IMG/VR virus record: IMGVR_UViG_3300045918_000131
Location: 1 to 64,000 of that record
Source of the DNA: a virus
DNA length: 64,000 nucleotides
Reading direction: 5' to 3' (one strand)
Shown: positions 1 through 64,000 of the stretch, piece by piece
Position numbering within the stretch: position 1 is the stretch's first letter
Layout: every line of letters begins with the position of its first letter
Made by a program: the position numbers and the translations under genes
The notes under the pieces: generated by a model
What the model saw: the letters and a program-made list of their open reading frames with translations, nothing else
What the model was told of the DNA's origin: nothing
Database searches by the model: none

Positions 1-378
1 TGTAACAATGGTGTTTGTTGCATTCTGCGACGGCAAATTGTAATAATTACTAAAAGTGTTTAAATCGGTAACTATTTGAGCAAATGTAGACGACCCAGGT
101 GCATCAACAATTGCAATTACTTGCCCCGCGCCTGTTAACGATGCCGGCATATTATAGTGTTTTGTTACATCCAACGGACTAAGAGTATTGCCTCTGCCGG
201 TACCAACCTTTGCAAAGGATGTCATCATTGGTTCGGCATCAGCAGCGGGCGCGACTGTTGGTGCTGCTAAAGGAATACTATTTGGATTTGCGGCCGTGCT
301 GGTTGTTCCGCCGCCACCGCCACATCCACCAAAGACCAATGCGATTGCTGCGACTAATATAAGATTACGAGTTTTCAT
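1..378 (-). CDS. Lipoprotein, S53/S8 (sedolisin/kumamolisin-like) serine protease, runs off the left edge of the window
   Basis: Not in the ORF track. Manual translation: MKTRNLILVAAIALVFGG|CGGGGG (signal peptide with lipobox-like Cys)...LSPLDVTKHYNMPASLTGAGQVIAIVDAPG...DLNTFSNYYNLP, which matches the S53 N-terminal pattern 'TP.QIR.AYG..GAGQTIAIVDA..DL..F..YGLP'. GGAGG RBS at 386-390. Confidence 0.75.
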   Translation of the reverse strand, partial: MKTRNLILVAAIALVFGGCGGGGGTTSTAANPNSIPLAAPTVAPAADAEPMMTSFAKVGTGRGNTLSPLDVTKHYNMPASLTGAGQVIAIVDAPGSSTFAQIVTDLNTFSNYYNLPSQNATNTIVT

Positions 379-382
379 TTTA

Positions 383-411
383 TTACCTCCATTAAGTTTA
401 AATAAAGGTAA
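383..411 (-). promoter_or_regulatory. SD-sequestering hairpin (riboswitch expression platform)
   Basis: UUACCUUUAUU can pair over 11 bp (including 2 G-U pairs) with AAUGGAGGUAA, which contains the RBS. Confidence 0.65.
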
Positions 412-444
412 AAATGGGTAACGATCAAAACAGTTGAACTTCCT

Positions 445-530
445 GATTTGCAGCTGGCTGGCATGACTTGCGTCGTAGCCCCTCTAGCATTGCGTCACCG
501 ATTTTCACCGGTTTTGCCAAAATTACATTT
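445..530 (-). ncRNA. Cyclic di-GMP-I (GEMM) riboswitch aptamer
   Basis: Minus strand reads GGCAAAAC-CGGU-GAAA-AUCGG-UGACGCAA-UGCUAGAGGGGCUAC-GACGCAAGUC-AUGCCAGCCAGCUGC-AAAU. It matches the GEMM-I consensus (GNRA tetraloop, GACGCAA junction, CAGCCAGYUGC) and lies in the 5' UTR of the protease gene. Confidence 0.9.
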
Positions 531-540
531 GCTTCATTTG

Positions 541-549
541 TATTTATCC
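541..549 (-). promoter_or_regulatory. T4-like late promoter motif GGATAAATA upstream of the riboswitch
   Basis: Variant of T4 gp55 TATAAATA. The same motif precedes structural genes (about 21841, 23626, 28160). Confidence 0.55.
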
Positions 550-677
550 ACTTATTCAATTAAGTGCGAATTTACACATTTGATCTTTTGCGCTTTTCTT
601 TAGCGTATGTGTATATAATAACACCTTTTTGAGTAAATGTCAAGAACTTTATTCAATTTTGGTTGAAATATCTGTTG

Positions 678-935
678 CTAACCCCATCTTAATACAAATA
701 ACATAGCATCTTTGTTGTTTTTAAAGATAAACTCCCAGTTTTGACTCTTAACCGAATCAACGCAGTTATCTTCTAGCCATCCTTGTATAGAGAGGCAATC
801 GGCTGCATTTTTGATAGGCTTAATCTTAATCCTAGTCCACCCAGACGTAACCATATAATCTGAGAAAATGCTCCAATCAATGGTTGCACTTATCTTTTCT
901 GATAAAGCATTAGTTATGTCTTCTTCTAAACCCAT
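678..935 (-). CDS. Small paralog family member (C-terminal DAxxFxLxW)
   Basis: Ends FIFKNNKDAMLFVLRWG. Confidence 0.8.
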   Translation of the reverse strand: MGLEEDITNALSEKISATIDWSIFSDYMVTSGWTRIKIKPIKNAADCLSIQGWLEDNCVDSVKSQNWEFIFKNNKDAMLFVLRWG

Positions 936-967
936 TATATCACATGTCCATTTTAACTAGCTGTAGT

Positions 968-1381
968 TTACGCATATTTCAATAATAACATCATAGCATC
1001 TTCTTCACTATTAGTTGCAACAAAAAGCTCGTCTGTCCCGAATTCCGTGAAATGAAATCTATGATCATGTTGATTCCATTCTCCTCGAAATATATTATAA
1101 TAACAATGGTTACCTAATGGTCTTTTTGGCCACATATAACTTAAGAAATCTGCATTAGGACACAACCCCCATATATCTGCTTCTGTGAATACTTTTGCGT
1201 AATCCGTCGTGAAAACAAACTTATACCCATAAAAATAATTATTAGCATCGCCTGCATTCTGTACTATATTTCGGTCTTTCCAATATACATAATCGCGATC
1301 TGCTTTTGGTAATCCCGTTTTCCAAGTTAAATACTTGTCTTCAACAATATCTAATATAGTTATGAGCATAATAGAAACCAC
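968..1381 (-). CDS. Small paralog family member, extended
   Basis: Ends NSEEDAMMLLLKYA. Confidence 0.75.
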   Translation of the reverse strand: MVSIMLITILDIVEDKYLTWKTGLPKADRDYVYWKDRNIVQNAGDANNYFYGYKFVFTTDYAKVFTEADIWGLCPNADFLSYMWPKRPLGNHCYYNIFRGEWNQHDHRFHFTEFGTDELFVATNSEEDAMMLLLKYA

Positions 1382-1608
1382 ATTAGATCTTCTTCTGTGT
1401 CAAACTCTATAGATGGGCCGTATGCATCATTATATGCAGTATGTTGATCTTTTACCATCTTCGCATTAAACGTATGAAGATAAGGTTGAGACATTTCCAT
1501 AATGCCCCTCCCGTTAGATATAGCTATCCATTCTCTTTGCCATTTAAGGAATAGAGAACGCCAGACTCTTGTATGTACCTTATTACCGGGTATTATTTTT
1601 ATAGCCAT
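1360..1608 (-). CDS. Small paralog family member
   Basis: Ends FDTEEDLMWFLLCS. Confidence 0.75.
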   Translation of the reverse strand: MAIKIIPGNKVHTRVWRSLFLKWQREWIAISNGRGIMEMSQPYLHTFNAKMVKDQHTAYNDAYGPSIEFDTEEDLMWFLLCS

Positions 1609-1928
1609 TTCAAACTTACCAATGTACCAACCATATCTTCTAATAACGGACGATAGACTACGTTAGGGTCATTTGTCTCAACATCCACTTTATTTCCGTC
1701 TGGTGCTGTATGTATCGTATGCCAACCATGTTTTGGCCACTTTACATGTATCTTATAACCAGGTATTAAATACCAAAATATTTGCGATACGATGCTTATA
1801 TTTTTCAAATACGAGTTCTTTTCATACCTGGCTACTTCAGCACAATGGTTAAGCATAAATTTAATTTGCTTATTATTAATAATATCTTCTATCATGTCCA
1901 CCTCAATGTAAATATTAGCGCATCGCAC
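1599..1928 (-). CDS. Divergent array member (true start probably about 1895)
   Basis: Ends LKWL and is translationally coupled to its neighbours. Confidence 0.55.
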   Translation of the reverse strand: MRCANIYIEVDMIEDIINNKQIKFMLNHCAEVARYEKNSYLKNISIVSQIFWYLIPGYKIHVKWPKHGWHTIHTAPDGNKVDVETNDPNVVYRPLLEDMVGTLVSLKWL

Positions 1929-2107
1929 TCATTCTGAAACCACCAAACAGTATCGTTGGTTGCTGCTCTAAAAGTGAATTTGTGAATAGAATCAAAGTCA
2001 ACGCACCATTCTCTTATTTCAGTAATGTTACATTTGTCAATTGCTACTCGTGTCCACGAAGTGCCGGAATTATCCCACCAATCATCATAGAACAACATTA
2101 TGACCAC
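1892..2107 (-). CDS. Small paralog family member
   Basis: REWC...WFQNECDALIFTLRWT. Confidence 0.8.
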   Translation of the reverse strand: MVIMLFYDDWWDNSGTSWTRVAIDKCNITEIREWCVDFDSIHKFTFRAATNDTVWWFQNECDALIFTLRWT

Positions 2108-2301
2108 CTCAATGCAAATAACATAGCATCTTTCTTGTACTTAAACTCATAAGTAACTCCATCCTCGCTAACTTTTCCGGAACATCTAAACCATGTATTA
2201 CTATAAAAGTCAACGCCAAAATGAGTTATGCACCATAAAAATCGTTCTTGTCCGTTGTTAGGTAAAAAAGGAACGACTATCTTGTATCTCATACTACCCA
2301 C
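2098..2301 (-). CDS. Small paralog family member
   Basis: LWCITHFG...FKYKKDAMLFALRWS. Confidence 0.8.
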   Translation of the reverse strand: MGSMRYKIVVPFLPNNGQERFLWCITHFGVDFYSNTWFRCSGKVSEDGVTYEFKYKKDAMLFALRWS

Positions 2302-2489
2302 TTTATCTTAAACCACATTGCATCCTTAGCATCTCTAAATGTATATGTTTGATAACCAAACATCTCTGTTACAGACCAACGTTCACAATCCTTAATAGTA
2401 TAATTATATTCTCCGAATTGTTCACCGCACCACTTCCGAATCTCGGTTTGTAATTGATAAGAATCACGGCCTAACATTATTGTTATCAT
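2289..2489 (-). CDS. Small paralog family member
   Basis: KWCGEQFG...FRDAKDAMWFKIKW. Confidence 0.8.
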   Translation of the reverse strand: MITIMLGRDSYQLQTEIRKWCGEQFGEYNYTIKDCERWSVTEMFGYQTYTFRDAKDAMWFKIKWVV

Positions 2490-2638
2490 TAGCGTCGTCG
2501 ACTAATAAATTAATATGTAATACATAGATATTACAGCTAATATTAATATAATTATTAGTATTGGTACATACTCAACAGCTAGGTAAACTTCTTGTTTTTT
2601 GCAACGCAACGTTGAATCTAAATCAGGTTTTAATCTCT

Positions 2639-2868
2639 TCATATATTTTTTGTCTCCTGTGCTGCTATATTTACCCATCGAAGTGTAAACCACATGGCGT
2701 CTTTTTCGGACTTAGAACAGTAAGTCATATACTCATGACTTCTAAAAAATAACAATTTTTTGATTGTAAATATCCGTTATTCGATAGCCATTGATTAATA
2801 GTTGATATTTCGTTCTGTATTAAAACTGTAAATTGTACTGGTCAAATTTTCTTATTTAATATTCTCAT
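2639..2868 (-). pseudogene. Broken small paralog
   Basis: MRILNKKI*PVQF (TGA at 2842-2844, probably from TGG), plus a 1-nt frameshift in a T run before SEKDAMWFTLRW. Confidence 0.7.
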
Positions 2869-2873
2869 AGTTA

Positions 2874-3065
2874 TTAACCTCCCCATTTCAAAATAAATAC
2901 CACTTCGTCTTTCTCGTCGTAAAATGAAAAAGATCTAAACGGAAGCAGGTTCACGCCTACCCATTCTGTGTAATTACCATATCCAATATTATCTATTAAC
3001 CATTGATCTATAGATTCACCTGTCTGAGTCAACCTCTCATTACTAATACGTATTTTTCTAATCAT
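2874..3065 (-). CDS. Small paralog family member
   Basis: QWLIDNIG...FYDEKDEVVFILKWGG. Confidence 0.8.
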   Translation of the reverse strand: MIRKIRISNERLTQTGESIDQWLIDNIGYGNYTEWVGVNLLPFRSFSFYDEKDEVVFILKWGG

Positions 3066-3074
3066 ATAATAACA

Positions 3075-3233
3075 CTATGACCATTTTAATGCAAATAGTA
3101 CAGCATCTTTCTCGTCAACAAAAGAAAAGATACTATTGAAGTCAAATCCATTATCAACACGTTTACGGTCGATAGTATACTTGTATTCAAGGCCTATTCT
3201 ATTATTAGGATGTTGTATAGTATATGCGTTCAT
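3075..3233 (-). CDS. Small paralog family member (52 aa, below the ORF-track cutoff)
   Basis: MNAYTIQH...FSFVDEKDAVLFALKWS. Confidence 0.7.
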   Translation of the reverse strand: MNAYTIQHPNNRIGLEYKYTIDRKRVDNGFDFNSIFSFVDEKDAVLFALKWS

Positions 3234-3239
3234 TGGTTT

Positions 3240-3455
3240 TTAACTATATTTTAGAATGAATAGTAAATAATCGTTGTTTGTTCTAAATTCAAATTCAACA
3301 CGTATAGCTGTATAGTCGGATGTATATAACGTTAATACGTAATTCCCGGGGTAAGTTAAATATACATAGTTGGCGATAGCTTGTTCGGTTTCGGAATCAT
3401 ATATTTCAAACCCCCATATTTCTGCTATTTCGGCTTCGATTCTTTTTAGGACCAT
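3240..3455 (-). CDS. Small paralog family member
   Basis: Ends FRTNNDYLLFILKYS. Confidence 0.75.
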   Translation of the reverse strand: MVLKRIEAEIAEIWGFEIYDSETEQAIANYVYLTYPGNYVLTLYTSDYTAIRVEFEFRTNNDYLLFILKYS

Positions 3456-3643
3456 TTTATCAAAAACATTAGAGCGTCAGTGTTATTACGAAAAAAGAAG
3501 TATCCTCTACTATTAAATCCCCATCTGTTATCCTGGAAAGTATGTTCGCAGTAATTCATCAAGTCTGATAATCCATGCTTAAATACGTTATATTTTCTAG
3601 GTGTTATTTCTATCCACCCATAAGGAGTTGTTTCTAAATACAT
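3446..3643 (-). CDS. Small paralog family member
   Basis: Ends FRNNTDALMFLIKWS. Confidence 0.8.
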   Translation of the reverse strand: MYLETTPYGWIEITPRKYNVFKHGLSDLMNYCEHTFQDNRWGFNSRGYFFFRNNTDALMFLIKWS

Positions 3644-3644
3644 A

Positions 3645-3857
3645 TTAAGCCCATTTTAATAGGAACATTAACGCATCCGACGAGTTCACAAACCCGTATG
3701 GTACCATGCTATCAACAGCGTTTCCTCGAATCCATTGAATACCACATACTCCAACATATTCTTCGCACCAAAGATATCTTTCTGCTCCTTTTGATATACT
3801 AATGCCAAGCAACGGTACCTTAACCCAGATCCAATTATTTTTGGTATCTACGTCCAT
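3645..3857 (-). CDS. Small paralog family member
   Basis: LWCEEYVG...FVNSSDALMFLLKWA. Confidence 0.8.
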   Translation of the reverse strand: MDVDTKNNWIWVKVPLLGISISKGAERYLWCEEYVGVCGIQWIRGNAVDSMVPYGFVNSSDALMFLLKWA

Positions 3858-4063
3858 TTTAATGTAAAGAATACCGTATCTTCCTCTCGTTTAAACCAAA
3901 AGTATATATTTTGTCCTATTGTCCAGTCTCGTCCTATATACCATAGCTTAGAGTCATTGTTGTCATCATCCATGTACATAGACATAGGACCTATGTGTTG
4001 CTCGCACCAATCTATTGCTTGTTGCAGTTCATCAAACATTAAATTAACAGGCACTCTTGACAT
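3848..4063 (-). CDS. Small paralog family member
   Basis: DWCEQHIG...FKREEDTVFFTLKWT. Confidence 0.8.
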   Translation of the reverse strand: MSRVPVNLMFDELQQAIDWCEQHIGPMSMYMDDDNNDSKLWYIGRDWTIGQNIYFWFKREEDTVFFTLKWT

Positions 4064-4067
4064 ATAA

Positions 4068-4282
4068 TTAACGCCATTTTAAACAAAACAACATCATATC
4101 GTCCTCTCTTTTAAAAAAGAAAATTTTCCATTTTGATACCAACGCATATCAGTCCACTTACAATTTTTATCGCGTTTCTTACCTTGGAATGGTGCTCCAA
4201 ACGTTTCAACACACCACGCATAATATGAGGCAGTCAATTCGCATGTATCTGCTAATTTAACCTTATGATAGTTCACAACCAC
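4068..4282 (-). pseudogene. Frameshifted small paralog
   Basis: The ORF at 4094-4282 ends KERTI*. The -1 frame continues FFFKREDDMMLFCLKWR*. Confidence 0.7.
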
Positions 4283-4488
4283 CTCAATGTGAATAACATT
4301 GCATCTTTTTCGTCAAGAAAGATAAATTCAGGTTGACTAAAAGTAACTGTTGAGTACCAACGTATTGACGTTTCAGTAGTAATAGATGTTTTAGACAGAC
4401 TAGGTCCAAATTGTGTCACACACCAAGCATATATCTCGTCATACTTAACGTAGTGAGATTTAGATAGTAATATAATAGTATTACTCAT
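4273..4488 (-). CDS. Small paralog family member
   Basis: AWCVTQFG...FLDEKDAMLFTLRWL. Confidence 0.8.
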   Translation of the reverse strand: MSNTIILLSKSHYVKYDEIYAWCVTQFGPSLSKTSITTETSIRWYSTVTFSQPEFIFLDEKDAMLFTLRWL

Positions 4489-4489
4489 A

Positions 4490-4690
4490 CTAACTCCACT
4501 TTAATGCAAATAATACAGCATCTCGTTCATCTTCAAACATAAAGCCTCCACCGCAGGCATAACAATACCCATCAGTACCGTTATTTGCACACCATTGTTC
4601 TAATAGGTTAATATAATATATACTAACCCATGTAACGTTAATCATTACCCATTTAGATGTATATAACACGCTGGTTTTAATAACTTTCAT
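4490..4690 (-). CDS. Small paralog family member
   Basis: QWCANNG...FEDERDAVLFALKWS. Confidence 0.8.
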   Translation of the reverse strand: MKVIKTSVLYTSKWVMINVTWVSIYYINLLEQWCANNGTDGYCYACGGGFMFEDERDAVLFALKWS

Positions 4691-4696
4691 CTTACG

Positions 4697-4878
4697 TTAA
4701 CTCCACTTCAATGCAAAAAACACTGCATCTTTTTAAATCGAAATCGATAATGGCCACGAAGCGGATATTTAACAGTCTTCCATACAATTCCATATTTACC
4801 AATATTCTCACGGCACCAGGTACTTATTTCTAGTGCTAACACTGAGTTACAATTATTAACGCAGATTTTATGTTTCAT
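4697..4878 (-). pseudogene. Frameshifted small paralog
   Basis: MKHKICV...TWCRENIG...YRFRFK, then a shifted frame KDAVFFALKWS*. Confidence 0.7.
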
Positions 4879-4879
4879 A

Positions 4880-5080
4880 CTAACTCCACTTTAATGCAAA
4901 TAATACAGCATCTCGTTCATGTATAAAGCAGTAATTTATACAACCATTCTGGTATTGAGTAATTTTCCAACGATAATTATACAGCCCTAAATTCTCATTG
5001 CACCATTTTGATATTTCTAACTTTAGATGGAACTGTTTAATGTAAACAATTGAGACTTTATAGTCGTATGTTACAGCCAT
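4880..5080 (-). CDS. Small paralog family member
   Basis: KWCNENLG...FIHERDAVLFALKWS. Confidence 0.8.
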   Translation of the reverse strand: MAVTYDYKVSIVYIKQFHLKLEISKWCNENLGLYNYRWKITQYQNGCINYCFIHERDAVLFALKWS

Positions 5081-5679
5081 TAAATTGATCGCACAAACGG
5101 TAGATATGTATGAATAGTTTGTTCTAAGCTTTCATCCCAAACACTGTACCCTGATTTAATCCAATCCCAAAAAGATACTGGCTTTTTGTTAGCCGTAGCA
5201 CTACGAGCTAAGTAGTCTGCACGATTGTTGTTAGTATCTAAACAATGACCTTTAACCCAATGTAATTGTGCATACATCATCCAACGTACTATACGCATTA
5301 CAGCAAAGTTGTCATTTGGACAAAATCGTTGCCGAAAACCGCGTAATCTTTTCAGAATTGCTTTTTTCTTAGGGCTACAATGTGAAGGAACTAAATCAAA
5401 ACCGCTATATGCAATCCAAGCATCGTCTGTATAAATACTTACTTCTTTTGGGATTAATTCTTGCTGTTCTGCGTAAGTAATCGCATTGTAAAACGCAAGC
5501 AACTCGTAATATCCGCGCTGATCGTATGTAGTGTCTATTGCTCCGTGTATTTCTTTTGTGTTTCCATTAGTATGATATGCTACTATACCCCAGCCTTGCG
5601 ACACAGTACAATATTCTGTTCTTTTATGTATACCCTTGGTAACTTCAGAACCGTCGCAATATATAGTTAGTTTAGACAT
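5080..5679 (-). CDS. rnhA: Ribonuclease HI-like protein
   Basis: IYCDGS, GWG, ELLA, IYTD, WVKGH, NNRADYLA motifs. Confidence 0.85.
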   Translation of the reverse strand: MSKLTIYCDGSEVTKGIHKRTEYCTVSQGWGIVAYHTNGNTKEIHGAIDTTYDQRGYYELLAFYNAITYAEQQELIPKEVSIYTDDAWIAYSGFDLVPSHCSPKKKAILKRLRGFRQRFCPNDNFAVMRIVRWMMYAQLHWVKGHCLDTNNNRADYLARSATANKKPVSFWDWIKSGYSVWDESLEQTIHTYLPFVRSI

Positions 5680-5770
5680 ATATTATCCTCTTAACGTAAG
5701 TTATTATGTTCTAAGTATTTCTTAAAATTAGCGCATATCTTTCACTAACTGTAATACGCTCATTTGTAAT

Positions 5771-5820
5771 TATTTAATACAGCTATTATACACTAATTAA
5801 TCAAAAAGTCAAGATCTTTA
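5771..5820 (-). promoter_or_regulatory. Conserved early sigma70-type promoter driving rnh and the paralog array
   Basis: TTGACT-N16-TATAAT embedded in the repeated element AAAGATCTTGAC...TATAATAGCT.TATTAAATA. Confidence 0.75.
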
Positions 5821-6207
5821 ATCAAAAGGTTTCACGGGTACACCATTCAAATACCAATACTTTGATCCATCTGCATCTTCAATGGCAGGACCATCTTCCC
5901 TATGCCGTTTACCATTCAAATACCAATACTTTGATCCATCTGCATCTTCAATGGCAGGACCATCTTCCCTATGACATTTATCATTCAAATACCAATGTTT
6001 TGATCCATCTGCATGTTCAATGGCAGGACCATCTTCCCTATGCCGTTTACCATTCAAATACCAATGTTTTGATCCATCTGCATATTCAATGGCAGGACCA
6101 TCTTCCCTATGCCGTTTACCATTCAAATACCATTCTTTTGATCCATCTGCATCTGTGGTAATAGTATAACGAAGTAAATCCCACATTAGTTGTTCTTCAG
6201 TATTCAT
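5818..6207 (-). CDS. Protein with 21-aa tandem repeats (KxWYLNGKRHREDGPAIExADGS), MORN/YwqK-like
   Basis: Four to five near-identical 63-bp in-frame repeats. Confidence 0.8.
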   Translation of the reverse strand: MNTEEQLMWDLLRYTITTDADGSKEWYLNGKRHREDGPAIEYADGSKHWYLNGKRHREDGPAIEHADGSKHWYLNDKCHREDGPAIEDADGSKYWYLNGKRHREDGPAIEDADGSKYWYLNGVPVKPFD

Positions 6208-6264
6208 CTTCTGATTTGCCGTAATTATTCTAAAAAGTCAAGTAGTTCACACAAAAAAACGAGT

Positions 6265-6543
6265 CTAATGATACATTGTTTTACGTTTTTTTAATCGATT
6301 AGATACTGCTGTGATATCAGCAAGTTGCTCGTATGGTAAACTCTTTTTTGATGTCGAAGTAATTACCTTGACTAATAGATCTTCTGCAAATTCAAGGATT
6401 TCTCCGCAGTAATAACATACGGTAATATCGAAAGGTTCAGGGCTTATATCTTCGCCAGATATACTGCTAGCTGCATTTAACTTGCTATTACATGTTGGAC
6501 ACGTTGATTCTAAAAGATGTGACACCTTGTTATTATTAAGCAT
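6265..6543 (-). CDS. Small zinc-ribbon protein
   Basis: CPTC...CYYC. Confidence 0.6.
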   Translation of the reverse strand: MLNNNKVSHLLESTCPTCNSKLNAASSISGEDISPEPFDITVCYYCGEILEFAEDLLVKVITSTSKKSLPYEQLADITAVSNRLKKRKTMYH

Positions 6544-6561
6544 ATAGGTTACTCCTTATAT

Positions 6562-7731
6562 TTAGAAAGCGTAGTAATTAAAATCTGATTTAATTTTTGT
6601 AAATCTTACAGTAGCTCCATTATCATTTAAGTAAGTATAAGAATTTGTTACTGAATCAACTGTTTTTAAGTTTAGGTACGAAAAGTAAAATTTACCTTTA
6701 GAAAGATCTAATTCTTTGGAAGCATGGCCTAGTATCGTGTCTAGTTGTTCGATTGATTTAGAAATAACACGTAGTGGTGGAGCACACGCATCATCTGCAC
6801 AACAATCATCGTCATCATCGGCGCCAGTAGGGTTATATGCAATAGTGAATTTCTCGGTTGCAAGAGGGTTACCTCTCCAAACTTTGGGATAGATGTGTTC
6901 TAATGGAATAATATTATTTCCAATTTTAAATTCGATATTATAACGAGCATTACCATCATCGAATTGTGGTTTTGCATTTAACATTTTAATTGCTTCTTGT
7001 GCTGTCTCGTTATAACGATTCATTTCTTCAACTAACGCTTTTAGCAAGTCAAAGTTAAATTCAGCAAACATAGAACTTACGCGACATACGTTCTCAATTT
7101 GATCTTTATTATTTAAATTTTCTTCACAATATTCAGTGATAAATTCTATAGCTAACCCCTTAAAGTCAAGCATATAAAATATACGCCCTGGGCGATTACG
7201 CATGTGTTCGTCGATGCGCCACTTATCGTTACACGTTAATACAAATAATTTCTTACTTGGAAAGACTCCGTCTAGCAGAGTTAATACCGCTGTTTGTTGT
7301 TGATTATCGTAAACCTTTTCAAATTCGTCAAAGCAGATCAAGCATGGCTGTGTGATAGATTGCATTAAAGTATTAAATTTATCACCGTGCCACGGGGTGT
7401 TGATAATAATAGTGGGAATATTTTGTTCAGCACATTTGACAGAAAGCGCCTTTGCCATTAGTGTTTTGCCAGACCCTTTTTCCCCAGTGAACATTACGCC
7501 AGTTGAATTTGGACGATTATTAAAAGTGTTAATAATCCTATCAATTTTTTGTGTAGTATCTCCGTATATTTTATTTCCAATAACAAAACTTTCTACGAGT
7601 TCAAAGTAAAAATTTTCATACTGGTCCATTTTAATAACATAGTTTCCTACAGGTAACAATGAGTGTAGATCAAGATTCTGTTCAGCTACAGCACGGTAAG
7701 TATTACCTTGTTTCATGTACGTTGTTGTCAT
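6562..7731 (-). CDS. AAA+ ATPase
   Basis: Walker A GEKGSGKT, Walker B ICFDEFEK, second region of homology NRPGR. Confidence 0.85.
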   Translation of the reverse strand: MTTTYMKQGNTYRAVAEQNLDLHSLLPVGNYVIKMDQYENFYFELVESFVIGNKIYGDTTQKIDRIINTFNNRPNSTGVMFTGEKGSGKTLMAKALSVKCAEQNIPTIIINTPWHGDKFNTLMQSITQPCLICFDEFEKVYDNQQQTAVLTLLDGVFPSKKLFVLTCNDKWRIDEHMRNRPGRIFYMLDFKGLAIEFITEYCEENLNNKDQIENVCRVSSMFAEFNFDLLKALVEEMNRYNETAQEAIKMLNAKPQFDDGNARYNIEFKIGNNIIPLEHIYPKVWRGNPLATEKFTIAYNPTGADDDDDCCADDACAPPLRVISKSIEQLDTILGHASKELDLSKGKFYFSYLNLKTVDSVTNSYTYLNDNGATVRFTKIKSDFNYYAF

Positions 7732-7786
7732 AGTATTCTTTCTATAAATATATATTACAGCATGGTTAGGTAAATTTGTCAAGTAG

Positions 7787-7813
7787 AAACCACGTTATTA
7801 CTAACGTGGTTTC
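7787..7813 (-). terminator. Hairpin after dnaK
   Basis: gaaaccacgtta-tta-ctaacgtggtttc. Confidence 0.6.
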
Positions 7814-7829
7814 AACCATTTGGATCTAA

Positions 7830-9728
7830 TTACTTAACTTCAGAAAACTCTGCGTCAACTACTGTTCCAGCATCTTTAGGTGCATCTGTTGGAGCCTCTT
7901 GTGCCTTAGCCTGTTCAGCTGCATACATTTTTTCTCCCAACTTTTGTGCTGCTGTAGCAAGTGCTTCGGTTTTTGCAACAATATCATCCTTAACATCGCT
8001 AGTTACTACTGTTTCTGCATCTTTCATAGCAGTTTCAATAGCTTCCTTTTCGCTAATATCTAACTGACTTCCGTACTCTTCTAATGATTTCTTAGTAGAG
8101 TGGATTAAACCATCTAGATTGTTACGAGCCATAATAAGTTCGATTGCTTTCTTATCTTCTTCAGCGTTAGCTTCTGCATCCTGAACCATACGATTAATAT
8201 CTTCCTCAGATAAACCGCTATTAGCTTTAATAGTAATCTTATTTTCTTTACCAGTAGCTTTATCTTTAGCACTAACTTTTAAAATACCGCTTGCGTCAAT
8301 ATCTAAAGTAATTTCAATTTGTGGTACGCCTCTACGTGCAGGAGCAATACCCTCGAGATTAAATTGACCAAGCACTTTATTATGTTTTGCTAATTCGCGT
8401 TCCCCTTGACATACAATAACTGATACAGCTGGTTGATTATCATCGGCTGTACTAAACACCTGTGTTGCTTTAGTTGGGATAGTAGTATTTTTCTTAATGA
8501 GTTTAGTCATCACACCACCCATCGTTTCAATACCGAACGATAAAGGAACAACGTCAAGTAACAATACATCTGTAACATCTCCCTGTAATACACCACCCTG
8601 GATAGCTGCGCCTGCTGCAACTGCTTCGTCTGGGTTGACGTCTTTACGCGGTTCCTTACCGAAATATTCTTCTAATTTCTTTTGAACTAACGGAATACGT
8701 GTAGAACCACCTACTAATAAAACTTCGTCAATGTCTGTTACAGACAAACCTGCATCTTTTACTGATACTTTACAACAATCAATAACTTTATTAATCAAGT
8801 GTTCAACAAGAGATTCAAATTTTGAACGTGTAATCTTTATTGCGAGATGTTTAGGCCCAGATGCATCAGCTGTAACATACGGAATATTAATCTCTGTTTG
8901 TTGTGTAGAAGAAAGTTCAATTTTAGCCTTCTCTGACGTCTCTTTAATACGCTGCATTGCAAGAGGATCTTTACTTAAATCAATACCACTTTCTTTCTTA
9001 AATTCTGAGATTACATAGTCCATTAACGCATGATCGATATCTTCCCCGCCCAAGAAGACGTTGCCATGTGTTGACAACACCTCAAATTGCGATTCTCCAT
9101 CAATGTAACTAATATCAATTATTGATAAATCCGTCGTCCCCCCGCCGAAATCCGCGACGGCGATCTTACGATCCTTTTTATCTTTTGAATCAACGCCAAA
9201 TACCATTGCGGCGGCTGTAGGCTCATTTATGATTCGTTTTACTTCAAGTCCTGCAATTTTACCAGCAGCTTTTGTAGCTTCTCGTTGATCATTATCAAAA
9301 TACGCCGGTACTGTGATTACTGCTTCGGTAACAGCGTACCCTAAGTAATCTTCGGCTGTTTTTTTCATCTTACTTAGCACTTGTGCAGAAATTTCTTGTG
9401 GAGACAAATCTTTACCATTTGCTCTTACCCAGGCATCTCCATTGGTGCTTTTATAAATCTCGTAAGGGACGATTTCTGCTGTATGTTTTGTTTCTGCACT
9501 ATCGTAACGTTGACCCATTAAACGCTTAACAGCGTAAATTGTATTTTTGGGGTTAGTTACTGCTTGACGTTTAGCGGAAGCACCAACTAAAGTTTCTTCT
9601 CCGTAAGCAACGATACTAGGTGTGGTTCTAGCTCCTTCTGAGTTTTCAATAATCTTGTATTTACCGTTTTCCATAACAGCAACACACGAATTCACCGTTC
9701 CTAAGTCAATTCCAATAATTTTAGACAT
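7830..9728 (-). CDS. dnaK: Hsp70 chaperone DnaK
   Basis: [39 protein letters not shown] linker, C-terminal [10 protein letters not shown]; AGGAG RBS. Confidence 0.97.
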
Positions 9729-9795
9729 AATATTTCTCCTTTTAATAAGCAAGTTTTAAAATATAGTAATCCGACCATCGGCATTACTATATGTA
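9729..9795 (-). promoter_or_regulatory. ROSE-like RNA thermometer leader of dnaK
   Basis: Hairpin AUAGUAAU-GCCGAUGGUCGG-AUUACUAU, then CUUGCUU...AAGGAG pairing the SD with a bulged G. Confidence 0.65.
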
Positions 9796-9869
9796 CTACA
9801 TATTTTACTCGTGATTATAAGCATATTTTAAGAAACCAATTAAGGTCTCTTAAAACGCTTAAATGGCTT

Positions 9870-10118
9870 TCAAGCAGTTACCGTGCCGGTTGTTGTATAA
9901 TGATTATATTGATTAGCAAATTCTCGAATTGCATTATCGTAATAAATAGCACAAGTTTCGGCTAAATCAAATTGCAAACTCGTAATAGGTTCAACGAAAG
10001 ATTTAATTTCTTTATTTTGCAAAGTATTTAACGTAGCTTCTGTAGCTTTACGTGTACTTTTAACTGCTGAGATTGTTGATGGAATTTTTGATACTTCGAT
10101 ATGTGGTAATTTAAACAT
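9870..10118 (-). CDS. Hypothetical helical protein (weakly phasin-like)
   Basis: AGGAG RBS, ROSE-like leader and TATAAATA upstream. Confidence 0.55.
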   Translation of the reverse strand: MFKLPHIEVSKIPSTISAVKSTRKATEATLNTLQNKEIKSFVEPITSLQFDLAETCAIYYDNAIREFANQYNHYTTTGTVTA

Positions 10119-10240
10119 TGTGATTCTCCTTTTTAAGTAAAGCAAGATATAATATGTAATCCCGACCATCGGCAACTACATATACTTATTTATAGCATTT
10201 TTCAAGGAGAAATACTAGGTTATTATATAGAAATTCAACC
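10119..10240 (-). promoter_or_regulatory. TATAAATA late promoter plus ROSE-like leader, duplicated at 15284-15404
   Basis: About 120 bp, highly similar to the hsp20 upstream region. Confidence 0.7.
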
Positions 10241-10317
10241 AATTGACACTATGTTATTAGTCAATTAAGGGTTTGATAACAAGTCTTTGTACATAGTGAG
10301 TACTTTCACGGGGTCTT

Positions 10318-10666
10318 CTAGTTTAACAGTACATAATAGAAAAACACCAAATCAATCTCGTTACGAAATACTACTTTTCACTTAAATTTCCAACGATTAT
10401 TCTCCAAGCCAAATAGTTTTTCGCATAACAGCATAGCCTTGTATCTGTTATTGTAATACGTATCTTTTGTTTTGTACCAGGTAGTCATAGTTGCCACCTC
10501 AATACGAATAACACTGCGTCTGATTCGCTCTCGAATCGCCAATAATCATAGTCTTCAGAATACTTGTATTGCCAGTACAATTATTGTGGCACCATAGTAC
10601 CATATCTGTCAATTGAATATACCATGATTTACCGTGCCAACTACTTATGTTGACTACTGTTGACAT
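10318..10666 (-). pseudogene. Two degenerate small-paralog copies
   Basis: 10485-10666: LWCHNNC.../...WRFESESDAVLFVLRWQL* with a 1-nt frameshift. 10318-10488: fragments ...FRNEIDLVFF with several shifts. Confidence 0.6.
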
Positions 10667-10675
10667 GTAATGATA

Positions 10676-10909
10676 TTATATAGATTTTTTAAGTTGCCAG
10701 ACGTGGTATCTGTTGAATAAACGACGAATAGCATAAGAACGTAGTACAGAAGGAACAGTGAACATCAACCCCATAGTTAAGTTTTGTTCTAAGTGTATCT
10801 GTATTCCATATAACGGAAATATTAATAACTGTAATAGGATAGCAAGTACATATCCTGAACCAATATTAATGATAGTTTCAACGGCTGATTGTGTTTTGCT
10901 TTGACTCAA
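10676..10909 (-). CDS. Small two-TM phage membrane protein
   Basis: MSQSKTQSAVETIINIGSG...RSYAIRRLFN pattern. Confidence 0.7.
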   Translation of the reverse strand: MSQSKTQSAVETIINIGSGYVLAILLQLLIFPLYGIQIHLEQNLTMGLMFTVPSVLRSYAIRRLFNRYHVWQLKKSI

Positions 10910-11985
10910 GATATTACTCCTACGTTAGCCCAACGTGCTCCACCTAAAGAAACCCAGAATAACGGCTGACCTATTGTTGGGTTTTCGTTAACTACAATTA
11001 TTCCAGCTTTGACATCATGCGTTGGACATATAGGAGAACTAGAAAAGTGTACTTTACCGATAGTTAGATTTTCAATTGTTACTTTTCCTGATGGTTCAAG
11101 TATTAAATTTTCTTTATTATTTGAACTCAGTATCACTTGTTGGTTACGAGTAGCACCTATAATGGATACATCTTTCTTTAACTTACGTACAGAAAACTCG
11201 CATTCTTCATCCCACACGGTTAATGCACCGGTAGGTTCTTCAGTATTAATTCCTACACGCTTATTACGTATGAATATGGTGTTAGTTAAGTCTGTTTCCC
11301 CATTAACACGTAAAGATTTTAGTTCGCCTAATTTTTGAATGTTTGTGTCAGTTACAAAGTATCCTAGTCTATTACCGGATAAAATTTCATTACCATTTAG
11401 CGTTAGCTTGTTTAAATCAATTCCGTCAATTTTAATTTTATCAAATAGTTGAGTTGAGTACTGTAGGAAAAACTCGCTATTCATGGATAGTTTAAGTAAG
11501 CCCGCTGCATGTTGTACCATGTCTTTATAAAAAGGAGAATCTGCTGGAATCTCCCCTGTTAGATGTATATCTCCATCTATATATAGATCACCTTCTATAT
11601 TAGCTTGTCCCTTTACATCTAACTCTTTGGATATTAATTTATTCTCAATAACAGTAGCGTCGTCTAGTATAGTTACTTGACATTGGCTAGCCGAGTCTTG
11701 TATTCCTGTGCTTCCGAAACCTTTAATAATTCCGCCAACAACGTTATCACCAGACATGATTAAATCGTGTATATTAATAGCAGACGAGTTGATACTATTG
11801 TCCGGAAAACTATAGTTAGATATTAGCGAGGCAATAGATGTATTAACACATTCGCGAACGATTTGTTTTACATCAATATGAGATAACTTATCTGTTATAT
11901 CATCTTTGATTTGTTTTGCTATTTGTTTTTGAGCATCTTGAACAAGAGTATTAGCTAACTCTGCTACAAGTTCAGTTGGGTTCAA
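10906..11985 (-). CDS. Hypothetical, probably virion structural protein
   Basis: Beta-rich; contains ITKLG.L..L.V.G-like and RVGINT motifs typical of tail proteins. Confidence 0.55.
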   Translation of the reverse strand: MNPTELVAELANTLVQDAQKQIAKQIKDDITDKLSHIDVKQIVRECVNTSIASLISNYSFPDNSINSSAINIHDLIMSGDNVVGGIIKGFGSTGIQDSASQCQVTILDDATVIENKLISKELDVKGQANIEGDLYIDGDIHLTGEIPADSPFYKDMVQHAAGLLKLSMNSEFFLQYSTQLFDKIKIDGIDLNKLTLNGNEILSGNRLGYFVTDTNIQKLGELKSLRVNGETDLTNTIFIRNKRVGINTEEPTGALTVWDEECEFSVRKLKKDVSIIGATRNQQVILSSNNKENLILEPSGKVTIENLTIGKVHFSSSPICPTHDVKAGIIVVNENPTIGQPLFWVSLGGARWANVGVIS

Positions 11986-12305
11986 AGTGCGGTTACTCCT
12001 AATTTGTTAATACGTGATGCTAGCTCGTCATAAAAGCTATCAACACTACCACCAAACTTACCACGTAATACGTTAATATTCGTACTTGCTATTTCGTAGT
12101 TTTTGTTATTCCAATTAGTAATTAGCTCGGAATGTAAGCTGATTGATGTGTTTATATCTGCCATCTCTGTTAATATCGATTCAGGCATTACTACACAGTA
12201 AGCAGTAACTTCATCCTTACCCACTGGTCGAAAAGTTTCTAATTGTAAGACTATATGTTTTTTACTAATCTCTTCTGCTACATCATCGCCAAATATAATA
12301 TGCAT
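11982..12305 (-). CDS. Hypothetical protein resembling the C-terminal part of class III nucleotide cyclases
   Basis: IIFGDDVAEEI...LETFRPVGKDEVTAY followed by a TPR-like helix pair. Confidence 0.4.
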   Translation of the reverse strand: MHIIFGDDVAEEISKKHIVLQLETFRPVGKDEVTAYCVVMPESILTEMADINTSISLHSELITNWNNKNYEIASTNINVLRGKFGGSVDSFYDELASRINKLGVTAL

Positions 12306-12325
12306 ATATAATTCTCCTCTATTAT

Positions 12326-12913
12326 TTACTCTTTTGTATGCAAGGAGTTAAATTTTTCCATAAACAATTTATACGATGTTAGTGAATCCATCGGAGCACT
12401 AAATTGTTGTAAACGCTCAAGCGATACATCAGGTAATCCTTCCCAATGTTTTCCCCTTGAGGGCATAAATTGGTAGGACTCTATCCGTTGTGCAATAAGA
12501 TCTGCCTTCTTTATTATTAACTCTTCGTCGTCTGTTGGTGGTATAATACCTAATGATTTATAAATAGCTAACATTAAATTATGTTCTATCTGTTTTATAA
12601 TAGGTCGTAATGTAGGTATTTGTTTCACGGGGCTAGGTAAATCTCCTGTGAAAATTTCACAGGAATCGTGTAATAGTGCAAGTAACCCTAACCGTTTACA
12701 TGTAACAATATCTTTAACATCTATAAGACTTGTTACTTCGTCAGCAACGAATACCGAATGAAGAGCTATATTATATGGAACAGCAGTTACCGTTTGTCCA
12801 CAGAATCTTGATATTCTAGATAATCCCCAAGCAATATCTTCAATGTCTATAGTGGAGGGATCTGGGTTTTCTACATCAACTAATTGTCCGGTTACTGTTT
12901 CAAGTTTTCTCAT
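12326..12913 (-). CDS. HD-domain phosphohydrolase (YfbR/YfdR-like 5'-deoxynucleotidase)
   Basis: IEDIAWGLSRISRFCGQ, YNIALHS, ALLHDSCE, GDLPSPVK, KKAD. Confidence 0.88.
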   Translation of the reverse strand: MRKLETVTGQLVDVENPDPSTIDIEDIAWGLSRISRFCGQTVTAVPYNIALHSVFVADEVTSLIDVKDIVTCKRLGLLALLHDSCEIFTGDLPSPVKQIPTLRPIIKQIEHNLMLAIYKSLGIIPPTDDEELIIKKADLIAQRIESYQFMPSRGKHWEGLPDVSLERLQQFSAPMDSLTSYKLFMEKFNSLHTKE

Positions 12914-13196
12914 TTTTAAGAATATCCATTAAGTAATCTTTTGAGTATTTGCTATAATCTCGTTCAGTATGACATTCGCACATACTATGTTTCCAGTCGG
13001 TGAACGTAATACTAGGATATAATTCAGGACATGTGCAACCGTAACCAATACATTGTGTAATTGGTCCTTTGGTAAGTATATTCTTATTCCGCGGATGCCC
13101 AACGATTGGTCTTTGCCACTCGCAGTTGCAGCAACAGGCGCCTTCTCTATTGTGTTCTATGTCATTCCATCCTTCAAAACATGGATTTGATAACAT
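12900..13196 (-). CDS. Cys-rich hypothetical protein
   Basis: CCCNC...CTC...CECH. Confidence 0.55.
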   Translation of the reverse strand: MLSNPCFEGWNDIEHNREGACCCNCEWQRPIVGHPRNKNILTKGPITQCIGYGCTCPELYPSITFTDWKHSMCECHTERDYSKYSKDYLMDILKNEKT

Positions 13197-13742
13197 TTAA
13201 TAACCCTTCTTTTTAATTCCTAAATCTTTGAAGATTTGTTGGACTGATTTAGCTTGTGAATATGCATCGGCGAGAGCATTATGTTTAGCTGTATTATTCT
13301 GTTTAGCTGAATCGTCTCCTAAATCAAATATAGTTCTAGAGTCGCGTATCTGCCAATAATTCCAAGGAATTGGCTTATTTATCATACGATATAAGTTTTC
13401 TAAAATAGTAATATCAAATATAGTACCATGAGTGTATATATGTTCGGCACCGACAATATACCTATTTAGTTGCGTGGTGAATTCTTCAATACTAACACGT
13501 TCTTCATCTCCCATAGCTTCGTCTTGAGCTTCTGCAGATTGTTTGCTCCACCATTCCAGAGTAGACTCGTCAACTGTTCTGCCAAGTAATGTTTGCTCGT
13601 CAACATTAATACGTAAATATAAAGGTCCGGCAGGTTCGCTATTATAGTTATATGGGTCAAACCGAATTGCACCCATTGTTAATATAACAGCACTAGGGGT
13701 AATATCTAGTGTTTCAAGGTCAAGCATTATACTTTTACTCAT
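13197..13742 (-). CDS. DEDDh 3'-5' exonuclease (DexA/RNase AS-like)
   Basis: MLDLETL, FDITIL, RDSRT, HNALADA. Confidence 0.88.
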   Translation of the reverse strand: MSKSIMLDLETLDITPSAVILTMGAIRFDPYNYNSEPAGPLYLRINVDEQTLLGRTVDESTLEWWSKQSAEAQDEAMGDEERVSIEEFTTQLNRYIVGAEHIYTHGTIFDITILENLYRMINKPIPWNYWQIRDSRTIFDLGDDSAKQNNTAKHNALADAYSQAKSVQQIFKDLGIKKKGY

Positions 13743-13768
13743 GTTATTTCCTTATACTGTTACAGAAG

Positions 13769-14344
13769 TTAATATAATTCGCATTTCTTTCCTAATCGAC
13801 GAAGTTTTTCGCGCGATTTCTTTTGTAAAGTACCTGCGCTTATGTCGTCATGTATGTCATATACCTTAGTTGAGACTGGTTCAAATACTTGACTTAGGTA
13901 ACCAATAACAATACCGTTTGTATCATGTACAGGAATTTTACTAGGTTTGAAATCAGATTGTTCTCTACACCTAGTTTTTTTAATATGAGATACTTTGCGA
14001 GATCTACGTATAGCACTCTTAATATCGCCAGTAATAATATTCACCATTAGATTAACGGACAACTCATCAGGTAACATAGTATCTTCATAATCTGCGTCAC
14101 CATAAAGCATTGTTTCTCTAGCAGAATTTAGTTTACCATCAAGCATAGACAGCATACTACATAATGTTTGTATAGATAAATTACCAGTATCATGTGCAGT
14201 TATTAAGTCGTCAAGTGTTGTTCTAAAACTTATAATACATTTTGATATTTTTCGAGTAAATTTTTTATTATCGTGTTTATTCAATTGACTAACCAGATAT
14301 AAACTAGCAGGTGTCGCACCAAAGGTATTTGGATGTAAATTCAT
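13769..14344 (-). CDS. Hypothetical protein
   Basis: ORF with GGAGG RBS. Confidence 0.6.
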   Translation of the reverse strand: MNLHPNTFGATPASLYLVSQLNKHDNKKFTRKISKCIISFRTTLDDLITAHDTGNLSIQTLCSMLSMLDGKLNSARETMLYGDADYEDTMLPDELSVNLMVNIITGDIKSAIRRSRKVSHIKKTRCREQSDFKPSKIPVHDTNGIVIGYLSQVFEPVSTKVYDIHDDISAGTLQKKSREKLRRLGKKCELY

Positions 14345-14359
14345 CTTAATCCTCCTATA

Positions 14360-14680
14360 TTACGCTTCTGGTTCTAGTCTAACCATCAACGGATAACCGT
14401 TATTACGAGCTAAAACGGTTGCTTCTACTCCTTTTTGTTCGGCGAGTTCATAAGGTAACACTGCAACAACGGCAGAACCTTCTTCGTGAACTTTCATTGT
14501 GAGTGCATGTGCGTCTTCTTTGCTATGGTCAAATATAACAATAAGACTCTCGATAACAAATTCCATTGAAGTGGTTGAATCATTTAAGTAAAGAACTTGA
14601 TACAAAGGAGGAGGTTGTAGATCCATTTTAGGTTTAATCTTAGTTCTAGTCTTATTATCGGTCATTGTATCTGTTGGCAT
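14360..14680 (-). CDS. clpS: ATP-dependent Clp protease adaptor ClpS
   Basis: PPPLYQVLYLNDSTTSMEFV...VHEEG.A...AEQK...YPL. Confidence 0.92.
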   Translation of the reverse strand: MPTDTMTDNKTRTKIKPKMDLQPPPLYQVLYLNDSTTSMEFVIESLIVIFDHSKEDAHALTMKVHEEGSAVVAVLPYELAEQKGVEATVLARNNGYPLMVRLEPEA

Positions 14681-14751
14681 AATCAGTATTCCTTAGTAAG
14701 TTAACATAATAAGTATATTTGAATTTGTCATGCTAGTCAAGTAGATTGGTT

Positions 14752-14782
14752 GCGAATAGACAAGCTAAACTTGTCTATTCGC
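14752..14782 (-). terminator. Hairpin after hsp20
   Basis: gcgaatagacaag-ctaaa-cttgtctattcgc. Confidence 0.65.
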
Positions 14783-14788
14783 GATTTG

Positions 14789-15283
14789 TTACTTGAGTTT
14801 TGGCATACTTTCAGATACGTGCCCAACTACTGTAGTCTTAATGCCGATCTTACGTGGTTTTAATGCTTCAGGAACCTCAATTTCTATTCCTATAATTAGT
14901 AGGCCATTTTCATACTTTGCATCTTTAACTGTAGCATGTTCCGCAAGATTAAATACTTTATTAAACCCTCGTGTTGATATCCCTTGATGGATATACTCAA
15001 TTGGACTTCGATTTGCACTTTTACTACCGGAGATAGATAGAATATTATTTTCTATAGTAATATCAAGTTCTTCTTCACTAAATCCAGCAACAGCTAAGTT
15101 AATAGAGTAGTTATTATCGTCGTACTTAATAATGTCGTGCGGAGGGTATTTGTCGGATGTTTGAGATAAATTAGTTGAACGATGTAAGTCTTCAAACATG
15201 CGATCAAATCCAACAGCATTTCTATGAAGATGTGCCAACATTGTTGGTAGGTCTACTGCGGCGAGGTGTGTGAATTGTGTCAT
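14789..15283 (-). CDS. ibpA: Small heat shock protein (IbpA/Hsp20)
   Basis: VGFDRMF, YPPHDI, LAVAGF, YIHQGISTRGF, ENGLL. Confidence 0.93.
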   Translation of the reverse strand: MTQFTHLAAVDLPTMLAHLHRNAVGFDRMFEDLHRSTNLSQTSDKYPPHDIIKYDDNNYSINLAVAGFSEEELDITIENNILSISGSKSANRSPIEYIHQGISTRGFNKVFNLAEHATVKDAKYENGLLIIGIEIEVPEALKPRKIGIKTTVVGHVSESMPKLK

Positions 15284-15404
15284 TGTGATTCTCCTTTAAA
15301 ATAAGCAAGATTATATTATGTAAGTCCCAACCATCGGCAACTTACATATATATTTATAGCATTTTTCGAGGGGAAATACTAGGTTATTTTAACTTAATTC
15401 AACC
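15284..15404 (-). promoter_or_regulatory. TATAAATA late promoter plus ROSE-like thermometer of hsp20
   Basis: UCUUGCUU...AAGGAGA SD pairing; TATAAATA at 15351-15358. Confidence 0.7.
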
Positions 15405-15478
15405 GAAACTTAAATTATTTGTGGAGAATTAAAGTTTAACGATGTTTGACATATCCTTGCGGAGATAAGTTAACAGTA

Positions 15479-15541
15479 CTAAACCTCCCCATGTCTAAAG
15501 CGAGGGGATTCTCGCGGAGCCGGGTTGATATCTCGGTCAGT
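15479..15541 (-). mobile_element. IS200/IS605 (TnpB) right-end remnant
   Basis: Minus strand GAGAATCCCCTCGCTTTAGACATGGGGAGG (subterminal hairpin). It translates TDRDINPAPRESPRFRHGEV*, matching TnpB 'DRDxNAA' and C-terminal 'ESP.F..GE'. Confidence 0.65.
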
Positions 15542-15655
15542 ATCGTTAAATTTTAAAAATTCTTTAAGCTCAGACTCATTCAATGAGTATTCCATCTATC
15601 TTCCGGGTCATTAAATTTGTCGTCTATATTTTTGAGAATAGACGACAAACATGCA

Positions 15656-15910
15656 TCAAAACAACTTTTTAGGCATTGTGTCATTTAATAAGGTTCTTTT
15701 CCATCGTTTTTTAGCAGACGCTAATTTTACTTTCCTGCGTGTAGTTGGTTTAATGTAACTTTCTCGATCTCGCAAATCAAGTAATAACCCAGAGTCGCGT
15801 ACTTTATTTCTAAATTTGCGCATTCCGGCCTCAAACTTGCCATCTCTAATTTCTACTGTATTACCAGTACATATGATTGGTTCACTATTACTATTTCTAT
15901 TATATGCCAT
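15656..15910 (-). CDS. rpsU: Ribosomal protein bS21
   Basis: FEAGMRKFRNKV..SGLLLDLRDRESYIKPTTRRK...AKKR. Confidence 0.88.
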   Translation of the reverse strand: MAYNRNSNSEPIICTGNTVEIRDGKFEAGMRKFRNKVRDSGLLLDLRDRESYIKPTTRRKVKLASAKKRWKRTLLNDTMPKKLF

Positions 15911-15991
15911 TTGTATCCCTATATTGGTTAATTAACTACTAATATTATTTAGCTATCTGCGAATGTATATGCAAATTATTTAATCAAACTA

Positions 15992-18694
15992 TTATTTTAT
16001 TTCATTTTCTAAATACTGAGATATTTGTTCTCTTTCGGATTCGCTAAGATCATCTGCATTATACTCTCCAGATTCTAAACGTGCAATTAGTAGTTTGATA
16101 TATTCAACATCAAATGAGAATATAGAAGTTGAAGCATTAGATATCTCAATCCATCTATCTCCCACATGTTTAAATAACTTACTAGGCATATAGTCAACAC
16201 GCAAAAATAAGTCTCCAGGCACCGGTTTAGGTGGGAAAGCAACCCCAAAGCTTGCATTTCCTCCTAAAGGAAAATTATCTGCAACTGCATTAAAATTAGG
16301 AATTGAAATTTTAGATTTAACTGGCAATACTAAACCAACTGGTATGTCTACTTTAGGTAATTCAACTTTAGATAGTTCGTTTTCTTGATCGGTTTGAACA
16401 TCTTCTGCATGTAATGACATTACATCTGCAGATTGAATTGACTCGACTGTATTATTACTTAATATAAAATCGTCTTCCACTTTGGATAGTAGTGCGTTAA
16501 GACGTTCCTCTTTAGGTAATATTAATATATCAGAGAATACAGAACTAAATGCTTCCGTTGCTATTTCTTCTTTTCTTTCTTCGGTTACTACGTGCATTGG
16601 TTCTTCGATTACCTGGATCTTAGTTAATAGTGTATTAGTATCAGACAACGCTCTCGTAATATATTGCGATTCGTAATTATTAATTTCTTCAATTATGGAA
16701 TTATCGTTAAGATCTAATGGCTCAAAATATACTTGGTCTATGGGTAACTTCGAAGTCGATGACGACTTTATAAAGTCGTCAAATTGTTCGTCGGTCATAG
16801 GCTCATTGGATAATAAAACATCATCATTAAAAGTAAAAGGGGCAATAACGTGTCTATTAGACACCTCAAGAGTCAAGCTTTCTATAGTAGAATCTTTATT
16901 ATCGATTAATAGCTGTAGAGTCTTTAGATGATCAGCATAGATGTTATCTTTGTCTCTTAATGCTTTATGCAATATCTGTAATTGTTCTTCATATGTAGTA
17001 GGTATAGTATGTAACTTATCTTTATAAGTTTTTAACTCTAAATCCAAGGATTGTATTATGTTATCTTTTTTAACAATAGTGTCTTTTAACGAATTGACAA
17101 TTAACTCTTGATCTACATTTTTTTCATCAACGATTTCATTTAATGTCTTTGTGAGCAGTGCTTGATCTGCTTCTTTTTCGTTGATAATTTTATGTAATGT
17201 TTGCACTAGTAGTACTTGTTCGTTCTTTTCTATAATAGCTTCTTCCAAAGATTTAACAAGGTCTAACTGTTCAGACTCTTTTATTTCAAGCGTTAATTTT
17301 AAGTCTTTTATTTGATCATTAAGTGTGACTGGAATTACATCAACTGTTTGTTGTAACTCATCTAAAGAACTATTTAACTCCTGTATTATTGAATTTTTAG
17401 TAGTTAATTCTTTCTGTAACCTTTGAACTTGACTAATAAAGTCTTCAACAACCTCCATACGAACCCTATTATCTTCTAACACTTCTTCTAATTGATCTTT
17501 CTCGATTAATAAAGTGTCATAATCTTGTAAGCGGGTACTAATCTCAGCGCGTAATAAGTCGGCAGTGGTTACTAATTCGGCGCATTCTTCTTCTAGTCCA
17601 GTGATAGTAGGTCCAACGTCGTCCATACTTTCTAATATGGTAGATAACTTATTAGTTACTTCAACTAATTCTTCTTCATATTCTACTTGTTCCCTGGACT
17701 TATTTGCTAATTCCTCTTGTGCTAAAGGTAGCTCTTTCTCTAAATGCATTAAACAATCATTACATTCGGTGAGCATATTCTGTTCAAATTGTGCAGATAA
17801 TTCAGCATGTTTTAGTACTTTTGTTTCTTCTATAACACGTTGTAGATGTTCTTCTGTATATAAGTTATCGTGGATTACATTGAGTTTGAGTTCTTCTTTA
17901 GCCGCAACTAGATCTTCGTGTATCTTTTTACGTTTATCTAATTTTGACCAATCAATCGACGTCGTTGCTGCAAGCAATAATACTATAGCTAAGGGGTCAA
18001 ATACTAAAACTATCATAATTATAACCCATCTTACTGCCGCTTCCAACATGTCTTCGTTTGTTTTATTGCCGTATATAAGTGCAGCTACGTATTTGATAGG
18101 ACCTACGTCAGCCTCTACTTTACGTAATTGGCTTGCAATAGGTGCTCGTTGTTCTTGTAACGTTTGAATCTTCTTCTGTGTTTGGTCTATATTAGCTAGT
18201 AGTGTGATTCTTTCTTTTGCTTGCGTTTTACGAAGAGCTACTGCTTTATCGGCACCATGTTCGTCTGTAGTTCTGCCCATTAATTGATCAACAGCGGCGT
18301 CCATTTGTGTAAGAGCTTTACGATAACTATCAATATCGTCGCGTTGAGATTTAATCTTTTCGTCAAATAATAATACTTGTGCTTGTATATTGCCCGATGG
18401 TATTGCTTGATCTTGGTGCGCTTTGGAGAGTCCACCAAAAATACCAAGTGAGGTTATTATCATTAATACTATTACGGCAGAAGATAAGTAAGATCTTATT
18501 AATACTTTTGCACGGTCCCAATTATAGTGTAACCATAGTACGCTGACACATTTCCCTACTTCAAGTACTATACCCATTAGTATAATTTGAAACTCGGCAG
18601 CAGGGAATATCGCTACCAATCCTAATATACTATAATAGGCAGCAGTTAGTGAGATTGATAATGCAGATAAAATAGCAAATATTGAAAATATCAT
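15992..18694 (-). CDS. Large membrane-anchored coiled-coil protein
   Basis: Three N-terminal TM helices, a VGPIKY..LVFDPLA TM segment, a long heptad region and a C-terminal SFG..FP..P..GDLFLRVD motif. Confidence 0.75.
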   Translation of the reverse strand: MIFSIFAILSALSISLTAAYYSILGLVAIFPAAEFQIILMGIVLEVGKCVSVLWLHYNWDRAKVLIRSYLSSAVIVLMIITSLGIFGGLSKAHQDQAIPSGNIQAQVLLFDEKIKSQRDDIDSYRKALTQMDAAVDQLMGRTTDEHGADKAVALRKTQAKERITLLANIDQTQKKIQTLQEQRAPIASQLRKVEADVGPIKYVAALIYGNKTNEDMLEAAVRWVIIMIVLVFDPLAIVLLLAATTSIDWSKLDKRKKIHEDLVAAKEELKLNVIHDNLYTEEHLQRVIEETKVLKHAELSAQFEQNMLTECNDCLMHLEKELPLAQEELANKSREQVEYEEELVEVTNKLSTILESMDDVGPTITGLEEECAELVTTADLLRAEISTRLQDYDTLLIEKDQLEEVLEDNRVRMEVVEDFISQVQRLQKELTTKNSIIQELNSSLDELQQTVDVIPVTLNDQIKDLKLTLEIKESEQLDLVKSLEEAIIEKNEQVLLVQTLHKIINEKEADQALLTKTLNEIVDEKNVDQELIVNSLKDTIVKKDNIIQSLDLELKTYKDKLHTIPTTYEEQLQILHKALRDKDNIYADHLKTLQLLIDNKDSTIESLTLEVSNRHVIAPFTFNDDVLLSNEPMTDEQFDDFIKSSSTSKLPIDQVYFEPLDLNDNSIIEEINNYESQYITRALSDTNTLLTKIQVIEEPMHVVTEERKEEIATEAFSSVFSDILILPKEERLNALLSKVEDDFILSNNTVESIQSADVMSLHAEDVQTDQENELSKVELPKVDIPVGLVLPVKSKISIPNFNAVADNFPLGGNASFGVAFPPKPVPGDLFLRVDYMPSKLFKHVGDRWIEISNASTSIFSFDVEYIKLLIARLESGEYNADDLSESEREQISQYLENEIK

Positions 18695-18787
18695 AGGTTC
18701 TCTTTAAATTAAATACATCTTATATTTATGCTTGACGTAATAGAGCATAACCTAAAATTATGCCAAAAGTCAATAGTATTGAAGTAA

Positions 18788-18982
18788 TTACGGATTTGTA
18801 GACCAAGGGTGTCCAACTACCGGAGAAACAGCAACGGTATACTGGTTCAATATTCGATATGACGGAGTACCAACCTGCTGTCTATCTTTGGCAGCAATGT
18901 TAGCTAATTTGTATGCTTTTCTTGCAGATTTAGGTAGAGCGTTAATTGTAGCATTAAATACTTGTTTATACGAATAAGACAT
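18788..18982 (-). CDS. Hypothetical late protein
   Basis: GGAGG RBS, GGATAAATA upstream. Confidence 0.6.
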   Translation of the reverse strand: MSYSYKQVFNATINALPKSARKAYKLANIAAKDRQQVGTPSYRILNQYTVAVSPVVGHPWSTNP

Positions 18983-19071
18983 TATTAGTAACCTCCTTTA
19001 AGAGTGGTTACTAATATTTATCCTTTCTGTGAAAGAAAACCTTGAAATATCTAGACTTACGTCTGTTGCTG

Positions 19072-19362
19072 TTATTTTGGTATATGCATTTCGTCTAGAC
19101 ATTTTTTGATATATGCATCTTTGTTTGTTAATTCAACCTTACCATTCTTAGCATTTTGCTCACATATCGCCGAATTATGCATTTTTTCTATAGATGCTAC
19201 GTTAGACGGACCTGCGGATTCTCGTAGACAGTTTGTTAGTGCAGTTACCTTAGTCGTTGATTCTTTTAATCTGAGTGCTTCAATTGTGCATTGGTCTGCA
19301 AAGGAATTACTAGCAAGTGATAACACTGTAACAAATAATTTAATTTGGTATTTTAATTTCAT
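19072..19362 (-). CDS. Secreted protein with a PsiF-like C-terminal repeat
   Basis: Signal peptide ...SFA|D; CEQNAK...KDAYIKKCL. Confidence 0.5.
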   Translation of the reverse strand: MKLKYQIKLFVTVLSLASNSFADQCTIEALRLKESTTKVTALTNCLRESAGPSNVASIEKMHNSAICEQNAKNGKVELTNKDAYIKKCLDEMHIPK

Positions 19363-19610
19363 TCAGTTTCCTTATGTGATTTCTAACTTAACTATTTAAT
19401 ATATGCCACATTGCATCTTTCTTACTGACATATTCTAATTGTTTATTGGTTTTTCAATAACTATGCGTAGGTTAATTGTAGATTCGTCAGCGTCGATAGG
19501 CTTAATGGTTATATAACCGTGCTCATTAACCGCTGTTATAATGCTAATTCTTTTAAACCATAGAACATAATCTCTTAGCCGTAATTTCCTACCATTAACA
19601 TCAAAGCACA

Positions 19611-20420
19611 TTATTTGCTCATCAATTCTGGATCAGCACCATAAAAGATAACAGCTTCTCTATTTAGAATTGATCCCAGTGGAGGTAAGTCCAATACCTT
19701 AACAACCGAACGTGTAACTTTTAATTCTGGGTTCACCCGCGCAGTATGTTTTTCTGGCAATTTAGAAAGTTCTTCTGTACTAAATGGAATTTCTTCTGTC
19801 CTACGCTGAACATAGGTGCCGCGTTTAAAATAGGTAGGATAGTCGTTCCAGTTAATCCCTTTTTGAAATAACAGTTCTTGCTTTTCTGACCCGGTCTTCT
19901 CGTGTAATGTTTTATGACTATAGTAATGAGAAGCCGCCATACTAATACTATTCTTAGTAGCATCCCATTCTCTCCATAGAAACACGTTAGCTCCTTCTGA
20001 CGTATTAGGTACGTTCCATACGCGAGCATCAAATGTTGGCATACGACTAGCATACGTTGGCATACGTTGTAGTACTTCTCGATAAAAGAACAAAGTTGCT
20101 TGAGCACCAAGTTGAGAAGTCATTTTCTGAATCTTTCCGTCAAACCATACTTGTTGCTTTGGATTTGTTACATGCCAGCATAACGAAATTTCGTCTGATT
20201 GTGTGTACGACATCGAGGCACCGGTTTCCTTCACTAATTCAATAGCAGTAGTAATCATACACTGTGTAAAAATTTCGTCAAAAGGTCTATCCATTCCCTT
20301 TGTAAAGTTATGAAATGATCTACCATCAATCCTAGCCATAATAGGCAAACCTGGCATTAACTTGCGGCCACATTCCATTCCTTCATACAATTTCATTCTA
20401 TCGCCAAAATCATCTCTCAT
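19611..20420 (-). CDS. tRNA(His) guanylyltransferase Thg1-like 3'-5' polymerase
   Basis: GDRMKLYE, ARIDGRSFHNFT, PFD, YTQSDEISL, FDAR, WRE.DA.KNSI. Confidence 0.92.
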   Translation of the reverse strand: MRDDFGDRMKLYEGMECGRKLMPGLPIMARIDGRSFHNFTKGMDRPFDEIFTQCMITTAIELVKETGASMSYTQSDEISLCWHVTNPKQQVWFDGKIQKMTSQLGAQATLFFYREVLQRMPTYASRMPTFDARVWNVPNTSEGANVFLWREWDATKNSISMAASHYYSHKTLHEKTGSEKQELLFQKGINWNDYPTYFKRGTYVQRRTEEIPFSTEELSKLPEKHTARVNPELKVTRSVVKVLDLPPLGSILNREAVIFYGADPELMSK

Positions 20421-20473
20421 ATTGTTTTCTCACTTAAAGTTAATGTAATTGTTAATATATCTAACTAATATTA

Positions 20474-20662
20474 TTAGTTAGGGTATGGTTGATGATGTTC
20501 TACGTATGTAGCTCCGCGTAATGTAATAGCCTCTTCGATAAGAGTATCAAATGGGTTTTGGAATATAAACTGTAAGTCTTCAAATAACTCGGCTATTTCG
20601 TCATCTGACACATTTGCTGCTGTTAACTGATTAAAGAGTTTATGTTTTTTTGCGTTTTCCAT
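20474..20662 (-). CDS. Hypothetical protein
   Basis: ORF with RBS. Confidence 0.5.
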   Translation of the reverse strand: MENAKKHKLFNQLTAANVSDDEIAELFEDLQFIFQNPFDTLIEEAITLRGATYVEHHQPYPN

Positions 20663-20688
20663 GATTATGTTTTCCTAAAGATTATATG

Positions 20689-20991
20689 CTAATTGTATTT
20701 ATATTCATTTTGATAGAAATACTGCTGTACCATCTGTTCTGCATCAACTTTAGCTTTAGCACGCTTTGACCTACGAGTTTTAATTTTCATATCTGATTCG
20801 TAATCACGTTTATTACCGTGTCGGGTAGCACCACGATTAACTTCGTGGTTTAATTTCATTAGATCGTGAGAGCTCATATCTTCAATTGTGTAGCCAAGCT
20901 TCGTGCTTGACGTACTCTCGAGTTCTTTCTTTAAAGAAAGAATTTCGCGTTTTAACTTACATTGATGTTTTGTGCTGTTGGTATTTGACAT
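20689..20991 (-). CDS. Hypothetical basic protein
   Basis: ORF with RBS. Confidence 0.55.
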   Translation of the reverse strand: MSNTNSTKHQCKLKREILSLKKELESTSSTKLGYTIEDMSSHDLMKLNHEVNRGATRHGNKRDYESDMKIKTRRSKRAKAKVDAEQMVQQYFYQNEYKYN

Positions 20992-21369
20992 TATTAATCC
21001 TTAAAGTCTCCATCGGCATCACAATGTTCAGGAGGATATCCATGTTTATGGATTGTAACGGTGCGTATCAAACGAACTACAATAGATTGAATTAATTGTG
21101 CAATAATTAAGAATAGAAATATTGTTAGTATAGGGTTGTTAGATGCAAATTCATAAATATTCATGTTGTTATTTTCACTTAAATGTTGGAAGAGAAAGGC
21201 TTATCACGAAGAATGTATAGTATAATAACAACACAAAATCCCCAGAAACTCATAATAAAGTTATCTTTTTGCATATTATTAAACGCTGTTATTAAAATAG
21301 AGCCAATCAAAAACCAAGTTATCTGAGTATTATTTTCGTTTAGCTAATATGTTAGTTTCTTCATATCGA

Positions 21370-21678
21370 TTACCTTATTTTATTTGCAAGAATCGCAAAA
21401 CAAAGACTTTGCTCTACACAATCGTAGAAATCAGGGCATATTTTAAATAATTCTATTTGATTTACTTTGGTATACGTCTTTTCTTTTTTACGTTGTACGT
21501 CATTGAGAGTCCAACGACTATCATGCTTTTTAAAGCTAACAGATTTCCCTCTCGCACCCCAAGCACAATAAAAAGCATTTCCAACCTTAAAACTTGTCCA
21601 AATTTTATCGGAATACCCACCTGTTTTAGTAGGCTCAGTACTATGACCAACCCATATAAATTCAAGTGTATTTGACAT
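21370..21678 (-). CDS. WGR-like domain early protein
   Basis: SDKIW...YCAWGARG; behind a repeated early promoter. Confidence 0.6.
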   Translation of the reverse strand: MSNTLEFIWVGHSTEPTKTGGYSDKIWTSFKVGNAFYCAWGARGKSVSFKKHDSRWTLNDVQRKKEKTYTKVNQIELFKICPDFYDCVEQSLCFAILANKIR

Positions 21679-21698
21679 ATATTTAACTCCTTTGTTTG

Positions 21699-21742
21699 TA
21701 TTTAATAAAGCTATTATACGCAGGTTGTAACAAAAAGTCAAG
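21699..21742 (-). promoter_or_regulatory. Conserved early promoter copy
   Basis: CTTGAC...TATAATAGCTTTATTAAATA. Confidence 0.75.
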
Positions 21743-21878
21743 CTTTTTGTTACGTCAAAACGTCAAAATTAACGTAACTTATTGTTTTTGGGGTCAACTA
21801 CTACACGAATGTAAAGATCCTATGGTTTTCTGCTCTAAATGGATAAATAAAGTATAAAGACGTAAAGGGGACATTAGT

Positions 21879-22661
21879 ATGACACTTCAATTAGTCAATG
21901 TGGGTAAAAAACCAGGCGATGGTAGTGGTGATCCGTTAAGGGTTTCATTTGAGAAAATTAATGAGAATTTTACAGAGTTATATACTAATTTAAGTATCAG
22001 AGGTAATACCAATGTAACAGTATCAAATGGCACTGTTACGTCTATTTGTGGAAAAGATGGTGATGTGCTATTAGACGTAAATGACATAGCGGGTGCAGTA
22101 TCTCGCGGGTACGTAGAGAATCAAATTCAATTAGCATTAACCTTATCTAGATTGGGTGCTTTTTCATCAAACGCAGATGTAGCAACGGTGTTAACTATCT
22201 TAAATAATATTAGTTTATCTCTTAATACTAAAGCTAACGAATACGATTTTGCATCGTTTACTTCTTCGATATATACAAAACCCGAAATAGATTTAATGTT
22301 ACAAAATATTACAACACAATCTAAAGATTACGGGCTATTGGGGGCTACAGATCACGGGTTAATAACAGAAATAACAAGTAAAACAATAGATTATGGTGTA
22401 TTACCAACATTACCAAAGCCTATATCGTTCACCGGAATTATCAATGACATGGGTTATGTAGCACAGTCAGTGACTAAAATAGTAGATTTTGGAGTAATAA
22501 CACATCCTATAACGCAAATCATTGACTATGGAATACTTCCGATATTAATACTTGATATGATCAAAGATTTTGGTGATATAGTACATGCTGTGTCAAACAT
22601 AATAGACTTTGGGAATATAACTGACTCTACTATCCAAATTAAAGACTATGGCATTGTTTAA
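21879..22661 (+). CDS. Tail/baseplate-associated protein with C-terminal D[YF]G repeats
   Basis: N-terminal VNVGKKPGDGSGDPLRVSFEKINENF (T4 gp9/gp10-like N-terminus); seven to eight ..ID[YF]G.. repeats. Confidence 0.7.
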   Translation: MTLQLVNVGKKPGDGSGDPLRVSFEKINENFTELYTNLSIRGNTNVTVSNGTVTSICGKDGDVLLDVNDIAGAVSRGYVENQIQLALTLSRLGAFSSNADVATVLTILNNISLSLNTKANEYDFASFTSSIYTKPEIDLMLQNITTQSKDYGLLGATDHGLITEITSKTIDYGVLPTLPKPISFTGIINDMGYVAQSVTKIVDFGVITHPITQIIDYGILPILILDMIKDFGDIVHAVSNIIDFGNITDSTIQIKDYGIV

Positions 22662-22708
22662 TGATAGAATTAAATGCGTGAATAAATAAATATATTAAAG
22701 GAGTTTTT

Positions 22709-23533
22709 ATGGCAGACCAAGTACAAATTCGCCGCGGAACAACGGCACAAAATGCATCATTTGTGGGAGCTCAAGGAGAGCTAACCATGGATATAGATCA
22801 GAATGTTTTAATCTTACATGACGGAGTATTAGCAGGGGGGCATAAGCAAGCTAATGTTGCATTTGTTACATCTAATATCGGCAGTGGTGGAGGATCAATA
22901 GGCCCCACCGGACCAGCTGGGATCTCGGGTACTACCGGATCTGCAGGAGCAGTAGGTCCTACTGGACCAACAGGAATCGCAGGACCAACAGGTGCTAACG
23001 GAGTTAATGGATCAGTATGGTATCAAGGTAATGTTGCTCCTAACTCGTTAGTGGGTGTAAATGGAGATATGTATTTAAATACTATTACTGGCAACGTATA
23101 TACTAATATCAACACTGTGTGGACATTAAGTAGTAACTTGACAGGTCCCCAAGGTTTAGTAGGTCCAACAGGTCCTTCTGGAATAAATGGTACTACCGGA
23201 ATTAATGGAACAATAGGTCCCCAAGGTTTAGTAGGTCCAACAGGTCCTTCTGGAATAAATGGTACTACCGGAATTAATGGAACAATAGGTCCCCAAGGTT
23301 TAGTAGGTCCAACAGGTCCAGCTGGTGCAGATTCAACGGTTATAGGTCCAACAGGTCCAACAGGTATAGGCTTTGTTTTAGTACCATCTACTACCAATGG
23401 CAATAGTGGGGATACAGTTGGAATGATGGCAGTTGATGCAATTAATGGATACCTATATTATTGTATTGCTACATATACAGACGGGTCAACAGCAATTTGG
23501 TATAGACAAACACTCGCAGGCACTACTTGGTAA
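22709..23533 (+). CDS. Collagen-like fiber protein with an Mtd_N-type N-terminal domain
   Basis: QVQIRRGTTAQ...GEL..D.D...L.LHDG...GG; GPT collagen repeats with a 63-bp internal duplication. Confidence 0.75.
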   Translation: MADQVQIRRGTTAQNASFVGAQGELTMDIDQNVLILHDGVLAGGHKQANVAFVTSNIGSGGGSIGPTGPAGISGTTGSAGAVGPTGPTGIAGPTGANGVNGSVWYQGNVAPNSLVGVNGDMYLNTITGNVYTNINTVWTLSSNLTGPQGLVGPTGPSGINGTTGINGTIGPQGLVGPTGPSGINGTTGINGTIGPQGLVGPTGPAGADSTVIGPTGPTGIGFVLVPSTTNGNSGDTVGMMAVDAINGYLYYCIATYTDGSTAIWYRQTLAGTTW

Positions 23534-23671
23534 TAGATTCATTATGGTAATAGGTAGATTATTTATCTACCTAAATAGTAAATGGTAAAGGAATTATTAC
23601 TTTACCATTTCAATTCCTGCTGGCAGGATAAATACTAATATTACACAAGTAAGTTAAAAAGGGTAGTAAGT

Positions 23672-25543
23672 ATGACACAAATATCTCTGCAACAAGTTAA
23701 TACAGGAACCGGAGCAAATACAGGTACTGGCGATACACTATTAAGAGCATTCACTATTACTGATCAGAATTTCAACAATATCGAAATAGCTATCAATAGT
23801 TTAATATCAAGTTCTGCATTAACGATATCGTCTTTTAGTCAAAATATCGCTTTTAATTCTGGAACAATTAGCACTAACCCAAGTACTGGATCATTAGTAG
23901 TTAATGGCGGCGCCGGAGTTACAGGAAACGTTAATGTAGGCGGAGATATTTCTGGAAAACAAATTACAGTAAACGATACATATACAGGAACATTAATAGT
24001 TAATGGCGGTGCTGGAGTTACAGGAAACGTTAATGTAGGCGGAGATATTTCTATTAATGGGTCATTAACTGTATTCGGCAATACTACCACAATCAGTACA
24101 TCAGAGTACATAGTTCAGCATCCTACTATACAGTTAGGGGGAGCCAACTTATTAAATGGTCCAAGTGTCACACTTTCAAGTAATGATGGGTATGATAGAG
24201 GTATTGATTTTTATTGGTATAATATCTCTCAACATCAAGGGTTTTTTGGTTTACAGAATTCAACCGGTAGATTTACATTTATTCCGTCTATAACATCCGG
24301 ATCAGATAATCACCCAGTTTTTTCAGGGTCGCCAGGAGATGCAGTATTTAATACTGTCTATGCTAATGTTAATGCTATTGGATCAAGCACATTTAATTCT
24401 ATCAACGTAACAAATGGGATTACTGGGACATTATTTACGGCTGCACAACCTAATATTACTAGTGTTGGTCACTTATCGTCCTTAATAGTAAATGGAGACA
24501 TAAACACTGGGACAATACATGCATCTGAGATTTTAATTGGCGGTAGTCCTGTTGTAACAAGTGCGACTACTTTTCGTGGTGGAATAGTAGCATTAGACAC
24601 TGAATTTTCTAGCAATGTTATAATTGATAAAAGTCTAACTGTAAATGGTAACTTAACTTTATCAAACTTCTATGCCACTAACATAGGTGGTACATTAACA
24701 ACAGCTTCGCAACCTAATATTACTTCTGTTGGAGACTTAATTAATTTAAAAGTAAATAATAATATCACTGTTAGTGGTAACGTGTCTGCAACATATTTAT
24801 CTGGTACACTAACAACAGGTACTCAAACACTCACTAAGTTAACAGTCACTACCCCTATTACTGGAAATATAACAGGTAGTTCGGTAACGGTTACGGGTGC
24901 TAATCAAGGTGCAATAAAACAAGTAGGTTTATTAAACAATCTCTCAGTAAGTGGAACTATAGATGCAGCATCAGATATTCATTTTTCTAATAGTGCTGGC
25001 ATTAGATTTACAGATAATACTTACTTAACTACCACTAACGGGTTAGGTGGAGTAACACCTGGCCCAACAGGTCCTCAAGGACCAACAGGCCCTGCATCAA
25101 CGGTGGTTGGCCCTACAGGTCCTGCCGGAGCAAATTCTACGGTTATTGGCCCAACTGGTCCTCAGGGTGCTATCGGTCCAACAGGTCCTGCAGGAGCATC
25201 TACGACAAACCTAACTTATTTGGGTTCGTATACTTCGGTGTACATAGGAGATATGTCATCTGGAAATAGAACATTTTCGTTACTAGTTTCATCTTATAGT
25301 TTCTTATCTAATTTAAAAATACCCGTAGTGACACTCGAATATGATTATTGGGTGTGGTATGGTGGTTATGGGGGTACAGGTACTATTAGCTTAGTCAGTG
25401 TATCTAACCGAACACCTGGTATAAACAGTACTACTGGTCAAAATGTCTCTGGAGATTACTTGGATATAGTAGTTTACTTAGGTCCAGGGGGCGGGTACTA
25501 TTCCGCATGGCCAAATACTATCACACTAAAATTCTGGAGATAA
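23672..25543 (+). CDS. Tail fiber protein
   Basis: GTGDTLLRAF N-terminus, AAQPNITSVG repeats, collagen segment, variable C-terminal domain. Confidence 0.75.
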   Translation: MTQISLQQVNTGTGANTGTGDTLLRAFTITDQNFNNIEIAINSLISSSALTISSFSQNIAFNSGTISTNPSTGSLVVNGGAGVTGNVNVGGDISGKQITVNDTYTGTLIVNGGAGVTGNVNVGGDISINGSLTVFGNTTTISTSEYIVQHPTIQLGGANLLNGPSVTLSSNDGYDRGIDFYWYNISQHQGFFGLQNSTGRFTFIPSITSGSDNHPVFSGSPGDAVFNTVYANVNAIGSSTFNSINVTNGITGTLFTAAQPNITSVGHLSSLIVNGDINTGTIHASEILIGGSPVVTSATTFRGGIVALDTEFSSNVIIDKSLTVNGNLTLSNFYATNIGGTLTTASQPNITSVGDLINLKVNNNITVSGNVSATYLSGTLTTGTQTLTKLTVTTPITGNITGSSVTVTGANQGAIKQVGLLNNLSVSGTIDAASDIHFSNSAGIRFTDNTYLTTTNGLGGVTPGPTGPQGPTGPASTVVGPTGPAGANSTVIGPTGPQGAIGPTGPAGASTTNLTYLGSYTSVYIGDMSSGNRTFSLLVSSYSFLSNLKIPVVTLEYDYWVWYGGYGGTGTISLVSVSNRTPGINSTTGQNVSGDYLDIVVYLGPGGGYYSAWPNTITLKFWR

Positions 25544-25545
25544 TA

Positions 25546-25887
25546 ATGTACTCAATTAATATAAATGGAGTAGTTAAAACACCTTCTTATCCCACTAGAG
25601 AAGAAGCTGTAATAGCAATAGAGCAACTAATTTCTCAAGGAGTAACTGGCGTTGGGTTACAAATTAACGTACTTCCAACATCAACCCTACTATCTCAAGC
25701 TTTAATAGACACAGCAAAACAAGCTCTAACAAAAACAGATATGGTTGTAATTAGATGTAGTATTGCAGGTATATCATTCCCAGTGGAATGGAAAAATTAT
25801 GTATTAGCATTAAGAGCTATAGTAAACGGCACAGATACAACTAGTACAGAATTACCAGCACAACCCTCATATCCAAGTGGTACGTAA
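25546..25887 (+). CDS. Tail fiber assembly chaperone
   Basis: A..ALTKTD...EWKNYVLALRAI...LP..P; directly follows the fiber gene. Confidence 0.7.
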   Translation: MYSININGVVKTPSYPTREEAVIAIEQLISQGVTGVGLQINVLPTSTLLSQALIDTAKQALTKTDMVVIRCSIAGISFPVEWKNYVLALRAIVNGTDTTSTELPAQPSYPSGT

Positions 25888-25890
25888 TTA

Positions 25891-28128
25891 ATGTCACAAC
25901 TTACATGGCATACTGAACCAGGGTCTATTGACACAATAGCAGAAAGTGAGTACTTTACTTATACATTATCTGCTAGTAGCAATACTGGACAAAGTTTGAA
26001 GTATGCTATTATTGCGGGGAAATTAAGTAATGGTTTAACATTAACAGATACTGGTATCATTTCTGGTACTCCGCAAATTACAGGTTCTTCGTCTACTAGT
26101 TTAAGTGAGACACATTCTTTTACTGTTAGAGTAACAAATAATATACAACTATTAGATAGAACATTTAATCTAACTATAAATGCAATAGCTCAACCAGAAA
26201 TTATAGCATCTCAACGTAGCTTCTTAACAGAGTTTTCTTTAGGAACATTCTATGACGGTTCAGATGTTAATATAGCATTAAGCGCAACCGATCCAAATAA
26301 ATTTAATACGTTAGAATGGAAACTAGTTAATGGCGATTTACCGGTAGGTTTAACATTATCTACAACAGGTAAAATAACAGGATATATTTCGCCGCTGAAC
26401 TATAGTAGTACAGCAGACGCGTCACTTGGATGGAGTACATCGCCTTGGGATTATATACCGTTAGATGCTACTTCTTCTATACCAAAGTTTAATGTATATC
26501 ATTTTACTATACGTGTATTTGATGGTTCTAAGTACGACGAATCAAATTATACTCTAACAGTTGTTCCAAAGAACGTAATAACTGTAGACTCAACTGCCGT
26601 AACGATTAATAATGACATTACTGTTGATACAGATAACTCACATAATCCAATTATAGTTACACCTACAGGAAAATTACCAACTCAAAGAGCAGGAAGTCAA
26701 TTTGATTTTCATTTTGAAGGTAAGAATTTTGATTATAGTAATATACTATACCCTATACAATATGCGATTGCTAACTTAACAGGAGCATCGTTTGATCAAG
26801 GATCAAACACACATAATCCGTTAGAGACAACTATTGGATTTGATCAGAGTTCATTTGATCAAAGATCTGCTATTGCGGACCTCGGACTAACATTGGATCC
26901 TAATACCGGGTGGCTACATGGAATATTATCTCCACAATCTGAAGAAACACAGACTTATACTTTCGAGGTTTACTGTTTTAAGACTGCCGAACCGTCGATT
27001 ATGAGTAGAGCTGTAACTTATAGCTTAACAGTGTTGGGTGCTGTAGATAATACTATTACCTGGGTATCACCGACAGATTTAGGTACAGTAGATAATGGTG
27101 ATATTAGCGAGTTTGCAATTATAGCTACTACACCTGCAAATAAAACGTTGTATTATCAACTTATATTACCATATCAACTACCAGTTGGACTTGAATTATT
27201 ACCCAACGGATTATTAATCGGGAGAGTATCATTTGAGCCAAATAATGCTATCGCCGGAGTTTATATAGATGGCGTTTTTAATCAAACATATACATTTACC
27301 GTTAAAGTAGCAAATAATGCTAAAGTAGATGTGGCAACAATTACCGCAATCAAGACATTCACTGTTATAATTAATTACTATAATAAAGTACCATATCATA
27401 ATATATATTTAAAAGCGTTGCCTGATTATTCACAACGTATAAAATTCCTATCTATTATTAATACAAATAATTACTTTCCTGACGAATTAATATACAGGAG
27501 TAATGATCCATGGTTTGGAAAAGCGACAGATATTAAGTTCTTATTTGCAGCTGGTTTAAACCCAAGCACCGCAAGTGATTACAATGTTGCTATGCAATCT
27601 AATCATTATAGAAAAAAGATCAATCTAGGTAAAGTAAAGACAGCAGTTGCATTAGATTTAAAATTTAACGTTAAATATGAAGTAGTGTATGTTGAAGTTT
27701 TAGATTCTGGAACAAATAATAGTAAATCACAATATAGTAATACCTCTTTAAATATAAGTCACAATAGTTTAGATGACATGGAAACATCTATTACGTCGGT
27801 TGGCTTAGCCAACCAAGGGGCATTGCCTAATTGGATGACCGCGTCTCAACCAAATGGTAAAGTACTTGGTTTTACACGAGGTGTTGTTTTAGCATATACG
27901 TTGCCTGGTAAGAGTGCGTTAATTGAATATAGGTTACAACAAAGTGGTATTATGTTTGACGAATTTGATTTTGTTGTAGATAGGTATCAACTTGATCAAT
28001 ATCTAAGTCAAAACTGGGACATAACAGCAAAAACCTTTATTCAAACGCCTAATACGTTTATCTCTCCGATATTACCACAAGACGGAGATAGATATTTAGG
28101 ATTTCCTAAAGGGAATATATATTCCTAA
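25891..28128 (+). CDS. Ig-like (He_PIG) repeat baseplate/structural protein
   Basis: Repeated G.LP.GLTL...G.I.G.P / TFTVRV motifs. Confidence 0.75.
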   Translation: MSQLTWHTEPGSIDTIAESEYFTYTLSASSNTGQSLKYAIIAGKLSNGLTLTDTGIISGTPQITGSSSTSLSETHSFTVRVTNNIQLLDRTFNLTINAIAQPEIIASQRSFLTEFSLGTFYDGSDVNIALSATDPNKFNTLEWKLVNGDLPVGLTLSTTGKITGYISPLNYSSTADASLGWSTSPWDYIPLDATSSIPKFNVYHFTIRVFDGSKYDESNYTLTVVPKNVITVDSTAVTINNDITVDTDNSHNPIIVTPTGKLPTQRAGSQFDFHFEGKNFDYSNILYPIQYAIANLTGASFDQGSNTHNPLETTIGFDQSSFDQRSAIADLGLTLDPNTGWLHGILSPQSEETQTYTFEVYCFKTAEPSIMSRAVTYSLTVLGAVDNTITWVSPTDLGTVDNGDISEFAIIATTPANKTLYYQLILPYQLPVGLELLPNGLLIGRVSFEPNNAIAGVYIDGVFNQTYTFTVKVANNAKVDVATITAIKTFTVIINYYNKVPYHNIYLKALPDYSQRIKFLSIINTNNYFPDELIYRSNDPWFGKATDIKFLFAAGLNPSTASDYNVAMQSNHYRKKINLGKVKTAVALDLKFNVKYEVVYVEVLDSGTNNSKSQYSNTSLNISHNSLDDMETSITSVGLANQGALPNWMTASQPNGKVLGFTRGVVLAYTLPGKSALIEYRLQQSGIMFDEFDFVVDRYQLDQYLSQNWDITAKTFIQTPNTFISPILPQDGDRYLGFPKGNIYS

Positions 28129-28192
28129 ATAGGAATTTATTGTCGTCTATAATATAGACGGATAAATAACTAACATTAATAGGGAATATTTT

Positions 28193-29161
28193 ATGACGTC
28201 AAACATAAAGTTAGGTAATATAAATACAGCTTTTCCGATAGCTGGTCGAGATAACGACTCTCAGGGATTTAGAGATAATTTCTCAAACATACTTAATAAC
28301 TTTGAAACTACTGCTTCTGAGATCACACAATTACAAACAACTTCGGTTGTATGGAACTCAACTGCTAATATTACTACTACTTTTCAAAACTCGGTGAGAT
28401 TAGTAGGAGCTCAAACAAAACAATTTACAGAATCAGTAAATACCAATGTTACAATAAACGGTACAAATGTAACGTTGGATTACACTACTGGCGACTTACA
28501 AGTTATTAATCCTACTAGCTCTGTTTCATTAGCATTTGCACCAACATGGCCAACAGCTTCTTCTTTTGGTGCCGTATTTGCTAAAATGCGTCTTAAGATT
28601 AATGTAACTGATGTATTACATACTATATCGTTTACCACAGCTAACTTTATTGGATTAAGTGGAATTACAGGGATGTCTGGTAATACCTGGACGCCGCCGA
28701 GTATTGGAATTTACTATTTTGAAATAAGTACCTATACTGGGGGTGTTGACTTAGCTGTTGAGCAATGTATTAGTCCTGTTAGTTCAGCCTCCGGCAACGT
28801 TTCTATCATTAATAGTTCATTATTAGAAACTTCCTCACACATTTCTTCAATTAGAAATGTAACTACTATAGATTGTACGAACGGTAATATACAATATTTC
28901 ACGTTAAACGAAAATACCGCGTTAACTTTTATTAACTGGTCTACAACTATAAATGTTTATTCTAAGGTACGTGTAGCTATTAGAGCAGAGGCGGTTTATA
29001 GTATATTGTTTCCTTTTTCAGTCTCTGTTGGGTTAAATAAAATAACATCGGGTAGTTTAGTGGGTCAAGAACTTACTCCTGCCTTAGGAACCTACTTACT
29101 TGAATTTAGCTCATATGACAATGGTAGTAGTATTTTTGTAATACCTCTTATTCAACCATAA
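28193..29161 (+). CDS. Structural protein
   Basis: NINTAFPIAGRDNDSQGFRDNF N-terminus, two repeated beta domains, late promoter motif. Confidence 0.65.
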   Translation: MTSNIKLGNINTAFPIAGRDNDSQGFRDNFSNILNNFETTASEITQLQTTSVVWNSTANITTTFQNSVRLVGAQTKQFTESVNTNVTINGTNVTLDYTTGDLQVINPTSSVSLAFAPTWPTASSFGAVFAKMRLKINVTDVLHTISFTTANFIGLSGITGMSGNTWTPPSIGIYYFEISTYTGGVDLAVEQCISPVSSASGNVSIINSSLLETSSHISSIRNVTTIDCTNGNIQYFTLNENTALTFINWSTTINVYSKVRVAIRAEAVYSILFPFSVSVGLNKITSGSLVGQELTPALGTYLLEFSSYDNGSSIFVIPLIQP

Positions 29162-29206
29162 GTATATATTATATGGTGATATCTTGTTATAATACGTAAA
29201 AGGAGA

Positions 29207-29452
29207 ATGAATATGACACACCCTCTTATTGGAGATTTAAGTACTTTAAGTACAGACGAGTTAAATAATAGAGTAAACAATTTATCTAAAAAACTAAGTC
29301 AGGCCCATAGAATGGGATCGTATGATGCTATTCAGCAAATACGTATGTTTATGGATGATTATCAATTCGAAATTCAAAATAGACATTCGAAACTATTAGA
29401 CGAGACAACCGCTAAACATCCAGAGTTTTCAGGTATTATCAATATTGGGTAA
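29207..29452 (+). CDS. Hypothetical protein
   Basis: AGGAG RBS. Confidence 0.65.
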   Translation: MNMTHPLIGDLSTLSTDELNNRVNNLSKKLSQAHRMGSYDAIQQIRMFMDDYQFEIQNRHSKLLDETTAKHPEFSGIINIG

Positions 29453-29496
29453 TATATCTATTGTATTAGATTTACCGTAATGTTAATATTAATATT

Positions 29497-30009
29497 ATGC
29501 ATATAGATCAATATGGCCAAAAACACCAGTCTACAGACGAGTTATGCTCGCTGTTATATTTTAATCCGGATGTGAACCTACACGAACTACAAGTAGATGA
29601 TCCCTACGAGTTTAATCACAGTATTAAGGAATTATATTATGAAATAAACCCGTTAAATAAATATAAACGGTTGGATATTCCAATTGAAGAGTTTGACTCT
29701 AACAATCAAATAGATTGGTTTATGCCAATAGAGTACAAAGAACTTGACATAGTAAAATGGGTTCTAGAACAGTGTAAAGAAGATTATGAGTTACAACGTG
29801 TAGGCGAAGAATTACTACTCTATCAAGATAGAAATCTATTAGATTTATTACGATTTCTTAAATACTTTGTAGACACTATGAGGAAACATAAGGTTGTATG
29901 GGGTGTGGGCAGAGGTAGCTCAACAGCATCGTATGTGTTATTTCTTCTTCAAGTTCATCGTATCAACTCAATATATTATGGGCTAGAAATAACGGAGTTT
30001 CTAAAGTAG
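29497..30009 (+). CDS. Stand-alone fragment of DNA polymerase III alpha (DnaE-like)
   Basis: RV.EEL...VWGVGRGSSTASYVLFLLQVHRINSIYYGL..EFL; ends before the catalytic PDIDxD. Confidence 0.75.
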   Translation: MHIDQYGQKHQSTDELCSLLYFNPDVNLHELQVDDPYEFNHSIKELYYEINPLNKYKRLDIPIEEFDSNNQIDWFMPIEYKELDIVKWVLEQCKEDYELQRVGEELLLYQDRNLLDLLRFLKYFVDTMRKHKVVWGVGRGSSTASYVLFLLQVHRINSIYYGLEITEFLK

Positions 30010-30054
30010 TAACAAATTGATAGTCAACTACTATATTAGGTAAAGGAAATTAAA

Positions 30055-30603
30055 ATGGCAAGAACACACAGAACCGCGCAAGGCAAGCAAATAGACATGG
30101 AGAATATACGTGCAAAAAATGAGCTCGTAATTGCTGTAGGTAATACTAAACAAAACGGTCGAGGAGATTTACTTGGTGCTGGAGGAAAAATTGTAAAGAC
30201 GCGTGATCAAGTAATGAGAGAATATTATACGATGAATTCCCCAGTTGCTGCCGATCCAAGTAGGACTGTTACTGCTGATATAGTACCTCAAGCACTAATA
30301 GATACCGGAGCAATTAATCCAGAATCTGGTCTCGACGAAATGGATAATTTAGATACACTTGAAGATCCAATACAAAATCTAAATGTTACTTATGTGTCTA
30401 CTCCAACAATGGCAGAACCCGTAGTAACACCTGTAGTAACACCGCCTATTGCGTCAACTCCAGTAGATACTATAGCTCAACAACCCAAGAAACACGAACG
30501 TCTAGCACGAGGTGCTTTAGCAGGTGCTGTGGCTAAGAGTACAACCGTAACACAAAAAGCAGTATTACCGCCCAATAAAGCTGGCGGAATTAAACGATTC
30601 TAA
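30055..30603 (+). CDS. Hypothetical conserved phage protein
   Basis: RTAQGKQIDM...AVGN...NGRGD.LG.GG. Confidence 0.65.
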   Translation: MARTHRTAQGKQIDMENIRAKNELVIAVGNTKQNGRGDLLGAGGKIVKTRDQVMREYYTMNSPVAADPSRTVTADIVPQALIDTGAINPESGLDEMDNLDTLEDPIQNLNVTYVSTPTMAEPVVTPVVTPPIASTPVDTIAQQPKKHERLARGALAGAVAKSTTVTQKAVLPPNKAGGIKRF

Positions 30604-30617
30604 AAGGAGTAATAAAA

Positions 30618-31007
30618 GTGGAGAGTTTTATACAACCAGTACTACTGAAAAAACTAACACCTATCAGAGATAAAGTTATTGTATCTGAAATGAGGTTCAA
30701 AGAACGTTATACCAAGAGTGGTATTTTTATTCCTTCAGACGACATGCAGATTCACGGCGTACACCCTAGGTGGGGTAAGGTTTATGCAGTTGGCCCCGAA
30801 CAAACCGACGTTAAAGTTGGACAGTGGGTATTAGTATCTCATGGAAGATGGACAAGAGGTGTTGAAGTTACAGATGCCAACGGAGAGCATACAATACGTA
30901 TGGTTGATAATAACGATATTCTTCTAGTATCAGACGAAGAAATGGTTGACGAAAATATGGGTATTCCGTTGACACAGGAACAACAAAATGGGGCACCTAG
31001 ATATTAA
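30618..31007 (+). CDS. groES: Co-chaperonin GroES-like
   Basis: LTPIRDKVIV, TKSGIFIP, GKVYAVGP, VKVG..VL, DIL. Confidence 0.85.
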   Translation: MESFIQPVLLKKLTPIRDKVIVSEMRFKERYTKSGIFIPSDDMQIHGVHPRWGKVYAVGPEQTDVKVGQWVLVSHGRWTRGVEVTDANGEHTIRMVDNNDILLVSDEEMVDENMGIPLTQEQQNGAPRY

Positions 31008-31074
31008 CCAAAATAATTGATATAGAGGTCTATAGACAACTATAATTAACTATAATTATTAAGAAAGGTAACAA

Positions 31075-32001
31075 ATGGCACTACATAATATATGGACAGA
31101 GAAGTATCGTCCAAGCACGTTAGATGGTTATGTATTTAAAGATGCGGCTCAAAAACAACAAATTGAATCGTGGATAAAAGATCAGGAGATCCCAAATCTC
31201 CTGTTCTCCGGTCAGGCCGGGATTGGTAAGACAACACTTGCTAAAATTCTCATTAAAGCATTAAACATTGACGAATATGATATTAAAGAGATTAATGCCT
31301 CTCGAGAAAATAGTGTTGATCATATGCGCGATGTAATTATTGGGTTTGTAGGTACAATGCCGTTTGGTAAATTTAAAGTAATATTACTTGATGAATCTGA
31401 TTACCTAAGTCCAAATGCACAGGCAATATTGCGCGGAGTTATGGAAACATATCACGAGACAGCACGTTTTATTCTAACCTGTAATTATCCTAATAAGATT
31501 ATACCAGCATTACATAGTAGATGTCAAGGATTTCACTTTGAAAAAATAGATCATACAGAATTCACAGCACGCATTGCAACCGTATTAGTTACTGAAAATA
31601 TCGAATTTGATATAGATACGTTAGATGATTTTGTACGAACAACATATCCAGATCTTCGTAAATGTTTAAATACTTGTCAGATGCATAGTTCAAGTGGCAA
31701 ACTTATTGCTGTAACAAGTTCGGATGGATCGACGGATTATAAATTAGCAATGGTCGATTTGTTTAAAAAGGGCAAGATACGAGAAGCACGTCAACTTATT
31801 TGTGCTCAAGCAAGACCAGATGAGATGGAAGATTTATTTAGGTTTTGTTATGATAACCTAGATTTATGGAGTAAAACACCCGAAGGACAAGACGAAGCAA
31901 TACTAATTATTAGGCAAGGGTTAGTGAATCATGCGCTATGCGCTGATTCAGAAGTGAATCTTAGTGCCACTATTACAGAATTAGCCGCAATTACTATTTA
32001 A
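31075..32001 (+). CDS. Sliding clamp loader subunit (T4 gp44/RFC-like)
   Basis: WTEKYRP, GQAGIGKTT, INAS, LDESD, SRC. Confidence 0.93.
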   Translation: MALHNIWTEKYRPSTLDGYVFKDAAQKQQIESWIKDQEIPNLLFSGQAGIGKTTLAKILIKALNIDEYDIKEINASRENSVDHMRDVIIGFVGTMPFGKFKVILLDESDYLSPNAQAILRGVMETYHETARFILTCNYPNKIIPALHSRCQGFHFEKIDHTEFTARIATVLVTENIEFDIDTLDDFVRTTYPDLRKCLNTCQMHSSSGKLIAVTSSDGSTDYKLAMVDLFKKGKIREARQLICAQARPDEMEDLFRFCYDNLDLWSKTPEGQDEAILIIRQGLVNHALCADSEVNLSATITELAAITI

Positions 32002-32017
32002 TTAAAGGAGTAACACA

Positions 32018-32434
32018 ATGTCAAAAGATGTATATATTACCGCAAAATATTATGCTAAACCACGTAACCCTAGACAAACATATAAGGTGGGTTATATGAA
32101 AGATGATGCAAATATCCAACATGACGAAACCATAGATGTTACACTTGGGTTAAAGAATAAGGATTTGGAGTCTGCACGTATTATCCTCAATGTATCAAAA
32201 CAAGTTATTACTAAAAATAGCTTTGGTGGAGATAAAACATTCCATGATTTGTTTTCTTACTTTTACCTAAATAATCGAGAAGAAATCGGAGACGCATTGG
32301 CAAGAGCTGGTATTACTATTACACAGCCTGAAATGCCCGTAGTAGAGGTTGATTCTAATATTATTGACGCAGAAGTAGTTTCTGTTACTGAAACTAATCC
32401 AGAAGTATCTATTACAGCAGATCCCGTTGTATAA
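32018..32434 (+). CDS. Hypothetical protein
   Basis: AGGAG RBS. Confidence 0.65.
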   Translation: MSKDVYITAKYYAKPRNPRQTYKVGYMKDDANIQHDETIDVTLGLKNKDLESARIILNVSKQVITKNSFGGDKTFHDLFSYFYLNNREEIGDALARAGITITQPEMPVVEVDSNIIDAEVVSVTETNPEVSITADPVV

Positions 32435-32458
32435 TACGTCAGAAGAGTAAATACATAT

Positions 32459-32710
32459 ATGACGAATATGTATAAAAAAATGTATGCTAAAAAACCGAAG
32501 AAGGTGCCAGATCCGCTGGCACCGCCTAGGCCTACCTTACTTGGTCAAGTTAAAGATTTAAGGTTAACTAAGGAAGAAAGTGCTGTAACAAAAAACATAG
32601 TGCAACAGCAACAACACGAGATTGATTATTTAAAAGAAAAGGTTGGACGTTTAACGCAACGTTTAGAACAACTTACGATATTCGTAAAGAGTATGACGAA
32701 GCAACAATGA
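32459..32710 (+). CDS. Hypothetical coiled-coil protein
   Basis: ORF. Confidence 0.55.
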   Translation: MTNMYKKMYAKKPKKVPDPLAPPRPTLLGQVKDLRLTKEESAVTKNIVQQQQHEIDYLKEKVGRLTQRLEQLTIFVKSMTKQQ

Positions 32711-33227
32711 CAAGTCACACAGATTGTTAAAGTAACCACTGAAGTGTGATAAATCCAGCGATACATGCAGACATAATATATATTTGATAGCTATGTATAG
32801 TTTGACCATATGCAATTCTACCTATATTGCCAAATAGGTGCGAAAAACCAAAAACCATAAGAATATATTTTGCAATTAGCAATGTACTGTGAGTATCTAG
32901 CATATCTAAGTTGTCTTTCTATTCTGATTGAAGTATGTTAAACCATAGTTACCAACTATTTTACCATCTAATTTAACTATTACCCACTTAACTTCAACAG
33001 GATAATTTCGTTTTATGATATCCATAATCTATGGCCTAAATGACATTTGATGAGAAGCTAAGTGATTGGTGCCTGAATATTCTTCGTCGACGTAAACTGG
33101 CTTCCATTGACTGTATAGATTAGTCGACTTAGTATTCAGGTTAACAAAGTCACCTTTCTCAGTTAACCAGCCGATGTGTTTCATCGATTTCTTATCTTTG
33201 ATTTCCATTATTCGCCTAATATAATTT

Positions 33228-33416
33228 TTAATGACCGCGTGCAGTAACTAACTTAGGAGCCGGTGAGGGTTTGCACATAGTAATCTTAACACCGTCGGAA
33301 TTAACAAACGTGTTCTCTGTCTGTGTTGCAACTTTTGAGGTCACTTTGGGCAACCCGGTCTTAGTTGAAATTGTAACACCATTCTTTGTACGTTTCACAC
33401 ATTTCATTTGGGCCAT
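33228..33416 (-). CDS. Small early protein
   Basis: MAQMKC...; AGGAG RBS directly behind the repeated promoter. Confidence 0.6.
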   Translation of the reverse strand: MAQMKCVKRTKNGVTISTKTGLPKVTSKVATQTENTFVNSDGVKITMCKPSPAPKLVTARGH

Positions 33417-33441
33417 TTTGTTACTCCTTTGTTGTGTTGCG

Positions 33442-33499
33442 TTATTTAATAAAGCTATTATACAGTAATTAGCCAAAAGGTCAAGATCTTTATTCAAAG
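33442..33499 (-). repeat. Early-promoter repeat copy (direct repeat of 34074-34131, 1 mismatch)
   Basis: ttatttaataaagctattatacagta(a/t)ttagccaaaaggtcaagatctttattcaaag. Confidence 0.9.
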
Positions 33500-33507
33500 A
33501 GTTATAG

Positions 33508-33870
33508 TTAGAATCCCATATTATTCAAGCGTTTAGCAAAAGACTTTGAATTTTTGGGTTTACGTGGTGTTCCAGTGCCTGTCTCGTCGTGAGTACAAAA
33601 ACAATAAAGATATAGGATTGTTGGATTGGCTCCACTTATACGATAAACAATGCGCAAATCGCTACGTATTTTGGCATGTCTGCACTTAGTATCTTTTAAC
33701 GGGCCGTGAACATAACTACTATCGTGTCCTTTAGAATAAGCTCCTAACGGGTTAGAAACCTTTTCTTTAACAAAATGTTCTAGTTCTTCTTTTGTTACTT
33801 GATATTTTGTAATACTATCAACAAGTGCATTACTTTTTTGTATTAGTACATTAACCACGGTGAAATACAT
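33508..33870 (-). CDS. RelE/YafQ-like mRNA interferase toxin
   Basis: HD...GPLKDTKCRHAKIRSDLRIVYRI...LYLYCFCTHDE resembles YafQ 'H.L.G...RECHI.PD.LLIY...L...GTH.E'. Confidence 0.65.
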   Translation of the reverse strand: MYFTVVNVLIQKSNALVDSITKYQVTKEELEHFVKEKVSNPLGAYSKGHDSSYVHGPLKDTKCRHAKIRSDLRIVYRISGANPTILYLYCFCTHDETGTGTPRKPKNSKSFAKRLNNMGF

Positions 33871-34057
33871 CTTCCAGACTTGCCATTAATTGTTCTGTTG
33901 TTAATGCTTCTCCAAACTGCATATTATTCAAATAGTTAGCGGCGACGGTAGCATCAGCAGTTGTTACACCGGTTTGTTGTGCAACGTGTTCGCATAAACC
34001 AATTACTGCATTGTTATTATCTTCAACAATTTTAATACCTTTTGTAATTGCACTCAT
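33851..34057 (-). CDS. Putative antitoxin
   Basis: Small acidic ORF upstream of and overlapping the toxin; C-terminal GEALTTEQLMASL resembles RelB/DinJ tails. Confidence 0.5.
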   Translation of the reverse strand: MSAITKGIKIVEDNNNAVIGLCEHVAQQTGVTTADATVAANYLNNMQFGEALTTEQLMASLEDVFHRG

Positions 34058-34069
34058 TTATAACTCCCG

Positions 34070-34805
34070 TTGCTTATTTAATAAAGCTATTATACAGTAT
34101 TTAGCCAAAAGGTCAAGATCTTTATTCAAAGTGTTAATCTAAATTAAACAAGAAGTTACAATTTTAACCAAAATAGTAAATATATAATAATTAAGGAGTT
34201 ATATTATGTCTAAAAACATAGAAGAGATTATAAAAGCTGCTGAAATGGTCGAAGCAGTAGAGATTATAGAAAAAGGTACAGTACCTATAAAAACTATTAA
34301 GCAAGTTGCCGCTGTTATTGGTGCATGTGGTGTTATTATTGGCGCTATACTGACAGTGGATAATAGGTACGCTAAGCCTGCAGATATCGAACATGCCACA
34401 CTAACATTACAAGAATCTATAGACGAGTTACATAAAGATTTACTTGAAAATGAACAATTACGTCTAGAACTTGGCAATGATGTAAAGTCAACTAAGATAT
34501 TACTAGATAAAAATAAGCAAGAATTAATAGATGTAAAACAACGTTTGATGGGGCAACGCTTAGAGTTATCGCACCGTACAATGTCAGTTGAAAGTGCGGC
34601 TATTAGGGAAGTACGATCAGAAACACCTCCAGAAATATCACCTATATTTGTGATGCCAGCGGCATCTCCTGTAGAGCCACACGAAGTACAATTAGTCCCT
34701 GAGAAAGAGACAGTAGAAACTACGGTTGGCAAATAGATTAACACTTTGAATAAAGATCTTGACCTTTTGGCTAAATACTGTATAATAGCTTTATTAAATA
34801 AGCAA
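34070..34805. repeat. Perfect 72-bp inverted repeats (34070-34141 and 34734-34805), each an outward-facing sigma70 promoter
   Basis: Exact reverse complements containing TTGACC-N16-TATAAT. Confidence 0.92.
34206..34736 (+). CDS. Single-TM coiled-coil protein between the inverted repeats
   Basis: AGGAG RBS; TM VAAVIGACGVIIGAILTV; the stop codon lies inside the right repeat. Confidence 0.7.
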   Translation: MSKNIEEIIKAAEMVEAVEIIEKGTVPIKTIKQVAAVIGACGVIIGAILTVDNRYAKPADIEHATLTLQESIDELHKDLLENEQLRLELGNDVKSTKILLDKNKQELIDVKQRLMGQRLELSHRTMSVESAAIREVRSETPPEISPIFVMPAASPVEPHEVQLVPEKETVETTVGK

Positions 34806-35009
34806 TGAGGTTACTATGGTTAGAAGTCAATTAGAGCAAGAATACAAAGAGCTTCGCGAGTTCACAGATAATATGACTCTAGGACAACTTTACTCTAATG
34901 AAGGTCAAGAAAATTAGAGCGAGAATATGAAGTATTACAAATTCTAGCAACATTTGAGGGTATTGATACTTTTGAATACTGTTCGCGTTTCAACAAAGGA
35001 GAAATGTAA

Positions 35010-35195
35010 ATGTGCTTATGTTATATAGTAGGTGGGCCTTGGGTTGCTGAAGACCCCGATTGTCCACAACATGGTATTCAAGCACAACGCCAAGAAAGTC
35101 GTAGAGATCAGTTACGTCATCGAATTACTCAAGCAACTACTGTTGAAGAGTTACGTGAACTGTTATTACACGTTCTTGACAGTTTGGAGAATTAG
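35010..35195 (+). CDS. Small hypothetical protein
   Basis: AGGAG RBS; CxC...CPQH. Confidence 0.6.
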   Translation: MCLCYIVGGPWVAEDPDCPQHGIQAQRQESRRDQLRHRITQATTVEELRELLLHVLDSLEN

Positions 35196-35377
35196 TATGA
35201 ATATCATAGGACGTATATTATTTGTATTGCTTACTTGGCCTGCAGTAGCGTTTATTGATGTTCCAAATATAGGATGGAGCCTATTTCTAATAGAGATGTT
35301 AGATTTCGTTAGATATGGCGACAAAGAGCTTCCGGAAGAATTTCTGGATAAATAACTATATTAAATGGGTTAAAATT

Positions 35378-35764
35378 ATGCTAAAGGTATTAGTAATCGA
35401 TGACGACAACGCAATATGCTTAATGGTTAGAACTGCATTTTCAGACGAAGATAACTATACTGTCATCGAAGCAAACACGGCTGCACAGGGTCTATTAGAC
35501 ATAATTAAATATGTACCAGATGTCATTATACTTGATGTTCATTTACACGATTGTATTACAGGCATAGACATTCTTAATGCAATAGAGCAGAACAAGACAC
35601 TAAATCACATACATATATTCACAGTTACCTCGTCCGAATATGAATTAGTGTCAAAATCTATTACTTTGGGTGCAGATGATTACTTTATCAAGCCATTTAA
35701 TATCAAAGATCTAGTGTCTGCTGTAAAACGCAAATTTAATCCTAAGTTATTAGATCGAGCATAA
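35378..35764 (+). CDS. Stand-alone response-regulator receiver domain (CheY-like)
   Basis: VLVIDDD, PDVIILD (phosphoacceptor), VTS, GADDYFIKPF; GGATAAATA at about 35346. Confidence 0.9.
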   Translation: MLKVLVIDDDNAICLMVRTAFSDEDNYTVIEANTAAQGLLDIIKYVPDVIILDVHLHDCITGIDILNAIEQNKTLNHIHIFTVTSSEYELVSKSITLGADDYFIKPFNIKDLVSAVKRKFNPKLLDRA

Positions 35765-35771
35765 ATACTCG

Positions 35772-36887
35772 ATGAACGAAAAAGAACTTCAACCACAATT
35801 TCTAATAGTATTAGGTGGTGCTGGTAGTGGTAAGAACCACTTCATAGAGCACACTTATCCTTACCAAGCATATAAGTTAATTGATGTAGATCAAATTAAA
35901 AAAGATGTAGCTTTATCTACGGCCATATCGTCAATTAAACCTATGTTGGAAAAAGCTTTTAAACAAGGTAAAAATATTGCTCATCCTACTACAGGATCAA
36001 ATCTTAAAGGATTACAAAATAAGATTCTGCTAGCTAAACAATTTAACTATACTATTACAGTAGTATTAATTGATACTGAGCCTCACAATGCTATAAACCA
36101 AGTTAGAAACCGTGTTAGATCTGGCGGCCATAATGTAGAAATAGCTAATATTATATCTAGTAATAAAAAAGCTCAAGAGAACTTTAATTTAGTTAAAGAT
36201 ACTGTAGACTATACTAAGATTATTAAAAACACGATTAACGAAGCCGCTCCGGTTGAGGCTCCTAAAGGTCAAATAATTTATCAAATTAATACGCCATTGA
36301 ACTTCACACACAACGAGTTACTAAGTATTTTAGAACTAATTAAATCAGAAACACAAGTTTCGTCGGCCGGATTAATGGACAGGATTCATCGTGCTAAGTT
36401 AATAGCTGTTGCTAGAGATGCTAATATGGCAGGTAAAATAGTTGCCGTATCTATTATAAAGGTTCCAGACGCCAATTATAAAAGTAAACTGTTTAAGAAT
36501 GCACAAGTGCCAGAATTAGATAAACAGTATCCCTTTGAAATGGGTTATAAAGTAGTATTACCTGAATACAGGAATAACAACTTAGGTGCCATTTTATCGC
36601 AGAAATTACTACAATTAGTGTCTAAAAATGAGATATTTGCTACTATTCGTGAATCAAACACAATAGCACTAGTCTCAATATTTAAGCTAGGGTTTACTCC
36701 TATAGGTAAACCTTTTATGGGGGCAAGCGGAAATAGAATTTTGTTGTTAGTTGTTAAAAATTCAACAACTGCTAAGAAAACAACAGTCAACAACAGTACC
36801 CTTAATGAAGGTACTCTACTTTACGTGGATAATAAGTTACAAGAAAGGTACCTTACATCATTAAGAGATATGTTAGATGCTACTTAG
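35772..36887 (+). CDS. Zeta-toxin-like P-loop kinase fused to a GNAT acetyltransferase
   Basis: GGAGSGK, IDVD, RNRVRSGGHNV; C-terminal EMGY.VVLPEYRNNNLG...N..AL..F.KLGF. Confidence 0.75.
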   Translation: MNEKELQPQFLIVLGGAGSGKNHFIEHTYPYQAYKLIDVDQIKKDVALSTAISSIKPMLEKAFKQGKNIAHPTTGSNLKGLQNKILLAKQFNYTITVVLIDTEPHNAINQVRNRVRSGGHNVEIANIISSNKKAQENFNLVKDTVDYTKIIKNTINEAAPVEAPKGQIIYQINTPLNFTHNELLSILELIKSETQVSSAGLMDRIHRAKLIAVARDANMAGKIVAVSIIKVPDANYKSKLFKNAQVPELDKQYPFEMGYKVVLPEYRNNNLGAILSQKLLQLVSKNEIFATIRESNTIALVSIFKLGFTPIGKPFMGASGNRILLLVVKNSTTAKKTTVNNSTLNEGTLLYVDNKLQERYLTSLRDMLDAT

Positions 36888-36918
36888 TGAACTACCGCAA
36901 CAGTAAGACTACTTAGTT

Positions 36919-37554
36919 TTAACTGTTAATAATAGTTAAGTAGTAGTTAATTGCTCGCTGTTTGAATTGTTTTACTATAATATGATCACTACCAAACGCG
37001 GCTACATACATTTTATATAGACTTGATTTTCTACAATAATTATATGTTAATTCTAACGGATTATATTTTAAATGTATCTCTGTAGCTAACGAATATGAAT
37101 AAGCGTCAATCTCATCCAAACTACCCAAATATTCTTGGTCTAACTTCTTAGACTGATCTGTTGACATACTCACAAAAACACTATTACACACGTCAAATTT
37201 ACGTTTTCTATATTGACGTTGATGTACTTTTTCGTGCTCAACACATTCTATTAATTCAACACATAATCTAGGCCAATCGATAACGGATATTGCAATTTTA
37301 ATTTGGGATGGATTGAAATTAACATATATAGTTATTGATGAAAAATTTGATTGATCTTCTCCCGGGTCATAACATCCGCCGATAATAACTTGGTTATCAT
37401 CTACGTGTATATCTCGATTTGTTTTGATCTTAATATCAGTTGTCCCAACAAATCTTCGTAAGATTTTAGTAATTTCTACTGGTGTAAGTTCTCGCTCTTT
37501 AATTTTATTGCCATATGCAAGCATACGGTTATATAAATGCAATACTTCACTCAT
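36919..37554 (-). CDS. HExxH putative metalloprotein
   Basis: VEHEKVHQRQ...YLGSLDEIDAY. Confidence 0.6.
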   Translation of the reverse strand: MSEVLHLYNRMLAYGNKIKERELTPVEITKILRRFVGTTDIKIKTNRDIHVDDNQVIIGGCYDPGEDQSNFSSITIYVNFNPSQIKIAISVIDWPRLCVELIECVEHEKVHQRQYRKRKFDVCNSVFVSMSTDQSKKLDQEYLGSLDEIDAYSYSLATEIHLKYNPLELTYNYCRKSSLYKMYVAAFGSDHIIVKQFKQRAINYYLTIINS

Positions 37555-38230
37555 ATATCGGACTTGTATGTTTCTTACGATAAAAGAGATGATTATCTAT
37601 TTGAGTAACAAATTGCAAGCTTTTAGACCAATCAGGGTTTACATAGTCTGCATGATATGACACTGCACCTTCTGTTATGTCAATCATATCTTTTCTAGTA
37701 AGTAATTCTTTTGCAGCCAATAAACTTTGTGACCAGTAAAAACTAGATTTATCTATAGCTTTATGTGGTAATACAGTCCATGAAAATTGAGCTACAGTAG
37801 TATGTATACTTTGACTACCTTCGTAAATTACTTTACATACCGTATCAGGAAAACCAGAAGCTTTAGTACGGTTTAACACTACTTGCCCTACAGCTATTTT
37901 ACCTGCGTAACTTTGTGTTGCGGCTTCATAATAAATGTTTTCGGCCATGCACTGCAGGTCATTTTTTAGTATATCTGGTTTAACTAATGGATCGGTTGGG
38001 AATACTATATTAATTGTCGCAGATCTAATATCTTGATATGTTGGCAGGAATGGCACTGTGAATACACGACTAAATGGTTGAAATGCGATATTTGCTATAA
38101 TAAAACTACTCATCGCTAACCATATGAGCATAATCGTTGAAAACTTGCTTAGGAAAAGTTTACTTTCCGTCATTGGGTCTCTCCTTTTTGCGTTACAGAA
38201 CTTTCGGTCTGTTATATATTTATTCTTCAA
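37547..38230 (-). CDS. SleB-like cell wall hydrolase (Hydrolase_2) with N-terminal TM
   Basis: CMAENIYYEA, AVGQVVLNR, FPDTVCKVI, QFSW, YHADYVNPDW, IDNHLFY. Confidence 0.9.
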   Translation of the reverse strand: MKNKYITDRKFCNAKRRDPMTESKLFLSKFSTIMLIWLAMSSFIIANIAFQPFSRVFTVPFLPTYQDIRSATINIVFPTDPLVKPDILKNDLQCMAENIYYEAATQSYAGKIAVGQVVLNRTKASGFPDTVCKVIYEGSQSIHTTVAQFSWTVLPHKAIDKSSFYWSQSLLAAKELLTRKDMIDITEGAVSYHADYVNPDWSKSLQFVTQIDNHLFYRKKHTSPIYE

Positions 38231-38290
38231 CCTCTAGTAGTAATAATAACATACAATTATGCCTATTTCAAGGCTTTTTCTACATCAAAA

Positions 38291-39304
38291 CTAAGCTAAT
38301 ATTTGAGAAAAGTTACTTGCAGTTAATATAGATCCAGTAATACCTCCGTGAGAATAAGGTTCTCCGCCAGTTAAAGTCCACATTATTCTTGCCTCGCCTT
38401 TAGGGCCAGAACCATTATAAGAGATATGTACCCATGCTGAGTTATGTTTTTCAAATATACATTGAGAAAATCCTAAAGTAGATTGATTTTTTACTATCCA
38501 TTTGAACATTTCTACTGTTTCTGCATATGATCCTAAAGATATATCAGCCGCACAACCTATTCCGTGATCTGTCATACCTAAACCACTCTCAACTGTCCTA
38601 AACCCGCTGTTAAAGCTAAATTTAAATTGATCATATATAGGATCTAAAATATTCTGGCATAACGCTAGCCAATTACATGCTATTTGGCTAGCAGTTAATC
38701 CACGTTGATCTTTAATCATACCGCTCGATGCACTATTAGCTAATTTAAAATATTTACTAACAGGAGTAGACATATCGGACATTGTTATTATCTTAGGAAA
38801 CTTATTACAATCTATATATGCGTGATTAATTTGATTAGGGGATTGAGGAGGTGCCGAATCAACACTCTCTGACTTAGATAACCCAGTATCAAAAGAGTCC
38901 TCATCTCTACGTGCTGCAGATTGACCGTTATCAGTATTATCATATACCCTTGCTCCACATATTAAAGTAACGCCTGGCTCAACTACCATCATCATTGAAA
39001 ATGAGCCACTACCTGCCATTACATTTGGGCTTCCTGCAGCAGATATATCTGCTCCTCCGCAACCTCCTACAATCGGGTCTCCAATCCTAAATGCTTTTAA
39101 ACCGTTAATAATAACTGTAGGAGAACCATCGCCTGCATTACCGTCATGTGATGATCTTCCACATGTATGTGTTGGATAGTGATCTGTAGTACGCATGGCT
39201 GGGCTACCGTTAACTATAACGTTGCTTGATCCAGAATCTGATGGTCTTGGGCTAAAGCAGTGTCCGGAACTTGCATCTACGCCTTTTCTTGTTAAACCTG
39301 GCAT
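38291..39304 (-). CDS. PAAR spike-tip protein fused to a peptidase M15 (Zn-dependent peptidoglycan peptidase) domain
   Basis: N-terminal: GHC, GSSNVIVNGSPAMR..D, GSPTVIINGLKAFRIGD, AGSPNV. C-terminal: NSGFR, HGIGCAADI, WVHISY. Confidence 0.8.
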   Translation of the reverse strand: MPGLTRKGVDASSGHCFSPRPSDSGSSNVIVNGSPAMRTTDHYPTHTCGRSSHDGNAGDGSPTVIINGLKAFRIGDPIVGGCGGADISAAGSPNVMAGSGSFSMMMVVEPGVTLICGARVYDNTDNGQSAARRDEDSFDTGLSKSESVDSAPPQSPNQINHAYIDCNKFPKIITMSDMSTPVSKYFKLANSASSGMIKDQRGLTASQIACNWLALCQNILDPIYDQFKFSFNSGFRTVESGLGMTDHGIGCAADISLGSYAETVEMFKWIVKNQSTLGFSQCIFEKHNSAWVHISYNGSGPKGEARIMWTLTGGEPYSHGGITGSILTASNFSQILA

Positions 39305-39305
39305 A

Positions 39306-39776
39306 TTAGAATTTGCTCCGTGTTGATATTATGGATCGTAATGCGTTATTTGCCGTAACGAAGTCGTTCCTAACTATTATTTCATACTGTGCCGATGAAT
39401 GGTCTGACAGCGTAATGTTAACATAGACATTAATAAAAGCTTCCGTTGGTGCAATATATTGATGTAATGTTGCAAATCCTGTTGGTAACGCCGCAAATGA
39501 TGTAACTACGTGCTCATTTAAATTATTATCTAAGTATGATATATTACGTTTAAATGCGGCTAGAAATTTACCACTTACTGTAAACGTTAATCCAGAAAAC
39601 GATAAAGAAATTCCTGGATCTAATGGAGTAACATTTGCAGAAGTGATAACAGGTATAATTACATTCCCTATGTCAGTTACTGATCCTGTATCGGAAATAG
39701 GAGGAACATAACTTACAACTAACGAAAATTGTGTTCCTTCATTTACTTGATAATTTGCAGGACTGAACGTTCCCAT
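39306..39776 (-). CDS. Hypothetical baseplate-associated protein
   Basis: Beta-rich, adjacent to PAAR. Confidence 0.5.
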   Translation of the reverse strand: MGTFSPANYQVNEGTQFSLVVSYVPPISDTGSVTDIGNVIIPVITSANVTPLDPGISLSFSGLTFTVSGKFLAAFKRNISYLDNNLNEHVVTSFAALPTGFATLHQYIAPTEAFINVYVNITLSDHSSAQYEIIVRNDFVTANNALRSIISTRSKF

Positions 39777-39780
39777 AATA

Positions 39781-40095
39781 TTAGATTATAATACTACCTT
39801 TTGTTACGGGTTGAATACCTGTAGTCTTTTCTATATAGTGCGACTTTAATTCATCTAATGTTGGACCTGTCATCATAATATGATTTTTTGATATTGGAAC
39901 CTCCTTGCCTGCTTCAACAGTAAATAATGCAGGCACTAGACGTACACCTGATTGTGTAGGAACAACAGCCGCTGGATTAGTAACAATATATGCATCTTCT
40001 GTCTCACTAATTAACTTAGCAACTAATTCGTCTCCATTTGCTAATTTAATTGTGAAGATATCATTTGATTCAAATTTACTTTTGGTTTTTAACAT
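39781..40095 (-). CDS. Sm-like fold hypothetical phage protein
   Basis: TIKLANGDELVAKL...Y...TTGI. Confidence 0.6.
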   Translation of the reverse strand: MLKTKSKFESNDIFTIKLANGDELVAKLISETEDAYIVTNPAAVVPTQSGVRLVPALFTVEAGKEVPISKNHIMMTGPTLDELKSHYIEKTTGIQPVTKGSIII

Positions 40096-40275
40096 TTTTT
40101 TCCTTTAGAGTTTGATTAAGCTGAGTGATTACATTTTGTTGAAGAGTTATTCTTTTATCTTCAATATTTAGATTCAGTTTACCTATTGTTTCTAAATTTA
40201 CTTCTTTTTTCTTTTTAGAATAATACATGGGGTCCATTTTACTATCTCCTAAAAGGGTAATTTAATACTGATTCA

Positions 40276-40464
40276 CTATTTAAAATACTTATGTCGATAA
40301 GTGGTATCTTGTTTATTTTCTAATCGTTTTAAAATAGCGGTTCTTTGTTCATCTGTATAACTAGCCCATTCCTTTATCTCGATTATTAATCTACCACAAC
40401 CTATACATATATCTTGTTCGGATAATGTACATAATCTAATACATGGATTATTAATTTTACTCAT
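40276..40464 (-). CDS. DUF1289-like Cys protein
   Basis: NPCIRLC...CIGCGR...EI.EW. Confidence 0.75.
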   Translation of the reverse strand: MSKINNPCIRLCTLSEQDICIGCGRLIIEIKEWASYTDEQRTAILKRLENKQDTTYRHKYFK

Positions 40465-40465
40465 T

Positions 40466-40660
40466 CTAATAGGCGCCTGTATTTTTAAACCACTTTCCCT
40501 TGAGCTCAAAAGAGGTATTAGAAGCATCAAAAATTCTATGTTCTATACCAGTTAGACATTTATCGCATTTAATAGAAATATGACTCTCTTCTACTTTTCG
40601 AATATGTGTATTTTTTGAATTGCAAATATTGCATTGGTAAGTATATAGAGGAATGATCAT
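40466..40660 (-). CDS. FmdB-type zinc-ribbon protein
   Basis: PLYTYQCNIC...CDKC...FELKG.W. Confidence 0.75.
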   Translation of the reverse strand: MIIPLYTYQCNICNSKNTHIRKVEESHISIKCDKCLTGIEHRIFDASNTSFELKGKWFKNTGAY

Positions 40661-41703
40661 TCTCCTTTAAATATGATAAGATTGTTTTTTAATCTATCGT
40701 TGTTTGGATTCAACTTTATTGCTTCTTTTACTAATGTAATTGCATCATTCTTTAAACCCATATTCCATGCTGCTATAGAAGCATAATCATACGGGACTTC
40801 GTTCCAAGAGTCAACTTCTGTTATATAATGAATCTCTTTTTCTGTGATAGCTAATGCTTGCATCATAGCATAATATGTACCTACCCAGTTTTGTAAGTTA
40901 TAATATACTTTACCTAATTTAATCCAAGGTTCGCGGTCTATTTGATGTTCCGAACATGCTTTTAAAGCCCATACTAATGCAGTGTTGTTATCATTTTTCT
41001 TACAATAACATCTAGCAATAAATCTCATTGATGCACAACGCTCAGCAGTCCACTTAGCTGTTGGTAGAGACAAATGACGTTGGAGCTCTATAATTGCTTT
41101 GTCCCAATGCCCATAATACATATATTCCCTACCAAGATAATGCGAGTTACGGTCATTATTTTGATCTTCTTGACACGATAACTCAAGCAACGGTAAATAT
41201 GAACTACGCGATTTAGTATTGTCTGGATAATGGTGTACTGTAAAGTTATTACAATAAGTTTGTACCTCTAATCCCTCATATACTAATACTTCGTGAACTG
41301 GATTAACCCATTTATACCCCTTACGTAAGTGAATCTTATCGTACCAAAATTCTGTACCAGGACCCCATATATACTTATATCTTAACCTAGTAGTTGTATT
41401 AAGCCAACTTTTCTCTATTTCTCCCCTCCATCCAGGAGTTATAACTTCATCTAAATCAATACATAAACAAACATCAACATCTTCAGGTACATTGTCTAAT
41501 GAAATATTTCGTGCAATATCAAACCTCCATGGATTAATATTGGTTTCGTGTACTATTGCACCGTGTTCTTTAAGCAACGAAATAGTATTATCTGTAGAAC
41601 CTGTATCGGTAACGACTACTACATCGGCTTCTTTTAAATTTTCCATAAACCTAGTTACGAATTGTTCTTCATTTTTACATATTGCGTATACTGCTATTTT
41701 CAC
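40657..41703 (-). CDS. GT2 glycosyltransferase with TPR repeats
   Basis: VYAICKNEE, DTGSTD, FDIARN, IDLDE, VHE; C-terminal TPRs. Confidence 0.88.
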   Translation of the reverse strand: MKIAVYAICKNEEQFVTRFMENLKEADVVVVTDTGSTDNTISLLKEHGAIVHETNINPWRFDIARNISLDNVPEDVDVCLCIDLDEVITPGWRGEIEKSWLNTTTRLRYKYIWGPGTEFWYDKIHLRKGYKWVNPVHEVLVYEGLEVQTYCNNFTVHHYPDNTKSRSSYLPLLELSCQEDQNNDRNSHYLGREYMYYGHWDKAIIELQRHLSLPTAKWTAERCASMRFIARCYCKKNDNNTALVWALKACSEHQIDREPWIKLGKVYYNLQNWVGTYYAMMQALAITEKEIHYITEVDSWNEVPYDYASIAAWNMGLKNDAITLVKEAIKLNPNNDRLKNNLIIFKGE

Positions 41704-41791
41704 TTATGTGATCCTTTGTTCTATCAATCTGATAATGTTTGTAAATACTGTTCAAACATTGTGTATACAACTTTTCTCTTTAAATCCATTA

Positions 41792-42889
41792 TCAAAAATC
41801 AGAATCAAAATCAATATTAGTATCGTCGCGTACTATTGTTCCGACTTTATATGCATTGTTATCTTGTTCTTGTGGTGCTGCTTGTGTATTACCGATATTA
41901 ATCCAATCTTCCATATGAGGCATAGGATTATGCTTAGGGAATTTATAATCTCCATCCAAATTTAAAAATTTATGTACTGGCGCTGCATTAAACATAACCC
42001 AAGATTTAATAATATTAGCATTAGCTCCTACTAATTCACGTCCCTCACTGAATAAGTAATCAGCCCATGCTAATTCAGCATTTACTACTTCGTCGAACAA
42101 TTTCTGTATTCTTGGTTTTAACCGGTTATATGTTGACTGACCCCTTTCAGTTTGTAGTTCTATACGTAATACTTCTTTATCAAGCTCTACGTGTATCTCT
42201 AACTCGTCTTGTGCGATTTTTTGTACTGCTTTACCCACTGGTTGGAACCAATTAATGCTACAGATAGTAAATGTAATAGCAAAACTTGCCATAAACTGTA
42301 CACGTTCGAGTAATAATAACGCAACTATACCCATAAATAATGAGTCATATGCTTCGTCGGATTTGATCAACCCTAATGCATACTTATGTGATGCTTGATA
42401 TAAGTCGTCAAATACTTCTTTAATATTAGTTAATCGTATTAAACTTTCTTTGACTGCTAATATTTCTTTAAGTACATGCTCTGGATTATCAAAGCTCATA
42501 CGCACAATTTCGGAATATGTTGATGCATGAAGTACTTCGTTATCCGATACACGTTGCCAAGCTGCCCACAGAGAACTATCTGTAATAAAAGGAGCTAATA
42601 CAGGGGCAATACTACGAGATGCAACACTATCGGCTTCCCATTGCCATGCTAACGTTCTTATCATCATCTCGTACACCGGCTTGGGGCAATTTTTAAAATC
42701 TAGATTACATTGCGAATAATCAAACTCGTCTTCTGACCAGTCTAAAGATTTCATCTCTTTATATAATTGCCAGATTCTAGGATAATGTTTATTTACTGTA
42801 TCGAACAAGCCAGGGTCTTCTCCAAAGAATAACGGGGATTGTATACGATACTGTTCTGGTGTTTTTTCTGTATTAAATGTTTTTGTCAT
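41792..42889 (-). CDS. nrdB: Ribonucleotide reductase class I beta subunit
   Basis: WSEDE, ADS, EVLHASTY, LERVQFMASF, QDELEIH, APQE. Confidence 0.93.
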   Translation of the reverse strand: MTKTFNTEKTPEQYRIQSPLFFGEDPGLFDTVNKHYPRIWQLYKEMKSLDWSEDEFDYSQCNLDFKNCPKPVYEMMIRTLAWQWEADSVASRSIAPVLAPFITDSSLWAAWQRVSDNEVLHASTYSEIVRMSFDNPEHVLKEILAVKESLIRLTNIKEVFDDLYQASHKYALGLIKSDEAYDSLFMGIVALLLLERVQFMASFAITFTICSINWFQPVGKAVQKIAQDELEIHVELDKEVLRIELQTERGQSTYNRLKPRIQKLFDEVVNAELAWADYLFSEGRELVGANANIIKSWVMFNAAPVHKFLNLDGDYKFPKHNPMPHMEDWINIGNTQAAPQEQDNNAYKVGTIVRDDTNIDFDSDF

Positions 42890-42909
42890 AATTAACTTTC
42901 TATATAAGG

Positions 42910-44037
42910 TTACAGTGAGCAAGCGCCGCTTGAACAGCCTCGGTCATCTGAGTTATTGTTCTCTATTAGTCCATTTTGACTAATAGTTGCATCTTCGTCT
43001 GCTGATAAGTCTACTCCATTACTAGTAAGACTATTTACATAATACCTCGATTTCATTCCATATTTAACCATTGTTAAATAATCTTGTATCATGTCTGTAC
43101 TAGATACTTTTTGATCTCCTTGTATCTTTACAAATAAGTCAGCACTAATTGCTTGATCGCACCATTTCTGAAAAATAGAATATACTTTAATCATATCATT
43201 AGTGCTAATATCCCATGCTAATTGATACTTATTTTTTAACTTAGTACCGTCCGGCGCGGACCAATGGTTTACTCCGGTATCATTGGTTTTCATTAAATTA
43301 AATTCTCTAATAGGATAGGACCCATTGGTAGTTCCGCTTGAAATGGTCGATGACTCCCCCGGAGCATTTGCCACTATCACTGAATTACGTATGCCGCCAT
43401 TGGCAATTATCTCTTTACGTAACATATCCCAATCACGCTTACATTCGACTGTAACTAATTCATCTACACGTTGTTCATAAGTATCCAATGGTAACCATCC
43501 TTCAGGCCATCTAGTTTTATGCATCCAGGGCGCATTGCCAAGTTCTTTACCTAAGCGAAGACTTGCATTTAATACATGCCAGTAATGCGTTTCTGCTAAT
43601 TCGTGTATAAAATTTCGTCCTTCAATAGTATTATATTTTTTATCTTTCTTTGCCATTAAATGTGCTAAACCTAATATACCAACACCAGCACTTAATCTTG
43701 ACTTTGCTGTATGCTCTAAGTTAGGAAACACATAATCAGACTTATGTATACATTTATCTATCATTTTTAATGCATAATATGCTACTTCTGCATATTGCTC
43801 ATCTGACTCAATATTACCTACAACTATTCCCGCAAGACTACATAACCCGATTTCGCCGTCTCCTTCTTCATAATATTGTTTATATAATTCGGCAACGCTA
43901 GAATACCCTTTGGAAATTAGGGCTATCTCCTGACAGTTATGCACTAATACATCATTAGCGAAAAACGATTCTGTTTCTGGCACAGTAATATCATATACTG
44001 GCGTTGGATCTACTTTAATCTTTCTAATCTTAATCAT
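42910..44037 (-). CDS. nrdA: RNR alpha C-terminal half, preceded by a 34-aa C-intein (43936-44037)
   Basis: MIKIRKIK...VYDITV....FFANDVLVHN|CQEI; later GLCSL, APGESS, DQAIS, KSRYY, C-terminal CSSGACSL. Confidence 0.93.
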   Translation of the reverse strand: MIKIRKIKVDPTPVYDITVPETESFFANDVLVHNCQEIALISKGYSSVAELYKQYYEEGDGEIGLCSLAGIVVGNIESDEQYAEVAYYALKMIDKCIHKSDYVFPNLEHTAKSRLSAGVGILGLAHLMAKKDKKYNTIEGRNFIHELAETHYWHVLNASLRLGKELGNAPWMHKTRWPEGWLPLDTYEQRVDELVTVECKRDWDMLRKEIIANGGIRNSVIVANAPGESSTISSGTTNGSYPIREFNLMKTNDTGVNHWSAPDGTKLKNKYQLAWDISTNDMIKVYSIFQKWCDQAISADLFVKIQGDQKVSSTDMIQDYLTMVKYGMKSRYYVNSLTSNGVDLSADEDATISQNGLIENNNSDDRGCSSGACSL

Positions 44038-44141
44038 ATGGTTCTTCCTGGGTAATACCCGTCTGGTGATTGTTGTGATGCTTTAACTTTAATATTTTTT
44101 CGTTTGTAAACCATTTATGTGAGTAGCGCAATTTCTTTACA
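44034..44141 (-). pseudogene. Remnant of a free-standing homing endonuclease between the nrdA halves
   Basis: Reads HKWFTNE / KNIKVKASQQSPDGYYPGRTI*, like the 'KWFTNG..N.....P.G...GR' tail of phage homing endonucleases. Its TGA overlaps the ATG of the C-half. Confidence 0.55.
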
Positions 44142-45740
44142 TTAAGTTTCGAGTAATTCGTCACGTTCGGTTAAATCTTTTGCGGGTACAAATCCTCGAT
44201 TTTTAGTATAAATCATATGGTCGGCGGTGCATCTTATTATCTTACCGTTAGGACTTTCAATCTCATATAAATCTGTCGAAACCCCTGTTTGCGCTGCGGC
44301 TGATACTTTACTCCATACTACCTCTTCGCCGTTAAATGATTTAACATAAACTTCCGTATAATATCCTAACTCATACTTGGCAATAAAGTCGTCTAATCTG
44401 ACTATTTCGGCAAAATTTCCGGCGTTGTTAGACGCAATTTCAATGTTAGTATTGCCAGTCAAACAGAGATTCGACGAATAAATCTTTTCTTTAAAAGGAG
44501 TATGTTTATTCATCGTATCAAACTGATGTAAGTAATGTACTCCGGTTTCGTAACTTTGTGTTAATGCACCTAATAATAATTCACGAGCATTAACTTTAAC
44601 CTTTACTTTATCTGAATTTGCGTAAAGTGTATATAATTCTTCAAATTTATTAGGGTCTTTATTATATTGTGCTTCGTATAACTCCGGCACATCCCCGTAC
44701 GAAAATAAGTAAATATCTTCATTCTTAGCTACTTTACGTGCAAAAAATTTATTACTACCAAAACTATAATGACATCCTCCTATTTTTTTATTAAGCGGAG
44801 TCATCGGGTGTCTCAATTTTTGTATCACTTCGACTTCGGGGTCAAATGCAGTGTAATGTACTGTGCTCGCGCCCCCACGCCCATTTTGTAAATTAGCTTG
44901 TATTGCACCTACCATTGCTCTATAGTATGGCAACTTACCTTGATGTTGAATAATTCCGTTACGAATCGAGTCACCTAGAGATCTAGTCTTAATATGAGTT
45001 CCTATACCAGCACTCATACATGTCATCATATATGCAATATGATCTCCGGCCGCCAAACTGGCAGCTGAATCCTGTGTAGTATAAACACAACATGAAGCAT
45101 AACCGTTTAACTGTGTACCTAAATTAACAAAATTTGGTGTTGGACAGTTAATCCTATTGAAACTAAAATGATCATACCATGCTTTTACATGTACTAAACG
45201 TTCTGCTGATGGCTCATCTTCTGCTAACGCCATAGCCATACGCATGTATACAAATTGAGGAGATTCATACTCTTTACCTGTTACTTTGTTGCGTAATGCA
45301 TACTTATAACGAATTTGATTTAATTGATAATGAGGATATTTTAAATCTCGTTTGTGGTCTATAATTTTTTCTATTGCTGTATATTCGTCAGTTGAATAAT
45401 GCATGTCTACCATTAAACCAGCAGTCTGTAATTCTTCATGTAAACTTTGTACTGATGGTCTACCATATGGATAAATTACACGTTCAAGTAAGTAAGTATA
45501 TAACCTACCTGCCATTCTATTATACTCCCAGGTTTTTCTACTTAAACAAGTACTAATTAAGGTCTCTTGTAATTGTTGACTAGTACAAGTTTCAGGACAT
45601 TGTACTACTGCATCTATTACTATGATAGACCAATCTACCTGTGATCCTAATGTTTTTGCAGCCCATGTTCCCCAACCATTTACTTTTGATGGAGAAAAAT
45701 CTTCAACTCTCCCGTCGCGTTTTACGATCTTTTTTATCAT
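44142..45740 (-). CDS. nrdA: RNR alpha N-terminal half (ATP cone), ending in a 107-aa N-intein (44145-44465)
   Basis: IVKRDG, ESPQ, PTP, ASCC, SSNL|CLTGNT...IRCTADHMIYTKNRG..AKDL. Confidence 0.93.
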   Translation of the reverse strand: MIKKIVKRDGRVEDFSPSKVNGWGTWAAKTLGSQVDWSIIVIDAVVQCPETCTSQQLQETLISTCLSRKTWEYNRMAGRLYTYLLERVIYPYGRPSVQSLHEELQTAGLMVDMHYSTDEYTAIEKIIDHKRDLKYPHYQLNQIRYKYALRNKVTGKEYESPQFVYMRMAMALAEDEPSAERLVHVKAWYDHFSFNRINCPTPNFVNLGTQLNGYASCCVYTTQDSAASLAAGDHIAYMMTCMSAGIGTHIKTRSLGDSIRNGIIQHQGKLPYYRAMVGAIQANLQNGRGGASTVHYTAFDPEVEVIQKLRHPMTPLNKKIGGCHYSFGSNKFFARKVAKNEDIYLFSYGDVPELYEAQYNKDPNKFEELYTLYANSDKVKVKVNARELLLGALTQSYETGVHYLHQFDTMNKHTPFKEKIYSSNLCLTGNTNIEIASNNAGNFAEIVRLDDFIAKYELGYYTEVYVKSFNGEEVVWSKVSAAAQTGVSTDLYEIESPNGKIIRCTADHMIYTKNRGFVPAKDLTERDELLET

Positions 45741-45787
45741 TATTACCTTCTATTGTGTTGTGTGTTAATATTTACCGAGTCTAAAAA

Positions 45788-45808
45788 GGACACAGAAATT
45801 CTGTGTCC
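45788..45808 (-). terminator. Hairpin terminator
   Basis: ggacacagaa-a-ttctgtgtcc followed by a T run on the minus strand. Confidence 0.65.
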
Positions 45809-45836
45809 AAAATTAAATTTTAATATTTAAGTTAAA

Positions 45837-47465
45837 TTACATTAAGGACCTGCTAGTGGTGCTGAGTTGAACTACAACATTACTATCTGTATTAATAGAT
45901 GTATACTGTAATACTATCTGTCCGTTACTTACAGTTGGATATAAAGTAACACCAACACCAGTATTTGATTCAATATATTCATCATCGTAAACAATTGATG
46001 ATCCATTAGTTGATATCTTCAATGCACCAGAACGACGTTCTAACCCAGCTGTAATAGAATATTCAACTATTGTAGGACTAAGGTTATAACCTACAATTAA
46101 GTTGTCGTCTTGATTAGTAACATTATTAGATAAAATAACAGTGTTTCCACCAATGCTAAGTTGCCTACCTAACATTACTTGTCCATTAGGTAACGTAGCA
46201 AAGCTTCCGCCAGTGTCATTTAATACAATACCCGGTGTAGCACCTTGATATGATACATCAAACATATCTCCAATACTATAACAATTTTTTCCTGCTAAAG
46301 ACACAGCAGGGCCATTTCCTCCTACATTCTTAAACGTATTAAATGAACTAACAATGTTGGTAACATCTAAACTTGGAGAATTTATTGCTATGTTTGTTAT
46401 GTTATCAAAGGTAACACCTGTTACTTTAACACCTGTAATATTAGTGTTGGGTAATGTTATTCCTGCACTTAGGCAAATACCTTGATATAACGTATCTTGT
46501 GTTCCGCCAATAATATTAACATTTGATAGATTTTTATCGCAGAATACAGAATATGTATTATACCCAAAGTCGCAATTTAAAAAAGTTATATTACTTGATA
46601 AAGTTTGACTTCCGGCTACTGTGCCGCCTGTCCCAATCTTAACACATGCTGAGATATTATTCGATGAAGGTGCTACAGGAATTGCACCTGTTGTATAAGA
46701 TCCTTTCATTGCCACTCTATTAAAATATACATCGGTTACCGAATCAAGATATACTAGCTCGTTAGAAACCTTATTTTGTATAGTTAAATCTTCTATCTCA
46801 AAATATCCAGGGGCTGTTACTGAAGAACTCGATGTCGCAATAGTTCCAGTAATACCAGTTATACCGTTTGAGTCGCAAGAACTTAATGCATAAGGTTGTG
46901 TTGGATCTGTTTGAATTATAAACGTTGAATTTTTACCATCGCCCTTAAGTTTTACATAAGGCAATAGACGAATAAAGTCACCAGATAAATTATACACTCC
47001 TGCAGGCAAGTGAATAGTTCTACGTACCATTGGTTGGTTTGTTAAGTTAATTCCCTGTCTATTAAACAAGTGTTGAATTGCATGATTTAGTGCTGTAACT
47101 TCATTTGCAACTCCGTCGCCGATACCGCCAACATCTCTAAAATTAACAAAATCATCTAATTTATCTTGTAATAATCTAGGGACAGAAATCGGAGAAGTAA
47201 GTGTATATAATGCTTCCCCAGCACCCCAAACTAAAGAGGTTTCAGCACCACTGAATTGATACATTCCGGCAATTTTAAAAATATCACTGTATTGTGTTAA
47301 TATTTCGGTATTACCGAGTACGGGTGTACCTTCGGTTAGTGTACCGTTACCGATGAATAGTTGTCTAGTATCATTTGCCCAACCTAACTCGGCACTTGAG
47401 AGTTGAGGTAAGTCTTCTTGGAGACCACGTCTTACTTGAATGCGACTAATTTGAAGTACTGCCAT
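45837..47465 (-). CDS. Tail/spike structural protein with a beta-helix (pectate-lyase-like) domain
   Basis: ISRIQVRRG..LPQL..ELG N-terminus; LQDKLDD.VN.RD.G..GDG; LPAGVY; GDG. Confidence 0.75.
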   Translation of the reverse strand: MAVLQISRIQVRRGLQEDLPQLSSAELGWANDTRQLFIGNGTLTEGTPVLGNTEILTQYSDIFKIAGMYQFSGAETSLVWGAGEALYTLTSPISVPRLLQDKLDDFVNFRDVGGIGDGVANEVTALNHAIQHLFNRQGINLTNQPMVRRTIHLPAGVYNLSGDFIRLLPYVKLKGDGKNSTFIIQTDPTQPYALSSCDSNGITGITGTIATSSSSVTAPGYFEIEDLTIQNKVSNELVYLDSVTDVYFNRVAMKGSYTTGAIPVAPSSNNISACVKIGTGGTVAGSQTLSSNITFLNCDFGYNTYSVFCDKNLSNVNIIGGTQDTLYQGICLSAGITLPNTNITGVKVTGVTFDNITNIAINSPSLDVTNIVSSFNTFKNVGGNGPAVSLAGKNCYSIGDMFDVSYQGATPGIVLNDTGGSFATLPNGQVMLGRQLSIGGNTVILSNNVTNQDDNLIVGYNLSPTIVEYSITAGLERRSGALKISTNGSSIVYDDEYIESNTGVGVTLYPTVSNGQIVLQYTSINTDSNVVVQLSTTSRSLM

Positions 47466-47532
47466 ATATTATAATCCTTACATGTATCTTATATTTATGC
47501 TTTATCCATCTGGATTGATCTTTTATTTGACA

Positions 47533-48234
47533 TCAAACTAACATTTCATAATATTTTTCAACACGGCGCCACATAATGTCTACGTACTTTGACCATTCTG
47601 CACCTTCTATTACCCATTGTTGGTATTCGCAAGCTCGACTACACATTAAAATAACACCGGTTTGTATATTAGTACCATATAACTTATTATGTGCTTCGCC
47701 GTACATAACTATTTGGATTTTATAATCCTCTACATATTCGTCTTTTTTGGGTTTATTTGTTTGTTTAAAGTCAAATATAGCTTCTTTACCTTTCCAACTT
47801 CCTGCTCCGTCGGTTGACCCAGCATATATTTCCGGATAATATAACGATATTTCATTACCCCAAATCTCATCAAAGTGAGCTAATCCTTCTTTAATAACTG
47901 TTTGCGCCATCGGGTGTGCTATTTGTTGTACTTGATTTGTACCAGGAGGTTTAACTATACCTTGACAGTAATTCTCAAGTATTTTATGCATGGCCGTTCC
48001 AACCCCCGCGGCTTCTGTTGTAATCTGTTGTGCTTTAGAATGACCAACCCAATCGCGCCATTTCTGCAGTGCAGCTTTAGACTCTTCAGATTTGGTTCTA
48101 TCGAGTATAGACGTTACACTTGGAAGATTTCCGGTTCCGGTTTGATAATGTCTTTTACCGTCAATATTAATCCTTGATAATGGTTGGTAATCGAATTTAT
48201 CTATTAAGTTAGGTGAATTATTAATTGTTATCAT
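47533..48234 (-). CDS. PD-(D/E)XK exonuclease (T4-like phage type)
   Basis: LPSVTSIL, GTAMH, E.SL, YAGSTD, DFKQ, Q...Y. Confidence 0.85.
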   Translation of the reverse strand: MITINNSPNLIDKFDYQPLSRINIDGKRHYQTGTGNLPSVTSILDRTKSEESKAALQKWRDWVGHSKAQQITTEAAGVGTAMHKILENYCQGIVKPPGTNQVQQIAHPMAQTVIKEGLAHFDEIWGNEISLYYPEIYAGSTDGAGSWKGKEAIFDFKQTNKPKKDEYVEDYKIQIVMYGEAHNKLYGTNIQTGVILMCSRACEYQQWVIEGAEWSKYVDIMWRRVEKYYEMLV

Positions 48235-48312
48235 GTTATTATTATATCATAATGACAGATAATAAAGCAACATTAATATTAACCTTATTGACAAACTGTA
48301 ATCCAGTCTATA

Positions 48313-48732
48313 TTAATGCTGTCTTTTCTTCAATGCTCTTTTACCCATATTGTTTACAGTCTCTTCTGGGCTCAGGGGTGGGAATTGATTAGTAGCTTGA
48401 TCTGTAGTTTTACTCTCAACATCACTACTGCCTGCTTTTCCGGGGTCTGAAGATAATGTCACTTCATCCTCATTATAATTAGCAATCAATTCTTTGACTA
48501 CCTCATTATTTTCATAAGCTGTACATAGAGTAGAGTAATCAAATGTATTATCGCCTGCATTTTGCACCATTTGAATTAAACTTTTAGTATGAATTTTGGG
48601 TGTCAACTCTTTTTCTTCGCTTCTCTTTTTAAGAAACATCAACACAGGTAACAGATTTACACTTAAAGAATTCTCATCTGATAACTGTTCAGAAGCACTA
48701 ACGTCTTCACTGATAATATCTTTTATTTTCAT
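48313..48732 (-). CDS. Head-associated protein with MKIKDIISED leader
   Basis: The first 29 nt are identical to those of the upstream paralog. Confidence 0.6.
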   Translation of the reverse strand: MKIKDIISEDVSASEQLSDENSLSVNLLPVLMFLKKRSEEKELTPKIHTKSLIQMVQNAGDNTFDYSTLCTAYENNEVVKELIANYNEDEVTLSSDPGKAGSSDVESKTTDQATNQFPPLSPEETVNNMGKRALKKRQH

Positions 48733-49202
48733 TTTCGGTTATTTAATGCGTGTTTAGCCATACCACCAACAGTTCTGACTGTATTTTCTTCGGCTTTTTG
48801 TTGTTGTTTTTCAGGGTCTTCGTTCTTTGCTGTTAATAACCCATCAGTCTTAAACTTAACTTTCTTTAAATCTATAGTATCGATATAATGTTGAATTTTA
48901 GGCGAAGCATTATTTATCTTAACTAGGTCAATATGTGTGAACGGAATCTTTAACTTTGATACTACAGAGTTAATAATAACAGGGGTTTCAATTTCGGTAA
49001 TGGTTTGTGCAATAAGTTTTCTAACGATATTAACGATAGCTTGTTCAACCCTAGGATCTACTTTAGTAGCTGTAGCAACTTCGAGGTCTTCATCTTCAAA
49101 TTCGTTCGTTTCTGGTTCAAGATCTAAAGTATTGGAATCCGGCATTGCAAGATCAAATTCTCTTCTATGCATGTCTTCACTGATAATATCTTTTATTTTC
49201 AT
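48729..49202 (-). CDS. Head-associated protein with MKIKDIISED leader (paralog)
   Basis: Shares the N-terminus and the C-terminal TV..M.K.AL..R with 48313-48732. Confidence 0.6.
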   Translation of the reverse strand: MKIKDIISEDMHRREFDLAMPDSNTLDLEPETNEFEDEDLEVATATKVDPRVEQAIVNIVRKLIAQTITEIETPVIINSVVSKLKIPFTHIDLVKINNASPKIQHYIDTIDLKKVKFKTDGLLTAKNEDPEKQQQKAEENTVRTVGGMAKHALNNRK

Positions 49203-49253
49203 ACTTATTTCCCTCAACTTATTAATTGGTATTTCTATTATTGATGCTATAAC

Positions 49254-49964
49254 TTAACGTCTTTCGCGTCCTACTGGAGCACCCATGGATGGATCTTCTG
49301 ATGTTGCCATATCCGCCGATGGTTCTTCTGCGGTTGCTACATCTCCGTCGGTTGCTATATCCGCAGTTTGTGCATCTCCTGGCATACCCATTGGAGCAGT
49401 CTCTCCTTCGCCCGACAGTGTGCGTGTTGAATTATCTAGTTGATCACGTGCTTGACTTAATTGTTGCAATAGTGTGCCTAATAACTGTCCCACTGAGATC
49501 TTGAATGTGTCGCCCTCAACAGCGCCGATTTGATCTCTGATAGAGTCGATTAACGCTGGTAATTGCTCATTTTGCATTTTACCTACTTTTTCTATCATAT
49601 CCTGAACTGAATCTACCATATCTTTAGCGGCTAACATTACTTCTGCTTGTCCTAGTTCGCCCTCATATATCTTACGTCTTTGCTCTTGTAATTTACGCGA
49701 TTCTTGTAATTTGTAAGCGTCAACCCAACGAGATAAACCTTCGTATACTATTAACATCTCAAGATACTGTGGATCTTGTTCAGCTGTATGTACAGCACTT
49801 GATTTGCGTATTGAATTAACTGTTTCCATAATTTTACCACGCATCGTTTCTGCTTTGCGTAAAGTAATATTATTGTAATTGATTGAGAACCCAAATCTAG
49901 ACTCGATAACTTTGTTAAGTTGCTTTGCTGTAGGGGTTTTTGGGATAAATTGATCTAGTTTCAT
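49254..49964 (-). CDS. Putative prohead core/scaffold-like helical protein
   Basis: LQE motifs, AEVMLAAKDMVD..Q.M.E, acidic tail ending GRERR. Confidence 0.5.
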   Translation of the reverse strand: MKLDQFIPKTPTAKQLNKVIESRFGFSINYNNITLRKAETMRGKIMETVNSIRKSSAVHTAEQDPQYLEMLIVYEGLSRWVDAYKLQESRKLQEQRRKIYEGELGQAEVMLAAKDMVDSVQDMIEKVGKMQNEQLPALIDSIRDQIGAVEGDTFKISVGQLLGTLLQQLSQARDQLDNSTRTLSGEGETAPMGMPGDAQTADIATDGDVATAEEPSADMATSEDPSMGAPVGRERR

Positions 49965-50031
49965 GTTCTTCTTTCCTTAAATATGCATATATGTTATTTA
50001 GTCAAAGTTAAAAAAATTGTAAATTTCTTAG

Positions 50032-50535
50032 TCACTTGATGATAACATACTTTTTAACAATTTCTAAATAACTTAATAGTTCTCGCCTATATAGTTTCAA
50101 ACTATCACTACATGTAGAATAACGACTACTATATAGACTTATTTTAAACTCGTCGTTGTTTATATGTGCATTGTCTAACCTTGCCCTATATAACAACTTG
50201 TCTAAATCTAATTTACTAACTATTCTATCTAATTTAAGTAATGTTTCTGCTTCGATTATTTTATTTAGATGTAATAACGCACAATAAAATATTGCACTAC
50301 GTTTTTCTGTAAAGTCATTATTATTAACATACCAACAGTGATCTGATATCTTTTCTATTAGATAGGTTGCAACTAAAAAATTACCGTTACTTAAAGCAAT
50401 ACATATTGGATATTGACTATTCTTCTGTAGGTCAGATATTTCTTGCCGAGTCCAAGATTTTACTCTAGTGAACCCATATGATTCTATTCTATCCATCGTT
50501 TTAGATGGTTTACCTAATTTTTTTCGTGTATTCAA
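50032..50535 (-). CDS. Hypothetical protein
   Basis: ORF in the late operon. Confidence 0.6.
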   Translation of the reverse strand: MNTRKKLGKPSKTMDRIESYGFTRVKSWTRQEISDLQKNSQYPICIALSNGNFLVATYLIEKISDHCWYVNNNDFTEKRSAIFYCALLHLNKIIEAETLLKLDRIVSKLDLDKLLYRARLDNAHINNDEFKISLYSSRYSTCSDSLKLYRRELLSYLEIVKKYVIIK

Positions 50536-50722
50536 TTTTACCCTGCGAATTCTTTTTTCTTTTTAACACGGATTTACTTACTAGTTGATTTGCTATAATC
50601 TGTTCTCGTTCGTCAAATTTTGATTTCAGTATTACCTGTGTATCATCGAACTTTTTCAGTAGCTCTGATTCCTCATTATTGATCATTATGTTAATTTTAG
50701 TTAATAATTCTACTATTTTCAT
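50510..50722 (-). CDS. Hypothetical protein
   Basis: ORF in the late operon. Confidence 0.6.
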   Translation of the reverse strand: MKIVELLTKINIMINNEESELLKKFDDTQVILKSKFDEREQIIANQLVSKSVLKRKKNSQGKIEYTKKIR

Positions 50723-50731
50723 TTTTTGTTC

Positions 50732-51163
50732 CTAAATTCTTATAGATTCAAAGTATGTATTTGTATCTGGGCCTGATACACAAAATGCATGAGTAGGTAT
50801 AATTACAGACTCGTCTAATCCTAATATTACAGGAACGTTAGTAAAATCCTCTTCCAATGCTCCAAATAAGCTATTTGAATTAGAATATACCGCAGCTTGT
50901 TCAACCCCAAATTTAAAAGTCCATACAGCTTGACTACCTGTAAAATTACTGCCAAATCTAGAGTTAGTAATATTTAATTGTAACACTTCAGGTACACTCA
51001 TTGTTAATAACTGTGTTCGTAATCCTAAACATTGTAATACTGCTTCAAAATTTCGTTGTTGATTACGCTGTTTTGAATTGCCAGCTACTACATTTGTTTG
51101 TGTGATATCTACTAAAGTCCATCCTACAGCTAAGTGCAATAAAATACTATCGTCATTATTCAT
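50732..51163 (-). CDS. Hypothetical conserved phage protein
   Basis: TLVDITQT...RNQQRNFE..LQ..GLR.Q. Confidence 0.65.
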   Translation of the reverse strand: MNNDDSILLHLAVGWTLVDITQTNVVAGNSKQRNQQRNFEAVLQCLGLRTQLLTMSVPEVLQLNITNSRFGSNFTGSQAVWTFKFGVEQAAVYSNSNSLFGALEEDFTNVPVILGLDESVIIPTHAFCVSGPDTNTYFESIRI

Positions 51164-51267
51164 ATTATGAAAATCCTATTAATAGTATTTATTGTCAAAA
51201 ATTTTAGTCAAAATAAAACCCTAATTTTTCAACTAGGGTTTTATAGATCTTCTACGTTATGGTGATA

Positions 51268-51606
51268 TTAAGCAAACATCATTCCGCCAGTACTTGTTAC
51301 TACAGCACCAGTTAAACCAGCAGCAACTACGGCAGCAGTAGCAGCAGCATCACTTGCAAAACCATGTGATTCCATCAATACGCTTAATTGATCAGCATCT
51401 GCTTGATAAGCAATAACTGTACCACCAATGCATAATGCACGGATTGCTGTTTCTACTTGACCGTCAACACCTGTGCCAGCACCAATGCCAGTTAATACTA
51501 CTTTGAAAGCTGTTGGGTGCTTTCCAATACCAGTAGATACAATCTTGCCTGAATCTACGTTTACTACACCCCTTGAATCGCCATGAACGCGTGATAAAAT
51601 AGCCAT
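51268..51606 (-). CDS. Small Ala/Gly-rich, probably abundant virion protein
   Basis: Perfect TATAAATA (51649-51656), AGGAG RBS, own terminator at 51216-51243. Confidence 0.6.
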   Translation of the reverse strand: MAILSRVHGDSRGVVNVDSGKIVSTGIGKHPTAFKVVLTGIGAGTGVDGQVETAIRALCIGGTVIAYQADADQLSVLMESHGFASDAAATAAVVAAGLTGAVVTSTGGMMFA

Positions 51607-51702
51607 TTTTTTCTCCTAATTAAATTGTAGTTAAAAACTACATACACTTATTTATACCGATTGGCATTTAATTAAGTACTATGTTAATTATTACCAAAAT
51701 TA

Positions 51703-52377
51703 TTAGCCAATAACCCAAGGGTCAACGATAACGGGAGTATTATTTCTTAGCATGTAATTACCTTGATGTAAGTCAAAATTCCAACCGTAATCGTATCCTA
51801 TTCTGTCTATATCAAACACTGTTTGAACTAGTAACTCTAAATGTTTTCCTGCTATCTTTTTGAGTTGTTTGTAGTATATTACATTATCAAAAGAACTATC
51901 AAACATATATTCGTAATAACCTTCATGGATGTTCGATCTAGAGTAGTATGCACTATTCTCCGTAATATATTCTGACAGTGATAATAAGGCTTCGCCATAC
52001 TGTCCGGCTTCTGTTAAACGTTCCATACGTATCTGTAGGTACATACGTTCGTCAAATATAAACTTCTCAAAACCATCAAACCTTGGCAAAAAAGGATTGT
52101 TACTATTTTTACAGTAGTTAGCCCAAAATACAAACATCTCTTGATCGCTGCTTAATTGTGAACTACTTTCACCAAACGTGTTGGTTTCTTTTGTTCCAAA
52201 TATTTTAAGTACCTTACCTGTTCCAGGCTCTAAAAAAGCTGTTTGATCGGCTCCAGCAAAACCAAGTTGTTTATATCCTTTTTGACGTAGTACTTTGTAT
52301 ATATCAGAATGTGTGGAAGACTATTCTTCTAGATTTTCTTCCTCAATTATTGATACCTTTAGATCTTGTATTCTCAT
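51703..52377 (-). pseudogene. Protein-kinase-like (APH/ePK fold) gene interrupted by an in-frame TAG at codon 19
   Basis: MRIQDLK...NLEE*SSTH...GFAGADQTAF...VLKIFG...DLHQGNYM...IVDPW. Paralog 59193-59843 has LDEW at the equivalent position. Confidence 0.75.
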
Positions 52378-54587
52378 TTAACTACTCCTTTTGCAACAAA
52401 CATTGTAAAATCTTCTATAGATAACGGTTTACTAAAAAGATATCCTTGATAATACTTACAACCGTAATCAAACAATGTTTGTCTTTGTTCTTCGGTCTCG
52501 ACACCTTCGGCAATAACTTCTAACCCCAAGCCCTGTGCCATTGCTATAATAGTTTTAACTATAGCTTTATCGTTGTTACTGAATTGTAAATCTCTAACAA
52601 AAGATTTATCTATTTTGAGCTGATTTAATGGTAATATTTTTAAATATTGTAAGGAAGAAAATCCGGTTCCAAAGTCATCTAATGAAAAGTGTATACCTAG
52701 TTTCCTTAATTGATTAATGACAGATATTGATGTATCTACATTTTCTAATAATATACTCTCTGTAGGTTCTAATTTAAGCAATGTTGTGTCGAATTGATAT
52801 TTATGTATTAATTTATGTACATTAGATACAAAATTAGGATCTAAGAATTGTTTTGCACTTACGTTAACAGATATAGTTAATTTTTGCGTAGTAACGTCAT
52901 CTTTCCATAGCGTTAGTTGCTTACAGGCAGCTTCTAATACCCAATATCCTATGGGAATAATTAACCCTGTATCTTCTGCTACGGGAATAAAAACTATCGG
53001 AGATATTTCTAATTCTTGTTTATTAGAATTCCATCTAAGTAATGCTTCTGCACCAATTATATTATAATTTTCGTCGACTTGCGCCTGGTAGTGTAATGTA
53101 AACTCATTATTGTCAATAGCTGTTCTAAGTTTACTTTCTATATAAACCCTAGATGTAATATATGCTTGCATTTTTGGATCAAAAAATCGAATTGTGTTTT
53201 TACCTGCCTTTTTAGCTTGGTACATGGCAATATCTGCCTGTCTTAATATATCATCTACTTCACTAGTTTCTTGATTAAACAATGTGGCACCTATACTTGC
53301 AGTTATATTATAACTGCAATTTGGTAATATAATTTCGTCAATTAAAGACGTTAAAATTTTATTACTATATAGTTCTACTTGTGCGGCTGCTACTTGTAAG
53401 TTAACATCTAAATCGTGTAACATAACTACAAACTCGTCGCCGCCAAAACGGGCGACAGTATGTCCTACACGTAAACATTTCTCAATACGCCATGCTACTT
53501 GTTGTAACATAGTGTCCCCAATAACATATCCAAGCGACTCGTTCAAATATTTAAAGTTATCTAAATCTATGAATAATACTGCTCCGTACTTATTATTTAA
53601 CGACGTGTTAGATAAGGCTACCTGTAATCTATCTAATAACAATCTTTTATTAGGTAAACGTGTAAGCGTATCATAAAAGGCTAATAATTGTATTTCATCA
53701 GCAGCATCTTTATTGATTTTAATATCGGTTACTGTAGCGATGTAATTAGTTATAGTACCAAAAGAATTTTTAACAGCGGAAATATGTAAATGTTCTGGAT
53801 ATAACTCTCCGTTCTTACGTTTATTCCATATTTCCCCGCTCCAAAATCCTAGTTTATTAATTTCTGCCCATAGTCTAGTGTAAAATTCTTTCGTGTGTCT
53901 ACCAGAACTAAAGATTCTAGGGTTCTTACCTAATAGCTCGTGTTCTGAAAATCCTGTGATATTACAAAAAGATTGATTTACACGTAATATATTAGCTTGA
54001 GCATCTGTTACTATCATACCAACTTGCGAATTAAAAATCACAGCGGATATCTTCTCTTCTAAGAATCTTTTATTACGATCCGTAATATCATCTAACATCA
54101 TGCATAAAGTTGTACCATTTAACGTAGTCTTTAAACGACAGTTAACTTTACCATGCCTGATTGATTCGTTTAAAATAAAGTCTATATCAATTGAATGTTT
54201 TTGTGTATTATTTTTATCTATCATTATACTATCAAAGAAGTGTATCCATAGATCTTTATCTGCTATATGTTGTTTAAAACAACACCCAATGGCTGTATTC
54301 TTAGTAATTCCCAAAAGTTCGCACCCTGCATTATTGATATCTTGAATTTCACCACTGATCGACAATGAAAGGTAAGCTATAGGAGCAGTTTCAAACATAG
54401 TAACATAATCATCATGCGATTGAATTAATTTTACATGAGATAGCTTTAATTCTTCTAGTTGATTTTTTAACTCAAATTGACATTTTTCGCTTTCACGTAA
54501 AAGACGCTTGTAATTAACGGTTACTGGGTTAGTATCGTTATCTAAGGGGTCACATTTGTTTGTATTTGTGTTGTGGATTTTATTCAT
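52374..54587 (-). CDS. PAS-PAS-GGDEF-EAL diguanylate cyclase/phosphodiesterase
   Basis: Two PAS domains; YDTLTRLPN, FIDLDNFK, ARFGGDEF; EALLRW, VNVS, DDFGTGFSSL, LKIDKSF, AEGVET, QGYLF all intact; GGATAAATA at 54614-54622. Confidence 0.95.
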   Translation of the reverse strand: MNKIHNTNTNKCDPLDNDTNPVTVNYKRLLRESEKCQFELKNQLEELKLSHVKLIQSHDDYVTMFETAPIAYLSLSISGEIQDINNAGCELLGITKNTAIGCCFKQHIADKDLWIHFFDSIMIDKNNTQKHSIDIDFILNESIRHGKVNCRLKTTLNGTTLCMMLDDITDRNKRFLEEKISAVIFNSQVGMIVTDAQANILRVNQSFCNITGFSEHELLGKNPRIFSSGRHTKEFYTRLWAEINKLGFWSGEIWNKRKNGELYPEHLHISAVKNSFGTITNYIATVTDIKINKDAADEIQLLAFYDTLTRLPNKRLLLDRLQVALSNTSLNNKYGAVLFIDLDNFKYLNESLGYVIGDTMLQQVAWRIEKCLRVGHTVARFGGDEFVVMLHDLDVNLQVAAAQVELYSNKILTSLIDEIILPNCSYNITASIGATLFNQETSEVDDILRQADIAMYQAKKAGKNTIRFFDPKMQAYITSRVYIESKLRTAIDNNEFTLHYQAQVDENYNIIGAEALLRWNSNKQELEISPIVFIPVAEDTGLIIPIGYWVLEAACKQLTLWKDDVTTQKLTISVNVSAKQFLDPNFVSNVHKLIHKYQFDTTLLKLEPTESILLENVDTSISVINQLRKLGIHFSLDDFGTGFSSLQYLKILPLNQLKIDKSFVRDLQFSNNDKAIVKTIIAMAQGLGLEVIAEGVETEEQRQTLFDYGCKYYQGYLFSKPLSIEDFTMFVAKGVVK

Positions 54588-54658
54588 TCTATCTAATCAC
54601 TCAATATATTAGTTATTTATCCATTGCGATCAGGATAAGATTACTATATTTGTTAATA

Positions 54659-55525
54659 TTAATAGTTTGTGGACACAGAATCAAGTGTTTTGAGTTTAAT
54701 GACATCATCGCCGTCGGTTGTGTCTGATGTCATCAGGTTCAACGTATTACGTTTGGAATTCTCAGCTAAGTATTCTAATTCAGGTACACGAGTATGAGTA
54801 TTATGCGATCCCAATACTACAACGACACGCTTACCAACAGACGTTATTAGCATTGAAGCAATACAACCACCAGAAGCTCGGATATAACCCGTTTTACTTA
54901 CAATGAATTTACCAGTACCTACATTGTGATTAGTGTTATTAAATACTAACGTTCTAGCATGTATTGACGTCCGATGTCTATGTTTAACATAAATTGCTCT
55001 ACTAATAGTAATAGAAAAAGAAGAAGTAATAGCAGCTTGTTGAACTTCTGGATAACTCTGAGCAGCTATTATCGCTAATACTAAGTCGTTAGCTGTTGAT
55101 ACATTCATTATACTCAATCCTGAAGGTTCAACCAATCTAGAATGTATCATACCTAAATTCTGTACTTTTGTATTTAACGCCCTAATACATGCTTGTCTAC
55201 CTCCAGGATAATAATTACATAACATATCAGCTGCTGGATTATTTGAGCTAACTAACGCCATTTGTATTAATTGACGTCTAGTATAATTTTTAGATACTTT
55301 ATCGTCTAGATCCTGTTTAGCATCTAATACAATCATAACTGTAATTAATTTGCTAATACTTGCTATTGAACGAACTTGATCTGAATTTTCTGATTGAATA
55401 ACTTTTCCAGAATCATCTGTTACTACCCAGGATTTGGCAGTAATAGGTATAGCATAAGCTTGAGCTACTATTGACGACGACAACAACAATAATATAGCAC
55501 TTGCGGTAAGAATTCTAAACATCAC
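54659..55525 (-). CDS. Serine D-Ala-D-Ala peptidase (S11, PbpG/PBP7-like), secreted
   Basis: Signal peptide; SIASISK (SxxK), SSN (SxN), KTG. Confidence 0.88.
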   Translation of the reverse strand: MMFRILTASAILLLLSSSIVAQAYAIPITAKSWVVTDDSGKVIQSENSDQVRSIASISKLITVMIVLDAKQDLDDKVSKNYTRRQLIQMALVSSNNPAADMLCNYYPGGRQACIRALNTKVQNLGMIHSRLVEPSGLSIMNVSTANDLVLAIIAAQSYPEVQQAAITSSFSITISRAIYVKHRHRTSIHARTLVFNNTNHNVGTGKFIVSKTGYIRASGGCIASMLITSVGKRVVVVLGSHNTHTRVPELEYLAENSKRNTLNLMTSDTTDGDDVIKLKTLDSVSTNY

Positions 55526-55718
55526 GTTACTTTCTATTTGGGTTATACCATAAACCTGTATATGGCATTATTAAACTATTTTCTGGAATCATTGATGAGT
55601 ATCTATCATTTTTCCAATATCCACATATACCGTGTTCTAAATGTGTCATCTTCTGTTGGGAACTCTGGATACACAGTTATATCAGATGACATTGGATTAA
55701 TTACACGCTCTGTCTCGG

Positions 55719-56657
55719 TTACTGTTCTTCTTTCAATGGAGACCACAACATAGATTTACTACCTTTTTTGATAGCATTGAACCCGTTCTTCCGGTAGAAT
55801 CTGGTCAACGCCGCCTGGCTCACTCTACCTTTATCCCAAGGAAATAAGGTTAACACAATACTATCATTATGTGCTAATTGCTTTAATATAGTTAATGCTT
55901 TTTCACCAACCCCTTGTCTTTGCGGATCAGCCATAATCCATTTAATCTCAACTGCATCTTTCTTCGTCATACTTGGCTCTAATTCAAATACTGCAAACTG
56001 CGATGCTTGTTTTTCATCTTCTGGCCTGATATATTTACCAGTTTCATCCCATGCCATTACACGTTGGTTATCAGCATATGGCCATTCTTGAAACTGTGCA
56101 TAGATCTTTTTAATCCACTCTTTAGCTTTATTATTGCCACCAATTTTAATACGTATTGGCTCATCAGGTGTATTATCTACATATGGTTCATATTCTTCAT
56201 CTAATTCCTCATAATCATATTCGCCATTAATTAAATATCCCTTACCACCACAACGAAGACATGTTTCTTCATACTCTATGCCAGATCCATAACACATCGG
56301 GCATTGTTCTTCATCGGCATCTTCGTCTAATTTGTGACAATATCCCGCACCATCTTCATCTAACTCTGTATATTCATCTCGGGCACGGCTTACGTCATTC
56401 ATCTTACGCATTAACGCTAACCCAAGTTCCTCACTTCCATTTGTGTATTCCATAACTGCTTTTGATAAGCGTCTAAACGACATAGTAGCTCTACGTTTTA
56501 ATTCACCAGTTGTTGGGCATTGACCATTAGCATCCATTGGGGAATTTCTGGGACGTAGTGCATCGTTTGCAGCACGTTCTTTTTCGTGTAATACCCAGAT
56601 GTATTCAGGCACAAAACTTGGTGCTATTGTTTCGTTTATTATTTCAGATATCTTCAT
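55719..56657 (-). CDS. Tagged protein: DnaJ-type zinc-finger segment plus C-terminal GNAT
   Basis: MKISEIINE; CPMCYGSG..CLRCGGKG; QRQGVG...L.RFYRKNGF. Confidence 0.7.
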   Translation of the reverse strand: MKISEIINETIAPSFVPEYIWVLHEKERAANDALRPRNSPMDANGQCPTTGELKRRATMSFRRLSKAVMEYTNGSEELGLALMRKMNDVSRARDEYTELDEDGAGYCHKLDEDADEEQCPMCYGSGIEYEETCLRCGGKGYLINGEYDYEELDEEYEPYVDNTPDEPIRIKIGGNNKAKEWIKKIYAQFQEWPYADNQRVMAWDETGKYIRPEDEKQASQFAVFELEPSMTKKDAVEIKWIMADPQRQGVGEKALTILKQLAHNDSIVLTLFPWDKGRVSQAALTRFYRKNGFNAIKKGSKSMLWSPLKEEQ

Positions 56658-56659
56658 TC

Positions 56660-57265
56660 TCAATACCCTTCTTTCTTAGCTATTTCTTTCCACTTAGTGG
56701 TTAAAGCGGCGGCAATATCTACTGGCATTGCCCATCCATTACGTCTCATTATACTTATTAGTTTAACTGCTTGCTCTCTATCACTACTACCTGGCTTACG
56801 TGCATTCGCAAAGTCGTTCTTTAAATCATAATCATTGACATTATCGTCCCATGCACTTACCATGTTTCTACGCAGTCTATCTGCACGGTCTGTTGAATTA
56901 GTTTTACTACTCTTATATACTAATTCTAACCATGGTTCAAGGTAACTACGTCCAGAGTATGTTTTACCTGTACGTTCTATTCCAGATAAGGTTTCTCTTG
57001 GACCTGTAATTGGTACTACTTTGCGGGTATCTTGTAATTGCCAAGCTTTCTTATCTTCATAAAAGTATGTTTTAATACCATGTGTTTTAGCTACTATTAA
57101 TAGTTTTCTAACTGCTGCAGGTATTCCTTCACCCCAATTTTTACGTTCTTTTGCTGTCTCCATAGGCGTAGCATATACATGAATTGCAGTAATACCATTA
57201 CCTACTGGCATTGATGGTTTTTTACTGAAGATTCTATCCTCAAATATAAACTCATTTTCTCTCAT
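56660..57265 (-). CDS. Tagged hypothetical protein
   Basis: MRENEFIFE. Confidence 0.65.
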   Translation of the reverse strand: MRENEFIFEDRIFSKKPSMPVGNGITAIHVYATPMETAKERKNWGEGIPAAVRKLLIVAKTHGIKTYFYEDKKAWQLQDTRKVVPITGPRETLSGIERTGKTYSGRSYLEPWLELVYKSSKTNSTDRADRLRRNMVSAWDDNVNDYDLKNDFANARKPGSSDREQAVKLISIMRRNGWAMPVDIAAALTTKWKEIAKKEGY

Positions 57266-57777
57266 TAATTTGTCCTAGTAACTATAGATCCATCTGTTTG
57301 GATAATTTGAAATTCAATACTCCAATCCTGTTTTGATAACTTTAGCAATATTAACGCTAATGCAGCTTGTGATCCTTCTATACTGTCGTAAAATAAAGTG
57401 TCACCGAAAGAAAATCCAACATTTAAGTTATTTGGAAATCCTGTCTTCTTTCCAGTGATAGTAGATAAAGAATAATCATCATCGGAGTTAATGGGTAGAT
57501 CTTCTAGTTTTAACAATATATCGCTAGTTGTAATTACTACTAGTTTAGCTGCATTAACAAATACTAAACCTATTGGGGAATAAAATCTTCCAAGGCTTGG
57601 TACTACAGTATTATTTTTCTGTAATACAACAAAGTCTTTAGCATTGTTGGCATATTCTTTGTCGTTCTCAAATAAACACGATAATTGAACCTGTGCTAAA
57701 GTTAATACCCCACGACGGATTAAATCTTCATGAATTAGATCTATATGCCTAATAGTAACAAATTCATGTGCTCTCAT
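57265..57777 (-). CDS. Tagged hypothetical protein
   Basis: MRAHEFV; weak similarity to 61608-62069. Confidence 0.65.
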   Translation of the reverse strand: MRAHEFVTIRHIDLIHEDLIRRGVLTLAQVQLSCLFENDKEYANNAKDFVVLQKNNTVVPSLGRFYSPIGLVFVNAAKLVVITTSDILLKLEDLPINSDDDYSLSTITGKKTGFPNNLNVGFSFGDTLFYDSIEGSQAALALILLKLSKQDWSIEFQIIQTDGSIVTRTN

Positions 57778-57780
57778 ACC

Positions 57781-58623
57781 TTAATCCCAATCACTTTCGA
57801 ACGGACTTACGCCGTTTTGATTAATTTTAACTTTTCCTACTAAGGTAAGGACGGCTGGATTAAAAAACGCAGAACTTTCGACATCCCACCCATAAGTGAA
57901 TTCATTACCGCGTCCATAATCATAATGATGCACACAGTCGAAATGCATTGCTACTTGGTCCCATGGAAAATCTGAAGTCATAGACCTATACGATTCTTCT
58001 CGATCATAAAATTTAGTTGCGCCTCTGCCTAACCTATTAAATATGTCGTAAATTTCTTCTGCGTGCTGATCATTGTCCATTTCTAATACAGTTACATTAT
58101 GTGATACTTTATATAAGTACCCGGTTTCATTCATCCACGATGATTGATTTTGTGATACCCATCTGACCCAGTCTGATGTATAAGTGCCGTTGTCTAAACG
58201 TTTTGCTGTACTGGTCCATAATGCAGCATTATACGGTTTATTATTTCCTGGGGGTACATTATTTCGTGCGGCAATAACTGGCGAACCTTCGGATATATCT
58301 TTCTCTAACCCATTAGTTAGATCGTGATCTGGCGATTTATCAGCCCAATCTTGATACGATTGCGCAATTTCGTGGTTATATTCGTCGCCGTCTTTTTCGT
58401 AACGGTACCGGCTACTAATATTATCTAAATGTTTATCATATCTAGATTTTGCACCAGGATGTGGTCTAGGCATGAACAACTGATAAGAATTGGCTGGCAT
58501 TTTACCGTGCCCGTGTTCTTTCCAAAATTGTAATTCTTCATACGCCAAATCAACATCCGTCTTAACTATGGCTTGTTCTTTCTTCTTTCTAGAATATTCT
58601 GTTATAAATTCGTATGCTCTCAT
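57781..58623 (-). CDS. Tagged hypothetical protein (possible ADP-ribosyltransferase-like fold)
   Basis: MRAYEFITE; KP..ALWTS...W..W...GWDVES. Confidence 0.55.
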   Translation of the reverse strand: MRAYEFITEYSRKKKEQAIVKTDVDLAYEELQFWKEHGHGKMPANSYQLFMPRPHPGAKSRYDKHLDNISSRYRYEKDGDEYNHEIAQSYQDWADKSPDHDLTNGLEKDISEGSPVIAARNNVPPGNNKPYNAALWTSTAKRLDNGTYTSDWVRWVSQNQSSWMNETGYLYKVSHNVTVLEMDNDQHAEEIYDIFNRLGRGATKFYDREESYRSMTSDFPWDQVAMHFDCVHHYDYGRGNEFTYGWDVESSAFFNPAVLTLVGKVKINQNGVSPFESDWD

Positions 58624-58627
58624 ATAA

Positions 58628-59191
58628 TTATTCCTCAAATACTAATATATATTTATGTACGTTGTTATCTAAAAAATCAGGATTACTGCTACTTATTGCA
58701 AATAACTTTTGATTCTCTAGACTAGTTATAGGACCTTTAGTATGAACAACGTTACCGTTACCGTCTTCGATATGACATTTAGAGTAAACCGAAGCTAAAC
58801 GCATTAACATTTTATGTGCTCCATCTTTAGTATTTGTATTGTCGGATTCTAGAGATTTTCCGGATTTAAGTAACAGCAATAATACATCGGTCATTTGGAA
58901 ACTTGCGCCGGGCAATTTTCGTATAATTGATAATGCTAACCTAGAATGTTGCGTTGGCATTTTATGCTCTATATGCCCGACGGTTTCTTTTGTATTTAGA
59001 TCAGTTATAAACGTATACCCTGTGATATATGTATACTTACTTAGATACAATACAACTCTGTAACTACCTATATTACCTAATTCTTTAGGCTTCATAAAGT
59101 CATCGTGGTCAATATCGCTTTCGGTCATTCTTGCAAGAATGACGTTATTGTTTGACATCTCATACTCGTTAATGAACTCATGCGCTCTCAT
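58628..59191 (-). CDS. Tagged hypothetical protein (GNAT-like)
   Basis: MRAHEFINE; LESDNTNTKDGAHKM. Confidence 0.55.
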   Translation of the reverse strand: MRAHEFINEYEMSNNNVILARMTESDIDHDDFMKPKELGNIGSYRVVLYLSKYTYITGYTFITDLNTKETVGHIEHKMPTQHSRLALSIIRKLPGASFQMTDVLLLLLKSGKSLESDNTNTKDGAHKMLMRLASVYSKCHIEDGNGNVVHTKGPITSLENQKLFAISSSNPDFLDNNVHKYILVFEE

Positions 59192-59192
59192 A

Positions 59193-59843
59193 TTATTTTC
59201 CTGAATGCCTAGGTACTACCCAAGGATCTAATATTACAGGAACATTACCTCTCATCATAAAATTTTTCTCATGTAAATCAAGATGCCATTTCATCTTTGT
59301 TGAAATTTTTAATAATGAATTGATAGTTGTAGCTAATTTTAATAATCTATCATTTCCTAATGCTTCGTGTAGTGTGTTATAATCCTTGGGGTATCGTACA
59401 TTAAAATAATGAACAATTTTAGGAACATCAAACCCCATCGGTTGTCCTTCTTTAAATTCATCTGCTAATGTCCATGCCGCCCATCCTAATTTGGTTGCTT
59501 GTGTTAACCGTTCCATTCTAATTTGTAAATAAGTACTTTGATCAAATACAAAACGTTCATATCCAGAGAACTTAGGTAAAAATTCATTGTCTACGTTTTT
59601 CATACAGAATTTGGCCCATATTATGAACATTTGTTGATCTCTACTTAATTGTTTACCTTCAGAACCCTTTGTATATGATTTAGTACCAAATATCTTTAAC
59701 ACGTCTTTTGAATTAGGCTCAGAATATGCACTTGCGTCAACACCTTTGCCTATTCCCTTATATCCTTGTTTTGTTAGTTCAACATCGATACTTGGATTAA
59801 AATCGCTCCATTCGTCTAAATTAAACATTTCGTTTAATAACAT
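59193..59843 (-). CDS. Protein-kinase-like (APH/ePK fold) enzyme
   Basis: IGKGVDASAY, VLKIF, MERL, DLHEKNFM, ILDPW. Confidence 0.75.
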   Translation of the reverse strand: MLLNEMFNLDEWSDFNPSIDVELTKQGYKGIGKGVDASAYSEPNSKDVLKIFGTKSYTKGSEGKQLSRDQQMFIIWAKFCMKNVDNEFLPKFSGYERFVFDQSTYLQIRMERLTQATKLGWAAWTLADEFKEGQPMGFDVPKIVHYFNVRYPKDYNTLHEALGNDRLLKLATTINSLLKISTKMKWHLDLHEKNFMMRGNVPVILDPWVVPRHSGK

Positions 59844-59856
59844 AATAACTCACTTT

Positions 59857-60264
59857 TTAATATTTACTAATTTCGCCAGCAAATGCCATACACGATATCA
59901 ACATTATGAATGCAAATATTATCAATAATATATATTTACTTTCTGATACATCTAATACTTCTTCAACATTAATATCTACTTGTATATTGCGTTGAATTGC
60001 ATTACTAATGAATGGTGGTTCTGATATCAAATGAGTATATTCTGAATATAATAAGTCATGTTGTTCGATTAAATCTAAAATTATTTTAGCATGTGCTAAT
60101 GGAAATCCTTGTCTATCTAAACGATTATTAAATCTAGATTCGCTGTTCTGTAATATACCTAACATGTACTTTCTACAATCAGAAGACCCCCAAGTCTGAT
60201 GGATAGTAGCTGAAACATGTGGGTAACGTTTATCAAACTCTACAGGTATTATTATATTGACCAT
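59857..60264 (-). CDS. Membrane-anchored helical domain protein (YPH..WG..RxGFP)
   Basis: Paralog of 62088-62474; C-terminal TM. Confidence 0.65.
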   Translation of the reverse strand: MVNIIIPVEFDKRYPHVSATIHQTWGSSDCRKYMLGILQNSESRFNNRLDRQGFPLAHAKIILDLIEQHDLLYSEYTHLISEPPFISNAIQRNIQVDINVEEVLDVSESKYILLIIFAFIMLISCMAFAGEISKY

Positions 60265-61611
60265 TTATTTCTTAGGATGTAACTGTTTATATTCTAACGT
60301 CGTTAGTACAGACCCGTCTTTATTAATGATTATCTCTTCGCTTACCCATCTTGCTAGCCTTTTAATTATGCTATCTTCTCTTCTAGCTTCTTGAGCTACA
60401 ACGTAAGATATTACTTTATTAATATTACGTATAGTTGGTGTTTCTTCTTGATCGCTAGCATAGTCAGAACACATGCTCTTTAGATATCTTGCTTTAATAT
60501 CAACGGCGCTAATTAGATCTTTGTACATAACTTCGGCATCTGTGTTATATGTGAAGTACGACTTACCGTCTTCAGCATAACGTTCCCAATCTGTATCTCC
60601 ATTTGCACTTATATAACCTTCTGAACGTACCCATTCAGAATAACTGTCGTCGTATGATTCCCATTCAATAACAATGTCATTGATGTAAAAGTCTAGTGCT
60701 TTTTCTGCTACTTTATCTAATATTGATTGTAAAAACTCATCATCTGCAAAAGCTATATAATCTTTAATAGCTGGTTCTCTTTCTGCGAACCAAGGTACTA
60801 AGTTACCGAATCTAGTTGATAATAAAGTAACTTCGTTCACTGGGTCGTCTCGTTCGTCCATAAATTGTCCAGATTCAAAGTGTAGTTGATACTTTTCTTC
60901 GTCGTCGTTGGGTTGTTTGGGAATTAAAATATACATTAATCCTTCTCTGTTATAATGATCAAACATGTTATTACCACTCATTGTGGCTGTACACCAATCA
61001 GGAGCACGTTCTTTTGACCTAACTAATTTACTACCATCCCACACTAAGCGAGCCGCAGTTCTACTTCCTGCAGTATCTTCTGGTACTACAATGACTACTT
61101 CTGTGGTTCTTAGAACCACAGAAAATTTACCAGGATCAGCTAATGCATCTATTTCTATTAGTGCATCGACATAATTACTATCTGTTGCTATATTTCCAAG
61201 TTGACCCATATTAAATCTATTAATGTCTCGATCCGAAACCGGTAATATATTCTTCATCTTCATATTATGGAAAGTAGTTAACCATTCTTTACCACGTGTG
61301 GTAATATCTTCAAATTTGACTTGTATGTTGTCTAGAGGAGTTGTATATACTTTAACTAACCATTGAACATATTGTTTATTTTTTGTAGGGTCTACATTCT
61401 CTAATGACATTAGAACATCAGCAATTATTCGTTGTTTAGTACCATCTGTAATTGGCACTGCGTTAGAATTAACCAATTCCCCACGTGCGGTACCTAACCC
61501 GGCAGGTAAGAATCTAGATTTATCAAAACGTAACGAGTTCAACAATTTTTCGCCAAAATTATGTGCTGTTTTAGTCTGGTTATATTCTAATATAAATTCT
61601 TTAGCTCTCAT
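60265..61611 (-). CDS. Tagged protein, PcfJ-like
   Basis: MRAKEFILE; DPTKNKQYVQWL, DINRF, WCTA...F..Y..G..YI..K...KYQLHF...FMD..D. Confidence 0.65.
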   Translation of the reverse strand: MRAKEFILEYNQTKTAHNFGEKLLNSLRFDKSRFLPAGLGTARGELVNSNAVPITDGTKQRIIADVLMSLENVDPTKNKQYVQWLVKVYTTPLDNIQVKFEDITTRGKEWLTTFHNMKMKNILPVSDRDINRFNMGQLGNIATDSNYVDALIEIDALADPGKFSVVLRTTEVVIVVPEDTAGSRTAARLVWDGSKLVRSKERAPDWCTATMSGNNMFDHYNREGLMYILIPKQPNDDEEKYQLHFESGQFMDERDDPVNEVTLLSTRFGNLVPWFAEREPAIKDYIAFADDEFLQSILDKVAEKALDFYINDIVIEWESYDDSYSEWVRSEGYISANGDTDWERYAEDGKSYFTYNTDAEVMYKDLISAVDIKARYLKSMCSDYASDQEETPTIRNINKVISYVVAQEARREDSIIKRLARWVSEEIIINKDGSVLTTLEYKQLHPKK

Positions 61612-62069
61612 TTAACTTCCTTCATAAGTCTCCAATCAGAGAATCTTAAATTAAGTAATACTAAGAAATTATTCTTTTCCTGTTCAGTATTAAATAATAT
61701 AGTTCGCTGAGTATTGTCGGTTACTGGTCCTACTAATTCTGGAAATCTCCGCAACTGACCAGACACTGTATTTTTAACTATTATTTGTCCATTGGAGTCA
61801 ACCGATATAAGAATATGATCATCTTTAATGTCTGCTATTGATAAAAACTTATGTCCTGTGATTCCGGACCACCCTAAAGTAACATAGAAATATGCATTGC
61901 TGATAATAGGATCAAGTTGATAATTAACAATAAAAGTCTGAATTTCATCACCTTCAACTGTACTTTCAATTATGAGACTGTTTTCTAATAGATATTGATT
62001 AAAACCTCGGTTAAATATTAAATTAAATTCGTTAGTAAAGTCTTCGATGATAAATTCGTTAGCTCTCAT
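61608..62069 (-). CDS. Tagged hypothetical protein
   Basis: MRANEFIIE. Confidence 0.65.
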   Translation of the reverse strand: MRANEFIIEDFTNEFNLIFNRGFNQYLLENSLIIESTVEGDEIQTFIVNYQLDPIISNAYFYVTLGWSGITGHKFLSIADIKDDHILISVDSNGQIIVKNTVSGQLRRFPELVGPVTDNTQRTILFNTEQEKNNFLVLLNLRFSDWRLMKEVK

Positions 62070-62087
62070 GCTTAAATCCTAATAATA

Positions 62088-62474
62088 TTAACTATTTATC
62101 CAGTGTAAGCTAATTACTTTAACAATTACTATGGATATAAGTACGGTTATAATAGCTGCAATCCAAAATAGTAAATTGTCGTGTTGAACTATTGTACGTT
62201 TTGGTCTAATACTTAAAAAATAAGGTTCTTCTGGAAGTATACATGTAGGGAATAAATCGTCGTGTTGATCTATGAGTTGCATGATGAATTTAGCATCCTT
62301 CATCGGAAATCCGCTTCTTGCATTTCTAAAGTCAACATCTCTACCTTTATCTTGTAACAAGTCTAATAGGTATTGTCTTCCTTCTATTGAACCCCATAAT
62401 AATTGAAGTTTTGTACCTATGTGTGGGTATTTTTCAAAAAACTCAGTTTCTTCTAATGTTGTAATATTATACAT
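62088..62474 (-). CDS. Membrane-anchored helical domain protein (YPH..WG..RxGFP)
   Basis: EKYPHI...LWGS.EGRQYL.DLL...RSGFP...QHD; C-terminal TM. Confidence 0.65.
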   Translation of the reverse strand: MYNITTLEETEFFEKYPHIGTKLQLLWGSIEGRQYLLDLLQDKGRDVDFRNARSGFPMKDAKFIMQLIDQHDDLFPTCILPEEPYFLSIRPKRTIVQHDNLLFWIAAIITVLISIVIVKVISLHWINS

Positions 62475-62475
62475 G

Positions 62476-64000
62476 TTAAATCGTTAATACCCAATAACTT
62501 CCATCTTTAAATTTAGTATTCTTAATTTCTGTAAATCCTACTTTTCTCAACATACTTTTACTACCTATATTATTAGCTTCTACGTATGCTTTAATACTAA
62601 CGAAGTTATGCTCTTTAACTTGTGCTATAATATAAGTTAATAACTCGGTCCCAAACCCTTCGGATACAGGAGATACATCTATACGATTCAAATACGCCTC
62701 TCCTGTATTTTTATTAAAATCGACCATTGCTCCGCCTCGCAATATATTACCTCCGCGAGCTTTATGTACCCAATTCTGATGTTTTTCTTGTAAAGTAGCT
62801 TCAAAATATGCTCGTATTACCCAATCTCCAGACATTGTAATATCTAACCTATCTGTTTTGTTATCTTCGATGATAAATTCGTCACATGCATCAATCTCAT
62901 TTAATTTGTGTTCGGCCAATGATAGTTCATTGTCCTCCCTATGCTTTTTAAATTCTGCAATTTTATCAAATATACCAGAATTTCGTAATACCTTAAACGT
63001 CACATTTTCCACAGAAAATTCTCCATTTTCATCTAATCCTGATTGGCGCATCTTCTTTATCTTCGCACGCAATACATCTAAATCAGTCTCGGCAGATTCT
63101 GGGTTCTCTTTAATAATAGTGTCAATCTGATTAACAATATCCTCTACTTTGCTTAATACTGACGCATCATCAACTGTTATTTTATCGTCAAATTTAGGCC
63201 TTTTAATCCACTTATCAGTTACTAACGAGTATATTCCAGTTGCCACTAATTGACTATCTTTTTTTGCTACATCCTCAGCGTATAACTCTACAGTGTAACC
63301 CTTAATGGTAATGTCATGATTACTATTCCATAACGACTTCTTAGCTATTAAAAAAGGCTCAAGTAATGTACAATCAGATTCAAGTCTTGATTCAACAATT
63401 ACATGTAAATCAACATCGCTTTTATCGGTGTAATTAAATGCACAATTAGATCCTGTAATAATATAATCAACTATTTTTAATTGTTTAATATCTACAAACT
63501 CCGAAAATGCATTAGCAATATCGCCTAGTTTTTCTTTAACATCTGCTTTTAATTCATACCCATCCCATAATTTTGGGTTTAGTTCTTTATGTAGGGATAT
63601 ATTAGGAAGAAGCGATTCTGTTAACTCATCAGGTACACGTTTTAATATAAATTGTACTGCTGGTTCGCCAACAGATGATGTAACCTCGGCTGACCGATCA
63701 AACACGAAGCCAGGGAAATATTTGACTGCATCTTTTGCAAATCTTGCATATAATTTAATTCGGCTCGGATCCTTAGATTTGCCAGTAAAATTCATTGTTC
63801 TAAACGGAATCAATTTTCCTGTATATAAATCAGGAATATTCATAACTCGTAATACTAAATCACGCACTGTAGCAAATACACGGAAAGCGTCGCCGGTATT
63901 TTTAACGTCCGAGCTTACTGCTGTAATTTTACCATTTGTATCTCTTGCAGTAACTAAACCAAATGAAATATTGGCAGTTTTATTACCCAATTGATCTTCT
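62476..64000 (-). CDS. Multidomain protein (5' end outside the window): Pol-beta-type nucleotidyltransferase plus GNAT
   Basis: ITGSNCAFNYTDKSDVDLH...VELY...GEFSVENVTFKVLR; C-terminal IDVSP..EGFGTELL...N..S..ML.KVGF. Confidence 0.8.
   Translation of the reverse strand, partial: EDQLGNKTANISFGLVTARDTNGKITAVSSDVKNTGDAFRVFATVRDLVLRVMNIPDLYTGKLIPFRTMNFTGKSKDPSRIKLYARFAKDAVKYFPGFVFDRSAEVTSSVGEPAVQFILKRVPDELTESLLPNISLHKELNPKLWDGYELKADVKEKLGDIANAFSEFVDIKQLKIVDYIITGSNCAFNYTDKSDVDLHVIVESRLESDCTLLEPFLIAKKSLWNSNHDITIKGYTVELYAEDVAKKDSQLVATGIYSLVTDKWIKRPKFDDKITVDDASVLSKVEDIVNQIDTIIKENPESAETDLDVLRAKIKKMRQSGLDENGEFSVENVTFKVLRNSGIFDKIAEFKKHREDNELSLAEHKLNEIDACDEFIIEDNKTDRLDITMSGDWVIRAYFEATLQEKHQNWVHKARGGNILRGGAMVDFNKNTGEAYLNRIDVSPVSEGFGTELLTYIIAQVKEHNFVSIKAYVEANNIGSKSMLRKVGFTEIKNTKFKDGSYWVLTI

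Follow-up and report, generated by a model that had tools for sequence, protein, structure and literature searches.

At one end of the contig of a large uncultured phage, a c-di-GMP-I aptamer stands between a phage promoter-type motif and the gene of a lipoprotein protease, and the locus raises the question of whether the phage carries a functional riboswitch, from where it was obtained, and in which direction it would control the protease. The reading that we favour, and hold to be reasonably probable, is that a host-derived c-di-GMP-I riboswitch cassette gates translation of an S53 lipoprotein and turns it OFF when c-di-GMP is high.

The locus lies in a 94,248-nt linear IMG/VR virus record, and the window referred to below is the first 64 kb of that record. 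CheckV assigns the record a completeness of 27%, indicating, at this length, that the phage is very large. Hsp70, RNase H, an AAA ATPase, ribonucleotide reductase, tail-fibre-like proteins and a PAS-GGDEF-EAL protein are encoded in the window, and a stand-alone receiver-domain protein is also encoded by the phage. Against isolated phages, megablast with positions 1-3000 gave no match, nor did tblastn with the 126-aa S53 fragment or with its closest full-length relative (P0001), and tblastn with the phage AAA ATPase retrieved distant, scattered phages only. The features of the locus are collected in the table.

Features of the riboswitch locus and of the phage c-di-GMP enzyme gene. Positions are those of the window.
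Feature	Position	Strand	Remark
Lipoprotein sedolisin (S53) gene, 5' part, 126 codons	1..378	(-)	cut by contig end
Sequestered segment AAUGGAGGUAAUAAAAUG	376..393	(-)	SD GGAGG 386-390, start codon AUG 376-378
Switching arm GUUACC-C-AUUUUUACCUUUAUU (anti-SD, anti-AUG)	401..422	(-)	two alternative partners
Hairpin H1, CAAAUCAG...CUGUUUUG	426..450	(-)	directly 3' of aptamer; structure kept in homologues
c-di-GMP-I (GEMM-I) aptamer	446..528	(-)	RF01051 match
Aptamer segment GGUGAAAAUCGGUGAC, anti-sequestor partner of the anti-SD arm	494..509	(-)	alternative pairing
First aptamer hairpin with GAAA loop	roughly 497-512	(-)
GGATAAATA phage promoter-type motif	541..549	(-)	recurrent motif, 13 nt upstream of Rfam match
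Sigma-70-like promoter, TTGACA-17 nt-TATTAT, TG before -10 hexamer	615..643	(-)	11/12 matches
PAS-GGDEF-EAL gene and upstream GGATAAATA	gene 52374-54587, motif 54614-54622	(-)	same motif as riboswitch

The aptamer and the lipoprotein gene

A first-pass annotation of this DNA had described a near-consensus GEMM-I aptamer at 445-530(-). This is confirmed by cmscan, which aligned the full RF01051 model (c-di-GMP-I, model positions 1-87) to 446-528(-) with 56.6 bits (E 2.1e-8), well over the gathering score of 35 bits and as the sole Rfam match within the 64-kb window. The annotation had also held the G20 and C92 equivalents to be intact, and both G518 and C450 do align to the Rfam consensus. In that alignment the ligand-contact equivalents of the Vibrio cholerae aptamer Vc2 are G518 for G20, the G immediately preceding the first paired GC; A491 for A47, the first A after GACGC; and C450 for C92, the C after the second hairpin closes. 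The spacing from G518 to A491 is 27 nt, identical to that of G20-A47 in Vc2, where all three nucleotides contact c-di-GMP (PMC6140456, PMC4744006), and the three equivalent columns are identical in 6/6 aligned leaders. The first hairpin carries a GAAA tetraloop and the second a CUACG/CAUG receptor-type internal loop. Across six homologues 96% of the cells in the aptamer helices are paired, with two compensatory pairs in the distal stem of the P2 hairpin; a possible outer P1 helix amounts to ~3 A-U pairs in the phage and to fewer in two of the homologous leaders (L023 and L108). Judged by its sequence, the phage element is a bona fide c-di-GMP-I aptamer of the G20/C92 type, the type predicted to bind c-di-GMP and not cGAMP.

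The gene behind the aptamer had been annotated as an S53-like lipoprotein. The lipoprotein signal was borne out on inspection, with a signal peptide ending in the lipobox MKTRNLILVAAIALVFGG-C (…LVFGG-C) followed by a Gly-rich linker, and the lipobox Cys is conserved in the relatives possessing N-termini. The S53 assignment stands by way of full-length relatives, whereas the catalytic residues of the phage protein itself lie beyond the contig end: the fragment stops at residue 126, before the catalytic Glu, and the remainder of the gene was sought in the whole record and is absent from it. P0001, a protein of 429 aa, is 90% identical over all 126 residues of the phage fragment, and nine more relatives show 49-67% identity over the aligned parts. 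P0001 matches kumamolisin (1T1E) with an E value of 6.6e-24 over residues 63-421, and E147 and D151 (catalytic), D230 (oxyanion Asp) and S337 (in GGTSAGAP), which align with the kumamolisin catalytic motifs, are invariant in 10/10 relatives, P0001 included. We infer an intact protease in this phage.

When compared with kumamolisin and the other sedolisins (MEROPS S53; PDB 1T1E, 1GT9), the catalytic domain is homologous, and Glu, Asp, oxyanion Asp and Ser are present in all full-length relatives. The difference lies at the N-terminus, where the phage-type relatives have a lipoprotein signal and a short linker in place of the prodomain. An N-terminal activation prodomain was looked for in Pfam and no prodomain family matched; in P0001 and its relatives the catalytic domain starts at about residue 63, directly after signal and linker. 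The clade is a prodomain-less sedolisin variant.

Bacterial counterparts and origin of the cassette

A protein-alignment scan of species-representative genomes returned many sedolisins, few of them full-length including the lipoprotein N-terminus. RF01051 was found directly upstream of the S53 lipoprotein gene, with 63-67 bits, in three metagenome-assembled genomes: a Nitrosomonadales MAG (L022), a Nitrospirota MAG in which it lies on a 3-Mb contig (L023), and a Burkholderiales MAG (L024) with a more divergent aptamer. Ten more leaders came from metagenome contigs scanned for the exact pattern of the aptamer core, and on the metagenome contig L108 RF01051 precedes a complete S53 lipoprotein of 435 aa. 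Aptamer, platform and S53 gene, all as in the phage, thus recur together in the Nitrosomonadales MAG, the Nitrospirota MAG and one metagenome contig. In L103/L110 and in L104, the same aptamer and platform stand before secreted proteins with a common N-terminal region, of which the L103 product is an S8 subtilase in Pfam and the L104 product has no Pfam match; the combination is in this way found before S8-type proteases in bacteria as well. In others of the metagenome leaders, the aptamer core is accompanied by terminator-like stems or lies upstream of different genes.

Maximum-likelihood analysis places the prodomain-less lipoprotein sedolisins in a separate clade (support 100/100) of environmental proteobacterial, Nitrospirota and viral sequences. 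Within it, the phage-like P0001 and P0002 group with the riboswitch-bearing Nitrosomonadales sequence (98/97), adjoining the group of L023 and L108. The GC3 of the phage fragment, 0.34, lies between that of other phage genes (0.22-0.25) and that of the bacterial homologues (0.44-0.55).

The riboswitch is not found with every relative of the gene. The viral S53 lipoprotein homologues L002-L005 and the bacterial ones L025, L026 and L028 gave no Rfam match even at E<=1, nor was the riboswitch seen in five further large viral records, one of them a distant relative (331 kb, 93% complete), with the same search method that does detect RF01051 in the window's own record. Viral contigs were also scanned for a protein pattern from the 126-aa fragment, which gave no match, and none besides the phage's own contained the exact aptamer core. 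The absence from L002-L005 and from the five large records indicates that the cassette is a lineage-specific acquisition, and as bacterial genomes contain near-identical units, the combination of riboswitch and gene did not originate in the phage. Taken together, the bacterial counterparts, the tree, the intermediate GC3 and the phage motif in the leader point to capture of the whole unit and not to an assembly chimera, and the unit was probably taken from a bacterium and has since been resident in the phage.

Promoters and expression platform

The first-pass annotation had placed a phage late-promoter motif at 541-549(-). GGATAAATA is present there, and it is recurrent: the window contains 8 copies where 1.6 are expected (0/100 shuffles reach 8), the 94-kb record contains 10, and each of them lies on the coding strand. 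For nearly all copies a start codon comes within ~10-40 nt downstream, in most cases preceded by a ribosome-binding site. The genes led by the motif include a tail-fibre-like gene (23672-25543), the first gene of an Mtd_N/collagen-containing block, a gene whose product starts MRANEFIIE, the PAS-GGDEF-EAL gene and the stand-alone receiver-domain gene. By its recurrence and placement, GGATAAATA qualifies as a true promoter-type signal of the phage; the structural-type genes behind it would suit late activity.

T4-type late promoters carry TATAAATA at -10, are served by a phage late sigma factor and are active late in infection. GGATAAATA resembles them in being short and A/T-rich, in lacking a -35 element, in ending with ATAAATA and in lying close upstream of structural-type genes; on the other hand, it opens with GG whereas the T4 consensus opens with TA. 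The exact T4 consensus is not enriched in the phage DNA, with 8 occurrences against 17.9 expected. The supported part of the earlier late-promoter claim is the recurrent promoter-type motif, and its late activity is putative.

Transcription starting a few nt past GGATAAATA would place the aptamer at the extreme 5' end of the mRNA. A strong sigma-70-like site ~70 nt upstream of the motif and ~80 nt from the aptamer could serve as a second promoter, of host type; a AGCTTTATTAAATA box, which at least seven other promoters of the sigma-70-like kind in this phage have behind them, is missing from it. The stretch from the aptamer to the start codon was scanned as well, and no promoter-like or terminator-like site was seen in it.

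To describe the region between aptamer and gene, the six leaders of the phage, L108, L023, L022, L103 and L104 were aligned with MAFFT. All share one platform, consisting of the hairpin H1, then a conserved arm, and then a helix between this arm and the segment from the Shine-Dalgarno sequence (SD) to the AUG. The arm reads GUCRCC-AUUUUUGCC in most leaders, GUUACC-C-AUUUUUACC in the phage, and has a UUUCACC version in L022. In the phage the resulting hairpin has 10 bp and 6 bp around a 2-nt bulge and covers both GGAGG and AUG, so that the 11-bp hairpin hiding GGAGG of the earlier description proves to be real and larger, with 16 bp and the AUG included. Taken alone this hairpin is statistically ordinary (z -1.3), though it is conserved in the homologues: the sequestor is part of the minimum free energy (MFE) fold of 5/6 homologous leaders, the sixth has it as a duplex, and compensatory changes are seen in it (UGCC:GGCA in most, UACC:GGUA in the phage, CACC:GGUG in L022).

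When the SD..AUG segment was forced single-stranded, the arm paired in 6/6 leaders with the aptamer segment GGUGAAAAU.GGUGAC, which comprises the first aptamer hairpin, its tetraloop and the junction. This helix is already present in the unconstrained MFE folds of L108, L023 and L022. Across the six leaders the complementarity of arm and aptamer extends over 15-17 bp, and the predicted duplex of -19 to -23.5 kcal/mol is reached by 0/500 shuffles in any of the six; the duplex of arm and SD is weaker, at -12.5 to -16.3 kcal/mol. For the phage the corresponding values are -20.6 kcal/mol and -13.2 kcal/mol. In the alignment 96.7% of 90 cells are paired between arm and aptamer, as compared with 39-63% with a slid partner, a figure inflated by descent as the six leaders are related, and one that understates the phage helix, in which MAFFT misregisters GUUACC against GUCRCC and for which the duplex calculation is the proper measure. 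The arm variants (G/A, U/C) all retain pairing to the aptamer strand; as that strand is invariant, the changes in the anti-sequestor helix are confined to one side and do not amount to true covariation. Nothing in the sequestor pairs with the GUCRCC/GUUACC block, whose conservation is therefore best explained by pairing to the aptamer.

The anti-SD arm can thus pair with either the SD or the aptamer, giving the mutually exclusive helices of a translational OFF riboswitch. As another partner of the arm, the second aptamer hairpin offers its G-rich 5' strand, but this pairing was weaker and less consistent than that to the first hairpin. A transcription-terminator platform was rejected, as no terminator-like site occurs in 1-1500. 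In the phage the OFF fold is predicted to be 5.6 kcal/mol more stable than the open fold when the ligand is absent, which means that switching would have to be kinetic, during transcription, or that the switch could be leaky.

Regulatory model and its biological reading

On account of the strand alternatives of the arm, which is offered either the first aptamer hairpin or the SD, a translational OFF switch is the likeliest reading of the modelled platform. The mRNA would start just past GGATAAATA, and possibly also at the sigma-70-like promoter upstream. With no ligand bound, the arm (401-422) would invade the first aptamer hairpin (494-509), leaving the ribosome-binding site (RBS) and the AUG free, and the protease, a lipoprotein of outer-membrane type, would be made. 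Binding of c-di-GMP would lock the aptamer, and the freed arm would pair with GGAGG..AUG (376-393) and block initiation. Synthesis of the protease would in this way be restricted to low c-di-GMP, a level that the phage PAS-GGDEF-EAL enzyme, which has the same promoter motif, could set during infection.

The opposite direction of control, an ON switch in which c-di-GMP opens the RBS hairpin and the protease is made at high c-di-GMP, would agree with the predicted ground states of the phage, L103 and L104, in which the sequestor hairpin is formed, as it should be if OFF were the default and the ligand an activator. ON-type c-di-GMP-I switches are known, such as Vc1 before gbpA (PMC4744006), and H1 overlaps the 3' strand of the possible P1, so that a ligand-driven P1 could remodel the RNA downstream. 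We nevertheless consider an ON switch unlikely, because no segment was found that captures the anti-SD arm solely when the aptamer is folded, and the sole strong alternative partner of the arm is inside the aptamer, which gives OFF logic; moreover, the strand freed from H1 is U-rich and could pair with the AUG region alone, so that the AUG would not be released. No more credence is given to the idea that the cassette is a recent passenger with no regulatory role in the phage, its aptamer undecayed for lack of time or its gene a remnant. The viral records and viral homologues devoid of the riboswitch would be compatible with such a passenger, as would a gene that ends at the contig end and whose integrity is hence not visible. 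However, the cassette has a phage-specific promoter motif 13 nt upstream of the aptamer, its GC3 has drifted well toward phage values, the phage-specific substitutions in the arm preserve both pairings, and a full-length gene of 90% identity, with its catalytic set intact, exists elsewhere.

Much less probable than either is an assembly artefact, that is, a bacterial fragment misjoined to the end of the phage contig. The cassette does form the last 550 nt of the record and its nearest relatives are bacterial, but the phage's own GGATAAATA lies inside the leader, the GC3 of 0.34 is far under that of the bacterial homologues, the closest bacterial aptamer and leader differ from those of the phage at many positions, and a composition scan of the window (GC ~35%) showed no break. 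Sensing of another dinucleotide, for example 3'3'-cGAMP, would be brought to mind by GEMM-I variants that are marked by an A at position 20 and bind cGAMP (PMC6140456). It is just as hard to credit, given that the phage and 5/5 aligned homologous leaders have at the position of 518 a G, the nucleotide of c-di-GMP binders.

A translational OFF switch under c-di-GMP, the reading we prefer, has relatives among characterized systems. With Vc2 (tfoY leader) and Vc1 (gbpA leader) of Vibrio cholerae the phage switch shares the aptamer architecture, the ligand-contact nucleotides and control from the 5' leader. Vc2 is referred to as an OFF switch in a preprint (bioRxiv 10.1101/617340) and Vc1 acts as an ON switch (PMC4744006), so that the predicted direction in the phage agrees with Vc2. 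Unlike both, the phage switch resides in a jumbo phage, behind a phage promoter motif and before an S53 lipoprotein gene, and its three-part platform of H1, aptamer-invading arm and SD/AUG sequestor is common to a few environmental bacterial leaders. A protease under comparable control is known from Clostridioides difficile, in which zmpI (PPEP-1) is repressed by c-di-GMP via a class I riboswitch and its product releases adhesins (PMC6366702). In both cases a secreted or surface protease is under negative class I control and low c-di-GMP leads to protease, as predicted here; ZmpI is a zinc metalloprotease of a Gram-positive bacterium, whereas the phage protein is a serine-carboxyl (S53) lipoprotein for which control is predicted to be translational.

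On phage DNA such elements are scarce. A survey from 2017 found riboswitches to be rare in phages and listed only two c-di-GMP-I cases, both in C. difficile prophages (PMC5473149), for which McCown et al. 2017 (PMC5473149) cite Sudarsan et al. 2008. Our search of the literature retrieved no report after 2017 of c-di-GMP riboswitches in large lytic-type phages. The present case has in common with the C. difficile ones a c-di-GMP-I riboswitch on phage DNA; those are temperate prophages of a Firmicute, whereas this one belongs to a large uncultured phage, which in addition encodes a PAS-GGDEF-EAL protein and a receiver-domain protein and whose cassette has counterparts in Nitrosomonadales, Nitrospirota and Burkholderiales MAGs. 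The phage switch is thus an ordinary c-di-GMP-I aptamer with an unusual carrier, a traceable bacterial origin and a well-defined platform. For their part, the bacterial counterparts define a compact translational platform and a clade of prodomain-less lipoprotein sedolisins under predicted c-di-GMP control, and we found no description of either in the literature.

The PAS-GGDEF-EAL protein of the phage has intact GGDEF, EAL, DDFGTG and EGVE motifs and is most similar to phosphodiesterase-type families, with scores under their cut-offs. If it lowers c-di-GMP, the switch would open. This brings up a self-contained circuit, rather doubtful and put forward as a tentative suggestion, in which a phosphodiesterase-type PAS-GGDEF-EAL enzyme expressed from a GGATAAATA promoter would lower c-di-GMP late and release the OFF riboswitch, and the protease would follow. 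Were it true, the phage would run a second-messenger timer built from a stolen bacterial cassette, with an envelope protease appearing only after the phage has reset the lifestyle signal. As to the purpose of the protease, remodelling of matrix, adhesins or receptors is a matter of speculation; in OFF logic, its action would be limited to low-c-di-GMP cells.

For the biology of this phage, the finding means that a jumbo phage probably took a complete bacterial riboswitch-plus-gene unit and placed it behind its own promoter motif, and that both alternative helices were retained through the phage's own substitutions. A c-di-GMP-metabolising enzyme and a receiver protein are encoded in the same genome, each led by that motif, and the idea that phages read, and perhaps rewrite, the biofilm/motility signal of their hosts is thereby made directly testable.

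Promoter classes and neighbouring phage genes

A copy of the promoter-type motif GGATAAATA directly precedes the stand-alone receiver-domain gene of the phage, which shares its promoter class with the riboswitch-bearing gene and the PAS-GGDEF-EAL gene. The phage also has a second promoter class, TTGAC[CT] and TATAAT separated by 16/17 nt, in which a conserved AGCTTTATTAAATA box directly follows TATAAT and precedes the RBS and the start codon. The AGCTTTATTAAATA-box promoters are probably early promoters of the host sigma-70 type, carrying a phage-specific element downstream.

On its upstream side the riboswitch locus adjoins an array of some 15-20 small ORFs, each 52-85 aa long, which lie head to tail and share the terminal motif ...DA.LF.L+W. 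The window further encodes a protein of MORN-like repeats, a Thg1-like enzyme and Hsp70.

Locations of phage features and of metagenome leaders resembling the phage riboswitch
Feature	Location	Strand	Details
Small-ORF array	window 678-5080	-	
MORN-like repeat protein	window 5818-6207	-	129 aa; DGSK.WYLNGKRHREDGPAIE x5
Hsp70, full-length	window 7830-9752	-	E 2e-237
Thg1-like tRNA-His guanylyltransferase	window 19611-20420	-	Pfam Thg1 1e-27
GGATAAATA copy	window 35346-35354		
Response-regulator receiver protein	window 35378-35764	+	Pfam Response_reg, E 3e-19
TTGAC[CT]/TATAAT + AGCTTTATTAAATA	window 5812, 21741, 33484, 34116	-	
TTGAC[CT]/TATAAT + AGCTTTATTAAATA	window 34759	+	
TTGAC[CT]/TATAAT + AGCTTTATTAAATA	record 89748, 90345	-	
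Aptamer core + platform	L103:1018-1185	-	metagenome contig
Aptamer core + platform	L104:3404-3575	-	metagenome contig
Aptamer core + platform	L110		metagenome contig

Sedolisins and riboswitch relatives elsewhere

Other viral contigs (L002-L005) encode full-length lipoprotein S53 homologues with 43-47% identity to P0001, the full-length relative of the window fragment, and no Rfam match was found upstream of these genes. In uncultured phages, then, lipoproteins of the sedolisin family recur with or without the riboswitch.

Among the metagenome leaders, the first-hairpin core is identical in five whose second hairpin differs. Three of these (L102, L109, L111) lie upstream of secreted proteins of 204-206 aa; terminator-like stems accompany the core in L106, upstream of a response-regulator gene, and in L107. 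The aptamer core together with the phage-like platform (hairpin H1, switching arm and sequestor) precedes genes for secreted proteins in L103, L104 and L110. The L103 protein is an S8 subtilase according to Pfam; that of L104 gave no Pfam match and has an N-terminal region in common with it. Judged from these gene arrangements, proteases of more than one family may be under the control of this riboswitch subtype in some environmental bacteria.

Follow-up and report, generated by a model that had tools for sequence, protein, structure and literature searches.

A 94-kb IMG/VR virus record, a jumbo-phage fragment with an estimated completeness of 27%, is best read, with about an even chance of this being correct, as holding two host-derived c-di-GMP parts, a sensor enzyme and a riboswitch-gated protease, which would amount to a de facto writer/eraser-reader pair. 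The analysis centers on a window of 64,000 nucleotides, positions 1 to 64,000 of this record. The messenger c-di-GMP governs the switch between the motile and biofilm modes of bacterial life and controls surface structures that serve as phage receptors; the known phage interference with it involves small proteins that bind host cyclases. We know of no phage enzyme of the PAS-GGDEF-EAL kind that has been characterized. GGDEF genes of phages, and a c-di-GMP riboswitch in one, have been described before; the combination of a predicted enzyme with a predicted riboswitch in one phage is new, and such pairing is rare in phages. A sensor enzyme and an RNA reader in the same phage would provide a compact test case for a virus that rewrites and reads a bacterial second messenger, and the strengths of the candidate are that the phage copy has lost the I-site, that an unrelated jumbo phage has the same enzyme architecture and that the protease offers an output that can be measured. 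Were the parts unrelated cargo, the finding would shrink to two ordinary host-derived accessory genes.

Under the best explanation, the enzyme would be transcribed, presumably late, from a box of the ATAAATA type that is specific to the phage and similar to the T4 late promoter, and would be catalytically active and reset the infected cell's c-di-GMP pool. Of the two catalytic halves, the EAL phosphodiesterase is the better conserved; the GGDEF cyclase has kept its active site and lost the product-inhibition I-site, so that the PAS input, most likely redox sensed through a putatively bound flavin, would set the balance between cyclase and phosphodiesterase. The riboswitch is predicted to lie 5'-terminally on the mRNA that encodes a lipoprotein sedolisin (S53) protease, and most likely gates translation by means of a hairpin in which the ribosome-binding site is concealed. 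With the enzyme and the riboswitch in one cytoplasm, the latter would read the level set by phage and host enzymes together. Any selected coupling of the two parts is inferred here, as is the direction of the enzyme activity.

The riboswitch and the sedolisin gene

The riboswitch locus lies at one end of the contig and includes the following features.

446..528, minus strand: c-di-GMP-I (GEMM-I) riboswitch aptamer, Rfam RF01051
615..643, minus strand: sigma-70-type promoter-like site 5' of the riboswitch (TTGACA, 17 nt, TATTAT; 11/12, with a TG extension)
376..416, minus strand: hairpin (-12.2 kcal/mol) in which the GGAGG ribosome-binding site of the next gene is paired, a candidate expression platform
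1..378, minus strand: lipoprotein sedolisin (S53) protease gene, truncated at the contig end so that the 5' 126 codons are present

The RF01051 covariance match reaches 56.6 bits, compared to the gathering score of 35, and spans positions 1-87 of the 87 in the model with two non-canonical pairs. The c-di-GMP riboswitch reported in the earlier note is genuine by this model, and the RNA would be expected to bind the ligand. The aptamer is located 68 nt 5' of the protease ATG, on the same strand. In folding models, the ribosome-binding site is paired both with and without the aptamer constraint, i.e., no ligand-dependent change is predicted. The aptamer segment GGUGAAAAU is complementary over 9 bp (-8.5 kcal/mol) to the strand that pairs with the ribosome-binding site, which hints at an OFF switch in these models, a hint too weak to rely on. 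Terminator-like sites were detected neither near this locus nor near that of the enzyme.

The riboswitch target is a kumamolisin-like S53 protease: a full-length homolog (P0123, from a 1975-bp contig) is 90% identical to the phage protein over the 126 residues in the window, and a search started with P0123 identifies 1T1E (6.6e-24); scans of IMG/VR and metagenome contigs with the same query returned homologs at no more than 37% identity.

A shared promoter-like box and an orphan receiver

The enzyme, the riboswitch and a stand-alone receiver are all preceded by the same motif.

54614..54622, minus strand: GGATAAATA promoter-like box, 26 nt 5' of the GGDEF-EAL ATG
541..549, minus strand: GGATAAATA box, 12 nt 5' of the aptamer
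35346..35354, plus strand: GGATAAATA box, 23 nt 5' of the receiver ATG
35378..35764, plus strand: single-domain response-regulator receiver, 128 aa (P0121), Response_reg (PF00072)

There are 8 copies of GGATAAATA in the window, compared to 1.6 expected (8 were reached in 0 of 100 shuffles), and 10 in the 94-kb contig, 8 of which are located 23-37 nt 5' of a start codon; about 6% of the contig genes carry the box. In the sister phage G001, the box likewise occurs 10 times, with 0 for the reversed control pattern. The ATAAATA core agrees with the T4-type late promoter TATAAATA, the T4 consensus, at 7 of 8 positions, with G replacing the first T. The shared box is supported as a real, lineage-specific, promoter-like element. 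The motif does precede the three loci, as originally noticed, but is not specific to them given that at least six further genes have it as well, two encoding tail-fibre or baseplate-like proteins and the others of no known function. Of the proposed co-expression by a late sigma factor, the supported portion is a promoter-like box that also stands before the tail-fibre or baseplate-like genes; strict co-timing of the loci is unsupported because a near-consensus sigma-70-type promoter precedes the riboswitch as well.

The receiver itself is real. The Response_reg profile matches it with 69.1 bits (4.5e-19; cut-off 30.2), and the KdpE receiver aligns with it at DD8-9, D53, T82/84 and K105, so that the acidic pocket and the conserved T/S and K are intact, as is the phosphoacceptor Asp (D53) noticed in the initial reading. 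Its assignment to a c-di-GMP circuit is another matter: neither a histidine kinase (no HATPase_c) nor a PilZ domain was detected within the 94 kb (27% of the genome), and a word-indexed protein search found no relatives of P0121; a kinase of the host may act as its partner. We treat the receiver, an orphan domain of generic CheY-like type, as a separate piece of cargo; nothing supports its inclusion in the module, the sole tie being a box common to at least seven other loci. The receiver of G001 was considered as an ortholog of P0121 and rejected, at 19% identity.

Distribution of the parts and the case for coupling

The earlier note would count its proposal as refuted if the elements did not co-occur in relatives, and they do not: GGDEF was found in 0 of 30 related phage records and RF01051 likewise in 0 of 30, including the 99%-complete, 353-kb G018 in both cases. 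The enzyme, the riboswitch and the receiver all sit in variable cargo regions. Among 49 IMG/VR records with a GGDEF-EAL relative, only one, a provirus, has the riboswitch alongside it, so that this co-occurrence is not a recurrent phage design. The megablast search with the 50-58 kb segment against INPHARED phages gave no match; the tblastn matches of the enzyme in phages are all below 40% identity and mostly come from records that are actually bacterial; and an IMG/VR pattern search with the enzyme protein alone found nothing. An unrelated jumbo-phage-like record of 24% GC (G038, with its sister G040) contains an intact, GC-matched PAS-PAS_9-GGDEF-EAL gene among phage genes. As judged by predicted domains, the architecture recurs independently in at least one unrelated jumbo-phage contig.

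The absence of both parts from relatives, the distance of ~52 kb between the two loci, the non-exclusive box and the second promoter count against selected coupling, as do the single co-occurrence in 49 records, the possible relaxed selection on the GGDEF domain (see below) and the folding without switching. The leading alternative, which is less likely than not, is that the two parts are unrelated cargo. The riboswitch and protease, of bacterial origin, would report the biofilm or planktonic state of the host to the phage, the enzyme would act on host motility, pili, matrix or receptor display, and the box would mark one phage transcription class, with no selected coupling. Compatible with this possibility, RF01051 is also found 5' of a homolog of the same S53 protease on one bacterial-looking metagenome contig, and the GC3 of the protease fragment, 0.34 against the phage mean of 0.247, suggests that the fragment was acquired separately and later than the rest. 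The 52 kb between the loci, the relatives that lack either part, the 1/49 ratio among GGDEF-EAL-bearing viral records and the riboswitch's own sigma-70-type promoter favor it too. However, there would be only one messenger pool, so that physical cross-talk would be unavoidable if both parts are active, and both carry the same phage-specific box that marks so small a fraction of the contig genes.

The sensor enzyme

The enzyme is encoded about 52 kb from the riboswitch and consists of four domains.

52374..54587, minus strand: PAS-PAS-GGDEF-EAL gene, 737 aa (P0001), from the ORF and Pfam domains
54084..54410, minus strand: PAS1, aa 60-168 (PF00989, 27.3 bits, cut-off 22.6)
53721..54053, minus strand: PAS2, PAS_9 type, aa 179-289 (Pfam, 1.2e-20)
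53196..53681, minus strand: GGDEF domain, aa 303-464 (Pfam, 1.6e-39), with the A-site intact and RVGH at the I-site (D376H)
52425..53132, minus strand: EAL domain, aa 486-721 (Pfam, 1.4e-69), with all catalytic motifs

Neither a signal peptide nor a transmembrane segment was seen in P0001, which points to a cytoplasmic protein. The domain architecture and both sets of catalytic motifs, as initially described, are borne out by the Pfam profiles and by direct reading. The GGDEF profile (PF00990) scores 135.7 bits (cut-off 23.8; 138.8 bits in a six-frame search) and the EAL profile (PF00563) 234.5 bits (cut-off 31.3). Among solved structures, MorA matches best (4RNH, 2.8e-103), and the catalytic residues align. 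The EAL catalytic set is complete (EALLR514, N575, EPTE607, DDFGTG637, KIDKSF658, EGVE694 and QGY714); in the GGDEF domain, the active site reads RFGGDEF, the alignment with MorA covers the DxD, FK..N and GD positions, and K463, the equivalent of PleD R446, is a conservative change. The absence of the RxxD I-site is likewise directly read: the position, five residues before GGDEF, is RVGH, and RxxD, which is typical of the GGDEF family and not obligatory, is retained in 110 of the 113 closest homologs. Taken together, the GGDEF and EAL domains both look catalytically competent, and the I-site is lost. A Hypr-type (cGAMP-making) GGDEF domain was ruled out, the Asp of the GD position being kept.

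The search of the PDB by sequence finds no solved relative of PAS1. In contrast, PAS2 is closest to the FAD-binding PAS domains of MmoS (3EWK, 2.6e-24) and NifL (2GJ3, 1.1e-16), the next matches being LOV and Aer domains, and by sequence belongs to the flavin-binding PAS clade (NifL/MmoS type, PAS_9). Of the two signals previously suggested for the PAS domains, O2 or redox, the similarity to MmoS and NifL lends some support to redox.

The two catalytic halves differ in conservation. The EAL domain deviates at 6 of 101 homolog-conserved columns, which is within the bacterial range, whereas the GGDEF domain deviates at 9 of 74 (12%), a level matched by only 1 of 112 homologs; these deviations include D376H, H354Y and R330L, the majority being conservative, and the divergence could reflect relaxed selection. 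An alternative, also less likely than not, is that the enzyme is effectively a phosphodiesterase only, with a drifting GGDEF domain that senses GTP as a regulatory module, so that c-di-GMP would be lowered late in infection. The normal conservation of the EAL domain and the position of the GGDEF domain in the top 1% of the family for deviations fit this view, and many PAS-GGDEF-EAL proteins are net phosphodiesterases, e.g., RbdA and RmcA (PMC8846402). Conversely, the GGDEF signature is undamaged, as are the aligned residues that bind substrate and metal, the bulk of the changes is conservative, and the nearest solved relative was deposited as a GGDEF-EAL motility regulator. MorA is reported to be bifunctional, which also counts against loss of the cyclase activity.

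Beyond the writer/eraser-reader pair, one can envisage a lytic jumbo phage with a circuit of its own, in which a redox-gated, feedback-insensitive enzyme expressed from a late-type promoter acts through the riboswitch on an envelope-anchored sedolisin that aids release or dispersal, e.g., from the biofilm matrix, and in which the same architecture has been repeatedly captured by independent jumbo phages. We consider this extended version improbable.

Residence in the phage genome

The phage gene set on the contig includes a clamp loader, DnaB, primase, RNR, tail-fibre and baseplate-like proteins, endolysin/PAAR and a GroES-like protein, and the host is probably a freshwater or groundwater betaproteobacterium. 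The closest homologs of the enzyme are all bacterial, from Betaproteobacteria, with identity of at most 57%. The GGDEF-EAL gene has 31.6% GC and 22.6% GC3, compared to contig means of 35% and 24.7%, and its RSCU correlates with the rest of the contig with r = 0.947, as opposed to -0.57 to 0.17 for the nearest bacterial homologs. Given that homologs are at about 53% amino-acid identity and that GC amelioration is complete, synonymous sites are saturated relative to host homologs. The synteny with the sister phage G001 places phage genes on both sides of the gene; its neighbors encode an S11 peptidase with a signal peptide and unannotated proteins, and the description of this locus as embedded among late genes is unsupported. 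These observations support long residence of the GGDEF-EAL gene in the phage over host contamination, and the gene is not an assembly chimera because its codon usage fits the phage and not the closest homologs. A misjoin or contamination that brought in either the GGDEF-EAL segment or the riboswitch-bearing contig end as bacterial DNA, a concern raised at the outset, is accordingly most improbable: the bacterial origin of every closest homolog and the position of the riboswitch less than 530 bp from the contig end would agree with it, but the codon usage and GC of the gene, its syntenic flanks, the uniform GC profile and the phage-specific box 5' of both the enzyme gene and the aptamer do not.

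Comparison with known systems

The GGDEF-EAL tandem of MorA from Pseudomonas aeruginosa (4RNH) aligns with that of the phage enzyme end to end, with both motif sets conserved, and likewise lacks RxxD at the I-site position. MorA, however, is a bacterial membrane protein with several PAS domains, whereas the phage enzyme is predicted to be soluble, has two PAS domains and is viral. Redox control of c-di-GMP enzymes by a PAS_9-bound flavin is known for AxDGC2, RmcA and CdgF (PMC8846402), which share the PAS_9-GGDEF-EAL architecture with the phage enzyme; those proteins are cellular, and the flavin of the phage protein is a prediction.

Similarly, the protease represented by P0123 aligns with kumamolisin/sedolisin (S53; 1T1E, 1GT9) across the whole catalytic domain, with the signatures SGDSG and GGTS visible; where these enzymes have the long pro-domain, the phage protease carries a lipoprotein signal (lipobox FGGC) plus a Gly/Ala/Pro linker. 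Besides the present phage, this analysis yielded a single other contig with the sedolisin family under a c-di-GMP riboswitch.

Metagenomes have yielded a Mu-like virus with a diguanylate cyclase (PMC7785012), and a DgcQ-like gene of megaphage G (PMC12484599) has been described. As in the present phage, these are host-derived accessory genes for c-di-GMP turnover; compared here by annotation alone, they are annotated cyclases only, and no riboswitch is reported with them. To our knowledge, neither of these two virus-encoded diguanylate cyclases has been characterized biochemically. Single parts have also been noted in other phages, namely a GGDEF-only protein in the Pseudomonas phage YuA and a c-di-GMP-I riboswitch in PhiCD119 of Clostridioides difficile (as cited in PMC10333796). 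The statement that phages mostly hijack host cyclases therefore understates the prior art, from YuA and PhiCD119 to the Mu-like virus and phage G. YuA and PhiCD119 carry one c-di-GMP part each, whereas the present, apparently lytic jumbo phage combines a predicted enzyme with a riboswitch, both preceded by the same promoter-like box.

Domain architecture and origin of the enzyme

The earlier note had described an intact PAS-PAS-GGDEF-EAL gene, a c-di-GMP riboswitch and a stand-alone receiver in this phage, and the presence of all three is confirmed by Pfam domains, catalytic motifs, an Rfam match and an alignment to KdpE. The enzyme has the following organization.

Enzyme gene and domains of its product
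52374..54587, minus strand: enzyme ORF, 737 residues
residues 60-168: PAS1 (Pfam, 27.3 bits, cut-off 22.6)
residues 179-289: PAS2, PAS_9 type (Pfam, 1.2e-20)
residues 303-464: GGDEF domain (Pfam, 1.6e-39)
residues 486-721: EAL domain (Pfam, 1.4e-69)

The GGDEF signature is unbroken, with the four residues RVGH at the I-site position, and the EAL domain retains its motifs (EALLR, N575, EPTE, DDFGTG, KIDKSF, EGVE and QGY). The top match of the GGDEF-EAL tandem among solved structures is MorA from Pseudomonas aeruginosa (4RNH, 2.8e-103), with the catalytic positions aligned throughout. No solved relative of PAS1 was found by sequence; the nearest matches of PAS2 are the FAD-binding PAS-A domain of MmoS (3EWK, 2.6e-24) and PAS1 of NifL (2GJ3, 1.1e-16), followed by LOV domains and the PAS domain of Aer. 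Redox control of c-di-GMP enzymes via PAS_9-flavin domains has been described for AxDGC2, RmcA and the bifunctional CdgF (PMC8846402). Given this resemblance and these precedents, the earlier suggestion that the PAS signal is redox is reasonable as a prediction from homology.

A search of 5.8 billion clustered proteins yields closest relatives with only 46-58% identity to the enzyme, and their named sources are all bacterial (Sideroxydans, Sideroxyarcus, Gallionella, Methylotenera, Nitrosomonadales and Ferrovum). A scan of species-representative genomes agrees, with hits in Gallionella, Methylotenera, Nitrosomonas, Sulfuricellaceae and Sulfuritalea, all at 57% identity or less. The gene was captured long ago from a betaproteobacterial lineage, which is also the likely host range of the phage.

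The RxxD product-inhibition site is present in 110 of the 113 closest GGDEF-bearing homologs, mostly as REGD, and the phage enzyme carries D376H. When only alignment columns at least 90% conserved among the homologs are counted, the GGDEF domain of the phage enzyme departs at 9 of 74 positions, against a bacterial mean of 2.8% and with just 1 of 112 homologs reaching this level; the changes are mainly conservative (R/K, D/E and T/S exchanges). The EAL domain departs at 6 of 101 positions, within the normal range. In our reading, the predicted EAL phosphodiesterase would be under normal constraint, and the predicted cyclase half would be either retuned, with feedback inhibition removed, or slowly relaxing.

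Residence of the gene in the phage genome

The window covers the initial 64 kb of an IMG/VR virus record of 94,248 bp. CheckV estimates the completeness of this record at 27%, so that the genome should be roughly 350 kb. The contig encodes replication proteins (clamp loader, DnaB-like helicase, primase, a second helicase and an intein-containing ribonucleotide reductase), a DnaK homolog of the type seen in huge phages, a GroES-like head-morphogenesis protein, PAAR/endolysin proteins, and tail-fibre and baseplate-like proteins. The DnaK/Hsp70 homolog (7830-9752, minus strand) is full-length; it shares about 64% identity with proteobacterial DnaK and 46-52% with the copies from Lak and other huge phages. 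The large subunit of ribonucleotide reductase extends over two ORFs (42910-45740, minus strand), the second of which begins with an intein-splicing-domain signal; this points to a split or intein-interrupted nrdA.

The enzyme gene (GC 31.6%, GC3 22.6%) equals the contig (means of 35% and 24.7%, respectively) in composition, and its relative codon usage correlates with that of the rest of the contig (r = 0.947), compared with r = -0.57 to 0.17 for the nearest bacterial homologs, from genomes of 37-60% GC. Genes 45837-52137 are collinear with a sister phage, G001, and synteny resumes at 62476. Thus, the enzyme gene and the adjoining S11 carboxypeptidase gene occupy a segment of variable cargo that is flanked by conserved blocks of phage genes. 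The initially proposed embedding among phage late genes is not supported. The possibility that the enzyme gene is misjoined host DNA is rejected on the strength of the matching GC, GC3 and codon usage together with this flanking synteny.

The carboxypeptidase (D-Ala-D-Ala type, Peptidase_S11, 1.4e-31; 54659-55525, minus strand) carries a signal peptide, is encoded directly upstream of the enzyme and represents a further envelope-directed cargo gene of this segment. Many neighbors of the enzyme gene share an N-terminal tag, MRA(H/K/N/Y)EFI..E or MKIKDIISE, attached to otherwise unrelated bodies; the enzyme and the S11 peptidase are devoid of it.

Location of tag-bearing neighbors
48313-49217 of the window
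55719-62069 of the window, continuing to 66459 of the contig

The riboswitch and the protease

The only Rfam family detected in the whole 94-kb contig is the c-di-GMP-I aptamer, which covers the full model and, at 56.6 bits, exceeds the gathering score of 35. The leader region contains the following elements.

Elements of the riboswitch leader
643-615, minus strand: sigma-70-type near-consensus site (TTGACA, 17 nt, TATTAT, TG extension)
549-541, minus strand: promoter-like box GGATAAATA
528-446, minus strand: c-di-GMP-I aptamer (Rfam)
416-376, minus strand: 41-nt hairpin pairing the GGAGG ribosome-binding site (-12.2 kcal/mol)
378, minus strand: protease start ATG

No terminator-like site was found in this region, which makes translational control of the protease the likely mode of riboswitch action; the ribosome-binding site is paired in folds both with and without the enforced aptamer. 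The downstream gene encodes a lipoprotein signal (lipobox FGGC) at its start, and the contig ends after its first 126 codons. A homolog, P0123 (429 aa), is 90% identical over these 126 residues and provides the rest of the protease sequence: it is similar to kumamolisin, an S53 sedolisin, across the whole catalytic domain (6.6e-24), and its Pfam match is Peptidase_S8, of the same clan as S53. In a high-GC metagenome contig (L135), a c-di-GMP-I aptamer (157-242, 74.2 bits) lies upstream of a 36%-identical protease homolog (968-1987), so that a cellular precedent for the riboswitch-protease unit exists in at least one case; the phage may have captured both together. Furthermore, c-di-GMP-I riboswitches are present in four of the five genomes with the closest enzyme homologs (Methylotenera, Gallionella, Sulfuricellaceae and a Nitrosomonadales MAG), in two of these four directly upstream of a PAS-domain protein. 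Thus, this class of reader RNA is native to the candidate host group.

The shared promoter-like box

The GGATAAATA box occurs 8 times in the window (1.6 expected; none of 100 shuffles reaches 8) and 10 times in the contig, where 8 of the 10 copies are in the sense orientation with a start codon 23-37 nt downstream, and one heads the riboswitch leader. It precedes the receiver and enzyme genes, a baseplate gp9/10-like gene (21879), a tail-fibre-like structural gene (23672) and four genes without an assigned function (18788, 28193, 61608 and 72486). In 166 kb of the sister phage G001 there are 10 copies, compared to none for the reversed control pattern; in more distant relatives the number is only two each. 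An ATG follows 3-6 nt after the box at five or six of the ten G001 sites (L259, L260, L266, L267, L268); this spacing would be consistent with transcription beginning about 6 nt past the box, and the respective mRNAs may be leaderless. The late-promoter consensus of phage T4 is TATAAATA, which the ATAAATA core of GGATAAATA matches. GGATAAATA thus represents a genuine regulatory element specific to this lineage, and it is plausible as a late promoter. The genes that it marks, about 6% of the total, do not constitute a c-di-GMP regulon.

Further ATAAATA variants (CATAAATA-taagat and gc-TATAAATA) precede other genes, and two further repeated contexts, both promoter-like, share this core.

Repeated contexts with the ATAAATA core
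10187-10194 and 15351-15358, minus strand: gaaaaatgcTATAAATA followed by gttgccgatggt, two copies, promoter-like
18723-18730 and 47492-47499, minus strand: aagCATAAATAtaagat, preceding a tape-measure-like gene (900 aa) and an Mtd_N-like gene (542 aa)

These contexts suggest that there are several promoter subclasses. Sigma-70-type near-consensus promoters (at least 11 of 12 matches) number fourteen in the contig, with about 6 expected; several are intergenic and upstream of replication genes, and about 590 nt separate one of them (34759-34786, plus strand) from the receiver downstream.

The receiver

The receiver (35378-35764) is an intact single-domain protein that aligns with the receiver of KdpE at the acidic pocket, D53, T and K. 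No close relatives were detected, and the 94 kb of the contig contain neither a histidine kinase ATPase domain nor PilZ. The sole tie of this gene to the enzyme and the riboswitch is the GGATAAATA box, so its proposed membership in a c-di-GMP module is not supported. The Response_reg protein of G001, a 230-aa receiver-membrane protein encoded about 100 nt behind a GGATAAATA box, is 19% identical to it.

Distribution in related and unrelated viruses

Thirty related IMG/VR records, one of them 99% complete at 353 kb, were linked to this phage by DnaB (53-67% identity) or the clamp loader (54-83%). Absence of co-occurrence in relatives, which the earlier note had regarded as evidence against a circuit, is what these records display: a GGDEF match is found in 0 of 30, a c-di-GMP-I match in 0 of 30 (the same search recovers the aptamer in the phage's own genome), and Response_reg in one, G001. 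Synteny with four relatives extends over the tail/replication block 25891-32434 and stops before the receiver. Thus, the enzyme, the riboswitch and the receiver are all lineage-specific cargo.

Beyond these relatives, GGDEF-EAL homologs are encoded on at least 217 IMG/VR contigs, many of which are proviruses or have the gene at the contig edge; several large records contain interior, GC-matched, motif-intact copies. For example, the unrelated jumbo-phage-like record G038 (184 kb, 24% GC; sister record G040) encodes a 713-aa PAS-PAS_9-GGDEF-EAL protein (9575-11716 of L175), 38% identical to the enzyme, that is interior, GC-matched and motif-intact among PHROG phage families, which include a split RNA ligase carrying an HNH insert and phrog_22605; it retains the I-site (REND), and no c-di-GMP-I riboswitch was found in G038. 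Such copies indicate that capture of this architecture by jumbo phages is recurrent. Pairing with the riboswitch is not: only one of the 49 GGDEF-EAL-bearing IMG/VR records searched contains a c-di-GMP-I aptamer, namely the provirus G045 (L246; 38628-38712, minus strand, 74.8 bits), about 390 nt upstream of its own GGDEF-EAL gene, and this aptamer may be host flank.

Relation to known systems

The enzyme, the riboswitch and the receiver are genuine parts of the phage and appear functional. The enzyme and the riboswitch-gated protease are most likely two host-derived accessory functions, both apparently wired to one phage promoter class. If both are active, the enzyme and the riboswitch would have to interact via the shared messenger pool; their pairing may have been selected as a circuit or may be cargo brought together by chance. 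According to a 2023 review, few c-di-GMP elements have been recognized in phages. A diguanylate cyclase has been described in a Mu-like marine virus (PMC7785012), a probable DgcQ-like cyclase is annotated in megaphage G (PMC12484599), and the host cyclase YfiN is bound by phage peptides (PMC8085984). In the literature searched, with its incomplete journal coverage, no phage was found to combine a sensor GGDEF-EAL enzyme with a c-di-GMP riboswitch. The phage thus presents a new combination of known kinds of parts that is readily testable.
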